Shown here: piece after piece, positions 1 to 64,000 of the stretch
Numbering within the stretch: position 1 is the first letter of the stretch
Layout: each line of letters starts with the position of its first letter
Assembly (NCBI GenBank): GCA_048013815.1
Contig: CM106585.1
Location: 496,001 to 560,000 of the forward strand
Direction: 5' to 3'
DNA: 64,000 nucleotides
From: Setoptus koraiensis
Taxonomy: Eukaryota; Animalia; Arthropoda
Position numbers and translations under genes: made by a program
The notes under the pieces: model-generated
Database searches by the model: none
The model's input: only the letters and a program-made list of their open reading frames with translations
What the model was told of the DNA's origin: nothing

Positions 1-2613
1 CAAAACATCTAATTTTCCCTTTAAATGTACAAATCTCTACACAAAATACAAATTCATCAATATATCCATCCAAATTTCATTCATCCTCACTTCTTCGCTT
101 TCTAAACTTCCAAACAGCAACACAATCAATCTTCCAATGTATTTTAACATCTCCAAGCATCTCGTTCATAGATAATACTCAATAAACAAACAAGGCCTCA
201 ACAACATACACATAACAATCCAAAATAATCTTCACACAATGACATATATATATCACATCACACAAACACATGTTCTCGTTTCAGAATTGTCCGCTTGTCC
301 AGGCAATCTCTTTTATCAATCAATGAGCTACATAAACACATTACAAAAATTCACACAACATCCACTCACACATAATCACAATATCAAGATCAACACAACA
401 CCAGAAGACCCACCAAAAAAATCAAACAATCAATCAATCAACTTTCATCCATACCTTACAGCATCATATATCATACATCCAAAATAAATTCCATCTCTCA
501 TAACCAAATACATATATTTTCAATCCAAAACATCTTTTGCCAGGAACATTCAACCCACCATCAGATAAACATATCAATCCACTTGATAATAACCAATAAC
601 ATATAATATGATTCATACATAGTACATCACAGAACACAACATCCATCATCATAATCTAAACAGCATAATATATTCCTACCAACATCACCACAATATCACA
701 TAACAAAAAGGACGTCGATATCCAACAATTAATTCCTTAGCACATCAAATCCACATCAAACCTTTTGTCTTATTCCCCATTAAAGAAACAAATAACACAC
801 AAACAAAACCACATCATATCCATTCATCCAACAAAATCATCTCATATCAAAGCATCAAAAAACACATCAGACAACCCAAATCAAAACCAATCATCAAACA
901 TCATCAAAAATTATCAGATTCAAAAAATCGCAGCACAATCTCTTATAAATAATTTCTACATTTCTGTTCAAAAAAAATATTCTCGATCTCAACCATTTTT
1001 TCTAACATCTACAATCACAAACAAATACAACATCTCATAATCTATACAGAATCCCCTACACGAAAAAAACAATATATAAAGATCAAACTCACCAACACAG
1101 TAATTTCATTTCTACCATACAGACATTCATCCACAACCACAAATCACATTACAAAAACAATGTTAGCAATATTTCCAATCCAAAAAAAACATCAGCTTAA
1201 TCTCCAATTAAGCATAATCCCAAGATAAAATCCTAAATTTCACATAATCAATCTTCAAAATCAAATTAAAAACACACAATCGCACATCACACAACCAGCA
1301 TTCTCAATCCTCATAATCACAAAAATCAATCATAAATAAAATCCACCATTCCAATCTGGCCTACATTCCATCCTCATCAACCAATTAAAAGCCACCAGCC
1401 CCAATAGTCCAAAACAACAATACATCACACTCAATACCATTTTACACAAATCCTTATCCGCATTCATCTTACAAATCCAAAACATCCACATCTAATTCCC
1501 GACATACACCAACATTCCACCACAACATCTAGCCTCATAATAAATCAAATGCAAACATGTAGTTCTTAGATTCGATTCAATCTCCATTATTAACACTAAC
1601 ATCGACACATAACGAAAATATTATTTTTCTCAGTTTATGCAAATAAAAATCACATATTCCTCCCGCCAAAAATATATTATTACATATATCTCATTCTCTC
1701 ATTAAACTCCCATATATCAAAAATCTCCACATCAAGAATCCAAAACACACCACCAACACATCACACATAACCATACAAACAAAAAAAATTATTTCATCCC
1801 ATCAATATAAAATTCATCCCCATCGTCCATATACCCAATCCAATCATCCATATCCACATATCCTCACAAACCAATCTCCTCAAAACAATCTATCCATCCT
1901 CTTATCAACACATTTCAATCATTTCGCATCATCAATTCAGCACAAGTTAACAGTCATCTACTCATTAAACACAATAATCAAAATCTACAAGAAATCAATC
2001 CCCTATATCCTTCCTGAAAAAAAGTCCACATCAAAACCAATCTGTCACACACATATAGCCGTGCAACCATCCACTCGCAAATTATAAAACACATAACTTA
2101 ACTCAATTCATCCCACACACAACACTATCCACATCCTCCATCCTACAACAAAATCATAAATAAACCAATCAAACAACACAATTAATTCTAAAATCAATTC
2201 CCCTACAGTCAATCATCCTAAAACATCCAGCTACCCATCAATCACTACAATCAAACACATACATCACAAATCATTTAACAATCTCTCCAAAACCAACCAT
2301 AATTAAAAAAATTACACTCAATAATCAATTCAAAACATAATCAATCATATCCCAATCAATGCATCATACCCCATAAAAATATCTTCATAATATATATACC
2401 ATATCGAAGCAAGCACAAACATAACAACACAATTATCAATACAAACATCCAACATCAGATTCTCTTAAAACACAAACAATTTCAATTACTAACCATCTTC
2501 TCAACACATATACATCCGAATAACCAAACATAATCATCCTGTCATCAATTTAAATCTAAACATCATCAATAACACCACATCCAGTCCTCACAGCCAGCAA
2601 TATGCAAATCAAG
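1..2613. other. Strongly G-depleted, A/C-rich segment; probable low-quality contig end
   Basis: By eye only a few G per 60-nt line, far fewer than downstream. No recognisable ORF, and it ends at an N gap. Confidence 0.6.
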
Positions 2614-3113
2614 NNNNNNNNNNNNNNNNNNNNNNNNNNNNNNNNNNNNNNNNNNNNNNNNNNNNNNNNNNNNNNNNNNNNNNNNNNNNNNNNNNNNNNN
2701 NNNNNNNNNNNNNNNNNNNNNNNNNNNNNNNNNNNNNNNNNNNNNNNNNNNNNNNNNNNNNNNNNNNNNNNNNNNNNNNNNNNNNNNNNNNNNNNNNNNN
2801 NNNNNNNNNNNNNNNNNNNNNNNNNNNNNNNNNNNNNNNNNNNNNNNNNNNNNNNNNNNNNNNNNNNNNNNNNNNNNNNNNNNNNNNNNNNNNNNNNNNN
2901 NNNNNNNNNNNNNNNNNNNNNNNNNNNNNNNNNNNNNNNNNNNNNNNNNNNNNNNNNNNNNNNNNNNNNNNNNNNNNNNNNNNNNNNNNNNNNNNNNNNN
3001 NNNNNNNNNNNNNNNNNNNNNNNNNNNNNNNNNNNNNNNNNNNNNNNNNNNNNNNNNNNNNNNNNNNNNNNNNNNNNNNNNNNNNNNNNNNNNNNNNNNN
3101 NNNNNNNNNNNNN
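2614..3113. other. Assembly gap of exactly 500 N
   Basis: Counted directly. A round number indicates a placeholder of unknown true size, so the ORFs called across it (2602..3120, 2609..3151) are artefacts. Confidence 0.98.
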
Positions 3114-3116
3114 ATC

Positions 3117-6100
3117 ATGAACTCAGCAACATCTTCCGGTGGCGGTATCAATCAGCAGTTACCTTATTCAACAAACTACAGCTCTACAACATCTGATACC
3201 AGTTCAGCGCCATATTTCAACTCGAATAATTCTGGCCAAGGACAACAACAGCACAGTTATTTTCCTCAGTATGGATCAAGCTCTTCCGAAATCCCCAAAG
3301 CCTCATCCATGTGGCCTGATCAAACGAGCCCTCAGACCGGTCCATCTGCTTCAGGTCCTGGTTCATCTATGATGGATACAACTTCTCAATACGGTCAATC
3401 TAATCAATATGAAACGCAACCCAACGCATCTTATGGTGATTACACCTCAGCACCATTACCTACTTCATCCCATGAATACAGCCATATTTCTCAAAGTGAA
3501 ACTACACCAGCTCCACCGGCTGAAGTTGCAGACCCCTATGCAATCGACTTTCAAACATTTGAAGATTATGATGAGCAACCATCTACTCTCAAATCCAAGA
3601 AAGGTAGGCCGAAAAAGGGAGATAATAACGAGACTAAAAAAGAACGTAAGCCTCGGGCTCCACGAGCTTCCAAGGCTAATCCAGGTCCAAAAGGCAAGAA
3701 AGCTAAGGCAAGTGCTATTTCGACGGAACAATCTGTGGACCACACACTACATCCAGTTCAGTTTGAATCATCCGATGTTGTCGGCAATGAATACAATCCA
3801 CCAATGATAAATCAAGAGCATTACCCTACACCTCAGGATCCGTATAGTAACAATAATTCACACTTAAATCAGCCTGAACCACAGAACATGTATGATCAAA
3901 CTAACTTGTCGAACCTTCAGTCTACCATGAAACCAGGTGATAATCAACAATTGGGTGCACCTCATGAATACATGCCTTACAGCGACTATCCGCAACCAAA
4001 TTCGAAGCCGTCTGAGCCTCTTGAAGGTCACCAAAACCAGCAAGATGATAATCCGATTGAAAATTCCATAGAAACTAGTGATAAAATTGAAGACCAAACT
4101 TTTCAAGATTCTACTATAAATTCTCAGTTGCAAGAGAATAACAGCGGCGAAGCAGTTTCATCTAATACCAGTCACTCTGTCATTAATTCTCCAATTGCCA
4201 AAAAAGGTATTCCAAAGTGTGTTACACCATCAATCCATGAAAGCATGAACAAGCAAACTCAAGATACTAGCATTACTGTCGGAGAGGCAAATACATTAGA
4301 GGCTTTGATGAATGATTCGATTCCCATGTCTGAAAATGTAAATTTAGTGAGCGACACGACTGTTAATCATTTAAATTCAACTGACAATATCTGTGATGGG
4401 ACAAATTTAGAGCATACTCAAGAGGATAGTACAGATCAAAATATTCAGAACGAGTCAATGCAAATGCACGTGATGGAAACAAGCGGTCAGCCATCGACTT
4501 ACATCCCAAGTCAAAGTCACCAGAATGCTTACTCTTCTCAACAGAGTCATCACCACTCCGCTTCATCGTCTCCGTCAGTCTATGGTCCCAATTTACAACC
4601 TTCTATCTCAAATCAGATGATATCAAGCTCCCCATCACATAGTCCTACAAGAGCGGCATGTCCAACAAGATCGGTGGCAATGTCTGGTCCATCGCCCAAT
4701 TCTATGGTTACCCCGATGCACACCTATGGCAGCCCAGCAATGACCCACCAGAGCCTTAATGATAATGGCTTATCGCAAAATTTACCTCCCACTTCAAGCG
4801 GATATCTCATGAATTCCCCAAGTCAGTACCAATCCGTTCAAGCACAGCAACAATCGATGATGGATGCGAACCAATCTCATCCTGTAATGAATTCTAGTGA
4901 GCCTAACCCATATCAAACCATGACTAATCAATCTCACATGGCAAGTTCTACTGGTCCGCCTTTCATGAGTGAGCCAACTAGTTTTAGTGGTCAGATAGAT
5001 GGAACTCACCCGATGCTTGATGATCCTATGAGTACCTTCAATGGCGATCAGACTCTGATTCAACAGATTGATACTGCGCCAAAGAAATCTAAGAAGAGGG
5101 CGAAGAAAGAGAAAACTGGTGATTCCTCAGGTAAAAGGAAGAGTAAATCAAAAAGTAATATTCCTCCCCCGGACGTTCAGTTACCTGAAGTCAAGTCAGC
5201 CCCAGATAATTCTGAAAAAATAGATGACCCTGCCATGGAACCGAATAAAGTTGAGGCCGAAGCAGATGGATCCACTCAGCATGTTGATCCTGAGGTTAAA
5301 CCTAAGCCTAAAAGAAAAAGACCAAGTAGATCGAACGCTGAGAAGTCTAGACGCCGTAAGAAGCCCGAGACTAGTACAACTGAGACATTGCCCGTTGAGC
5401 AAGACGAACCTCTCCCTAAAATTCAGAATTCCACCACTGAGGAACCAGAGCCTTGTGCTACTGAAGAGATGGTTGATCCAGATAGTGAGAAGAAAGCTGT
5501 TAAACCTAAAAGAATTCGTGTGAGAGAATCGAGACCTTCACGAAAGAAGAAGCTTCCCAAAATAGCCCTGAAATTTTGTAAAACAAAGAAACGTAAGCGA
5601 TTGGGATCATCCGATAATGACCAGTCAGATTTAGACAAGACTCCTCCACCCTCTCCAGATGAGCTGGAGTCAGGAGTTCAGAAAAGAAGATCAGCTCGAA
5701 ACACGAAGCGACAGAAATATACTGAGAATATCGAACTAGGATTCAGTGACGACGATGATGACAGTCGACCCCTCCCATCAAAATCACGATCAAGTGCCAA
5801 GAGTGATAATCTTCCTATAAGTTCTACATCTGACACAAATTTCAATGAAACTAACGAAGGTTCGATCAACGATGAAAGTTCCGATGTTAATCACTCGAAA
5901 GAGAATAACGTAGTAGCAGCCCCTGTAGAAGATACTATGGTAGTAGAAAAAATTCTAGCTTCTAGAATGGGCACACGAGAACTAGAGCCTGAACCTGGAG
6001 AAGTTATGCTTCCAGATGCGCCAACTCATATTGAGGTAGAAGAGTTTCATGTGAAATACAAGAATCTTTCATATTTGCACTGTGATTGGAGAACCGAAGA

Positions 6101-9100
6101 GGAACTAGAGAAAGGAGACAAGAGGGTGTCTCAGAAGTTGAAAAAATTCAAACAAAGAAAGGACAGCCTTGTTTTCGACTATATGGACGATGAATCCTTC
6201 GATCCTCAGTATTGTGAAGTAGATCGAATATTAGCTGTCAATGAACATGAGGAACTTGTTCCTGAAAGTGATGATGAAGAAGCAAAGGAGTCTGAAAAGT
6301 CTGAATCAAACCAAGAAAAGCAACCCGATAGTGAAAACCCACCATTAAGTGATATAGCTAGTAATGCTGTCAAGGATGAAAAGTCTCTGCCAGAATCTGG
6401 AAATATATCTGCAGAAAATCCATCGAATGATATCGAATGTCGAAACGACCTCGTTGATTCTCCCAATACTAAGTCGAACAACGCTGATCAAGTTTCAGAC
6501 AATCTAACTGCTTCAGTTGACAATGAAGAGACCGGCGAAAAATCAACTGTCGAACCTGATACGAACGTGGAAAAAATTGACAAAGTAGAGGAGACTCACG
6601 AATCGGATCATGATACCATCACCAAAGATGTATCTGCAGCTCAATCTGAACTTCAACCACCCAAAGATCAATTTACGGAGGAATTTAAACAAGATCTCAG
6701 TGAAGAATCCCAGGAGGCTAAGGTAGAGATCAATGAAGAGACTGCGAAAGGAGTATCTGAAAACATTTCTCAAGAAACTGCTGTTACTTCGGATAAATCT
6801 AATGAAAATCAAGACGAAGGAGTAGTTGACACCATAAGCAATGAAGTCAAAGAACAAGCGCCACGACGAATGAAAAAGAAGATTGTTCGTCACTATCTGA
6901 TCAAATGGCGTGCATTAGCATATGAAGACTCTACTTGGGAGTTAGAGGACGATCTTAACCCGGCAAAAATAGCCCATTTCAATAGGTTCAAAGATCCACC
7001 ACCCAAATCAAAATGGAAACCAGTCAAGCGACCTAAGGCTGAAGACTGGAAGCGCAAAGAGGACTCGCCAGTATATAAAAACGGCAATACACTGAGAGAA
7101 TACCAATTAGAAGGTCTAAGTTGGCTTACTTTCTGTTGGTACCAAGGAAGGAACTGCATTCTTGCCGACGAAATGGGTCTCGGAAAAACAATTCAATCAA
7201 TAGCGTTTGTAAATGAAATATATCAGCATGGTATTTATGGACCGTTCTTGATCATAGTCCCCTTGTCTACCGTAGGAAATTGGGCTCGCGAGTTCGAGAC
7301 ATGGACTGATCTCAATGTAATAACTTATCACGGTAGTTCCACCAGTAGAGAAATGCTGAAAGAATATGAAATGTTCTACAGGAATGAAGCTGGCCACCGC
7401 ATAACCGCAATATACAAATTTCAAGTAATGATTACCACTTTTGAGATAATACTATCGGACTGCCTTGATCTCAGAGAAATTCCATGGCGCTGCTGTATCA
7501 TTGATGAAGCTCATAGATTGAAAAACAGAAACTGCAAATTATTAGAAGGATTGCGACTACTGAATATGGAGCATAAGGTACTCTTAACTGGTACACCATT
7601 GCAAAATAATACCGAGGAATTGTTTAGTCTACTAAACTTTTTGAATCCCGTTCAGTTTGCTTCAAATGAGCAATTCATAAAGGATTTTGGAGACCTCAAG
7701 ACAGAAGCGCAGGTAGATGAACTCAAGGCTAAGTTGAAACCTATGATGCTTCGCCGTTTGAAAGAAGATGTTGAAAAGAGTTTGGCCCCTAAGGAGGAAA
7801 CAATTGTCGAGGTAGAACTTACAAATATCCAAAAGAAATACTACAGAGCCATTTTAGAGAAAAACTTCTCTTTTCTATCCAAAGGCCAAAGCAATAGCAA
7901 TATACCAAACCTGATGAACACCATGATGGAACTCAGAAAGTGCTGTATACACCCATATCTGATTAATGGAGCTGAAGAACAGATCCTGTATGAGGCAAAG
8001 CAAAGTCGTAGTGGGGGTGAGTCCTTGAGCTCCCTCCAAGCTATGATAAACGCATCCGGTAAGCTTGTTTTAATAGACAAACTTCTACCAAGGTTGAAAT
8101 CCGATGGCCATAGGGTCCTTATATTTTCTCAGATGGTGAGATGTTTGGACATTCTTGAGGACTACGTGGTTCAGAAAAGATATCCTTACGAACGAATTGA
8201 TGGTCGTGTTAGAGGAAACTTGAGACAACAAGCTATAGATCGATACTCTAAACCAGGCTCAGATAGATTCGTCTTTCTATTGTGCACGAGAGCTGGAGGG
8301 TTAGGTATCAATTTGACAGCAGCTGATACAGTTATCATATTCGACTCCGATTGGAATCCACAAAATGATTTGCAAGCTCAGGCACGATGTCACAGAATTG
8401 GTCAATCTAAAGCCGTAAAAATTTACCGTCTAATTTGTCGTAACACTTATGAAAGAGAGATGTTTGACAAAGCGAGCTTGAAATTAGGTCTTGATAAAGC
8501 TGTACTGCAGTCAATGAATACTCAAAAAGGAGGTGTTGGTCCATCAGACGGTCAGCTATCTAAGAAAGAAATTGAGGAACTTCTACGCAAGGGGGCTTAT
8601 GGTGCCCTGATGGATGACGATAATGCAGGAGACAAGTTTTGTGAGGAAGACATTGATCAAATTCTTTCGCGACGTACTCAAGTGATCACTATTGACAACT
8701 CGGAGGCGAAAGGATCAACTTTCTCTAAAGCAACATTTTCCTCCAGTAGCAACCGAGAAGATATAGAACTAGACGATCCCAACTTCTGGGAGAAATGGGC
8801 GAAGAAAGCCAATCTCGACTCTGATGAGCTCAAGAACAAAGACGATCTTATTGTTCTAGAACCCAGAAAGAGAACTCAAACCAAGAGATTCGGAGCCGAC
8901 GATTCTCTTCTGGACATAAGTGATCTCGATTCTAGCGATGAGGATGAGGAGAATATCTCCATGCGAACCAGAGGAAGCAGAGGTAGGGTTCCAAAGACCA
9001 CCTCAGCATCGAAACGAGGCAAACGAAGAGCTTTTGATTTTGACGATGACGACTCTATGCTAGAATTCGCACCCGGAAATTGGACACGCCACGAATGCTG

Positions 9101-9499
9101 TAAGATTGAGAAGGGCTTGCTCACATATGGTTGGGATAGATGGGACGAAATCATCAAAACTGCTAATTTCAAGCGCAAAATAACAGCAAGTGATTGTGAA
9201 AATGTTGCCCGAGTTATTCTATTGTGCTGTCTCACTAACTATAAGGGAGATGAAAAGATCAAGAGTTTTATATGGGAAATGATATCGCCACAGGAGGATG
9301 CTAACAAGACTGATAATGATCTCGATTCTAGTTATTCATCAAGTCGTGGTAGAAAATCTAAATCTCACCAGTCTTCATCCAAAAGAACTATAGCTGAAGA
9401 AATTTCTTCTGCCGAATGGCCAAAAGATCCTAACTACGATCCTGCAATCTTATTGCCCGATGATCAGTATCGACGTCATTTGCAGCGACACAGCAACAA
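3117..9499 (+). CDS. kis: CHD6-9/kismet-family chromatin remodeller, exon 1 (possibly 5'-incomplete)
   Basis: Chromodomain 1 (VEKILASR...[17 protein letters not shown]) and chromodomain 2 ([10 protein letters not shown]...[17 protein letters not shown]). SNF2 motifs [32 protein letters not shown] and [11 protein letters not shown]. Subfamily motifs [11 protein letters not shown] and [13 protein letters not shown]. The frame is open from the gap edge. GTAAGT donor at 9500. Confidence 0.95.
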
Positions 9500-9723
9500 G
9501 TAAGTATTCAACTTATTCGAGAATTCTATCAAATTTGAATATGATGACCCAACCATGCTAATACCGATGAATTGAATTGTGTCCTATCAGTTCTATTCGA
9601 TGAGTTAAACCTTATCTTCTCACTTCGCTAAAATCTGATCAAGCAAAACTCTCCAAGTTGAACTTCGTTGATATACATACTAATGCATGACAATGAAAAT
9701 CCTCTCATCTTAAAATACTTTAG
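9500..9723 (+). other. 224-nt phase-2 GT-AG intron of kismet
   Basis: AA|GTAAGT donor, CTAAT branch-like motif near 9680, TTTAG|G acceptor. Splicing gives HSNK-VLLRVKLLHYLK, matching CHD7 HCNKVLLRVRMLYYL. Confidence 0.93.
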
Positions 9724-12700
9724 GGTCCTTCTGAGGGTGAAACTATTACACTATCTTAAGACTGATGTTATAGGAGACGCCCAGGATCAGATATCGGCTG
9801 GCATCTCTGCTAAGGATGTCAACATACCTTCACCATCAGTCGATGGTGGTGATTTGCCTGTCCCATGGTGGGATGATGAGGCTGACAAATCGCTTGTTAT
9901 TGGTATATATAAACATGGTTATGACAGATTCAATCTCATGCGCCAAGATCCTAGTTTATGTTTCTTCCAAAAATGTGGACCTCCGGACAATGCTGCCCTG
10001 GACGCTGAAATCAATGCGGGTGAAGACGCTGCTAAAAGTGTCGATGATGAGGAAGAGAATGAGACTCAGAACAGTCTCTCACAAAACAACAACCAGACCT
10101 CGAAGGCCGCTGAAACAGAGAACAACCAAGAGTCTTCAGTTACTATTAACTTTAAGGATAATGTTGGAAGCGACCTCAAAAAGCATGAGGACGTCACTAC
10201 AGACGACAAGGCTCGAAACAGCGATGGCTCAAACGAAAACGAATCCAAAGAAATCATAGGAAAGGTTCTCGATGATTCGAATGAGATATCTATGATTGTG
10301 GATGCGGTTTGCTCAGTAGTGACTGAACAGCAGAACAATGTCACAGATAAGGAAGTATCTGAAGATGAGAACAAGAATAGTATCATCAACGGCTGCGATG
10401 AAAAATCAATTAAAACCGAAGAGCCTGCTCAGGATGAACCAATGAACGTCGATACTATCGAGGATACGAAATTGCAACTCCCTGACGACTCCAACAAATC
10501 CGAAAAGAACCATCCGCCCACTCACGGCGATACACCTCAAAATAACGAGCGCGATGTCAAGATCAGTCAGAATGGTGGCAGCCTGTTATCCGAAGACGAT
10601 CGCTCGAAGGCCACAACAAATCCATTTTTACCTTTCCCATCTCAATCAGATCTCAACCAGAGATTCAGACGAATAATTACATCATACCAACGTAACTCAA
10701 AGAGACAAGAAATCAAGATGGCACAAAAAGTCCGCGATGAGTTAAAGAAAGAGAGGACCAGTAAATTCGAGGCTGCACGTAACGAGCGTGAGGAAAGAAA
10801 AAGGTCCCAAGCTCAGAAATGGTCTAGAAGAGAGGAAGGTGACTTTTATAGAACGATCGCATCATTCGGTGTCGATTACAAGCGCGACGAAAAGCGTTAC
10901 GATTGGAACAAATTTAGATCTCTTGGTAAGCTTGAAAAGAAAATGGACGAAACTATGGATGAATATTACAAAGCTTTCGTTACCATGTGCAAGAAGGTCA
11001 CTTCAAAACCTTTGACCGATGAAGAGGAGAAGTGTCAAATTAATGTTGATCCGATAACAGAGGAAAGAGCGAGTCGCTGTCTCTCACGAATCGAGTTCCT
11101 CAGTAATTTACGTGAGGAAATTGTCACTCACCCAGAACTAGATGAACGACTCAAGTTGTGTCAAACAGCTGTAGATCTTCCGGATTGGTGGATTTGTAGT
11201 AAACATGACAAGGAACTTCTACTATCAGCAGCGAAACACGGCTTGGCAAGATTGGACTTTAACCTGGCTCACGACAAAGAATTTTCCTTCATCGAAGTGA
11301 TAAATAACAAGGCCGAACAACTGTTTAAACAACCACCCAGCCCAGTGCTTATATCTGTATCTCAACTACAAGAATTACTGGAATTGAACGGTATCGAATA
11401 TGTCAAAGATCCGGATCTGACAAGCGACTCAGATGAAGTTCGAGCATTTTTAGACAGTATAATAGACTCCATTGTCGAAGCAGAGAAGTCTTCTAGTGAC
11501 TCTAGTGCTGAGAATCCCGAGGACTCCGATCAGATCAAGAATGAAGCCGAGAAAGAGCAGGGGCCAACTTCAGATTCCATGAACGAGGAAATTAATGAAA
11601 AGAACGTGGACACGACGAACATGGCTGGCGATGGAGATACTGAGCGAGATCCAATATTCAATAAGACTCTCGCTGATTTGATTGATGGACCATCCAATCA
11701 AACTTCATCGAACGAGAATGACCCAACTCCTGAGTCTAAACTCGATGAAATGAACTCGCTACCTATAATATCTATGTCCTCATCTGCAATCAAAACATCA
11801 CCAAAAGGGCAAAAGTTAACCATAGCGTTCACAAATCATCCGAATCCGTATGGAAAATCATCGACTCCCAACATCATTACCAGGAGAAGCTCAAATCTTA
11901 TACGGCCTCTCGAAACAATTGATGGCAATCCATTGTCGGTCAGGCTTGCCTCATTCGGACGCAAAGGTAAAGCCAACGAAGTGAAGATGGCAGAGATCAT
12001 ACCAGTTCTTCCAGAGGAATTTACTGAAGATTATAGACGCTCATTCGAGGCTGGTGAGATCACTATAAGCATACCAACTAACGAAGCCACAATCAACACC
12101 GCCAGTAATGTACCAATTACTCTTCAAGGTGCTAAGTTTATGGTAACATCCAAGTTGAGATGGCCAAAAGATAAATCATTACAACTGAGATTGGAGCATA
12201 TTGTACATGCAGTTGAAAAGAATGAATGGCCTTCATCACGTCAACCATACGTCCACGTCGTACCTACAATCACACTACCGAATCCCACAGCACCTCTTGT
12301 AACAGTCACCACTACCAACTCGACTGCACCCACTACAATAGCCACCCCACTAACATCTGTTGCGGGAATACTCGGACAAACTCCACCAAATCTTCACTCC
12401 AAGAGTATACTGAGTGATAAACCATCTGAGGCGTTGCCCGAAACTCACCCTGCACCTGCTGCGTCTCCAACTCCTTCTGATAGCAGTAGCAAGCGACCCT
12501 CTTCACCTAACCCGGATACACCTAAAAGTAGCGAGGGTCCAACTCGAGGTGCAAAGCGCGGCCGTGGACGTCGACCTAAGAACCCTCCTCCGGCTACAGA
12601 TCCTTCTTTTGTCCAACCTAAATCGGATGCTGATCGTGCACGTCTTAGAAATCTTCTATCCCAGGGACTTAGTTCCAAACAATCAACATCTACTAATCAA

Positions 12701-15514
12701 TCCAAAGCCAGCGAGAAGAATCAAAGCGGTAGTGCGAAACAAAGTGGATCACAATCCAATAGTGGCCTATCCTCCTTGTTAGCCAATCTCAAACAAAAGA
12801 TGTCAAGCTCAGGTTTATCAAAATCTGATAAAGCTTCATTAGATCAATCTACATCGCTGCTAGGTAAAAACTCTAACTCCTTGATCCCACAACTCCTTCA
12901 GATGCAACTAGCCAATATGAAACCTGAAATTCGAGATGCTATAATGGGTAATCCAGATAGAGCAGCGATGCTCCTGAATTCGCTTGCTAACTTACCCTCC
13001 ACAAATGTCGTTGGTCATCAAAGATCCGGTTCAACATCGACCACAGATAGTGTAACTAACAGTAAAGCATCCACCTCATCTCGAGGTCCACCGCCTGCTC
13101 ACCAGCGAGGAGCCCCGCCTGCTGCTCATGGTGACGGTCCATCTACCCGAGAATCGAGACGCAACTCACAGGATGCAAACTCTTCTTCAAGCCTAAGATC
13201 TACCAGAGGCAAAACATTAACTGCCTCCAACGACCAATTCAGTCAATCAGCAGCCATTTCTAAACCATCTTCCTCTGCCAAGATGACGAGTCGAAAACGT
13301 GGCAGGCCCAGTTCTAGCAACACAGAAAGCCAACCTACGGGTACGGACATACTAGATCTAAGCTCATTGCCCACCAAATCACAAGGTAAACAAGCTGATA
13401 ATTCTCGGGTGAGATCTCCCTCGCGAGTTTCAAGAAGATCAAGAGACTCGTCGGGCCCTGAAGAACCTGAGTTACCACCAGCGATTCCTATAAAAGCAAG
13501 TATGAAATCTCCTCACAAGCAACAATCCAAAACAAGTGAGCTAACTGAGGACAATACTGGTAGGTCAACAAGGGCGAGCAAGCGAATAGGAAGTCGCATC
13601 GATGCACTAGCCCTCAACTTGCAAGCTAAAAAGATGAGAATGGAAGGTGACTCCACTCCTAGTGGTTCTGGTGAACCATCTCCATCACTACCAACAGATA
13701 AGAGTAGTTCGCATTTTGGCTCGAATACCAGCTCATCTAGACGAGCCAGTAATTCAACTCATGCTCCGCCGACAAGTCAGTCACCAAATCCTTCTCAAGC
13801 TCCGGCAGCACACGGTGGATCCAAGTCTTCACTTTCATCTATGAATCAGGTGAAGGCACCTCCGGCGGCACACTCTTCGTCGAACTTGCAACCTAAGTAC
13901 AATAATGAATCGTTGCTCATTAAAAGTGGATCCGTTCAAGAACAAATTGGAAAATATGGCAAATCATCGTCATCCAAGTCATCTTCTTCCAGCAGGGCAT
14001 CATCTTCTAGCTCGTTCGCGGATCAGCAGAGGTTAGCAGCTGACATTATGAACCTGCCAGACATTAAAAAGCTACTCCGAGACAATCCAACTTTAAGCAA
14101 CTGGCCTTTGGCCATGAATTCACCATTCAATATACCAACCAGTGGTGCTCCGTCAATATCTGCAATGCCTCAGAATACTGAGGTACTTGAGTTACCTGAC
14201 GGAAAGAAGAGAAGCAAACGATCTGGCGAACAACAGAGTGATCACAATTCATCTCACCTCTCACGAAATGACCAGCCTAAACCAACACCATCGATTCCTC
14301 CTCTTCCTAATCTTGGGCCTGGTGTCGAAGATTTCTACAATCAATTCCTGATGAAACTCGGACAAGGCAATGCAGCCAGCACACCAAAGAATATATCAGA
14401 GTGGTTGAAAAATCCTAATCAGCTTGCGAGTTTGCTGAGTCTGGGCACACAGCAGTTACCCTTACCACCTTTCAATCAAATGTCCAGTCCATCTCTAGCT
14501 TCTTCACCGTCGCCATCTAAACATCAACAGATGGATTTCAAGACTCCAAACGAAGTGTCTGGATCGAGTCACTCTAAGCGCCTCCGCCAATCTAGCGGGT
14601 CGTCATCATCACAAGATCGTTCGCAACCTTCTTCTCACGATCGAAGAAGCTCGTCCGGCCAGGAGAAACGTTCGTCATCCTCACAAGAACGATCGAAATC
14701 ATCCACCAGCAATCCTCCTAATCAAGAACGATTCGAGCGGCAAGATAGATCACACGATCGACGTTCTTCGTCGAACACAGGCTTCTCAGGCAACAGCAAC
14801 ATGCATGAACGTGATAGCAGCTCCTCAAGACGATCATCAACATCATTGCTCGCTCAACAACAAACCCAAAATCTACCCTCTCCGCAGCAGCTACAACAAC
14901 AAGTTGGCTCAAATGCAGCCTCAAGCGGACTATCCGCTGCCACTCTAAATCTTGCCAACCAATTCCCTGGACTAAACATGAGCAGTTTGCTCAGCAATCA
15001 AAATGTGATGACCAAGGTTTTAATGGAACAGATGGCTGCCATGGCCGGCTTACCGATGCTACAACCACCAGTTCCCTCAAATGTCACCGGTGGTTCTTCA
15101 TCTGGATCCTCAGAGAAAAGCAACAAATCTAGATCTAGCTCCCAGAATCCCAACTCTAGCTCACTTGCACCACCACCAGCTTTTCCCAATCCACTGCTAC
15201 CTCCGTCATCTGGTAGCGCATCGAACAACCCCTACTTGAATCTTAATCCTAATCCATTCTTGTTCGGATTAGGCAATTTTGGAATGGGACTACCAAATCA
15301 TATGAACTTGTTCCATGGCTTGAATTTGCCTGGTCTGGGACCGATGCCAGGTCTTGATCCACAACAAGTGCCATCTGCCCAACATCAGCAGAATCAACAA
15401 CCACAGCAGCAACAACAACAATCAAATTCTTCGAGCTCCTCAGGTAAATCGAGGGATAGGCAAGACGGGTCATCACGATCGAGTGGCTCAAGTGGAAGAA
15501 GCTCGCGTAGATAG
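9724..15514 (+). CDS. kis: kismet/CHD7-like exon 2 (SANT/SLIDE-like C-terminal region plus long S/Q/P low-complexity tail)
   Basis: [54 protein letters not shown] and RWPKD...LEHIVHAVEKNEWP are all CHD7/8/kismet motifs. Joined CDS is 12,174 nt (4,057 aa plus stop). Confidence 0.93.
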
Positions 15515-15966
15515 TCTTCCAACTACTTTCAAATGTCACACTAACCTCAAACAAACAGGATTCTGATTAATCAAGAAAAAGATATTTTTAATGACTTCGG
15601 AACAGCATGGCTACACCCACACACTACCCACAAATAATACACATACACACACATTCTGAGCGGTGATAAGCTTTGAACATGAACATGGGATAGCTTTTAT
15701 CCTCCAACAAATTGAAGCATATATAGAAAAGAAAATTTCAACGAAAAATTACCATCCGATAAGATCATTTATCAATCTGAATACGCTAATGCGAGTGTTA
15801 ATAATCTCGCCAACTCGAAAAATAATACGTTTTTAGATCAATTTTCAAATGAGGCATATGGACTTAGTAATTATTATTGTAAAGATTTAGCACACTTTTC
15901 CTAACTGTAAATAGATTATTCTCAGCATTCAGGTTGAAGTTGAATGTATTTTATAAACCAAAGTAA

Positions 15967-15972
15967 AATAAA
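15967..15972 (+). terminator. Probable kismet polyadenylation signal
   Basis: AATAAA about 450 nt after the stop, with upstream TGTA motifs. Confidence 0.5.
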
Positions 15973-16137
15973 ATGACAAATACTTATGAATGAAGAGTTT
16001 TCTTCTTATATATTATCAAATCTCATAGCAGTTACTTTCGGAGATGACCATTTTTTGGGGAAGTGGAGTGACCCCGAGAGAAGAGAATCTCCTTTGCTGT
16101 TCTTTCATTTCAGCATTGCTGTATAAGTGCATTCTCT

Positions 16138-16423
16138 TCATCTATATACTGTCCGTGCGGATTTCTGTACACACACATCCTAAAGAATCTCATGGTGCAT
16201 CTCTTCAAAGAACACTCACCTGTATTGGTTTGTTGATCACTGCAGTGTTTGCCACGCACACTATTTGCGTAAAAAGCTTAATCTTGTGGCCATACCTGGT
16301 TGACCATAAGCGTTTTTTTTTTTATCAATTTGTAATCTAATAAGTAGTTAGATTACGTATTTATCTCCTGACGAATTACTTTTCGACAACATTTGCATGT
16401 GGATCTTTATTATCTGTGGACAT
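16138..16423 (-). CDS. Candidate 4-exon micro-gene (55 aa) with very short introns, divergent from POMT1
   Basis: Exons 16423-16380, 16336-16296, 16260-16220 and 16179-16138. Donors GTAATT, GTATGG and GTGAGT with TAG acceptors keep the frame open: MSTDNKDPHANVVEKLQIDKKKNAYGQPVCVANTAVINKPIQDVCVQKSARTVYR. No homologue recognised. Confidence 0.3.
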
Positions 16424-16550
16424 CCCTACTATGAAAAATAAATATTATGAAAGAGGCCCATCGACATTTAAAGACTTAGAATCATCTTTTATCTTTTGAT
16501 AGCCTTTAATATATTTAAATAGCTTTTAACATTGCTAGATACACCTCAAT

Positions 16551-18674
16551 ATGCTGTATATCAAGATTGATGCCATCCTTGTACTGATTACATTGATATC
16601 GGTCATAACTCGTTCCTACAGGTTGGATTATCCCAAATCAGTTGTATTCGATGAATTGCACTACATCAAATTTGCATCGCTTTATATGAAGCGGATCTTC
16701 TTTTTTAATTTTCAGCCGCCTCTGGGAACGCAACTAATATCATTCATTGCCTACCTATTTAATTTCTCTGGAGATTTAATTTACAATCAAATAGGAGACA
16801 CCTACAGTGACGATGTACCAATAGTAGCTCTGCGACTACTGCCCTGTATCTGTGGCTCTTTAGTAGCGCCTCTAATCTATTCCATAGCAATAGAACTCAA
16901 TTTAAGACAAACTACGGCACTATTTGCTGCAATAGCTGTGATATTAGAGAACTCATTACTTACTCAATCAAGATTTATACTCATGGATTCCATAATGATC
17001 TGTTTCATGCAACTGGGTTTGCTTAGTTTTCTCAAATTCAACAAAACAGAACCGTTAACATTCAAATGGGTTCTACTATTAAACGGAACAACTTTTTTTG
17101 CAACACTAAGCTCATTAGTCAAATACTCAGGATTGTACTCATTCTTTTTCGTCATTATACTACTCTCATTATCTATGTGGAACAACATAGGATATGCCAA
17201 ATATAGTAGCAGACAATTATGGAAACATTCATTACATTATATATTAGCCATTATATTATTTCCTATATTTATTTACTTTGCCTTGTACTATTCTCATCTG
17301 AGATGGCTCAATCAGGCTGGACCGCACGACAACATCATGACTAGTGCCTTTCAGGCTAGTCTCGAAAACGGTTTGGCCTCAATAACTAAGGGTCAACCAT
17401 TAGAGATAGTGCACGGATCACAAATCACTGTACGCAATACCCACGGGCGCGGTTGTTGGCTACATTCGCACGATCATTTGTATCCAATAAAGTATAACGA
17501 TGGCAGAGGGAGCTCCCATCAGCAACAGGTAACTTGTTACTCGTTTAAGGATGTCAACAATTGGTGGATAGTCAAGAGGCCACATGTAGAGGATTTAGTT
17601 GTTAGTGAACCGAGAGACAAAATTAAAAACGGCGACATTATACAGCTAGTGCACGGCCTCACCGGAAGACTGCTCAACTCACATGATGTGGCGTCGGCCA
17701 TGAGTCCCCATAGTCAGGAGGTGTCGTGTTATGTTGATCACAACATTTCTATGGCCGCTCAAGACAATTGGCGTATTGAATTGTTTAATTGGCAAGAGAC
17801 CAACAACCAGTGGCACACTATTAATTCTAGATTCAAGCTAATCCATTTGAACTCTAGCTTGGCGCTTAGGTTCAGCGGACGACAATTGCCGGATTGGGGC
17901 TTTCATCAGCATGAGGTCACCACGGATAGGGATTTGAAACACGAGGACGCAATTTGGAATGTTGAGGAGCACAGATTTACGAAGAGTAGCGATCAAAAAG
18001 AACGCGAATTCGATCTTGGACAGGCCGATTTTATACCATTGGAGCCTACACATTTGTCGTTCTGGGACAAATTCTTGGAGATACATTACAAAATGGTGAC
18101 TCATCAACAGGACGGAGTGAAGGATCATTTGTATGCCTGCGAGAACCCATTAGATTGGATCTTCCTCAACAAAGGCACAGCTTATTGGGTAGATCCGACA
18201 GGAACGAGCAATCGTCAGATATTCTTTTTAGGAAATGTCTATTTATGGCACATTGGAAATATTTCGTTAGCTGTAATGTGTTTTATTTGCATAACGTACA
18301 TTCTGAGAAGGCGCAGGCTCATCTTTGATTTAGATGATGACGACTGGCAAAAGTTTTGCATAATAGGAACTGTTACGATAGTAGGATATCTAGTTCATTT
18401 GATGCCTTACTTTCTATATGAGAGCACTCTATTTCTGCACAACTATTTACCAGCGCTCACGTTTAAGATACTTGTTACGGCCGCCCTTATTGATAATCTC
18501 TATAAATTCTTTCCGGGTTATGTTGTAATTGGCATAATGGTATCACTGGTATCGGTGTTGGTCAGTTGCTTTCTAAAATTTCTACCCATCACTTATGGTA
18601 TAACTGATTTAAGTAGCAATGGGCTAGTTGAGTTGAAATGGAAACCGACATGGCAGCTTATAACGATTGTATAA
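16551..18674 (+). CDS. POMT1: Protein O-mannosyltransferase 1 (rotated abdomen), intronless, 707 aa
   Basis: VVFDELHY loop with the catalytic DE pair, multiple TM helices, MIR domains with the POMT1-type GRGSSHQQQVTCYSFKDVNNWW, C-terminal LFLHNYLPAL and LKWKPTW. Confidence 0.93.
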   Translation: MLYIKIDAILVLITLISVITRSYRLDYPKSVVFDELHYIKFASLYMKRIFFFNFQPPLGTQLISFIAYLFNFSGDLIYNQIGDTYSDDVPIVALRLLPCICGSLVAPLIYSIAIELNLRQTTALFAAIAVILENSLLTQSRFILMDSIMICFMQLGLLSFLKFNKTEPLTFKWVLLLNGTTFFATLSSLVKYSGLYSFFFVIILLSLSMWNNIGYAKYSSRQLWKHSLHYILAIILFPIFIYFALYYSHLRWLNQAGPHDNIMTSAFQASLENGLASITKGQPLEIVHGSQITVRNTHGRGCWLHSHDHLYPIKYNDGRGSSHQQQVTCYSFKDVNNWWIVKRPHVEDLVVSEPRDKIKNGDIIQLVHGLTGRLLNSHDVASAMSPHSQEVSCYVDHNISMAAQDNWRIELFNWQETNNQWHTINSRFKLIHLNSSLALRFSGRQLPDWGFHQHEVTTDRDLKHEDAIWNVEEHRFTKSSDQKEREFDLGQADFIPLEPTHLSFWDKFLEIHYKMVTHQQDGVKDHLYACENPLDWIFLNKGTAYWVDPTGTSNRQIFFLGNVYLWHIGNISLAVMCFICITYILRRRRLIFDLDDDDWQKFCIIGTVTIVGYLVHLMPYFLYESTLFLHNYLPALTFKILVTAALIDNLYKFFPGYVVIGIMVSLVSVLVSCFLKFLPITYGITDLSSNGLVELKWKPTWQLITIV

Positions 18675-18728
18675 TAATAGTAGGAATATTGATTGTGTCG
18701 AGTTGATTGTCGACCCAATCTGAGCAGT

Positions 18729-18734
18729 AATAAA
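18729..18734 (+). terminator. Probable POMT1 polyadenylation signal
   Basis: AATAAA 55 nt after the POMT1 stop and 17 nt before the stop of the convergent gene. Confidence 0.55.
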
Positions 18735-18750
18735 GGAATCAAAAAAAGGA

Positions 18751-19896
18751 TTAGAGTGTCTTCATTTTTTTCGTTTTTTTCGACTTCGAGCTACCGCTAC
18801 TTTGAGAGTTTCTAGCTGAATCAGGGCTGTGGCAACTCTCATCGTCGGACATGGAAATGGGCAGTGAAGGTCTGTCATCAATGAAATGGATCTCCTTTAT
18901 GTGAATATCTACTGTGATCCTAGTGGAGAATTGCCTATTACAAAATTCACAATACAATCCCATTAGTTCATCCTCTTGAACAGGCAATGAAGCACTAAGC
19001 TCACCATGAGTTTCTGGTTTGATAGCGCTGCGTATTAGTTCGGCTCTAGTTTCATCAACACAAATCATGTTAAAAACACACGGTGCTCTGCTGTCCAATA
19101 AAAACAGCACCCTCTCATAAGCTGCCAGTATGTAGAAGGCACACATATCCGATCGTGTTTGTTGGGACATCTTGATAGGTTTGATGGAAAATTTTGGATA
19201 TAAATTCTTAAGACGTTGATACAATGGATGAGTAGATGGGTTGACACCTAACAGTACATTTAGAGCATCGGCAATCATGATACGTTTTGTCATCGTCAGA
19301 TAATTGACTAAGAAAATAACTATGTACCAGTGGTTCTCGTAGGCAATAGCCGCGATATTGATACCATCCCTGAGGGGTCTAGGTTCCTCTTTTTCTGGTA
19401 GATTTGGCTCAAATTCTATTATATTTACATTCTTGAGTTTGTTGGCATGCCTATATTGGCGCATATAATCATACATTTCCCCTTGTTTCAGCCATAGCCT
19501 TGTATTGGAGCCTGTGTGATTCCAGAGCTTACTTAATTTTGGATTTTCGAAAGCCGCGATAAGATTGACACAGTCACAGTTTTGCGCCGGCACCCACGAG
19601 GGAGGTCCTGTCCATCCTTTCCAGCGACAAAGATAGTAAACTTGTTTTCTGATCACTTGTTTGTCTAGAATCTTCTCCACCTCCCATTCGTCCTCCTTAG
19701 TTGGTGTGCTCTTGTGTATTTTTCTCTTCTCAAATTCTTTGATCAAATCGGGGCAATTACAATCTTTTGCCGGTTCCCATGTTAATTCTGAGTAGCCTTT
19801 CCATTTGATCTTGTAGTAGACAACATTTTGGAAGACTTTCTGGTCTACCACTTCCTCCACTTCATAGGTTGATTCGTCTTCAGTGTCGGATGACAT
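18751..19896 (-). CDS. Tandem chromodomain + Ulp1/SENP-like (clan CE) cysteine protease + C2H2 zinc finger protein, 381 aa
   Basis: Chromodomain 1 at aa ~10-58 (YEVEEVV..KIKWKGYSELTWEP) and chromodomain 2 at aa ~70-118 (WEVEKIL..RWKGW..SWVP). Protease motifs WLKQGEMYDYM, H189-W190, D210 and QQ-x5-C252. C316-x2-C319-x12-H332-x4-H337. Confidence 0.88.
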   Translation of the reverse strand: MSSDTEDESTYEVEEVVDQKVFQNVVYYKIKWKGYSELTWEPAKDCNCPDLIKEFEKRKIHKSTPTKEDEWEVEKILDKQVIRKQVYYLCRWKGWTGPPSWVPAQNCDCVNLIAAFENPKLSKLWNHTGSNTRLWLKQGEMYDYMRQYRHANKLKNVNIIEFEPNLPEKEEPRPLRDGINIAAIAYENHWYIVIFLVNYLTMTKRIMIADALNVLLGVNPSTHPLYQRLKNLYPKFSIKPIKMSQQTRSDMCAFYILAAYERVLFLLDSRAPCVFNMICVDETRAELIRSAIKPETHGELSASLPVQEDELMGLYCEFCNRQFSTRITVDIHIKEIHFIDDRPSLPISMSDDESCHSPDSARNSQSSGSSKSKKTKKMKTL

Positions 19897-20828
19897 GGTT
19901 CAATGAGATAATAGAAGACAATGATTGGAGTGGGCGATGATACAGGTAATCGGTCAGTGAACATGTGAGAAATTGCTACATAAGTCTGATTGCGTGTGAA
20001 TATACAATCGCTAGCTGAAAATATTTTGTGAGAGGGGGGCGAGACTGCGCACAAATTTTGAATCTCTCGACGGAACTCGCATGTTTAGCTGAATATCTGG
20101 CCGTGTTAATGCAGGGAAAAGAAGGGCCAAGATCGATAGCGACGATATTACGCTATCGGTAGCAACAAAAAAGCACGCGTTAGCAGCGACCCGCCCAATA
20201 CGCGCCAGTTTATGGGCACCCATTGTAGCTAGAGTCGTGCCGGGTCGCATGTGGACTCGGGCTTCATTCCTGGGCCATTCACTGGTCGCACTAACAAGCG
20301 CGCTCGCTAGGGTAGCCTATTTTTTCTCTGCTGTGAATTGATGAAGCACGTTAGGCCACATTGCGCGCTTGTGTGACATTTTGCCGTGCTGGTGCATCTT
20401 GTACGGCGGATTTGAGCGGACTCGTCTATGGCCAGCGCTATTCCTGTGAATAGAATCAGCAGTTGGTTGTTTTATGGCTGGCCGATTGTGATGCAGCATG
20501 TAGCATCATGTAAAATTAGCAACCAACACCGTCAACTACTGTGTCGCTATGCATACGGCCAAGAGCCCAATTAGAAAATCAAGCTATTATTAGGTAATAA
20601 GCCACGGGCACGATAAATGGACATGACGTCATGTAACAGTCATCTGGGCACCAAGAGCAGGCTTATGGAAGCTTCGCGTGGGCGATCTGTTAAAATCTAT
20701 CCGTTGAATCAATAGCCGCAGTGTAGATTATCTGGATAACGTCTGGATATTGTTGATTGTGGATGACGCCACTATTTGGCATTTCCACAGTCGAGTGACA
20801 AACAAATCATGTATTATTGATGATGTCA

Positions 20829-20949
20829 TTAGTAGTAAGACATGCGGTGCACCCAACCGCCTGGGTATTGTCTGATGAAGTATTTGCGCGTCTCGTCGTA
20901 CGCCAGCGTCAATATTGAAAAGGGAATTCCCGTTAGCCACCAGAGGATG
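20829..20949 (-). CDS. Atpalpha: Na+/K+-ATPase alpha, terminal exon (absent from the ORF track)
   Basis: After a CACAG acceptor it reads ILWWLTGIPFSILTLAYDETRKYFIRQYPGGWVHRMSYY*, matching the family C-terminus WW..FP..L..YDE.RK...R..PGGWV..ETYY. Confidence 0.93.
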
Positions 20950-21139
20950 CTGTGAGCAGGTTTTTCAGGCGAAAGATGAGTTAGCAAGAATCGGTTTATA
21001 TCAGTTGTGTAGTGTACAATCGAAATTACTCCCAGCGATGCTGATCGGCCAATCGGCCACTCACGAAACTCACAAAACTCGCAAACTCGTCAGCTAAACT
21101 CGATTGCCAATCTAACATGTCAGTGCACTAAAAGCTCAC
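20950..21139 (-). other. 190-nt phase-2 GT-AG intron of the ATPase
   Basis: AG|GTGAGC donor, CTAAC branch motif, CTCACAG acceptor. Splicing restores YPIS-ILWW. Confidence 0.92.
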
Positions 21140-24100
21140 CTGATGGGGTACAGATTGATGGCGCTGGTGCCTGGCACGTAGCATAGTGCCGCCGTCACCA
21201 CCGTCTCAAAGAACAAACCGAAATTGAGCACGTGATTTCCCATGCCCTGTTCTCTGATGGACAATTTTCGCGTCTTGCTCACTATGAGATCGGCCCATTG
21301 AACTACCACTATGGTCACAAAGAAGGCCGTCTGGCAGGTATGCTCGAGAAACTTTCTGTCCTTGTATGACCAGCTCTGATTGTACGAGTCCACTAGTGTT
21401 GTTACGTTCTCATTGTCCCATTCCTTTCTGATGCCCTTCAAATCTTTCAGCATCCAACCGCATTCGGCCATCACCACAAAATAGGTGAAAAAACCCGCAA
21501 AGGCCTGTAAAACGCCCAACTGACCATAGGCCAGCGATATGAGGCGCCAATTAACCAGACCGCCGTCGTTGGTGGCATTTCGTGGCTTCCTTCGCATTAT
21601 GTCCCGTTCGGCCTTTTCGTATGCCAGCGAAATGGCTGGCACCATATCGGTCACCAAGTCTATCAGCAATATGCACACTGTGCTAAGCGCAAGCGGAAAA
21701 CCAAATATAACATAAACAAGAAACGGGGCCAATTCGGGCACGTTCGAAGTCAGCGTGTACGCTATGGACTTTTTTAAATTGTCAAAAATGATTCTGCCCT
21801 CCTCTATGCCCGTAACAATAGAGGCAAAATTGTCGTCCAACAGAATCATGTCCGCCGCTTGCTTGCTGACGTCACTGCCATTGACGCCCATGGCAATGCC
21901 AATGTCGGCCTTCTTGAGGGCAGGCGAATCGTTGACACCGTCCCCTGTCACCGCAACCACTGCGCCCGTCCGCTGGCACCCCTCAACAATCATCAATTTT
22001 TGCTGGGGCGACGTCCTAGCGAACACAATCTCATCATGTTGACGCAGTATGTCGTCTAGGCGCTCTTCGCTCATGTAGCGCAACTCTTGACCGTGCACCA
22101 CAATAGCCTTGGCCAGTTTCGGGTCCACCGCCTTGACGGGTATGCCTAGCCGTTTGGCCACATCGTCGGGCGTTTCGCTGTGCTCGGATATAATGCCCAC
22201 CGAGCGGGCAATCGCTTGCGCCGTTATGGGATGATCGCCTGTCACCATGATGACACGAATGCCCGCGTCGCGGCACTTTGCCACCGCGTCGGGCACCGCC
22301 GCCCGGGGCGGATCAATCATGCTGACGAGGCCCAAAAAGCGCATTCCGCGCTGCGGGAAATTCATCGTGTCCAAATCGAACTTATAGTTTTCGGGATACT
22401 CGGCACTGGGCAGGGGCAAGTCGCAAAAGCCTATTACCCGTTCGCCCAGACCGCCCATGTCCTCGTAGGCGCGGATAAAATTTTCGCGCATCTTACTGTC
22501 GAGCGGTTTCAGTTCGTTCGAGCACAATATCTTGTCGCAGCGCTCCAAAATTCTCTCTGGGGCCCCTTTCATCACCACAACATAACGGCAATCGCTTTCG
22601 TATTTCTGATACAGCAATTTGACACTGTTAGACGATTGCAAGGCACTCAGCGATTCGCTGCGCGACACGGGCGCCCCCTCAAGCGACTGTGATTGTTTGT
22701 TGGCTTGTTTCCGCTGGTCGCCCGTCTTGCTCGCTTTGGGCGAGCTGGGGCCCTTGTGGGCCCTCTGTTGTTGTTGTCTCATGAGTTTCTTCTTTTTGGC
22801 CCGTTGCGCGGCCGCTCTAGAGCGGCTCACCGACAGGTCGCTGTCGTCGCCCAGGCCGCCTGTTGCGTCCGCGCTGACATCGTGCACCGACAGGGCGTAC
22901 TTATTGGTGGAATTGAACGGCAACTCAACAATCTTTTTGTGCTTTTGTCTATACTCGTTGACGTTGCCAAATTCGCCCTCTAGCCACTTGAGAATGGCCG
23001 ATTCGCTTGCGTCACCCGTAGTGGCCCGCTTCCTAATGGGCACCCGCTCTTGGTTAGGCCTAAACTGGGCCCGGCTACACAAGCGGCCCGCTCGGGTCAG
23101 AGCCTGCCAGGCCAGCGAGCGTGTGTCGCGCAACCTCTGACGGCGCCTATCGTGCACCTCAAACTTGAACATGTGGTTGTCGTACCAACCGTGACTGACA
23201 GTCATGGTGTTCTTGGTCAGTGTGCCCGTCTTGTCCGAGCAAATGATCGATGTTGAGCCTAGCGTCTCAACGGCCTCGAGATTTTTCACAAGACAGTTGC
23301 GGGCAGCCATCCGCTGCGCTGTCAGTGTCAGGCACAAGGTTACGGTGGCCAGCAGACCCTCGGGCACATTGGCCACTATGACGCCAATGAGGAACACTAC
23401 CGCCTCTAGCCAGGGATAGTCGTTTAGTTTGGCCAATATGAAAAAGAAGAAGCCCAATCCGCAAGCAACAAGTGTTATCAACTTTATAAAATGATGTATC
23501 TCTTTCGCGATGGGCGTCTCGCCCGACGACAATTGCGCCGTCAAGCCAGCAATGTGACCCATCACTGTGTTGTCGCCTGTTGCTATTACAATGCCCTGGC
23601 CGGAGCCCTCGACACAATTGGTGGAATAAAAGGCCAAATTGCGCGTCTCCAATGGATTGTCATGAGTCTTGTTTACGGTTCTCATTTGGGGCTCCGATTC
23701 GCCAGTCAACGATGAATTGTCCACACGCAACGAGTCCACCTTGAACAGGCGTATGTCGGCGGGAATTCTGTCGCCGCCGTTCACTTCGACAATGTCGCCC
23801 ACAACTAACATATCGGCATCGATTGTGTCCTTGGTCCCGTTTCTCACAACGTTGGCATGACTGGGCACCAGGCGCTTGAATGAGTCTATTATGTTGGCGC
23901 TTTTGCTCTCTTGATAATAGGCAAACAAGCCCGTGCACAGCACCACTAAAGCCAGCACAATGCCCAACAGAAAATTGTCCCATCGACCGTCCAGCGAGTA
24001 GGCGCCAATACACAACAGGGCGCCCACCCATAGCAATATCGAGAAACCCGAAAATAGCTGACGGGAAAATTTTTTCCATTCACTTTCAGGTCGCGGCGGC

Positions 24101-24393
24101 GTCAAAAAATTCGCTCCATCGCGAAGATATCTAAGGCGAGCCTGCTCTTTGCTCAGGCCCACACTTATATCTGTCTTATATTTGGTCACTAGGGCCTCCA
24201 CGGTTAGCTTGTGATCCTCTATAACAACGTCGTGCTTCAATTCGGACAAGTTGGGCTTCCTGTGGTGCTTGACACGAGTCTGGTTGAAGCTGGTGACACT
24301 CTCCAATGAGCCGCTCACATCGAGCCTCCTGGAGTCGTTTGGCGGGCTCTTGGCCGCGTCTGGTTGCTCGTTCAATTGCAGAGTCTCTAGCAT
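21140..24393 (-). CDS. Atpalpha: Divergent Na+/K+-ATPase (P2C) alpha subunit, main exon (first in-frame ATG at 24393; 1,124 aa with the last exon if unspliced internally)
   Basis: [55 protein letters not shown] (Ser, not the Lys of gastric H/K pumps), [16 protein letters not shown] and VVQWADL. Confidence 0.95.
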
Positions 24394-24883
24394 CTCAACA
24401 ATAATCAATAGACAATTCGATAATGTATTTGTTCTTTAGTCGTTTGATTTAGCGCGATTTGGTTTGGGTCGATTTCCATCATGGAAATATTATCATAATA
24501 ATACTAATTTAATTTAACATGAAGAATAAATTAACAAGAAATTGTGCGCGCGTGACCGCTCACCGGCTCACAAAAAATAAACGATCACCGACACTGTGAT
24601 CATCTGGCTGGATGTAATGGTGATGCAATCGCAGAAGCAAGCGCGAGACACAACGCCGGCGGATTACATTTTCACCGGACTATCTTATGCTGTATGAGAA
24701 AATAGTGATATGTTGTAGAAACCTTGACCATTCGACTAGCACGAGTGTCTGGCGATGTGATGCGTTTCCACGTTCCGATGTGAATCGGCGAATTTATGAA
24801 TACTCTCAATATTGGACACTGCATTTCGATGGTCATAAATGTCATAGGAGTGGCTTCGATATTGTGATAATCTCAACTGAATT
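24394..24883. promoter_or_regulatory. Probable bidirectional promoter between the ATPase and hexokinase
   Basis: 490 nt between two divergent ATGs, with an AT-rich block followed by a CpG-containing block. No TSS data. Confidence 0.45.
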
Positions 24884-26434
24884 ATGCCAAAATCAAACTC
24901 AGGCTGCAGCGCCAGAAAGTCTAGAAAATCTAAATCAAGATCACAAATACAACAACCTGCACAATCACCACAGCAACGACAGCAAAATCCCCAACAACAA
25001 CACAGCGTTATGACAGTGTTAAATGCTTACGATTTAACCAATGACGATCTCATAGAAATCAAGTCAAAATTGAGAAAAGAATTGGAGCTCGGACTGAGCG
25101 ACGAAGATGCGGCCTCAGTGAAAATGTTACTTACATATGTCAGGGAATTGTCTCGAGGTGACGAGCACGGCTACTTTCTATCACTAGATTTAGGTGGAAC
25201 AAATTTTCGTGTTCTATTAGTGAAATTGTTAAATGGCAAAGCCACCATTGCCAGCAGTGCCCACAGTGTCATTCCATTGGAATTGCAACGGACAGAAAAT
25301 GGGCAAGAACTATTCGATTATATTGCCATAAAGCTATTGGAATTTGTCAAAGCAAACAAATTGAAAAGGCGTAGAATTAGTTTGGGTTTTACCTTTAGTT
25401 TTCCCTGCAAACAATACGGTCTTACACAATCGATTTTGGTTAAATGGTGCAAAGGATTCAATGTTGGCGGTGTCATTGGCACCGATATTGTGAAACAATT
25501 GAAGAACGCACTCAAGAGACAATTGTCCGGCTTGGTGGAGGCCTACATAGACGTTGTGGCCGTTATTAATGACACAACGGGCACCCTGGTGGCCTGTGCC
25601 AATTCAAATGCAGATTGTCGCATTGGCCTGATAGTGGGCACCGGCTACAACGCGTGCTATATGGAAAAATTAAACGAAATAGAAAAATGGCCCGCCAATT
25701 ATACAAACCCAAAACAGGTTATAGTCAACTGTGAATGGGGCGCCTTCGGTGACGATCCCACGCACAGGCCGTTGGATAAATACAGAAATGAATTTGATGT
25801 TATGATTGACCAACAATCCATTAATCCACTGGGACAGACTTATGAAAAAATGATCAGTGGCATGTATATAGGCGAAATGTTACGATTGAGCATGCTAAAA
25901 TTAATTCAAATGAAATGTTTGTTCGAAGGAAAATCAAGCAAAAAATTAGAGACAAAGGACGTGCTCAATGGCAAACATTTGTCCCTAATAGCCGATGACG
26001 AAAAGAAATGTCAGACGCACGAAACAATGAAAATTCTCGCCGAGTTGGCTCTCGATCAGTATGCCACAAGGCATGATTTGCAGTTAATTATACAGATAAA
26101 TAGAAAAATAATGCTCAGAAGTGCCTGGCTAGTGGCGGCAGGTGTCAGCGTTTTGTTGGAACGAGTGAAGCGTCCAAACACCACTATTGGCTTCGATGGA
26201 TCAGTGATTAGACATCATCCGTATTTCTTGGATACTCTCATCAGCAAATGCCAAGAGCTAACAAATCCCAATTATAAATTTCAATTTTTCCTCTCCACCG
26301 ACGGAAGCGGAATTGGGGCCGCAGTGGTGGCCGCAGCTTTACACAAGGAACGGCGTCCGCTTTACATGGTGAAAAATGGCAAATTGTACGAGATGCAATT
26401 TAGCGCTGCGCAGCCCGAATCGGACATTGTCTAG
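24884..26434 (+). CDS. Hexokinase (single ~50 kDa unit), intronless, divergent
   Basis: LDLGGTNFRV, LGFTFSFP, KWCKGF, VINDTTGT, GTGYNACY, NCEWGAFG, EKMISGMYIGE, DGSV and DGSGIGAA. Basic/Q-rich N-terminal extension of about 42 aa with an alternative Met at aa 43. Confidence 0.93.
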   Translation: MPKSNSGCSARKSRKSKSRSQIQQPAQSPQQRQQNPQQQHSVMTVLNAYDLTNDDLIEIKSKLRKELELGLSDEDAASVKMLLTYVRELSRGDEHGYFLSLDLGGTNFRVLLVKLLNGKATIASSAHSVIPLELQRTENGQELFDYIAIKLLEFVKANKLKRRRISLGFTFSFPCKQYGLTQSILVKWCKGFNVGGVIGTDIVKQLKNALKRQLSGLVEAYIDVVAVINDTTGTLVACANSNADCRIGLIVGTGYNACYMEKLNEIEKWPANYTNPKQVIVNCEWGAFGDDPTHRPLDKYRNEFDVMIDQQSINPLGQTYEKMISGMYIGEMLRLSMLKLIQMKCLFEGKSSKKLETKDVLNGKHLSLIADDEKKCQTHETMKILAELALDQYATRHDLQLIIQINRKIMLRSAWLVAAGVSVLLERVKRPNTTIGFDGSVIRHHPYFLDTLISKCQELTNPNYKFQFFLSTDGSGIGAAVVAAALHKERRPLYMVKNGKLYEMQFSAAQPESDIV

Positions 26435-27231
26435 CCGATTATCTTTGTCCAGTATATATGTCTAGTAAATATCTAGTGTATGTAGTATATAACCAGATGG
26501 AGCTAGCTTCGACTTGCAACAACATTCCAGAGTCATGCGCATTGATTGGGTCAGTGCGATTCTCATTATTAGCTAGCTTTGTTGCTATAGAGAAGTTATG
26601 CTCATGTTAAGTGTCGTGGTTGTTGTTGTTGTTGTGTTTGTTTGATCAGTGAATAATACAGCTAGCTCGACAAACTTGCAAACAACACTATTGAAGTTGA
26701 CCAGCAAAAATGCGTCAAACGGAAATGTGTCAACTTATCTGCTTGTCTATTTAACGGCCGATATAACGGTGCCTGGCACCCACTAACAATCAGCTGCTCC
26801 AACTTTAAACTGTATGGACAAGTTTGAATTGTAGAAAGTTTGAATTGTCGAAAAGAAATCATCAGTGTCGAGAAGATACAAATACTCAAAAACATGAATG
26901 AGCAGGTCATGCGTAAAAAGTTGAAAAGTATTCACTAGTGTAGCAACAATTCGCAGCAACAATGGATAAAGAAGGACTAAAATAACTTGCAATGATCATC
27001 ACTGAAACCAGCACAAGTATCGCAACTTTGTCGCGCAAATATGTAACTATTGCTCGTGTTTGAAATATAAACAACATCTTCTCATAAATGTGTCACACAG
27101 AAACTACAAATATTGAAAATTGTTTGTCATCATAGAAATAGTTAATAAAACTAATAATAATTGTAATATTTGGTTAGCAAGCGTCAACAAAAGATCACAT
27201 CAAAGCGTCAGAAGGTGCTATTATTAGATGT

Positions 27232-27295
27232 ATATATATCTAATAAGTAAGTGATATATATAAATACATATATATATATATATATATACATATAC
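27232..27295. repeat. Imperfect (TA)n microsatellite
   Basis: Direct reading. Confidence 0.8.
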
Positions 27296-28060
27296 TTAAC
27301 TTGAAGGTGAGTAGTCACAAAGTTTGCCGGGTCGCATTTCTGACGGATTCACCATTACCATTGACTTAGAGCAGCACTACTTTTGGATTTTGTTGTTTCT
27401 TTATGCGTTGTTTCATTAGCGGACCAACTATAAATTAACTGTACTTACTTTTGTACCGTAATGCTGTTGTCTGAAATAACTTCGGCGTGCTGATGCGCGT
27501 TACTTTGTCCAACCAGATATATTCTTGGTTTTGTTTACTGTCTGGCATTGGTCTACAACTTAAGTTCAGCACGCCAGAGATACAAATGTTACAACTGGCG
27601 AGCATGTCTAGCTATACAAGTAGCACTCACAACTAATGTTTGTTGAAATGTCTTGCTCGTGCGCCTCTAATAACCGTATTTGACCGGCATCGCGTATTCG
27701 CCGCTGATGACGCCAAAAGTCATTAGCTATTCAGCTTATTACATGTATTATTACAACACTTTCCAGGACTCTGGCACCATTATCATGTCCTCCATTCAAT
27801 CCATTTGCTGCTCTGTCTTGATATATTTGATACCTTCAGACAGCTAGTTAAGATGCAACTTATGTAACTAATGTTCATTTGCAACGTCGCAGTCAGTTGT
27901 TGTCGTTGATGAAGCAAGCGGCCGAAACGAACGACATTCGAAGATTCAGTTTATTCATTGACTTTCATTTAACTCCACTTCTGGCTATCTCTCTCCGTTG
28001 CATTCTTTGTCTGTGTGTAGTTAGCGATCACTGATTACTGGCTACACAACAACCATCTAT

Positions 28061-28064
<4 letters not shown>

Positions 28065-28148
<84 letters not shown>
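28065..28148. repeat. (AC)42 microsatellite
   Basis: Direct reading, 84 nt. Confidence 0.95.
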
Positions 28149-28151
<3 letters not shown>

Positions 28152-31100
28152 CAAATAAACAGACCGACTTCCGGTACGACACGTGCTCATTCAAGTCTAC
28201 CAATTTGGGCCTCTAGGTCGTCTCACATTGGATAAAGTGGTTTTAATTTTCAGCGCTGCATTTGCAGCCAATTATAATTGTGTCCACGTTTCTGCTACTC
28301 ACAAGACAACTCCATTTCATCCTGTTGACCTGATTTTGATTTCTCTCCTTGTGTCAGCAGTAATTGACTTGATCTACTCATCATTCAATCCACCACTACT
28401 ACTACTTACTAATCGATATCAACGAAAAACGGCGCAAAAACACCAACATCAATCGTGTTGCTAGTAGCTTTGGTCAACTGATTGCAATCAATCAATCAGT
28501 CATTAAAGACCAATGCACACTAGTCTAGACTCGGCTTACATCGCCCCAAATACTCGGAATTTCACCATCCACATCTAAGTCGAGAATGTTTCTTAGCGCT
28601 GGCTTTATCGTGAATCAATTATGATCCTGTTAGATTTTAGCTAATGGGCTTACAGCGCACACCCCTTGGGTCGCTTCCAAATGATACAAATATCTGAGGA
28701 AAATATAAATGTGTCATTAAGACATCAATTGATGTTTTAACGCTTGTCCGAGTCGAAAGTTTTGACAATTTCTTTAGCCATCGACACCGATATCTACTAG
28801 TCATTTATCGACTTATGGCGGGTGCGCGATGCTTTTGGGGCGATCCTCACAGCTATAATTTCGATAGCGACCAGGTAAAGGCAGACAAACGAGTGGGACA
28901 CAGCGTAAGAGCTTCACCTACATTTTGGTCCACCTTTCACAAGTTGATGGTAGACCGAAATAATCAGCCAGTTAGTTCGTAATCTAACCGTTAGCTCGAA
29001 CTAAGCTAAAGTGCTCATCGCCTCAAGTATGATGGGGCCACTTTTGTCGCAGTCATACTTGGCATTTAGACGAACATTAGAAGACGCAAAAAAAAGAAGC
29101 GATATACTTATTTGTCACAACATCTGCTCCTAGAGGGAAATATTCCGAGAAAAAAAACGGGTAAAAAAAGGCGAAGATATATGGAACGAAGGACGATGGT
29201 TCGAGAAGCCTCTGACCAGCACGATAGCCAAGCGAAAAGCCGATCAGTGATAAGCGAATAAGTAAGATTGACACTGAACACAACTAGCCATCATAGTGAT
29301 AGTGTTATTATACTGAAGTGATTTGTGCTGAATTGTCGCTTGGGATTCGGGCAAGATTTCTTGGCAACCACAAGCAATAGCTCTTTTTGGCCAGTTTGAA
29401 TCGTGACCAGGTGAGCCGAGTGAAACTGTACAGTTGTTTGGCAGCAAAAAGAATGTTGCCCCATTGGACATAGAAAAGTTTTTATAAGAAAACTGCGAGT
29501 GCCACCGCGGCTGAACAGGCTTTGAGCTGAGCCATTTGAGATCCAGTCAGGCCAAATTTACGGCACAGTTGAGCTACATTTGTGATAGAGCTGCTGGTCA
29601 GACTAAAGTGATACTTTGCAGAGCCTCTATGGCCACATAGATGGTCTCGAAGACCCGTGATGGATGTCTTTGGAAGTGGGGTCCAAATCACTTCAAGAAT
29701 TTGTGGTCGGCTTAGCGGATTGGCTGTCAGTCGTAGATAATTTACAAGCAGATGAAGTGCATCAAAAACAGTTCAATATACCATCCATAGCCCGGTTGGC
29801 TGACTCACTGGATTACATAATGATAATCGAAGCGAATAATAGAGTGGTGGCGCTACTGTCAGCGTGCTTTGTGTGGGGATTTGCGCGTTTTTAGTTGTGG
29901 TTTGGTGCTTGGTCAAAATTGGTCAGTTGTAATTACAATGGACTAACGCCTTCGGCAACTAGTCAACTATGGCATTTCGTATAATATTCTGTTTGGTGAT
30001 TAGCGAACCAAAAGAGTGATTCAACAGCGACTCGCAACTAGCAATTTTACTATTATTAACTGTTCTGGCAACATTGTTCTCATGGGCCGCACTGCTGACC
30101 AGCTCCTGGTTGGTTGGGCCCCGATACGGTGCATTAACATAGTAATGGAATCAACATTAATTATAATCAAGTATCTGGCGGTTTAGATTTAGTGCCTGGC
30201 GTAATATTAGGTGCTGTCGTTGGTGGCCAGCAATCGATTACAGCTCGTCATTACATGTAATGGTATCGTTGACACTGTTTGATAACAGCTCAATCTGCGG
30301 GGCCGCCGGAATGGATTATCGTGGGTCAGGAGGCGCAAGAATGCGCCTGCGATGCCATATATCACACAGCCGCACATACTATCAGATGTTTGTGCAATGT
30401 TTGTTGGTTGATGAGGTCAGGCGAATGTGCCCGATTACTGGTGTGCTGGTAATTTCGGAAAGAATCGGTTGCTCACGCACAGTATTTGTTGTTTTTATTT
30501 TATGAGATGGTGCTTCTTGTGATGTGAAAAAGCAGATGCCATCCAGATACTGATGTTGAGTGTAACAAAAGGCCGCTTGAGAAGGAGAAATTGGAATTTG
30601 CAAAACTCCAAACACTCCGACGAGAAGTGAATGATGTTTTTCTTTGGCACCCGCACCCGCATCCAATTTAGCCTGGCATGATGTATGTAATGGTGCGTAA
30701 TGGCTCGACGGCAGGTAGCCCGAAGTTGCCAGAAGAACGGGATAATTTTAGCGGCCGGGATTTTTATGGAATCAAGTTTTAGTTGTTCTCTCAACTGGAC
30801 AGCAACTGATTGAGTTGATCCGAGCACAAGCAGCACGAGCCACAGAAATGGCACCGTGCATAGGGTGGCTCTCTCTCTACAGCTTTATTATCCATGCTAA
30901 CAAATAAACACACCTGAGTATTATTGTTATTATTATTCATAAGCTCTCTATTGTGCGCTCCTCACTGGCTGGCTGTCATGATTAGCCATGATGGTGGAGA
31001 TAAAGCAGATTAGATGAGAATCAGCTACTGGAACGTGTTCGAGTAGCCAACTTTCTCTCCCTCTAACTGTGCTCATTGAGTGGCTTGTTATGGGGCCCTC

Positions 31101-32484
31101 CAGTGAGGCGTCCACAACCAACAGCCAAGCCAGACTAAAGAGAACAGCGCAACGTTACGTTAGTTGATAATAACTTGCTCGTTTGCTTGCTTACTCAACC
31201 CAAAATATTCGAGTTATTATCTCGGAATGACAGCTATAACTATCCAAATACTCATTGGCCAACTGTATAAGCATGTTTTAATGGCGCATATTGTTGCATC
31301 ATTAAGTTTGGTCCGCTATTTATCATCATCGCATTTACAGTGATTTCATGCATTAACAACGATCGATGGTTGCTGTTAGAATCGTTGTTGGTGTTCATTC
31401 ATCTTGGCACATCTGCCAGTAATTTTTCGTATAGATGTGATTAGATGACATTAGAGCAACATTAACTAGATCTATTATTAGAACCTAATTTTAAATCTCT
31501 GTGCAGGTTGCGAGTAAACTTGAACTTGTTAGTTCAAGTTTATTATTATTCAGCTCGCCAGTTCGGTCATCACCGACCGGCCACAATGCCTGGAATTATC
31601 GGATTATTGGTTCGAAATTATCATTTCGGGCGTCGACGTGCCACATAACTTATACTTCGGAGTTTTCATCTAACTGCTCTTGATGTTGGACGTTGACCCA
31701 GTTAGAATTGGTGAGATAGTGATGGCAAAAAAGAAGAAAAAACTCATCGGATTTGCGCTTTAGTCACTGAGTGGACTCTGGTGTGCACCAGTGTATCGAA
31801 AAAACTGTGACCATGTCTAACTGTCTTACTGTCTCTCAAAATATGGCCGTTAGCTCTTTTCAAGTTTTAATCTTATCATCGGCCACATATCTTGAATGAG
31901 TTTTCCAACGAATTCGTTCAAAAACGGTTCGTGTGTGTGTGCAACGTGTAAATTAAACATTCGAATGAGATCGAAGATAGTGGACGCTTTTTTGCTTGCC
32001 ATTAAACTTGCCAAGCAAAGCTGGACGCAACGTCAAGCTGTTTGTCGTAGGCAAGCAGTCACTTGTCAGAATGTCATTAACAGTGACCTCCTTACTGGTA
32101 TGAGCGTTGGCACAGACCCGAAATGGTGCCCCTCATTATGTCTCTATACCTAGTGGATGGCGCTTATTTGCTTGTGTCGCTGTTCGCCTCACTTGCGCTT
32201 CTCGCAAATATTTCGCTCATGCCGCTGCTGTTACCCGGCTAGTATGTATGTCGAGCTGGTAATTGTGACAAGAGACGCGTGGGCGCCTCATCATTGCGAA
32301 GGGGCCCGCCCAAATAATGTTTCCATGTTGGCTGAATGACTGGCTGTTGAAATGGCCCCAATCATGCTTATTTCGTCTACGTTATGAGTTTTGTTGTGAG
32401 TTTGTTGATCTCTCAGTCGTTCACTGTGAGTGTGTGTGCTCTTTGAACCGAAGCTTAACCACAATCACGGCATCACTACTTACC

Positions 32485-32523
32485 GTTGTCGTCGTTGTCG
32501 TCGTCGTTGCTGGTGCTGTCGTC

Positions 32524-32588
<65 letters not shown>

Positions 32589-32589
32589 G
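32485..32589. repeat. (GTC/GTT)n tract followed by (CAA)20
   Basis: Direct reading. It produces the spurious poly-Q and poly-T ORFs. Confidence 0.93.
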
Positions 32590-33756
32590 CAGTGACAAAA
32601 GCGGAAACTGGCCCATCGGCAACTAGGCTAAGGAAACGCAATTGGAACCTAACTAACTAAGACTGTTTGTTGAGTCATTGGAACACAACAGTGCAACCTT
32701 ATACTTTAGCCTCACTGACGTGACACACAACGTCACATAACAGAGAATTGTACCTGTCTTGTTCTACTGGCGCTTCTCCTCATTCTGCGTCAGCTTGTGC
32801 GAATCGCAAACAAATTCTTATAACACTGGCATGACCACTCACACAAATAAGCAAAGAAACAAACAAGCAAACAAACTGGCCAACAGATATAGTGAATGAG
32901 ATCGGAGCCTTGAATAACTTGAATACAAAGGCCATCAAGCAATGAGGAATTCATCATCACCCTCCCACGTGTTTATGGGTGCGATGCAAAGCACCATCCA
33001 CTTCCATTAAGCTGAGTGAATCACTACTGATAGAGGGGCACATCAAATTAAATAATCAGTTTCATAGCTGGCCAGAGTTGTCACAATATCTGGCTGTCCA
33101 TATGTTTATCCATATGCTAATGCGAACGGTTATCGATGCTCGATGGTTACCTCTTTGTCCAAATCACTTTTTTAGATAGAATAACTACGAACGATCATCG
33201 CAAAAAGAATCGGTGGCTATTGTGTATTTAGGTCAATTTTTTTTCCATTTTCTTCCATTTTTTTTTTCGGTTTTCCAGGTTTTCACTTTTTTCGAAGTTT
33301 TTTTTTTCGTCCAGTCGGCCGAAAAATGAGTTCTTTCGATGGTTGAAATCTGTGAAATGCTTGATTATTGGTTTTGACAATTAACGAGCTGTTCATTGTC
33401 GAGAGATTTAAATGGGCGTTTCGCATTATGAAAAATATCTTTTTTCAGGAGGTTTGCTTGTTTTTTCAACTGCTGGAATTTTCAGAAATGCCCATGAGCA
33501 CCGAAATGATTTGCAAATAAACTTGTTCGATGGGCACAAATAAAACTCTCACAGTATTTTGACAATAAAATCTTGCGAAAGAAAAGTTTCAAACAAGTCA
33601 GCCAAAATTAGCGGTATACAAGCAGTCCGGCGACATGTTTCGTTAACAAGTTCTAAGCGACGCAATGAAACTCATTCATCGGGGGCTTGTTGTTCTACAA
33701 CCAAAGATTGTTTAATTTATAGCAATGGAATTTTTCATCATGCGCTACTTTATTAA

Positions 33757-34146
33757 TTGAACAGTGCAGATCCATCAATTAATTGTTACATTAATCACCT
33801 ACTTCTTGATGATGGCATGTCTAAATTAATAAAGGATTTCACTTCGCTAATTGGTGTAGAGATTGTCAGTGTTAGTGGTTACAGCATTAGTGGCGGCTAG
33901 AGCGAAAAAGCAATCTATTATATTATTGTATCACAGATTATATATAGGGATGATGATACCGGATCTTGTAGATCATTAGTGGCCTTGGCACGTTTCAGCC
34001 GCAATTGTATGAGAAATAATGATTGAGCATTTTCTCTCACAGCTAACTGTTATACGGGGAGATGTAAATGTGATATTGGCGAATATGACCATCATTTATT
34101 TTGCTTTGTCATTTCTCTGTTTTATCTAATCACAGTTTCCTCTTGA
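33757..34146 (+). pseudogene. Possible decayed coding relic with an EB/EGF-like Cys module
   Basis: About 129 codons with two internal stops. Contains C-MRNND-[TGA]-AFSLTAN-C-YTGR-C-K-C-DIGEYDHHLF-C followed by a hydrophobic stretch. Confidence 0.3.
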
Positions 34147-34446
34147 GAGTTCCTTCCTCTCTGACTAATGACCAGACTGTAATCACATCTATTGATACCT
34201 TACGCAAAAGCGATGAATTATGGCAGGAATATGAGCAAGAAGTAAGTTGAGTAATGAATGTTGTGCTCAAGCTCGTGCAATGTGTATTTAAGATATTAGA
34301 TAATCCATTGGTGTCCTCTATCTCACGTGGAGAGAACCTGTAGGATCGTTACGTTGGCATCATTATGGACTTGAAATGACACAGGCAAAGAAGAGGGAGA
34401 CGCACAGGAGTGGAGCAAATATGAAAGTCGTTCTACCATCTAAAGC

Positions 34447-34535
34447 AATCCAATTCGATCCGGTTCGCTCCGATTAGATTGGACTCGATCCCATCCGATC
34501 CGATCCGACCCGATTCGATCCGATCGAGTTCGGTT
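34447..34535. repeat. Degenerate pentamer (CGATC-like) tandem repeat
   Basis: ccaattcgatccggttcgctccgattagatt...gatcccatccgatccgatccgacccgattcgatccgatcg. Confidence 0.75.
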
Positions 34536-34950
34536 TGGCCACCGCGTTGCTGACAGTCGCCGTGTCACTTCCCAACGTATTGTGTGTCAGATAAAAACGC
34601 AACGTTCACGTTCGCGCTCGTACCAACTATCTGTATAAAACTAGACCACTGGCAACGAGCAAACACGACTAGACCGATTCACTCGTCACAACGATCAAGA
34701 TGGCCACAACGAGAAGCACAACAGCAACACACTGCAAGATCTTGACAATATTTCTGCCGCTTGTTATGCAATCGCGACCACTGATGGTCAGTGTTTACCA
34801 GTGACTGGCGTGCCATTCGTGCAAATACTGTCACTGAATGGCAAGACCATTTGCGCAACCAGCATAGCCGCAACAATAGAAACAGATAGATAGATAGATA
34901 GTGGTGGTGGTCGATGCCAGTTGGGAGGGCACAACAGCCTCTATTGAGAC

Positions 34951-35037
34951 ATTGTTGTCGTCATAGTTGTTGTGGTTGTTGTTGTTGTTGCTGCTGCAGT
35001 TGTTGTTGTTGTTGCTGCTGCAGTTGTTGTTGTCGTC
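34951..35037. repeat. Compound (GTT)n repeat with duplicated GCTGCTGCA interruptions
   Basis: Direct reading; a 24-nt unit is repeated. Confidence 0.85.
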
Positions 35038-35943
35038 GAGCGGCCGAAGTGGTCAAAGTGGCCAAAGTGGCCATCTAAGCCATACGAGCTTCTTTTCCTT
35101 CGCTCTTTTCTCCTGTCGTCTCGACTGTACACTATTGGGTTAGGCAGCGTTTCTCGGCGTGAATACTTGCAATTCGTTTGTCTTCGATCTAATCGAGTTT
35201 TGTTTGCTCCAAATCGGTTGTCGTCCACACCACACGCTCAGACACACAATAACAAATACAATGTCGGCGCAAAAATTAGAGACGGAAAACTGATGCCAAG
35301 CGACAAAATTATCCTAAGTGTTTGAGTCAATCGTGTTAGTAAAATAGGCAAAATTGGAACAATTGCTCCGGTTGCTAACTCACTTCTTTGCTCGTTTCCA
35401 TTTGCGACCATTAGCAATATTCTAGACCACTAGTCCACTGTCTAATGCGCCAATGTCACACAAGTCACCTAGACACGGCTGCTCGGCTTGGATAATGTGA
35501 TGTGATCGGACAAGAGGCAATTTTTTTCTCCTGCGTGATCGTATTTGCTGAATATAAAATATTGAAAATTGTCTGCCTCAAATCGATCTACTTAAAACGG
35601 GCCGTGCCAAAGTTCTGAGAACATGCAAAGCGGTTTGTAAATATAAATGGATAATCGATTGAGTGGGGGAACTATTATGGCGTCAAGTCTGGGCGTCAAT
35701 TTCAGTTAGCATCTCTCTGAACTGGCAGAGTCTGAACTGGCCGCCTGGCGCTTTTCCAATGGATTAACAGCCAGCAAACAATGACGATGCAGTTGAGTGT
35801 ATGAAGCCAATCCATTCTTCTATCAGGCGTATCATATATAGCAGAGTAGAAAGTGTTTTCTGCGGCATGTTAGAGAGACGAAAACATCTTTATCGTGAAC
35901 ATTAAGCCATATGCATTGAGGCGAAAGCGAGCTATTGAGTGGA

Positions 35944-35966
35944 CTCTCTCTCTCTCTCTCTCTCTC
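35944..35966. repeat. (CT)n / GAGA tract
   Basis: Direct reading. Confidence 0.85.
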
Positions 35967-38900
35967 GCTCTCTTTAGTTCTCTTTTTCTCTCCTCGCTGT
36001 GCCCCGATTCTCTGTATCACGCATCTTAGTCATCGAAGATCGAATATCTCCCATCACAATCTTAGATCCGAGAGATTATCTGTTCGCTGGCTAGATCCAT
36101 TCGGGAGAAATTCATTTGATTTTTTTTTCTTTGTGTTGCGAGCGTCGCCTGCTGTGAATCGTTACGAATCGTGACCCTTGTTGTTTTCTTCGCGAGCCTC
36201 GTCTAGACGGCATTGCGACATAAAATGATATTAGGCCTCATAAAGAGGGCGACTTAGCCAAATCACGGCATCAGAAAGAATAATGGTCCATGCGAATTGT
36301 TATGGCTGACACTGTTATGCCTGCCACCATAGATCAACAAAACACAATTAACCTAGTCCACTGTTTCTGTCACTGGCATTTTATCGTGCAGTTTTATCGT
36401 GCAGCAAAACGAAAATCTTTTCTTTCTTGAGCTAGCCAACGAACTTGCCACCGAATTGCATTGAATGGGTGCTCATCGTTTCGATGCAGTTTCACGGTCA
36501 ATTGTCCAATAAGGTTGCGCACGAAGGACTCAAAGGTCGTCGCGCCCACAAAAGCAATCTTACCAGTTCATTTACTCATCTAAAACAACGGCGACCTATC
36601 TCTTCTTGGGGGCCTGTACTTATGTTCATTTGTCAGTGGTTGTTGCAGCTTGACATAAAAGTACATTCGCTAAATGGCTGGTCGTTTTGCAGGCCCCAGC
36701 GCCTGAAATTGCTCTGATATTTTATTAGCCATCAGTGGCCTCGGTAACTCGTGGATGGCAACGGGAAACTTGTAACTGGCACTTGCAATTAATCAAACTG
36801 CTGTCAAAATATCATGAAATCTAAAATCATCGCCAAATGATTTATTTCCAGACAATCTATATCAATCTGTTTCATCTGTTGATGTTGCCCATGCAGTTGC
36901 CAGTTAGCCGAAGTATTGCATAGCTGACCAACTGTATCTACACGCTCACTAGCGAACATCTACAACTAATCTTGTTAGTGATATGCTCAGTAGTTGTTCG
37001 TTGGATCCAGCAACGGCATCCAGCAAACATGCAACAATCGAGATGAGAGAGTGGCAACAAACAAAATCAAAATAAAATTTATTCTTTTATATGCGCCTCT
37101 TTTGTGCGCTGTTCATCCCTTCTTCTACAAAAGTAATTTGAAAAGTGTTTCGAGAGCCATTCTTGGGCCGAAAAATTGTAGCTTCGGTCAGTTCTGATTT
37201 TCGGCCGAGAGTTGTGCGCAAGATCCTCAAGATAGATTGATCTCAAATGCAATCTGATTCTGTGCGCCCCGCGGCAGCACAACAATAACGCCGAATCCCC
37301 TGCTAATAGATCTACTATTGTTTTGTGCCACCGGCTAAATTCCGAGATTAGCCGGTGTTTCTATTTCTACTTTTCTCTTCATTTAAGGCTTGCTTACTTG
37401 AGCTCATGATCATTAATATATTTAGGTGGGGTGCAAAGTTTTTCCGAACCTTGTAGTCTAACTAGAAGAAGAAAATTCTCGGCACAAACGTGTTGGCACG
37501 TTCGAGTCACCTCTTCTCTTTTTCCTCCCAACTAAGAAGGTTTCTTTGGTTATGTCGGATATCGGCTCACTCGCTCATTGGTTGGTTCGTTCGCTTCTTT
37601 GTCCGTTTGTCCGTTCGTTTGTTCGCAGGTCCAACAAATTAATTAATTCAGTCAACATTACAGCGTCACACAAAAGCTGCATGAAGTGCATGTGAGGTCA
37701 TTAGTTTGAACCATTCTTCTGAGGTGTTACCAAAAGAGATTCATCAATGAGGCAACGAACTGAAGATCTGTGGTTTGGCACAGATCTTCAAATATATTGT
37801 CTTAATATTCGCAAGCGTGTTCCACTATCGCTATCAAATCATAAACCGGGCCAAACAGGCACAGAGAAAGAAGCTGTCCGGTTCGAAAAAAGTCCACAGT
37901 TTGACCGAATGATAAATTCTAGAGTTGACGAAATTTCATTCCCACGTCTATCAACTGAGGTTCATTGAGCCACAGCTATCGCAAACAAATTGGTCCGACT
38001 AGATCTCGTGTTTTGTTGCAACAATTCTGGTTTCGAAAAGCTGCTTACAATTACGTGAGTCAATCAATTCAGATGGTTGATTTTCTATCGCCGCTAATGA
38101 AAGGCACCCTCTTTCTTCTAATTTGCTTCGTGGCATGCGATTGACTGAGCATTCGACAGAGCTATTTAGGCAACAATCGCTTCCAATCTCTTTGCAATAT
38201 ACACCTATTGAGTTAGCTGTATGTGAGCGCAGAAAAAAAAATCTCGTGGCGCATACACATCTTCCGTTGGCTAATTTATTTTCACGCTATTTGTTCAACG
38301 CTACGTGATGAGCGGCTATGTCCAACTTATTATACCTTTTAGCCTATTTACGCGTGGATAGCTGCCTGTCAAGCTGTCCGTTTCAACTGACTGACTGCTT
38401 TCTCTAATCTCTCTTGTTTCGGGTCGCTTGTTGGTCGATAGTTAGTGAGGTTAGTGAGAGAAAAAAATGGTTTACATCACAATATAATCCAAGTCTGTGA
38501 GTGTAACTGTAATTTTCGACGGGTCACCAGCAACTACACGAAATGATTCAAAAAAGAAAACACATAAGTAGGCAGCGGCAATTAGGTGAGAAATGGCTGA
38601 GAAGAAATAATTTGCAGTTTAAGTTGTTTCGTCCTTCGGACGAATACATTTTTCTATCTGGTCCAACAATTGGAGCCCGAGGGGGTAGGAATAGTAAGAT
38701 GGGCTCAATAGATGCGAAAGATCTGATCTAGGCGACCCAAAATGCTGTCTTTGCTGCTGAATCATCTTCAATTATGCGAGGCGCCAATCAAAAGGCAACC
38801 CGAGCAGAGCACGGCAGTTACATTCGGAATTGCCTATCTCGCATCAGCCAGTTGAGATCAAAGAGTTAGCCTTCCAGCAATAATAATAATAACAATAACG

Positions 38901-41900
38901 AGGAAGACGCAAACTTACAACAACACACAGAAAACAACTGATTGAATTGCTGAATTGCAGGTGAATTATCTCGTTGCGTAACCTGTCTCGGGGCGTATAT
39001 TAGGAGGCAGTGTATTACAAGTGTGTTGTTAGCGCTGGTGTAACATATTAACACCGCCAACAACAACAGCAACAACAATAGCGACAACAACAACAAAAAA
39101 AGAAGGTGCAAATATACAACGCAGCTACAACAAAGTGAGCATCACGTACAATCCGGTGATGATATAGACGGAAAATGTATTGAATATTTATGTATAAACG
39201 ACGAAAAAAGAAACGAGACAAGCTTATATAACGGTCTTGCTAACACTGGCACAGTGTATCGTCTCGTGACGACTGCTCGTGCTAATGCGTGCCTACAGCA
39301 ACAAGATATACGCGTTGATATTTATTATTCTATCGTTACTATCCATTGTAGCCACATTGTGGAACACACAGTAATGAAAACGTGTTGGCCACCCTCAACC
39401 CATATAATTTCTCTAACCTCTTACGTCTCTTGCCTCGTGTGTCTTTGTTATTTGTGGCTACCTGAGACTTGACAAAGCCCATACTGAGGTATTATGTTGC
39501 ATCTCGCAAGTGTGGCTTGCTGTATGGACTGGCTAACAACTGGCTGCAGCAAGGCAAGGTGTCTTGCCTATTCAAATTACATGTATATAATGATTTATTA
39601 TGCAATTGCTGGCAATCGCTTACTCGTATGGATATTTCTAGTTGCCTCAATCATGTTATATCCACACTTTTTAGAAATGCCAGTGCTGCATACAGTTCAG
39701 TAGATTGAACCGAACGCGATCTATCCATGAATGGTAATTAGATGTATGCGTGCTCCGCAACAAATTCACATTATTATTCACCTAAACTAACACCTTGCGG
39801 GCTCGCACGTTGTATTTATAGTAATAATAAACCCGTTATTAGTTGTAGGGCACGTTCAATATTCGCCATTTCATACTGACGTGGCGACACTGAAAACATA
39901 CAAACTTTGTCCACTCGGCTTGTTTCTAGCACACTGGAGTGAAGAAAAGAAGAGAGTCGTCGAAAAAAACCGTTCCTGAAAATATCTCACTCTCTCAAAT
40001 GCGGACCAAGGAGGCTTTTCAATCGATATTGGCGCTGAATAGATGTGTATTTTTCTTTGTCAAATTCCCTTTCAAAAAATGGAAAAAAACTCCTAATATG
40101 CTTTAGAATAAATCCATGCTCTCGTCGCAAGCATTATTCTTATGCGAAAAACGAAGAGGAGCGATAAACAGAAAATGCAACATGCGATGAAGCTGAAAAA
40201 TGACGCAGAAAAAAAGCAGTTCGAAACGAATGTCAGTATTGACGTGAACATGATGCACCAGTCTTAGATTTTTATATTTGTATTTTTATGCTCTGAAAGC
40301 CCTAATTGCACTGATTAAGAATAGAAAGAACAAGAAGTTAAGTCGCAAGAGAAACAACAGAGCTAACAGAGTGTGGATGAAAAAGAAAAATTACTTTCGC
40401 AGACAAATTTTCGTTCTTCTAGGGCCTAGGGCTCAAAACGAGTTATAATGAGCATCCCCGTTGATGAATCGTGCAAACATTGGCAAAAAAAAAACGAAAT
40501 CTATGCTTCGCTTATAGATAATCTCGATCACTAGTTTTTTCTCTTCAGACTGAAGACTTCAGTCGCCTGCCTCGAGTTATCGGCGGTTCATTGGAGCAAG
40601 ACTTTTTGTTTTTCTGACAGATATCCCCAGGTGTTTGGCCTGAACACGATTAACTGGTTATTCTCTTGATTCAAATAAAAATACAGGTGTACCGCATCTC
40701 TCTGATCGACGATTTCACCTACAGTTGATTCGTAATAATATCTGGTTGTATTTTTGAAGACAAAAGATGATCTCACTGCACTGGGATCCTCTCCGGACCC
40801 AAGACGCCATCATGGCAAACGAAATATATTCTAACTATCTAACAGATAAGTCATCTTGTATCAAACATGTCACTTGGCAAACTCATCAGACATTAGCTAG
40901 CCAGCAGATCAGATCAAATTTCTCTGACTGATTTATTCGGTGTATTTTGACATATACATTAAACAAGTAAAACACAACACCGTTTGTCGATAAGCGGAGT
41001 TTTGTTATCTATTGATCCAGGATATTTGAAGATCAAAAGAGACGTAAAGAGATACACATTCCTGCCTAATGTTGTAGCGCCTCATCTATATTGGTATATC
41101 CGACACTGGGAAAAGAGAATACGAACGAAAGTGTTAGCTCTCGTGCTAAGCTACACTGTATTAACGAGGAAATGTGATCAATCTTGTTTCGTGACTCGAG
41201 GTGTCTGCAACGATTCGATTAAACGATCAGCTGAGAGCTTGACCCCTGTCTCGGTTGCGTGTTAGTTATTTTTTCTCATATCGGGTTTTTTACCATCAAG
41301 TAAAATGGTCTTGCAATAAACTCCGACAAGCAGGGGACCTTCATTAATATGACTATGAGACAAGTTTGATCAAGTTCATTAGTTCGGGTAGGCAAACTGG
41401 ATCGACTGAATCAGAAAGTCTTTTTCTAACGTGCTCGGGAGTCACGTAGCAAAGGAGAACATTTTTCGAGGCGGGATATTTTATATGAAAGTTCGCTTGC
41501 TACTTTCGAATTCAAAATTCATGGCTGAGAAAAAAAACATGTATTCGTTTCAGCGCAAGTGATGATGCATGATTGATTGATTAATCGAACTGGATGGGTT
41601 AGATTGCGTTTCATCATTCGGTACGACTGAAATTGTGTGGATTGGATAGTTCTATCAAAATAGTAATCAGATAGTGGTGCTATTGTTTTCGTTTTCTAAC
41701 TCCAAGCGTCTTTTGCCTTTATTCTTCTACTTACCTGTTCTCCTCAGACCAGTGATCATTGTTCATTCACGGTGATGATATGAGATCGATAAGATTGAAT
41801 AATGAGCCCACATAACTCAACGGAGCACGATATATGCTTCGGAGTTAGCATTCTATTTCAACAGGTTCCGATATATGCAACTCGTCCAATGCGACTGCTG

Positions 41901-44900
41901 TAGTTGTACTAAGCACCTTGCCTAGTAAACTCTCCTCCCTATTTGGCCTCGAAATGGGTTGCTTGCGCGAGCTGGTCTTTTTTTTCTTCTTGCAAACGAT
42001 TTTCTTCCTATTGAGATCTCTAGGGAATGCGGGACACCGCGATAAAAAACAACATTACTTGCGCCACCATCTTATCGCATCAATCTAATTTTTTAGTATC
42101 AACAATGAGCGGTGTTTCGATATAATAAAATCACTTCGCAACAAGCTTTTTTTTTCATTAATAGCCACTGGCTTCGCACAGAAATCTTAGATCAAACTAC
42201 TATCTTGCAACGAAGTTGCCCAAAAGAAGAAATGAAAATCCCATATACACTACCAAAAGCAGCGCATTAGACCATTCTCAGACAATTGTTGTCGTGGTCG
42301 CTATTGTTGTAATCTCTCGAGAGAATCTGCATCTTATGGCATTTATCTTGTCGCGCCTAGCCACTGGAACTACTGTCTGATTTAAGATGGAACAAATATT
42401 GTGCAACGCCGCTGGAGTTTGTTTGCAAGTGAGCATGGGCGTGAGACGAGCCTCGAAAACAAAATTGCGACCCTTTGGGCTCTCAACTGCGGCTACAACC
42501 CATTATTAGACCGAACTGATTCTTCATATCATCATGACACCGAGAGTACAACAGCCGGCATGTATATGAACGATTTAATCAGCTGATATCAGCTAGTTTT
42601 TTATATTATTTTGCCACATAACATTGGCAACGTACAACTGGCGCAGTTTCTCGCAACTTTCACAACTTCCGAACTTGCTTCGCGTGCTTCCAATTGTGTG
42701 TCAGTGATATGCTGCGGCTACTGGGCCCGGCTCCAGAAGAAAGAATTTGTTGTGGGCACTGGAATTGAAACTATTATCCCATAGAATCGGACATATTCCC
42801 CAGCATTGTATGGTGTGACTTGTCGCTGACTGGCAGCTGGGGAAATATTCGCAGCCGCTGAAAACGAAGCCCCGTTGTGCCAGCCCATGATGACCCACAG
42901 AAAAGGGACGTATCAGCGCAAGCTTGCCTGGTGGCCTGTGAAACAAACAGAATATCGTCCTTTTTCAGATTGTCATACATTGATTTAGAGTTGGACCATC
43001 AGTGCAACATATAGATTTAGTAGTATAGATATATTGAGAAATTTCGATTGAAGGTGGCACCAACATTCCTTGCCGAGTGCACCCATACAATCCCAGAGAG
43101 AAAGTCCAATGCAAATAAACACATCGAACGATGATCGGCGCATAGGCCCTCACAGGAGCCTGCAACAAAGCAAACATTTTTGCTGTTTAGCTTTTCGCAA
43201 ACTCCCCCAAATAGACACACACATATCCATCTCCCAGTGGGAGTCTTAATACTGTTTGCTTAGTGGATTTTCTCGTGAGCTTTGTTCTTATATTGGTTGG
43301 CCGTTATTGGCGCGATGAGGCTTAGCGAGGCGCTCGAAACGAAAACATTCTCAATAAAAGAATTTGTGCCAAGGTATTTCGCACGCTACGAAATTGGCTG
43401 TGAGTGTGCGTGTATGGTCAGGTTAGTTTTCTAGACGAAGACAAGTGGTCGTGCGCGACAACACAACAATTAGGCGAGCCTATTTCGACAGCTAAAAGGT
43501 GTCTAAATTGGCTGATAACTGTCGGTTGGCAGTGGCAAACAGTGGCTCGAATTGGCCAGAGCAATTGGCTTAATGCTTCGGACGGACATTAGATCAGGCA
43601 CCTGGATAGGTAATGGCCGTTATGAGTTGTATGAGGCAAAGAATTGTCGACTTGCGGCCTCCCCCCGGAGCCAGGATATTATTATTATTTATCGGACAGT
43701 CTTGAGTCATTGAGTTATAGAAATAGTATCACACAATATCATGACCGTATAGTGTGTAACATCTAACTCTAGTGACGGCCTCATCATGGCCATTATATGA
43801 CGAATGGACAAGCCTCTCAAATTGCTGATCGTTACTGCAGCCGTTGATTCAGACTAATACCGTCTGGTGCGAGACTTGTGAAAGGCGTCAATCGGACGGT
43901 CCAGCAAACGCTTCAAATCAAACCAATGGTAGGTTTTTTGGCCCCACATGGGGCTTGGCTCGGTTCAGATTAGCTCAGATCATCTCGAAATAGATTGCCG
44001 AGATAAACGGCGACGCGGGCTAATGTTTCATCAGCTTTCCAGACAAACCGTTTGAAAGTGGTTTCTGATGCCCTTGCATTGCTCCGATCTTGTGCATTGC
44101 GACGGCGGTCCCGGTGGCTCCGTGGGCTTCAGCGGCCCCAACGGTCTTAGCGGTATGTTATGTACATATATGTAGCGCGGAGGATAGTCAGAATCTATGG
44201 GGATTACACACACTTTGTGTATGTGTTTGCGACTCCACGGACAATAAAGAAAGAGATATATGTCGAGATATATATATATACGCACACATTTAATCTTCTG
44301 CGAGCTTATGCATGTTTGGCATACATCAACTACTAAGCGCGCTATTTATGTATCAGTCAGCCCGTTATCCAGTGAGACAGGCGCATTGACTGAACGTACC
44401 AGCGATCTTGCCAGACGAATTCGTCAGCGAGGGAGGGAGAGAGAGAGAGAGCTAACAAACAATGCGAGCTCGCACTTTTTAAGGCTTCTCTCACTCATTC
44501 TTTTGGGCTTTGACTAGTACGCTAGCGAATTGCCAAGCCAGACAAGCTAGCTTATTTGGGCTACTGGCTGGCATGTGAGTGTTGGTTGGCATGGGAAAAT
44601 CGCGGCGCCGCAATCTAAATAATCTGTTTCGGGTGTTGGCGAAAGTCGCCAGCTCGTTACTTTTCCAATAGAATAAACAAACAGAATAAGCGCGCGCAAA
44701 AAGAGAAAAGAGTTAATCTTTTAACATTTGATTACTTGTACATATTACATCATATATAGATATACAGATATATAAATATATCGACCATTTACAGCACATC
44801 AGGCCGGCACATCTATGTCTATGGCTACGCGGCAACTATGTACAAGCGGCCAGCCGGCCAGCTCGACAGATCCGAAAGTGTATTAAAGAGATAGCGTCTA

Positions 44901-45669
44901 TATGAAAGTTTATATTGCCATCAGCAAGTGACTTTGAATGACATTCATTCATGTGCCTATATACTGGCTAATACTAGCAATCATTTGCAACTGCAATAGC
45001 CATAGTGTGTAATAGTGTAATAGCCACACAAAATACACAAAATGATGATAACAATGATAATATTAGTATCACTTTACATGTGTTACAGCGTGGCGCGATG
45101 GGTGTGCGAACTTGAATATAGATTGTTTAGTTACATTTATGTAATAGTTGCATAACTGTGGCTTAGTTGTGAGAGCATACAAATAAATATAGCGGCCTGC
45201 CATAAACACACGCTCTGTTGCGATATCAATCGCATCTTATTTTGTTAGAGTACAAATATCTTGGCAAGTAGGTGGCGTTGTTTGTGTGCCGTTGCTGTTT
45301 GATTCAACACTTTGCCATTTTAGGCGGACTCTCTAACGATCGAATGAGATTAAAATGTGTTCACACTATTTAGTTGTCTACTTGCACTCAATACTGTTGA
45401 CTCAATAGCCTGCACAAATGGGCCCAATCGGAGCCCCAATGCGCACCTATCTGAGGCCGTTTCGGACTTGTGGCCATTTTGCAGGGCTGGTGCCGTTGGG
45501 CAAATATGAACAAATAGTTTCTGGCATAGCGGCCGGAATAATTATAATATGATTATGATAGCGCCAACAAAAATAATCAATCCTGACATAAGTTGCGCCT
45601 CGGCCAATGCAATATAAATATACAGTATATGCGCACTGGCAACAACCAACTGATCCCATTCCGTCGGTT

Positions 45670-45729
45670 GTTGCCAGTTGGTTGCCAGTTGGTTGCCAGT
45701 TGGTTGCCAGTTGGTTGCCAGTTGGTTGC
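45670..45729. repeat. 11-bp minisatellite GTTGCCAGTTG, five perfect copies plus a partial copy
   Basis: Direct reading. Confidence 0.95.
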
Positions 45730-48700
45730 AATCAATTCATATGAGCGGCCAGTGTGATACATCATTGCACTTGCTGTTTATTTGTACCATGATCAATCAG
45801 GCAGACAGATTCTGCTGTCGCTGGAGTTTCTTCGCAGCAAATCTACAATTGGCGCAAATCACATAAGTGTGCAACGTGTATTATTATTCATTTCAGACAT
45901 ATATATATTTTTCCAGTGTGATAGGCTCAAGTTGAGTCGACACACACAAGCAGCATATGACAACTACAACTACTTGTCGAAATTGTCGTCGATGATCGCC
46001 GATCTGGTCGTCGACACAACCAGTGTTTGTTTGATTGGGTGGTTGAAGTGGGTGCACAGGGTTGTAAGTTGAAACATGCTAGTAGTAACGGTTGCGTAAT
46101 ACCGGTAGTTGGGTTGCGTTGCTCTAGATAACGATTGTTGAGTCTCATAATGTGTGACAGAAACGAGCAAATAGAGATGCTCGTTTAATAGTTTGATGCT
46201 ATTGATTCTTGGTTGGTGGCTAGTAGATGTCACTGTCGATGCACTTGTGCCTCATTTCGCATCGTTTATTTGTAACTACAACGATCATCATCGTGGCGAC
46301 GCGCAAAAGAGCAAGCCAAAGGCAGAGAAAGACAGATGGATATCATGACAATCGCAATGCATGATTTAGAACCAACCAATTTGTGGCAGGCGCCTGCAGC
46401 CATTTGCATACAAATTATTGCCTGCCACTAGTGTCTCTACAATGGCACACACTTGTATTGGCCGTCATCGACATCATTGAAACCGGCGAGCTAGCTATGC
46501 CAGCAAAAACACGTACAAACACGCGCTCACACACACAGTTGACAACAAACAAATGTGATATATTGGTTTATATTGGCCTATGAGTCTCATAGTATGAGAG
46601 AGAGAGAGCGAGAATTCGCCCCTTAATTCAGTTTGCTCGTGTGTGTGTGCCATTCAATAGATATCAAGATCGCACCAATGGATTTCGTCGCTTGCGAGCA
46701 CGGCAAAAAAACTACAGGCTAATTAAGTGTGCCTCTTACGATAATGATCACGATGATGCCGATATGAATTTATGGGCCCGCCACTGGCGCCACTGCCATT
46801 GATCACTCGAGCCATTGATTGTGCCTAGCGAGTCGCAGTAACATTATTATTATTTATTGCTGGCTCTTTGTTTGTGTGATTGCGCAACAACTTTGTTTAT
46901 GACGACGTCCTTGGCTGGCTGCTAGCGCATCAGTGCGACACAGTCTAACCTAAATGACGCCACCATCCAAGCTGGCAATATATGCCGCTTTATAGTACCA
47001 TGCCATCAAATATTGCGAAAAATATTTCTCTCGCGATTCTCGTGTTTTTTTTCTCTCTCTCTCTCCCTCTTTCGCTGGCTCGAAAAAGGGGCCCCTTTAC
47101 GACGACGGCCATAGATATAGCTCGTAAATTTGTAACACTGACTCAGTTGGCATTGGAAAGATTGTCAGAGCAGATATGAGTGCGTTCAAATGCCCCAACA
47201 CACACACACACACACACAGATATATATATGCGAGAGAAAGAAAAAATGTTTGTCCTTAGGGCGGTGACAGTAACAAATATAACCAGTTAAATACCTCGCT
47301 CAGTTAAGCCATTGCTCTGTTGCCCAATGGGCCTCCAACTGACCAACTGTCTTGCCAACCGTTGTCAGTAGAGTCCGCTGTGTCTGAGAGCTGCTAATGG
47401 TGCAAACAGTTACTGTCAAGTTGACGCATCTAAACACAGCTTGCTCCACTTTCTCAACAACAACAGCAACAATCATTTTGGCCAGCTTGTATTTGTGTTT
47501 GTGCCATTTCACCTTGATTATGTGATTGCAGCTCTCTCTCTCTCTTACCAGGTCCGTAACAGTTTTTCAGCATATGTCGGTGCGTTCATGTGTCGGTTAG
47601 ATAATGTCTGTGTGTGTCCTTGCCAACAATTGGCGAACTGGGCCCACTCAAGCAGCAATGGGTGTCGTAAAGAAGCCAAATTTTTGTTGCGCCCACCAAC
47701 ATACCAGACACCAAATGTGACTTCACCACTGTTGTTCTTCTGTCTAACAGCGCCACCATTAACTGCAATCACGGGCTACAAAACAGAGTCGCCAATCTGA
47801 AATGCCAGTATCGTCTTGGACATCTTCCGTCACTCTGCTGGTCGCACTGGCGGGCACCGTTTGTTTAGCCTCTCTCTCTCTAAATTGAGATGAATTATTG
47901 TCGAGCATTCAAATTTAAGCACAAACACCTGTCACATAATAGCAATGACGACGGTCGCTCATGACAAGAATTTTTCCCAAAATACTTTTTCTTTCAAATG
48001 GGGGACACACTCATGTATGTAAATGAAACCTGTGCACGCCGTCTCAACAGTCACACCGTTTCACTGGCGATAGGTGTCACACACCGAGAAAATACCCCAA
48101 AACCAGCCTACATCCCCCATTTGTTTGCATAAGCAGCACCGGTAAAGGTGACCAAAGGTTAGGCCGAATGTTTGCTGTCATTGGGGCCCGTTGACCAGTG
48201 CTACAGTTTACCAGCACATAGTTAGGCTAGCTGCAGTTTAAGTTTGAGGGATGTGATTGATTTAATTCAATTTGGGCCCTAGGCCCCTTTTGAGCCAGTT
48301 GGTGCTGGCTATTGGCCAGTTTAACGAACCACTGACCAGCCATCTAAACTGGCCATAAATCTCTAGCCGTTGAGCTGTCCAGCCGTCACTTTGAAGCTTG
48401 CCATATCTATGGTACAACAATGGTGACGTGAGTTGTAGTTGTTGTTGCTGTTGCTGTTTTTTCTCTTCTTTATTTTCTTTTGAATCGTTTTGCTATTCCT
48501 ATTGCAAGCTACAGACTGTGTTTGGCAGTGGCCACCGCCGGCTGACTGACTCCCTCGGCGTCTGGGTGACTGGCCGGCGACTAACTCGCAACTAATTACT
48601 TTAGCTCCGAAGCAATAAAAGGAAGCAAAACATTACAAATAACATTGTGCCATTGTGTCCCCTAAGTGGGTGAGTAAGTGAGTGTGTGTGTAGATTAATC

Positions 48701-49849
48701 TATCTACAGAGTAGAGTTTACCCATCATTCAACTGCACCAGCAACAACAGTGGCAATGGCAACGGCAACAACAACGGCAACGGCAACAACTACCGCTACC
48801 CCTACTGCTACCACTACTCGATTCTAGAAGCTATTTAATTCGGGCAGCCGAGCTGGCTGGCAAGCGAGCGAGCACACAATTAGATTAAAATATAAAACTA
48901 TAATAATAACATAAAATATATATGCAGACCAACAAGCGACTATGTAACGCAATTGAATGGTGCTAACTGGCGAACGACGCACTGTTTGGCATTGTCCGAA
49001 ATTCACTCGCTTGCCATACTGCCGGCTAAATCGGTTGCACCCAATGGACAAATAGATAGAGGGGCCTCATCGGCCCATTGGCCCATCGGCCGCTTGCTTC
49101 ATTGTGTTATTGTTATAGTTTTTGTTTCTGTTGCCTTTTTTGTTGTCGCCATTGTTGTTGACCTGTGTACGTTACACACATAACTGAATGTGTGTGTGTG
49201 TGTGTGCATAAGGCCAGCTAGATATAGAGTTGCTGGCGAGACAGTGGCCGCGAAAAGCCACTGTTGGGTGCCCCGGAGGTAATCTCCAGGCGCCCTCTAC
49301 ACAAATGTAATTCATTCATGATGATATTTGATATGAGAGAGAGAGAGAGCGAGACGAGAGCCACGTAGTAGACAAAGTGCTGGACTCGCAAGCAACTTGT
49401 GGCCGTTCGTTTGGCACACAAGTTGAGCTTTAGGTGCTGCTCGATCTGGTGGTAGCATCGTCATTTGGTCTATTGAATATCCAACACTACTAATGGGGGT
49501 GCCGCCAGTGCTAGTGATCAAGTGAAATATTCAATTGATTGTTGTCATTGATAAATTGCCTCGCGAGCCTATAGCGACTTTCTCGTTGGTGTCATTGCGA
49601 CTGAATAAGTGAATACGCGCCGTCCCAATATGTATGTAAATGGTGACTACTCTAGCTAATACTCTCCCGCTGGCAAACCAAACAACAAAGCTTAACTGCT
49701 GCAATTGTGTGATGCCAGCGGATGGGGACACTCGTCGTTGACTGGCTAGTAAGTGGCGCACTATTAGTTGGCCGGCATACAAGATTGCCAGCCAGAAACT
49801 GGACCTTGTAACGCCGGCGCTGACAACACGGACACTAGCAACCACCACG

Positions 49850-49997
49850 ACAACAACAGCACCAGCAACAACAGCAGCAACGGCAGCAACAGCAGCAACA
49901 GCAGCAACAACAACAGCAACAACAGCAGCAACAACAGCAGCAACGGCAGCAACAGCAGCAACAGCAGCAACAACAACAGCAACAACAGCAACAACAA
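49850..49997. repeat. CAA/CAG (opa-like) repeat with a 63-bp higher-order duplication
   Basis: CGG variants at 49881 and 49944 are 63 nt apart with matching context. Confidence 0.92.
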
Positions 49998-52900
49998 TGG
50001 TCCAAAAGCTTGGGAGCAAATATATTGGCATAAATTACCCGTCACGCTACTGCAACCTATTATTTATCTAACCTATTTCTCTAGTTAGGTGAGATTTGAC
50101 CTCAGATAATGGGCTCGCTCAAATTCAGCTTCGATTTTTTCCCCGGCAATCCTTTGTTTTTTTCTATTCTTTTCTTTGCGAAACAGTAACAGTTTAGCCC
50201 AAATAACAGCCATAATAGCTTCTCTATAAATGCTCCTCTCTTTGTAACCGAAAGCAAATTCATACAGGAACTATTTGTCATAGATGCCTGGCGGTGCCGA
50301 AACTGAACCGAACTAAACCGAAATGTTTGACCGATCGTTGGATCGTGTCTCAACTTATTTCTGTTCGGTCAGTTTGCTTCTAAAGTCGACGGTTATTTTG
50401 CGGTAACGTTTATTGAGTTCTTTATAACCGCCCTTTTAACTCACAGAGGGCCAGCATATATTTTGTTAAAGTTGATGAAAAGCAAGCCAAAACACGGCAT
50501 GTTTTTATCGAATCTGTCTGGTATAAGTAGCTTGATCGAAGTTCACTCACGTCTAACTGTAAGACACCATATTCAGTGTGTTCGCTTGAAATCAATGAAT
50601 CTTATAGGGTAATCGAAACCTCAAATTTTAGCCGATAACCGGTGAATTTTTCGGTTTCGGTTTTCTCTCTCAAAATAAATTCCGCTGTTTTCACCGGTTC
50701 GGATGACCGTCGACATCTCCGTCTGTGCGCCTGTCTAAATCTGGCTTCCCCTATGAGAGCCACAATGCTAATCTGGTACTTGCTACGATAACTAGACGTA
50801 ATAGCAATGATAACATTTGTTACGCTGGATTTATTGTGGCTTACAGGCGGTTATTTGCTTGAGTGGCCAGCACAGCGATCCTAATGCCCTTTTGCTGTTT
50901 GCATAACTTATGACAAAAGGCCAGATTTCAAATAAATGCTCCGCTATGAGTAGACTACACACAAAAATAGCCCTCTACACATTATGTTAGACTGGGCCCA
51001 GCAATAGTGATGCAATATTGTGAAAATTGCTGTATTTTCCATTCAAGAACGGAATGTCAGAAATTTTTTTGTTTGCTATAGAATCAACGGATACATTGGT
51101 CGATGAATACCTCGATCGACCAGTCGAATTCAAGTGAATTTTAGCTTCCAAATGAAATGCACACCATGGTTTTTGGTAGGAAACTTTTATTGCGCTCAAT
51201 CCCTAATTTCCTGGGACATTTTCACTTTCGAATGCTCTCGTGTTTTCATGTCCGCACTCTTTGTTTGCCATATGTTAGGATTGCAGTCACAGAGACGGAA
51301 CGAATCAGCAGAAACTCGCCAATGGAAAAAAGTGTCAGATTAATGTAGAATGGGGGTCTTAACATTAAAATCATGCATTAAACCACTGCCGATGATTAAT
51401 TCATTTCAGGCTCTTATGAATAGAGATCATTTTTGATTTAAACCATGATTAAAATAGGCATTTTTTGGTCGAAATGATTCTTAATATTTCTTGGCTTTAT
51501 TGAAATGGCTTTTACTGAAAAATTCTGGATCAAATGGTTTTTATTGGCAGTGAACCAATAGTGAATTGAACCATGGTCTAAACCTTGTTGATTAGTTCGA
51601 GTGCCAGTGTATAGTTGCGTGTTGCGGCGGATGGTTTAGATAAAAAAAAGAATAAGAAAAATGAATTAATCATTTCGTCGAAATAAAAGCCAATGGTTTA
51701 TACTTCTTGGAATAAATCACGCTAAAATCCACGATGGAAAAAAAATCCACTCTAGATTAATATGAGCTTTATCCATAAGATAAACCACGTCTGATGTTGT
51801 TACCAACTTCCTTTCAAATTACTAGTGTTTTAGATGATACTAACAAGACCAGCATATCTGCCGACAAAGGAGCTGTGACTGAAGCTGGCAGAACAGTTGG
51901 CTATTTTATGTGAAAATCCGTCGCTAACCTGTGAACCCGAGCTTTACGATGCGTTCATTTTTTTTTTCAGGTGTGACTACACTTGGGGGAGGCTACTCTC
52001 AATATTCACGCCTAGTTGATTCGTACTCCAACTTCCGAATTTTGCTTCTGTTTGAGAGGACTTTCTTTTCATGTGCTAGATACGCATGTGGAGCTATTTC
52101 GATCAGAACAGACGACCTGCTATCATAAACAGTAGACACTTTCGGGCTCCAAAAAGACCAACACAAAGCCATTCAGTTGTTTGTGCGAAAGATAGAAACT
52201 TCTTTTATTCATTTCGACATTTTTGGTCGAATATTGTCCGTCTCTAATGAGTGTTGCGCCGGACCCAAATGAGTTTCGCGTTTTGAGAAAGAACCTTAGA
52301 GCCTCGTTCTAAACATTAATTTATGCAAATAGCCACGCAAAACTTGTGCTGACCTTGTTCTACATCCTCTCAATCTACACATATCCAAGCATTTTGTTTT
52401 ACCTGAAGTTTACAAATAGCCGTCAGCTAATATTTAATCGAGGTGAATACATTATTATGTTTGCCTTACCATCAAACCAAAGTTTGTGTGTGTGTATCGG
52501 GGGCATAATTACACCGCATGGTAGTACAATTATATATTAGATAACATTATATCACAGGTGAGGTGTGTCGTTTATGGGAGTCATTATTTTAGCCAGCGAA
52601 TCGCGCCTGCCCTCTTGAGATGCTCGACTGGGCGTGAAAAAGATTATCAATTCTCTTTTGCTGCATTTTTACTTATTTCAACATTTGCACATTCACTTTT
52701 GGCTGGCCAAGCTCACTTATTCTTGCCACTGTAGCAATGCCACACCATCCGAATAGATTGTGTTACATTAGGTGGGTGCCGGTCAAAGACATGGAAAGTG
52801 CAACTCGCATTCCAGCGAGTTTCTGGTGGACTTTACAGCAAAGTGCGAGAGAGAGGGAGAGAAAGAAAATAATGGCGATCATTTAGAATCGCTTGATTTA

Positions 52901-55900
52901 ACTTGAGTGTCAATGAGTCCATAGATGAGTGGCCAGCGAGTGTATATGAGCGTCGATTATTGCCGATGAAGAATAGCCGGCCAACTAACTCGGTAGCTGC
53001 TGAGAGGCAAGCCAAGTTTATTGATGAGTTTGTTATGTAAGTTTGGCGCTTATTATAAATGCAAGCTGTGTGAGTGTGTGTCTGTCTGGCGTTGGGCCCC
53101 ATTCTGTGTGTGACTGGAACGCATTAATATGCAACTATGGCGAGCGAGAGGTGCCGAAAGTTTTTCCTCTCTCACTCTAACTTTCTCTTGGAAATTGAAG
53201 GTTATCCTTTATTGTTTACTATTCACCATTAAGCCAGTTATGTAATGCATAAACATACAGCCGGAGTCGTGTGTGTGCTAATATATCAAAAGAATGATGC
53301 GCGCCCCCACCCCCACCCCCATATTCCACTGGCAGAACGCCACAAAACAATATATATTTCCTCTTAGGATATAATATCAATATCCGCCACTAAGCGATAC
53401 ATCAACAAGGATGGATACAAGTTAGATTGGTGTCGGCATTAGCGCTTATTGTCAACACAAAACCATTACCATACTCGATGCCGGAGCTTGCCGAGTATGA
53501 TGTAAAGATGGCATTCGCATTTAATATCTTCTCGAATATTCTCTGTACATTTTCTACGCACACTCTCAAGATTGATTCTTGCCAGTGACTATCATTTTGG
53601 GCCGATACTTGCAACTCACCAAGGCGCACATACGAGGAAATTGGAGGCGATAGTATTTGTGAGAAAGAATCATAAGAGAAAACCAACGTTTATATTTAGA
53701 TTAGGGCTGGCAAGATCTTTTGTGTGTGTGTGTGTTTGTTGATGGCATATACACACATACGCCATGGCAAACACACATCAGCGATAGATTAAAATCAAGA
53801 TATTGTATCATAGTATTGGGTGCTGGTCGGAAACGGAAACGCGTAATTGTGACAACACCGACAAAAGGCACAATGACAAAAACCAGTTAATGGTTTGTGA
53901 ATATTTATAATCAGCACACGCTTCGTTAGATGTGTGCTATATGCGTAACATAAACAACATGTTATGTAACATAATGTTGTAACTGCAAACGACTACAAAA
54001 CATTACATGACATTTAATCGCTAATAAGAGAGCGTTGTTCATTCCAATTAGTTAGACACGATAGCGGGTGCAATAGACAAAAAGGCTTCATTGTTTACTG
54101 TGGTATGGCTAATTAAGACTGATTATACTCATTGTGCTTATTGTAGTGACATATGACAAACGAGCAACATCGAAGCCTGTTTTGTGGCAGCCACAAACAA
54201 ACCAAGGAATCAGCGAACCAACCAACGAAAGAGAAAAATCTTGGTTCAGTTGCCCGTGCGCACGTCTTGTTGGTGTTGGTGCGTCTCGACAGAGAGCGGC
54301 CCCAATAAAATGCTGTAGAGATTAGTGGGTTCAGACGCTCTCATGTTGAGACGCTGAATGCGACTAGCGCAACGTGCACGATGCTTGTAACCTCGACAGC
54401 CGGGGTCCAGCGAAAACAGATGGGACCAAAACAAAACAAAGCAAAACAAAACAACCAGTAGGCCTACCCAACAAAACATTACACAACAAACTGACGATCG
54501 AACAACATGTTCTCCTTGCTCTACTTAGAAATTCGTCAGGCTCCCCCCGTCAAGCAAGCCTTCGCTCGTTATCTGTGGCCGTCTGGCGTGCGACGACAAA
54601 GTCGACACCACTCACTCTCACCGTGCTCTTTCACCTAGCGCCGCCGTATTGATACATTTATCTAGGCTACTGATTGCAATGCCATTCAAATAGCAAGTGC
54701 ACTTAGTGTTTGCACAACGGCTCACGGAAGTGGCACGCCGTTGGATCAACCACCATGACGAATCAACCTGACTGTGTCTGTGTGTGATGAGAAAAAGGCG
54801 CCACTGACCAGTGGTCAGCGATCACTGATCGCGGCCGTGCCAGAATTCCCATGACGAAAACACCCCACACATGCCGTATCTGTTTCACGGAACAGATTGT
54901 AAGTCAGGTTGGTTTGTGGCCGAGTCGGTAATGGTCACAACCAAACTCGAACCGGCCGCTATGTTTATTCGTCTCCCTTTTTTATTTGTTTTGTCCATCT
55001 ACTCAAACGCTGCTGCCACCAAAATGTATCAACGAAAGAATGCAATGCTCCGGTATCAGACAAATCCATTAGTTATGCCCTTTCTCAATTGATCTGGATA
55101 AGATATGCCGATGTTACGCTTTTCGCTCGTTATGATTTCAGTTTGCTCACCATAACTAACAATGTTTTGCCTCATCTTTTTCTACGCTCTGTATAGCTCG
55201 CCTCATCATCTCAATCGGTTGGTCACACATGAACACCTTTGGACGTTATTGGACAATATTGATGGCACCAACAACCAAATGGACAGAAACGAATAAATAT
55301 TATTTTAGCTGATTCAGCACTGTTGGCGTCTCTCAGGTTAGTAAACATCACGTTCGCTGGTCGGCGAGCCGAGAGTTCTTCTCTTGTAAACACTTTTCAA
55401 CAGCATGCTCGAACGATTCTTTTAAGAAACTTCTTGAAGCCGGTTATTGCCGTTCATAAATCGTCCATATCTCGGTCTTCTTCGTTCCTTACACCGTCCA
55501 ACGATAATGTTATGATTCGTTGCGATGCGCGAAATTGAATTGATTTTGATACTTTTTCGAGCGTGCCCACTATGATCTGGTTAAATCGAAATTCTATCCA
55601 CCACGAAATTCGATGTTAACCACAAATGCTGAATCAAGTTTATTAAAAGTGAAATTCTTCAGTTCTCAACACTTTGAACTGCTTTATTGAGGCTGCTTTT
55701 CTTCAGTCCATCCCAACTCGAATTGTTCTCTGGTTGAAAATGGACGAGTTTGCAAATCGGAAAATGCGTCGAAATGAGTTTTGTCGGGATCATCGCAGTT
55801 TCTGTACGAAAAAATCTTTTCCCGAGTCAGGAAACGCATTATAAATGACCACTAGATTGGTTATTCCGTCGTGCAAATAAACTTTGCTGGTTTACTTCGG

Positions 55901-56901
55901 GTTTGTTATGTCTGTTCTCATTGCGCACATACTAAGTTTCTATTTCGGAAAAAAAATCCGGGGAATCCATGACCCTACAAAACAAAATGTGTACATTTAT
56001 TTGTGAAAAAACCTTTTTCTCGGACAATTCTTATTCTATTAGAATTAGGTTGATTCTATATGCTTGAGACATGTAAATCAATTGAGTTTCCGTATTCTCT
56101 AACTTCACCAATCAGCAGCTAGATATCAATGTTGATATGGGGAATTTCGGAGTTTCAGAAAAATCAGAAAAATTGGTTTTCATCTGACTTTGTTAGCTGC
56201 TATACCAATTGTCGCGCTTGAATAGGTAGGTAAATCCAGGGTGAGGCAGGTATATTAGACTCTTGAATTTACATTCTAGCTTCAGGTACATTCGAATCAG
56301 CAGAAATCCGAGTTTGCTACCGCTACAATCGACTGAATGTTCAGACTGAGTCCGGTAAGTGCAGCAGGATGCGTGTGGTTGACTAATAGATACCTTTCGG
56401 TACATCGGCACTGAATTGCTCTACTGTGAGTTTTAGTTGCGTAACATTTTTATTGAATGCAGCATAACAATAAGATATTGCACTGCAGGAGTTCGACATA
56501 CATTATAACATTAAATATAGAAATGCAAGGAGATACGTTGCTCGCAGCTGCAACTCAGAAAACCGTTGTGAACGAACCGTTGAACCTGATGAACCTCAAA
56601 CACAAATCCATAGCCGGTCCTGAGCGGTTTTCCAACGTTTATCCTCTTGGATTTCCTCTAAAGCCATCCATCTAATATAGGGACGATGCTAACATAAGTG
56701 TTGGTATATCACACAACGACATGCATTAGCAATATTGTAATATGCAATAATGTAATGTGCGTACGAGGTTTCTCTGGACATGCTTTCAACATTGAATTAA
56801 TATGAATCAGTTGATTATGTAATTCATCTAGAGTTGGTGTAAGCTACGCAGCCCACGTCTCATGATGTTTTTTGCATGACTACTATTATATTCCAACCAG
56901 A

Positions 56902-57307
56902 ATGGCTTATATTGATAAAAATTGAGAGCCGAACGTATCTGTCTATTCGATGAGAAAAATTTTTGCGATAGCGCGCCTACCGTTCGACATTCTGGTTCAA
57001 AAGGGGTCCCGAGAACTACAAATTATGATATATTAATACGTTACAGATGTGCAGGGCTGCCATACTCTAACAAAAAAAATGGATCTGAACTTTCAACAGT
57101 GACCGAGGGAGCATTCAGAAGAGTGGAAAAAATTTCCAGAAAAATCCTAAACTCTCTGTGAGAGAAGTGGCTGCTTAATTTGATATGAGCTTGTCATCTG
57201 TCCAAAAATGTAAAATACAGCTAGACACAACCATGTAAAAGCGTCAGAATGCCCCATTATATAATGAAAAATAGTGAGCTAAGTGTAAAGAGTCGTGCCG
57301 GAAGTTA
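56902..57307 (+). mobile_element. Decayed, truncated IS630-Tc1-mariner transposase (N-terminal DNA-binding region)
   Basis: With two frameshifts in A-runs it reads MAYIDK/LRAERICLFDEKN...GVPRTTNYDILIRY...NKKNGS...RVEK/FQKNPKLSVREVAA*FDMSLSSVQKCK...M*KRQNAPLYNEK**AKCKESCRKL. This fits the bipartite HTH region of Tc1/mariner-type (resembling DD37E-like) transposases. No DDE domain follows. Confidence 0.7.
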
Positions 57308-59674
57308 CTGAATAGAGCCGCACTGCAACGCGATGAGGTAATCATCACGATGGTCCAGATCAATCGTCTCATCGATCGTTCGTCAATTTAGTGACAGGTA
57401 CTGATGTTCCAATAACAACTTATGTTATGCCTAAAACCAATTTGGACAAAAAAAAAATGAAATATGGCAAGCGATCGCCTCGAATGAGAGATGCTTACTA
57501 TCTGTCGCACTGGATGGCAATTAGGCTGCCGATAGTCGCCTCCATAAGTGTTTGAAAGCGGTTTTGATTCTCTGGATCGAGCAATTTTGTGATATGAGAG
57601 TGTCTCTTTTTGGCCGACATGGCCACCCATCACTATGCCAAAAGTGTCACTGACTCGATCCTGGGTAAACGTACAGGTAGGTCTATAAATGTTCGTGTGA
57701 GCCAAAACGACGTGACTATTTATATGTCGCATGCATGCATAAATTGCTGCTAATCAGTTTTTAGCCGATGGTCATGATTAATCACTCTGACTTATTGATT
57801 AATATTGTGCGAGTTAATTCACGGGACTCATGATGGTATAATCCAGTTGTGCCAATTCTCGAAACCGCTCCAAATTCACCTAATTATAGTGCCAACGTGC
57901 ATTGAATTGGAAAGGAATACAAAGAGATAGATTCATACAGTATAATTGATGCTGGTGGCAGCTCAAGAAATGTGTTGTTTGCTGCTCATGATGTTTTTGT
58001 TATGCTGAGGCATCGAGGCGCTAGGCTTCGGGATGAACAAAGGTGCTAGATAATCATGATTGTGCCGAAAAAATGGACGCAAAAGACAGGCAGTTTGTTC
58101 ATTATAATAATATCATTATGGTCAAAGCTGCGACGTCGTTAATTGTTGCTATTGTTGCTGGTGTCGCTGATTTGCAGCAACATCAGACGGTGAATTTTCA
58201 GATTCAGATGCAAACCTATGTGCGATATAATACAAAAAACCCTACAATGGATAGATAAAGCAGCGACCCCATCTGGCCAATCTAGTTGATTGAGGCCATG
58301 TTGTTTTTGCACATAATGAATGCCTGTGAGCTAGCTCATGATTGATTGCCACTGTCTATTGTCTGCTGTGTGCTGTATAAAACAACCCAATACAGGACAA
58401 AACCAAACTAAACTAAATATGTATACATATATATATATATATACAGAGCTATGTTGATAACGGTTATTTTACTATAAGCGTAGACAATGGTAAAATTGAT
58501 GTAGAGACAAACTGTCTTTAGTCGATAATGAACTCGTTCCCGCTTTGTTTGACGTAACATAACGTAACGTAAATGTGCAAAGCAAAGTTTAGGTACACAA
58601 CTGACTGAGAGAAGTTAGTAAAACTTATTAACTTGATTCAGTCAGAATGAGCGAGGGAGAGGGTTAAATCGCTCTAACTGTGGGCATGATTAATTATTGT
58701 CTGGTAAAACTGCCATTTTCAGAGCGTCTATCGGATTTATGCAGGCACTAACATCAACAAATGAACCTCATACCAATAGATGTTGCGAAGCACAATGCCA
58801 ACTAACGAGCTAATGATTAAATCAAAAAACCCATCCGCGAGAGCGTTCTGAACAATGTTTGTTTTGAACATGCAGCTTCGGAAGCCAGCACTGGATTTGC
58901 CTGATAATTTGGTCGCTTCCATGTTGATGCATCACATTATCTGTTCGATCTTTTCCTTTTATCGTTTAACCAAATTAAATTGTGGGCTGTTACGCAACGT
59001 TGTTTGTTATCGGGCTTTATTCTCATTTGTGAGTTTATAGTAACCGATCTAATCAATTGAGAGGTCCGCACATACATGAGTATAAATGTGTGAAGTAATA
59101 ACCGAGTCACAAAATAATAATCGAGTTTTCGAAATTCGTTAACTGATGGAGCTTACTCGTTGACAACTGAAATCGCAAAAAAAATAATGGCAAAAAAATA
59201 ATCGCTAAAACATTACATCGACAAGCCAGCCAGTAGTTGTGAAATTCATGGGTGAACTTGAGTATAGTTTTGCTGTTGCGAGTCACCTTTCATCATGGTG
59301 TCGTATATTGAAAAACTAACCTTGGTTATATATATATAAATATAATTCGCTACAAGTGAAATGATCAGCACCTGATGAATTGCAACAAAGTCAGATTTAC
59401 GCCCACAACTGTCACCAGTTTTTGTTGTTGAGTCTGTGTTTGTTTGCATCATAACTCAACGAAAGCTTCTTTCTCGAGAGAGTCGTGCGTTATCTTGTCT
59501 TGTCTTGATACCTGATCTAAACAATATTTCATATTGTCGTTGTTCAGCCATCACAGCTGTCGACAACAACAATAACATCGCTAACAGCCAGGCCCATTTG
59601 GTGCCCATTTGCCGGCTAAATGGCTGGGCAAGTGTTCCTAGTCCAGCAGTGTTCTCTAACTCTCATAGTGTGTA

Positions 59675-59699
59675 TGTGTGTGTGTGTGTGTGTGTGTGT
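59675..59699. repeat. (TG)n microsatellite
   Basis: Direct reading. Confidence 0.9.
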
Positions 59700-62600
59700 T
59701 AGAACAACAGATAAATGGATAAACAAAGAATAAGCTGTTTGTATAAACGGTGGTTGTTGCATCAACCACGTTGAGTTGTGATGCCCGATATGAGAGATGA
59801 ATGATAGCAGCGAGGCATGACGTAATAGTCAAGTTATGGCCCCGATGGTTGAATGCCTCGCGAGTTCTTTGGTGGACGCGATGATGATAATAGTAATAAT
59901 ATAATATGATGCTATGTTATATTGAAGAGCTTGGCTAGGCTGTTTCTCTCGTAGTTGCAGTTGGAGAAAATGGAGAAAATGCGGAAAATGCAGCCAATGT
60001 GCGATATGTGCTGTTGTTGAAGAGCACAACTTTTACAAGAATTACCCACAAGCGGACCGTTTATACAGCCAGTCACATATATGATATCACTAGTTATTGC
60101 GGCCAGCCAGTGAGTCAGTGAGCGACCAGAATTAGACAGATGATTCATTCATATTCGTACATACATAAACAACGTGCCCCCTCTTTGTCTTACTCTCACA
60201 TGGCAAATGCACAGTGAGCTGACCGCATGCCACAACCTCTTGACCGTCATAGTTGCGTCATCTTGCGTATAGTGTGCGTTTGATGATAACAACAACAACA
60301 AACAACAACAACAGCAATAAGCATAAGATAGATAGAGACATCATCGCTTGATCACTAATGTCTTGCTGTCAGTTGTAATTGCTAGCCAGCGCTTGCAAGC
60401 CAGAGACAACAACAGAGAGACATTGGTCAGTGTTAGGTGGCCCTCGCAAGCCACTTGAGCAAGGCACAACCTAAACAACAATATCGGTAGCTGGGTAGAC
60501 CAGTGTGTGGGTGCACGAGATACCCTCGCAAACAAGTGCAATTGTTTAATTTGATAGTGCCAGCTCTAAAGTAGTGCCACTGCTTGTACCTCGCTGCCCA
60601 CAATCAGGGTATCGTGATGATGATGATGATGGTCATCTATGTCGAGTTGTTGTATATAGCTGGTGCTGTTGTTGTATTCTAATTAGAATTTGCTCATTTC
60701 TTTGCACTGCGCGCTCATCATACACTATTGCACTGTTCCAACAATGTAATACAACAGCGACTAGTGGCACGCGCAAAAGGCCACTTGTGCCACATTCAAC
60801 AACAAATGTGCAAATCGCGCACGCACAGAATTGTGGCCTGAGCAGAGGGCACATAGGGGCACTGGCGACTTGCCAACTAGTGTCCGACGGTGTTAGTTGT
60901 GGCCAGTTTCGTTCCATCAAACTGACCAACGATCACGGCGAGCCTTAAAACCATTCAATCATGGCGCTCAAACCAAACAGCCGACCAACAGCAATCATTC
61001 CGAGGGCCGATCGCAACAACACTGCACGTGCTTGGTGCATCGTGTAAAACTGGCTAGCCGCTGGAATGGTCATTTATCGAAACCGACGCTCACCATTCAT
61101 GTGATGCTATCTTTATCTGTATGTGTGTCTGTCACTGTGTAGCTCATCACGATATCCAGAGTAGAATAGATTACATCAGGTGCCGGCACAGTAGCTGTGC
61201 CAGTTGACCGGAAATAGCTCAGAATAGTGGGGATAATGGTTGTTGTTGTTAATAAATTTTATCCATTCCACTCCATCATGCTATGTCGAGCCATGGCAGC
61301 TACACAATGTTTAGCGCGTGTATATTCATTAAGTATGGGCTGGTGGCAGTAACTAGATCAAGCCAGTAGAGTTGTTGATAATACAGCTAGCTGCTATGCA
61401 CACATGAACAAAAATGATGATCATATTTCGCTTATCTTTGCTTGTTAGAAAGCAGAGATAAGCTGTCACGAGCCATGTCACGTGACGTGACACACTGCTG
61501 CCGGTTTTATTGAACCGGCATCAGCTGATTGTGAGTGACAATTGTGAGTATGGCAATGGTGCGATATTGGCTGATATTCGAGTTTATATTTGTATGTTAA
61601 TATTTGAGTGTGTTTGTGTGCATTGGCAGGCTATCCATACCGTGTCGTGCAATCACAGCAGCAGCTTGGCCGCACTTGCTGACAATAATTCAATCAAATA
61701 ATCAATTGCTTGCTCGAACCATTGATTACCAGGAATTTGTCCAGTGACTGTTCGAAAGGTGATGCCCTATTCGCTCATGGCAGACATTTTTCCAGCCTCG
61801 AGCCTCCATTATTGTGCATTGTTGTGATGGCGCGTCCATTATCAGCAGCGAAGATGGGCTGCAATCACACGCTATTTGTATTCGCTGCAATCTTTCCATT
61901 ATTGGCTATTTCTGGCTATCATTGCTGTATTCGCTGTTTTTTCGCCCCGTTTTTTTTTCGCTTTTCACAATATCACAACTGAGCATTATGTCATAATCGC
62001 ATAATCAGATAATCACATTGAAGAATTACCCCGCCACCTATGTCTCGCTTGACACACACTCGGCAACACGCTCACAAAGCCATACGCATCCTGTCTGACA
62101 GCATTTGTTTCATCGCAATCGACAACTGTCGTCTAGCCGACTGTCGTATGTTATCTGCCACAATTATCTGCTGCACTCCGTACTTTGGCCAGCCTCACTT
62201 TTTGGGGCCCGCAGCTCGATCTTTGGCCAGCTTGATCTTTCCGGGTTAGGAAGGTTGGATCACACGTTTGTGCAGCTGCCGCTGCTGAAGGCACCACGGG
62301 CCAGCACGAGCAGACAGTTGTCGCCTGCTGGCAAAAGTTGGTGAAAATTAAACTAGACACAACGGCGCTGCCGCCAGTCGCACAATTTCACCTGACACTA
62401 ATCTGAGTAAATGTTATTGATGAACTGCCCTTTGTAATAACTGTAAATGTGAGCATTAACAAAAATTTGAGCGCTCCATATCGAAGCAGTTTGTCTTTTC
62501 ATTTTATTTTATTTTATTTTTTCATTTCATTCATCAGTTCTTTTACTCTCTTCTTTTTCTCTTTGTATGCGCTTTCGTCCACCAATTCGCAAGCACACAA

Positions 62601-64000
62601 ACACTAACAGTTGCTCTCTTTAATATTGATCTTTACACGAGAGGCGCCTCTATCTGCCGCTGCCAAAATCTATGGCTTCCTATAGACCATTACGGGCTAG
62701 CAGATGTTACATGAGTAGCGATGTTGCGACATTGCCGAGAATTTTTAGCGCCAGAGTAGCGCCAGAGTTGTCGTCGATACCACTACCGTTATCGAGTTGC
62801 TATCACCAGCAGCACCATTTCACTGATGATGAGAGAGGCACCATGTTCACAGTTGACCACTCATCAATAGAGATTCGATTAGTCAACTGGAATAGGCCCC
62901 TAGTGAGAGATTGATACCACTACAACTTGTAATAAATAATTGGTATGTCCACTAAAGTGTCCATAACTCGCAAAATAATTTTTGTGCAACAAGAGAATGC
63001 ATTTTTGCTGCTGTTGAAAATATTCCGGATGTTTCATGTCTTGAATGTCCCATGAGTCGGTCATGAGTGTCTTGGCTATCGCCAAGCAGGTAGCCAATCG
63101 GCCAATTGATGACACACTCTGACGACTGATAACTCCGATATTGTATCAGTGATATAGTGTCGGAATGGCATTGTTGAAAAAGCCCATGGTGTGTATAGCA
63201 TATTCTTTGGCTTCGCAGCTCGCTTTTGCTCCTATCTGGCAATACCAACAAAAACTAAAACAACAGCAACAACTGATCATCTCTTTGGCACGATTACTCG
63301 ATGGTTGTGGACGAATTCATCATACGCTTTGTGAGGTAAGTGGGCAAGCCATTACAGCCATGTGTAAATATGGACCGGTGGATGTATAGACATTGTGACA
63401 ATTCCGTGTGCATAGACGTAAACAGTTAGCCAGTGATGTGCACCATAGAATCAGACAACATAGAGAAAAGAGGGAGCGTGGGAGTGAGAGAGTGATAACG
63501 AAGAGACATAATAGAGTTAAACTCACATGGGCAAACTCATATCCAGTGTGACTGGATATAAGTTTTGGTCTAAGTGAGTGCACAGGTACACACGGGTGGC
63601 TAGTGAGGAAATGATTTCTTGTCACGTATTTCATCAATTTATTGCAGGTAATAGAATTGAATTTTTATGTTGTGACGCCCTCCACTGCAGCAGCCATGGC
63701 AACAGCAGCAACAGCAGCCAATTCTCAATACGCCAGCCTGGCCAACACGAGAGAGCCCTCATAATAGTTCCGTTCACTAGTAGCCAAAAAGAATTTTTTC
63801 GCCTTGCTTGTCGGAAATTGCAATTTAGTTTCAGACACAAAAGTGAGCAGATCTCGAAATTGATTACTCTTCACACAGCGTGTGACCGTGTCGTCTAAAA
63901 AATCCCTCTCGAATATTTCATTTATTGTCATCAATTAGTGATGCGTTGCAACAAAAACGTGTCCTCACTGGCAGCATCCATGGTCGAAATGAAGGGAAGT

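Follow-up and report, generated by a model that had tools for sequence, protein, structure and literature searches.

Can a single polypeptide both recognise methylated chromatin and strip ubiquitin-like modifiers from it? The question is raised by an open reading frame in a stretch of 64,000 nucleotides of the genome of Setoptus koraiensis (GCA_048013815.1, contig CM106585.1, positions 496,001 to 560,000 of the forward strand; hereafter the window, in whose numbering coordinates are given). The original prediction, made from the letters of the DNA, was that it encodes two chromodomains, a Ulp1/SENP-like protease domain and a zinc finger in one chain.

The gene

18751..19896, minus strand: complete, intronless coding sequence of 381 amino acids, stop codon at 18751-18753 (from the list of open reading frames)

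The 381-residue open reading frame has an in-frame stop two codons 5' of its ATG and is colinear with full-length homologues, and contigs of run X4 span 18028-19951 without joints. One sequencing run, of unspecified kind, gives coverage limited to the gene and its 3' neighbour, and the RNA runs X9 and X12, with zero reads anywhere on 5 kb, are uninformative on expression. The protein consists, in this order, of two chromodomains, a middle domain of about 170 amino acids and one C2H2 finger, and the residues singled out beforehand (W135, H189-W190, D210, Q245-Q246, C252 and C316-x2-C319-x12-H332-x4-H337) are all found at the positions given for them. The gene is probably a lineage-restricted host gene of eriophyoid mites.

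Two chromodomains, one of them conserved

19717..19869, minus strand: chromodomain 1, HP1-like, residues 10-60 (best Pfam Chromo stretch 11-58; HP1alpha alignment)
19534..19689, minus strand: chromodomain 2, residues 70-121, with the cage W71/W92/W95 (CBX3 and CBX7 alignments)
19534-19548, minus strand: invariant ENPKL motif at the end of chromodomain 2 (37-sequence alignment)

Two stretches of the protein match Pfam Chromo (PF00385; 71.5 bits, cutoff 25.1; E 5.4e-20), and in phmmer alignments against the PDB residues 2-58 align to HP1alpha/CBX5 and residues 69-119 to CBX3, the CBX7 alignment covering 69-119 too, in agreement with the prediction of two tandem chromodomains of the HP1 type. In the same PDB alignment Y11/W32/Y35 take the positions of the HP1alpha cage, Y20/W41/F44. 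Both aromatic cages are indeed complete in this protein, as had been claimed, but across the family the first is degenerate and only the second invariant. Chromodomain 1 has zero invariant columns and a mean entropy of 2.0 in the 37-sequence alignment, with Y11 present in 16/37 sequences, W32 in 26/37 and an aromatic residue (Y, W or F) at position 35 in 13/37. Chromodomain 2 is better conserved than any other part, with 11 of its 52 columns invariant and an entropy of 1.04; W92 and W95 are invariant, and W71 occurs in all 36 sequences that cover its position. Judged from this alignment, chromodomain 1 is not a conserved reader, its cage, complete here, being degenerate in a large part of the family.

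The sole named relative, A0A6G1SE94 from Aceria tosichella, is labelled "HP1". Both chromodomains resemble those of HP1/CBX proteins, with 40-50% identity to the HP1alpha/beta/gamma chromodomains and an aromatic cage. However, unlike HP1/CBX, the protein carries its chromodomains in tandem and has no chromoshadow domain, and its C-terminal two thirds consist of a protease fold and a zinc finger; the label of HP1 orthologue was therefore rejected. The Pfam Chromo_shadow match (E 0.032; 14.7 bits, below the cutoff of 22.4) comprises residues 23-47, inside chromodomain 1.

The fold of the middle domain

18997..19509, minus strand: domain with the cysteine-protease fold of clan CE (Ulp1/SENP/NEDP1/OtDUB-like), residues 130-300 (AF2 model, VIA, Foldseek, Atlas)

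The AlphaFold (AF2) model of the middle domain (pLDDT 86.7, pTM 0.83) was compared by VIA with PDB representatives at a cut of Z of at least 8; 29 chains were found at Z 8.3-14.6, all of them of clan CE, and the next-best match lies at 5.6. They include the SUMO protease NopD (14.6), OtDUB (13.9), RickCE (13.8), NEDP1 (13.3), XopD (13.2), Ulp1 (12.2, at 17% identity) and SENP7 (11.6). A Foldseek search with the same model places CE-clan enzymes alone at the top (PDB top 50, Swiss-Prot top 30), and the best structural match in the ESM Atlas is an arthropod 'SENP6-like' C48 cluster (155 residues at TM 0.67 and rmsd 2.9 A); the protein-language-model neighbours there belong to C48, C5, C57 and ElaD clusters. 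All three comparisons lead to clan CE, which bears out the prediction of a Ulp1/SENP-like fold, and as modelled the middle domain is a clan CE fold. The fold leaves the choice of substrate open, since among the VIA matches are deubiquitinases and deNEDDylases, but also proteases of viral polyproteins and acetyltransferases of the YopJ type.

The domain shares its fold with the MEROPS C48 enzymes Ulp1 (1EUV), SENP7, SENP8/NEDP1 and NopD (VIA Z 11.6-14.6), but unlike these it has no detectable sequence-profile membership. Peptidase_C48 (PF02902) gives no match for the whole protein at E <= 1 nor for the isolated domain at E <= 10; for the isolated domains of 22 relatives the best Pfam values are E 0.13 for C48 (2/22) and E 0.21 for ElaD/SseL, and a family profile run against the PDB sequences returns zero chains at E <= 10. 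When the profile of alignment A2 was run by hmmsearch against 183 proteins, 36 members scored above 219 bits and all others below 3 bits, with no CE-only relative among them. A search with this profile for stand-alone or otherwise fused relatives of the CE domain gave family members alone, and a region-restricted CE-domain search gave, among 210 candidates scored, one match, again a family member; the exhaustive phmmer search covers the best 150 of 2194 matches, and weak CE-only relatives could lie beyond those.

The YopJ-type matches suggest one alternative, namely an acetyltransferase of CE fold, of the YopJ/ChlaDUB type, that at methylated nucleosomes would acetylate chromatin proteins on Ser/Thr/Lys. 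PopP2, HopZ1a, AvrA and Lem17 of the YopJ family are found by Foldseek at E 4e-5 and by VIA at Z 8.3-9.9, and this family uses the same His-Asp/Glu-Cys set. However, its Z scores are the lowest of the CE matches (8-10 vs 12-15 for isopeptidases), a domain of about 170 residues leaves no space for the regulatory/IP6-binding subdomain of YopJ (the matched chains are 266-405 residues long), Pfam Acetyltransf_14 (PF03421) matches neither this protein nor its relatives, and an invariant tryptophan pair, described below, points to a Gly-Gly tunnel. An acetyltransferase is therefore very unlikely.

Candidate catalytic residues

19492..19494, minus strand: W135, candidate first tryptophan of the Gly-Gly tunnel (invariant, 37/37)
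19327..19332, minus strand: H189-W190, candidate catalytic histidine and second tunnel tryptophan (invariant, 37/37; start of strand 189-199 in the models)
19267..19269, minus strand: D210, candidate triad aspartate (invariant, 37/37; directly after strand 202-209 in the model)
19141..19143, minus strand: C252, candidate nucleophile, in the invariant R248-S249-D250-x-C252 (37/37; N-terminus of the central helix 249-266 in the models)

Across the 37 sequences, which are 32-53% identical to this protein, only 36 of the 381 columns are invariant. Since W92/W95, W135, H189, W190, D210 and C252 are all among them, as is every zinc ligand, the pattern of conservation is more than chance; Y191 and R248-S249-D250 are invariant in 37/37 as well. 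The triad and the two tryptophans that had been matched to Ulp1 are thus kept throughout the family. According to DSSP of the model, the His-Asp-Cys order and the placement of these residues in the secondary structure are canonical for clan CE, C252 lying in the first helix turn. In the VIA alignments the first model residue is 18 (residue 134 of the protein), opposite Ulp1 447 and NEDP1 25. The tunnel tryptophan of both enzymes lies one residue after this start, which fits W135 as the counterpart of Ulp1 W448; in Ulp1 the pair W448/W515 clamps the Gly-Gly tail. From the topology of the model and the alignment ranges I infer that H189, D210 and C252 cluster in three dimensions and that the tryptophans line a tunnel.

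The domain resembles C48 in the His...Asp...Cys order, the HW dipeptide, a tryptophan about 55 residues upstream of the histidine and the cysteine at a helix N-terminus. It differs from C48 in being a minimal domain of about 170 residues, in sharing its chain with chromodomains and a C2H2 finger, and in its glutamine, which is found at Cys-7 and is not universal; the aspartate of the R-S-D-x-C loop stands one position farther from the cysteine than is usual in C48. In Ulp1/SENP the oxyanion-hole glutamine occupies Cys-6. The Ulp1-like spacing claimed at the outset holds for this protein, in which Q246 stands six residues before C252, but it does not extend to the family, as Q246 is unique to this protein and the position is Met in 36/37. 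The family glutamine is instead Q245, at Cys-7 (Q in 27/37, P in 9/37, L in 1/37), which I take to be the spacing of adenain rather than that of Ulp1.

This imperfect retention of the oxyanion glutamine, with proline in a part of the family, would suit a catalytically dead scaffold, in which the CE domain serves only as a SUMO/ubiquitin-binding module and the protein reads both methyl-lysine and a ubiquitin-like modifier. A pseudoenzyme, however, has as a rule lost the nucleophile if nothing else, and here His, Asp and Cys, together with the R-S-D-x-C loop, are invariant over 37 deeply diverged sequences, and dN in the CE domain is low. I consider a dead scaffold distinctly unlikely.

The adenain-like spacing could also indicate a chromatin-tethered CE-clan endopeptidase whose substrate is not a ubiquitin-like modifier, and which would clip histone tails or process a partner as adenain, poxvirus I7L or ASFV pS273R do; its domain might come from a virus or from a Polinton/Ginger-type element. 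Structurally, viral processing proteases match well (VIA Z 12.3 for monkeypox I7L, 11.7 for ASFV pS273R and 10.4 for adenain), viral clusters make up most of the top protein-language-model neighbours, BFVD yields an unnamed viral protein (E 8e-7) as well as an Ulp-like protein of an entomopoxvirus (E 1.3e-4), and Ulp1 domains are known to be carried along by Ginger and Mutator transposons (PMC2836005). However, the top VIA Z scores belong to SUMO, NEDD8 and ubiquitin isopeptidases, the nearest Atlas structure is the arthropod SENP6-like cluster, viral or transposon genes are absent nearby, and the invariant tryptophan pair is a putative signature of Gly-Gly tail recognition. An endopeptidase of this kind is accordingly unlikely, and an isopeptidase for a ubiquitin-like modifier remains the reading that I prefer.

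Zinc finger and tail

18883..18960, minus strand: single C2H2 zinc finger, residues 313-338 with ligands C316, C319, H332 and H337 (invariant, 37/37)
18754..18882, minus strand: Ser-rich, basic, disordered C-terminal tail, residues 339-381 (pLDDT < 50)

The predicted C-x2-C-x12-H-x4-H finger has all four ligands invariant, and in the model it takes a beta-beta-alpha form, with two short strands and a helix at 326-337 (pLDDT 82-91); Pfam zf-C2H2_jaz matches it at E 0.0013 with 19.3 bits, under the cutoff of 22.6. The basic tail that was described as ending the protein is present here, but it is not a conserved feature of the family: it contains no invariant column and is missing in most homologues.

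Selection and genomic context

For the closest pair, dN/dS comes to roughly 0.07 overall and roughly 0.06 within the CE domain, with dS near or at saturation, and dN is lowest in chromodomain 2 (0.057 vs a saturated dS). The coding-sequence comparison shows that purifying selection acts on the gene; as dS is saturated or nearly so even in the closest pairs, this statement is limited to dN being far below dS, which is also the outcome of the dN/dS check that had been proposed.

In the window the gene is flanked by POMT and a P-type ATPase, with a CHD helicase and a hexokinase adjoining, and four homologous loci likewise have ordinary neighbouring genes. Synteny with the window, in the form of the POMT and ATPase neighbours, is absent from all homologous loci examined; a downstream RING gene is common to both members of the closest pair. 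The differing neighbourhoods between species, and the fact that chromodomains and Ulp1 domains are each known from mobile elements (PMC2836005), would suit an open reading frame of an active or recently active element, encoding a transposon accessory protein that targets heterochromatin. Against this, inverted or direct repeats flanking the gene do not exceed chance and there are no TIRs, neither transposase, integrase nor RT occurs near the gene in the window or in the four homologous loci, each homologue is found on 1-4 contigs only, the closest species pair keeps synteny, and purifying selection is strong. The repeat search and the annotation of neighbours agree with the earlier statement that the gene has neither a transposase nor terminal repeats at its flanks, and the proposed check against a transposon ORF finds ordinary host genes. 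An ORF of an active or recently active element, for which TIRs, transposase and, as far as one window shows, copies are all lacking, was rejected and is hardly credible; for domestication from a mobile element, as suggested at the outset, these data speak neither for nor against.

A probable reader and protease in one chain

The explanation that I favour, and hold to be reasonably probable, is that the protein is a single-chain 'reader-eraser': an isopeptidase for a ubiquitin-like modifier, active and most likely a deSUMOylase, that is held at methylated chromatin, with activity and substrate both predicted. Against it count the missing C48 profile match, the family glutamine away from the Ulp1 spacing, the breadth of functions within the fold and the weak expression evidence. 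Chromodomain 2, with its invariant W71/W92/W95 cage, would bind a methyl-lysine mark, most likely H3K9me2/3, and the intact chromodomain 1 of Setoptus koraiensis may supply a second binding site. HP1 dimerises through its chromoshadow domain and thereby gains bivalency, for which the tandem chromodomains might substitute. Binding to methyl-lysine would concentrate the CE-clan cysteine isopeptidase on marked chromatin, where C252, activated by H189 and D210, would cleave the modifier from chromatin proteins while its Gly-Gly tail threads between W135 and W190; the modifier would most likely be SUMO, with NEDD8 or ubiquitin possible. The C2H2 finger may contribute a contact to nucleic acid or protein. 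In this scheme the catalytic activity, the substrate (be it SUMO, NEDD8, ubiquitin or other) and the histone mark are all predicted. A precedent for such reader-protease logic is SENP7, which resides at pericentric heterochromatin and binds HP1 (PMC4960310).

For the SENP7-HP1 module of mammalian pericentric heterochromatin, PMC4960310 cites Maison 2012 and Romeo 2015, and an Arabidopsis silencing module of the SUMO protease FUG1 with AL3 and LHP1 appears in the reference list of PMC12903978. As far as these citations go, in both a chromodomain protein brings a SUMO protease to H3K9me or H3K27me chromatin, which is the likeness to the present protein; they differ from it in that their components are separate polypeptides acting in trans, whereas here reader and protease are in one chain, and this makes it a possible 'Rosetta-stone' fusion. 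OtDUB, RickCE, SseL/ElaD, XopD, CidB, adenain, I7L, pS273R and the YopJ family have the same fold and catalytic set, but these CE-clan enzymes of bacteria and viruses act as secreted effectors or virion proteases, and the accessory domains that they carry are of other kinds, none of them a chromodomain. In Ginger1 and Mutator/KI-MULE elements, Ulp1-type protease domains are fused to chromatin/DNA modules, e.g. PHD or integrase (PMC2836005). The present protein resembles them in that combination; however, their domains are recognisable as pfam02902, fused to transposase and bounded by TIRs, whereas here there is neither transposase nor TIRs and, judged from one window, a single copy stands among host genes.

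The chromo-chromo-CE-finger architecture is found in no Atlas cluster in a whole-model search and in no AFDB cluster match, in a whole-protein fold search dominated by chromodomain proteins, and a literature search for it gave nothing relevant, all of which is in line with the prediction that the fusion is not a described architecture. Of the computational tests proposed for refuting that prediction as a whole, none went against it. Tentatively, it may be the first case in which a methyl-lysine reader and a protease for ubiquitin-like modifiers share a single chain. It would then be a heterochromatin deSUMOylase (or deubiquitinase/deNEDDylase) that targets itself and fixes in cis the HP1-SENP7 partnership known in trans from mammals; it would have evolved in eriophyoid mites, whose genomes are miniaturised and, reportedly, holocentric and TE-poor, and its CE domain would be so divergent as to constitute a new peptidase family. 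SUMO turnover on heterochromatin is known to need proteases that chromodomain proteins recruit in trans, as in SENP7-HP1, and a natural fusion would be independent 'Rosetta-stone' evidence that reader-directed removal of modifiers is a selectable unit of chromatin regulation. Clan CE would gain a sequence-orphan family that current profile libraries miss and whose sole named member is annotated as something else, and an intronless protein of 381 residues could serve as a compact tool or model enzyme for reader-directed modifier removal. In Aculops lycopersici a Chromo-domain orthogroup has been reported to be expanded (PMC7738191), and the fusion may be one more sign of a remodelled chromatin machinery in eriophyoid mites.

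Results and discussion

The protein under study is encoded by one uninterrupted entry in the ORF list:

18751-19896, minus strand, uninterrupted open reading frame of 381 amino acids

The same frame has a stop codon two codons ahead of the ATG. The tandem chromodomains of the original prediction are borne out by two Pfam Chromo stretches (71.5 bits against a cutoff of 25.1, E 5.4e-20), and by phmmer alignments to PDB sequences of residues 2-58 with HP1alpha/CBX5 (E 1e-12) and of residues 69-119 with CBX3 (E 3e-9). The HP1alpha cage columns correspond to Y11, W32 and Y35 of the first chromodomain, CD1. All residues named beforehand stand at the positions claimed, and the spacing given for the zinc finger, C316-x2-C319-x12-H332-x4-H337, is correct; zinc-finger Pfam models scored only below threshold on the 381-residue protein.

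The middle of the protein, residues 125-312, matched no Pfam model. When 22 isolated domains were compared with Pfam, the top matches were Peptidase_C48 (E 0.13, two members) and ElaD/SseL (E 0.21, one member), and the family profile found zero matches among PDB sequences. AlphaFold models the domain with pLDDT above 90 across most of residues 140-300 in the full-length protein, and with pLDDT 86.7 and pTM 0.83 in isolation. The domain model was scanned against 48,161 PDB representatives with a structure comparison (VIA, given as Z scores) that is independent of Foldseek; all 29 chains with Z of at least 8 belong to clan CE, and the next score is 5.6. The highest scores are those of NopD (14.6), OtDUB (13.9), RickCE (13.8), NEDP1 (13.3) and XopD (13.2), followed by SseL (12.6), I7L (12.3), Ulp1 (12.2), SENP5 (11.9), CidB (11.8), pS273R (11.7), SENP7 (11.6) and adenain (10.4). 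Foldseek matches in PDB and Swiss-Prot are likewise clan CE, an arthropod 'SENP6-like' C48 cluster comes closest among ESM-Atlas structures (TM 0.67, rmsd 2.9 A over 155 residues), and by language-model features the neighbours of the domain are C48, C5, C57 and ElaD clusters, all of which agree with the proposed clan CE fold. As viral CE proteases and viral clusters also match the domain well, an endopeptidase acting on targets other than ubiquitin-like proteins, of viral or transposable-element ancestry, was considered, but I regard it as unlikely. A YopJ-like acetyltransferase is very unlikely, as the YopJ group has the lowest scores (8.3-9.9) and the domain is without the regulatory subdomain.

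The model has H189 as the opening residue of a strand, D210 just after the following strand, and C252 in the central helix, within its first turn. This arrangement is canonical for clan CE; the candidate triad would thus be spaced for catalysis. The VIA alignments start with residue 134 opposite Ulp1 447 and NEDP1 25, so that W135 fits as the candidate first tunnel Trp. In an alignment of 37 sequences, just 36 of the 381 columns are invariant. Among them are H189-W190-Y191, D210, R248-S249-D250-x-C252 and W135, so that both the triad and the two Trp of the original prediction are conserved throughout, as are all four zinc ligands. An inactive modifier-binding scaffold is quite unlikely, given the invariant triad. 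Q246 is indeed Gln here, but it is not a family feature, as 36 of the 37 sequences have Met; the Gln of the family is found at position 245, seven residues ahead of the Cys, where nine members have Pro. Similarly, the 'complete cage' of CD1 holds for the present protein but not for the family (Y11 in 16 and W32 in 26 of 37), and CD1 has zero invariant columns. The second chromodomain, CD2, is the best-conserved part of the protein (mean column entropy 1.04); W92 and W95 of its cage are invariant, and W71 occurs in all 36 sequences spanning that column. ENPKL, linking CD2 to the protease domain (residues 117-121, window 19534-19548, minus strand), does not vary in any of the 37 homologues. Conservation reaches 90% or more at F127 and N131; residues 126-129 have pLDDT below 50.

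An index of 5.8 billion proteins yielded about 30 full-length homologues (35-53% identity, 84-97% coverage). An exhaustive phmmer search of 1.84 billion cluster representatives gave nine full-length clusters among the best 150 of 2194 matches, the rest of these 150 aligning over the chromodomain region alone. In a local search of 183 retrieved proteins with the middle-domain profile, 36 members scored above 219 bits and the remainder below 3. The chromodomain-CE protease family is lineage-restricted. Its sole named homologue belongs to the wheat curl mite Aceria tosichella and bears the label 'Heterochromatin protein 1' in UniRef; for the present protein, orthology to HP1 was rejected because Pfam finds no chromoshadow domain. 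Run SRR3100151 carries two members 75% identical, P0009 and P0008 (L009:1001-2029, L010:1001-2071), which are either paralogues in one genome or from two mite species sampled together. Many of the retrieved proteins P0042-P0064, among the best 150 of 2194 phmmer matches, have 4-8 separate chromodomain stretches, and P0044 has eight in 926 residues; this suggests lineage-specific expansion and shuffling of chromodomains.

The protein combines two HP1-type chromodomains, a clan CE fold, an invariant His-Asp-Cys set with a Trp pair and an invariant C2H2 finger, which supports the original prediction in fold, catalytic-residue conservation and architecture. Probably, CD2, together with CD1 in the present species, would dock onto methyl-lysine chromatin and concentrate there an active isopeptidase, which would strip SUMO, possibly NEDD8 or ubiquitin, off chromatin proteins; activity, substrate and histone mark are predicted. 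The predicted mode of action resembles that of the Ulp1/SENP/NEDP1 enzymes, but the protein falls outside profile PF02902, and its CE domain is therefore classed by clan, as a divergent new family. The nearest functional precedent is SENP7, which partners HP1 at pericentric heterochromatin, though in trans (PMC4960310). No paper or structure cluster with this architecture was found within the libraries searched.

Ulp1 domains of transposons are fused to transposases (PMC2836005), unlike the present protein. Inverted or direct repeats flanking the gene do not exceed chance, in line with the absence of terminal repeats in the original prediction, and its neighbours are ordinary host-type genes; a mobile-element ORF is hardly credible. 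The gene lies tail-to-tail with a protein O-mannosyltransferase (POMT) gene, with 76 nt between stop codons; a Na/K-type P-ATPase lies upstream, and a CHD6-9-type helicase and hexokinase are close by. Four homologues have different but equally ordinary neighbours (Mre11, kinase, DEAD helicase, RRM, SAP130, Evr1/Alr, RING), the closest pair, P0001 and P0004, sharing the downstream RING gene. The gene is under purifying selection. Between P0001 and P0004 dN is 0.12 and dS 1.8, with dN/dS about 0.06 in the CE domain, rough values as dS is at or near saturation; dN is lowest in CD2.

Two RNA runs gave zero reads over the entire 5 kb examined, and so say nothing about expression of the gene. Sequencing run X4, the kind of which is not on record, gave three contigs colinear with the genome at 18028-19951 and nowhere else in 16400-21400. 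They reach from 55 nt upstream of the ATG to 720 nt past the stop, where the convergently oriented POMT gene has its 3' end. The pattern looks, if weakly, like transcript-limited, unspliced coverage, and suggests that the 3' ends of the two transcripts overlap or abut.

The left 26 kb of the window is dense in long intronless genes; the 38 kb of 26435-64000 hold one ORF of at least 150 residues (49531-50031). The packing with intronless genes fits published eriophyoid mite genomes, which are 32-Mb with more than 80% of genes intronless, few very small, purportedly holocentric chromosomes and an expanded Chromo-domain orthogroup (PMC7738191). Two neighbouring frames look like one CHD6-9/kismet-type chromodomain helicase:

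3117-9503, plus strand, ORF of 2128 amino acids, candidate CHD6-9/kismet-type part
9668-15514, plus strand, ORF of 1948 amino acids, candidate CHD6-9/kismet-type part

Across both lie SNF2, Helicase_C, two Chromo and HTH_CHD6-9 domains, and the gap of about 165 nt may represent either one intron or an interruption of the reading frame. Window 1-4000 shows low GC (0.29-0.32) and extreme strand asymmetry (GC skew -0.74 and -0.43, AT skew +0.25), with a single small tandem repeat seen at 802-869 (period 28).
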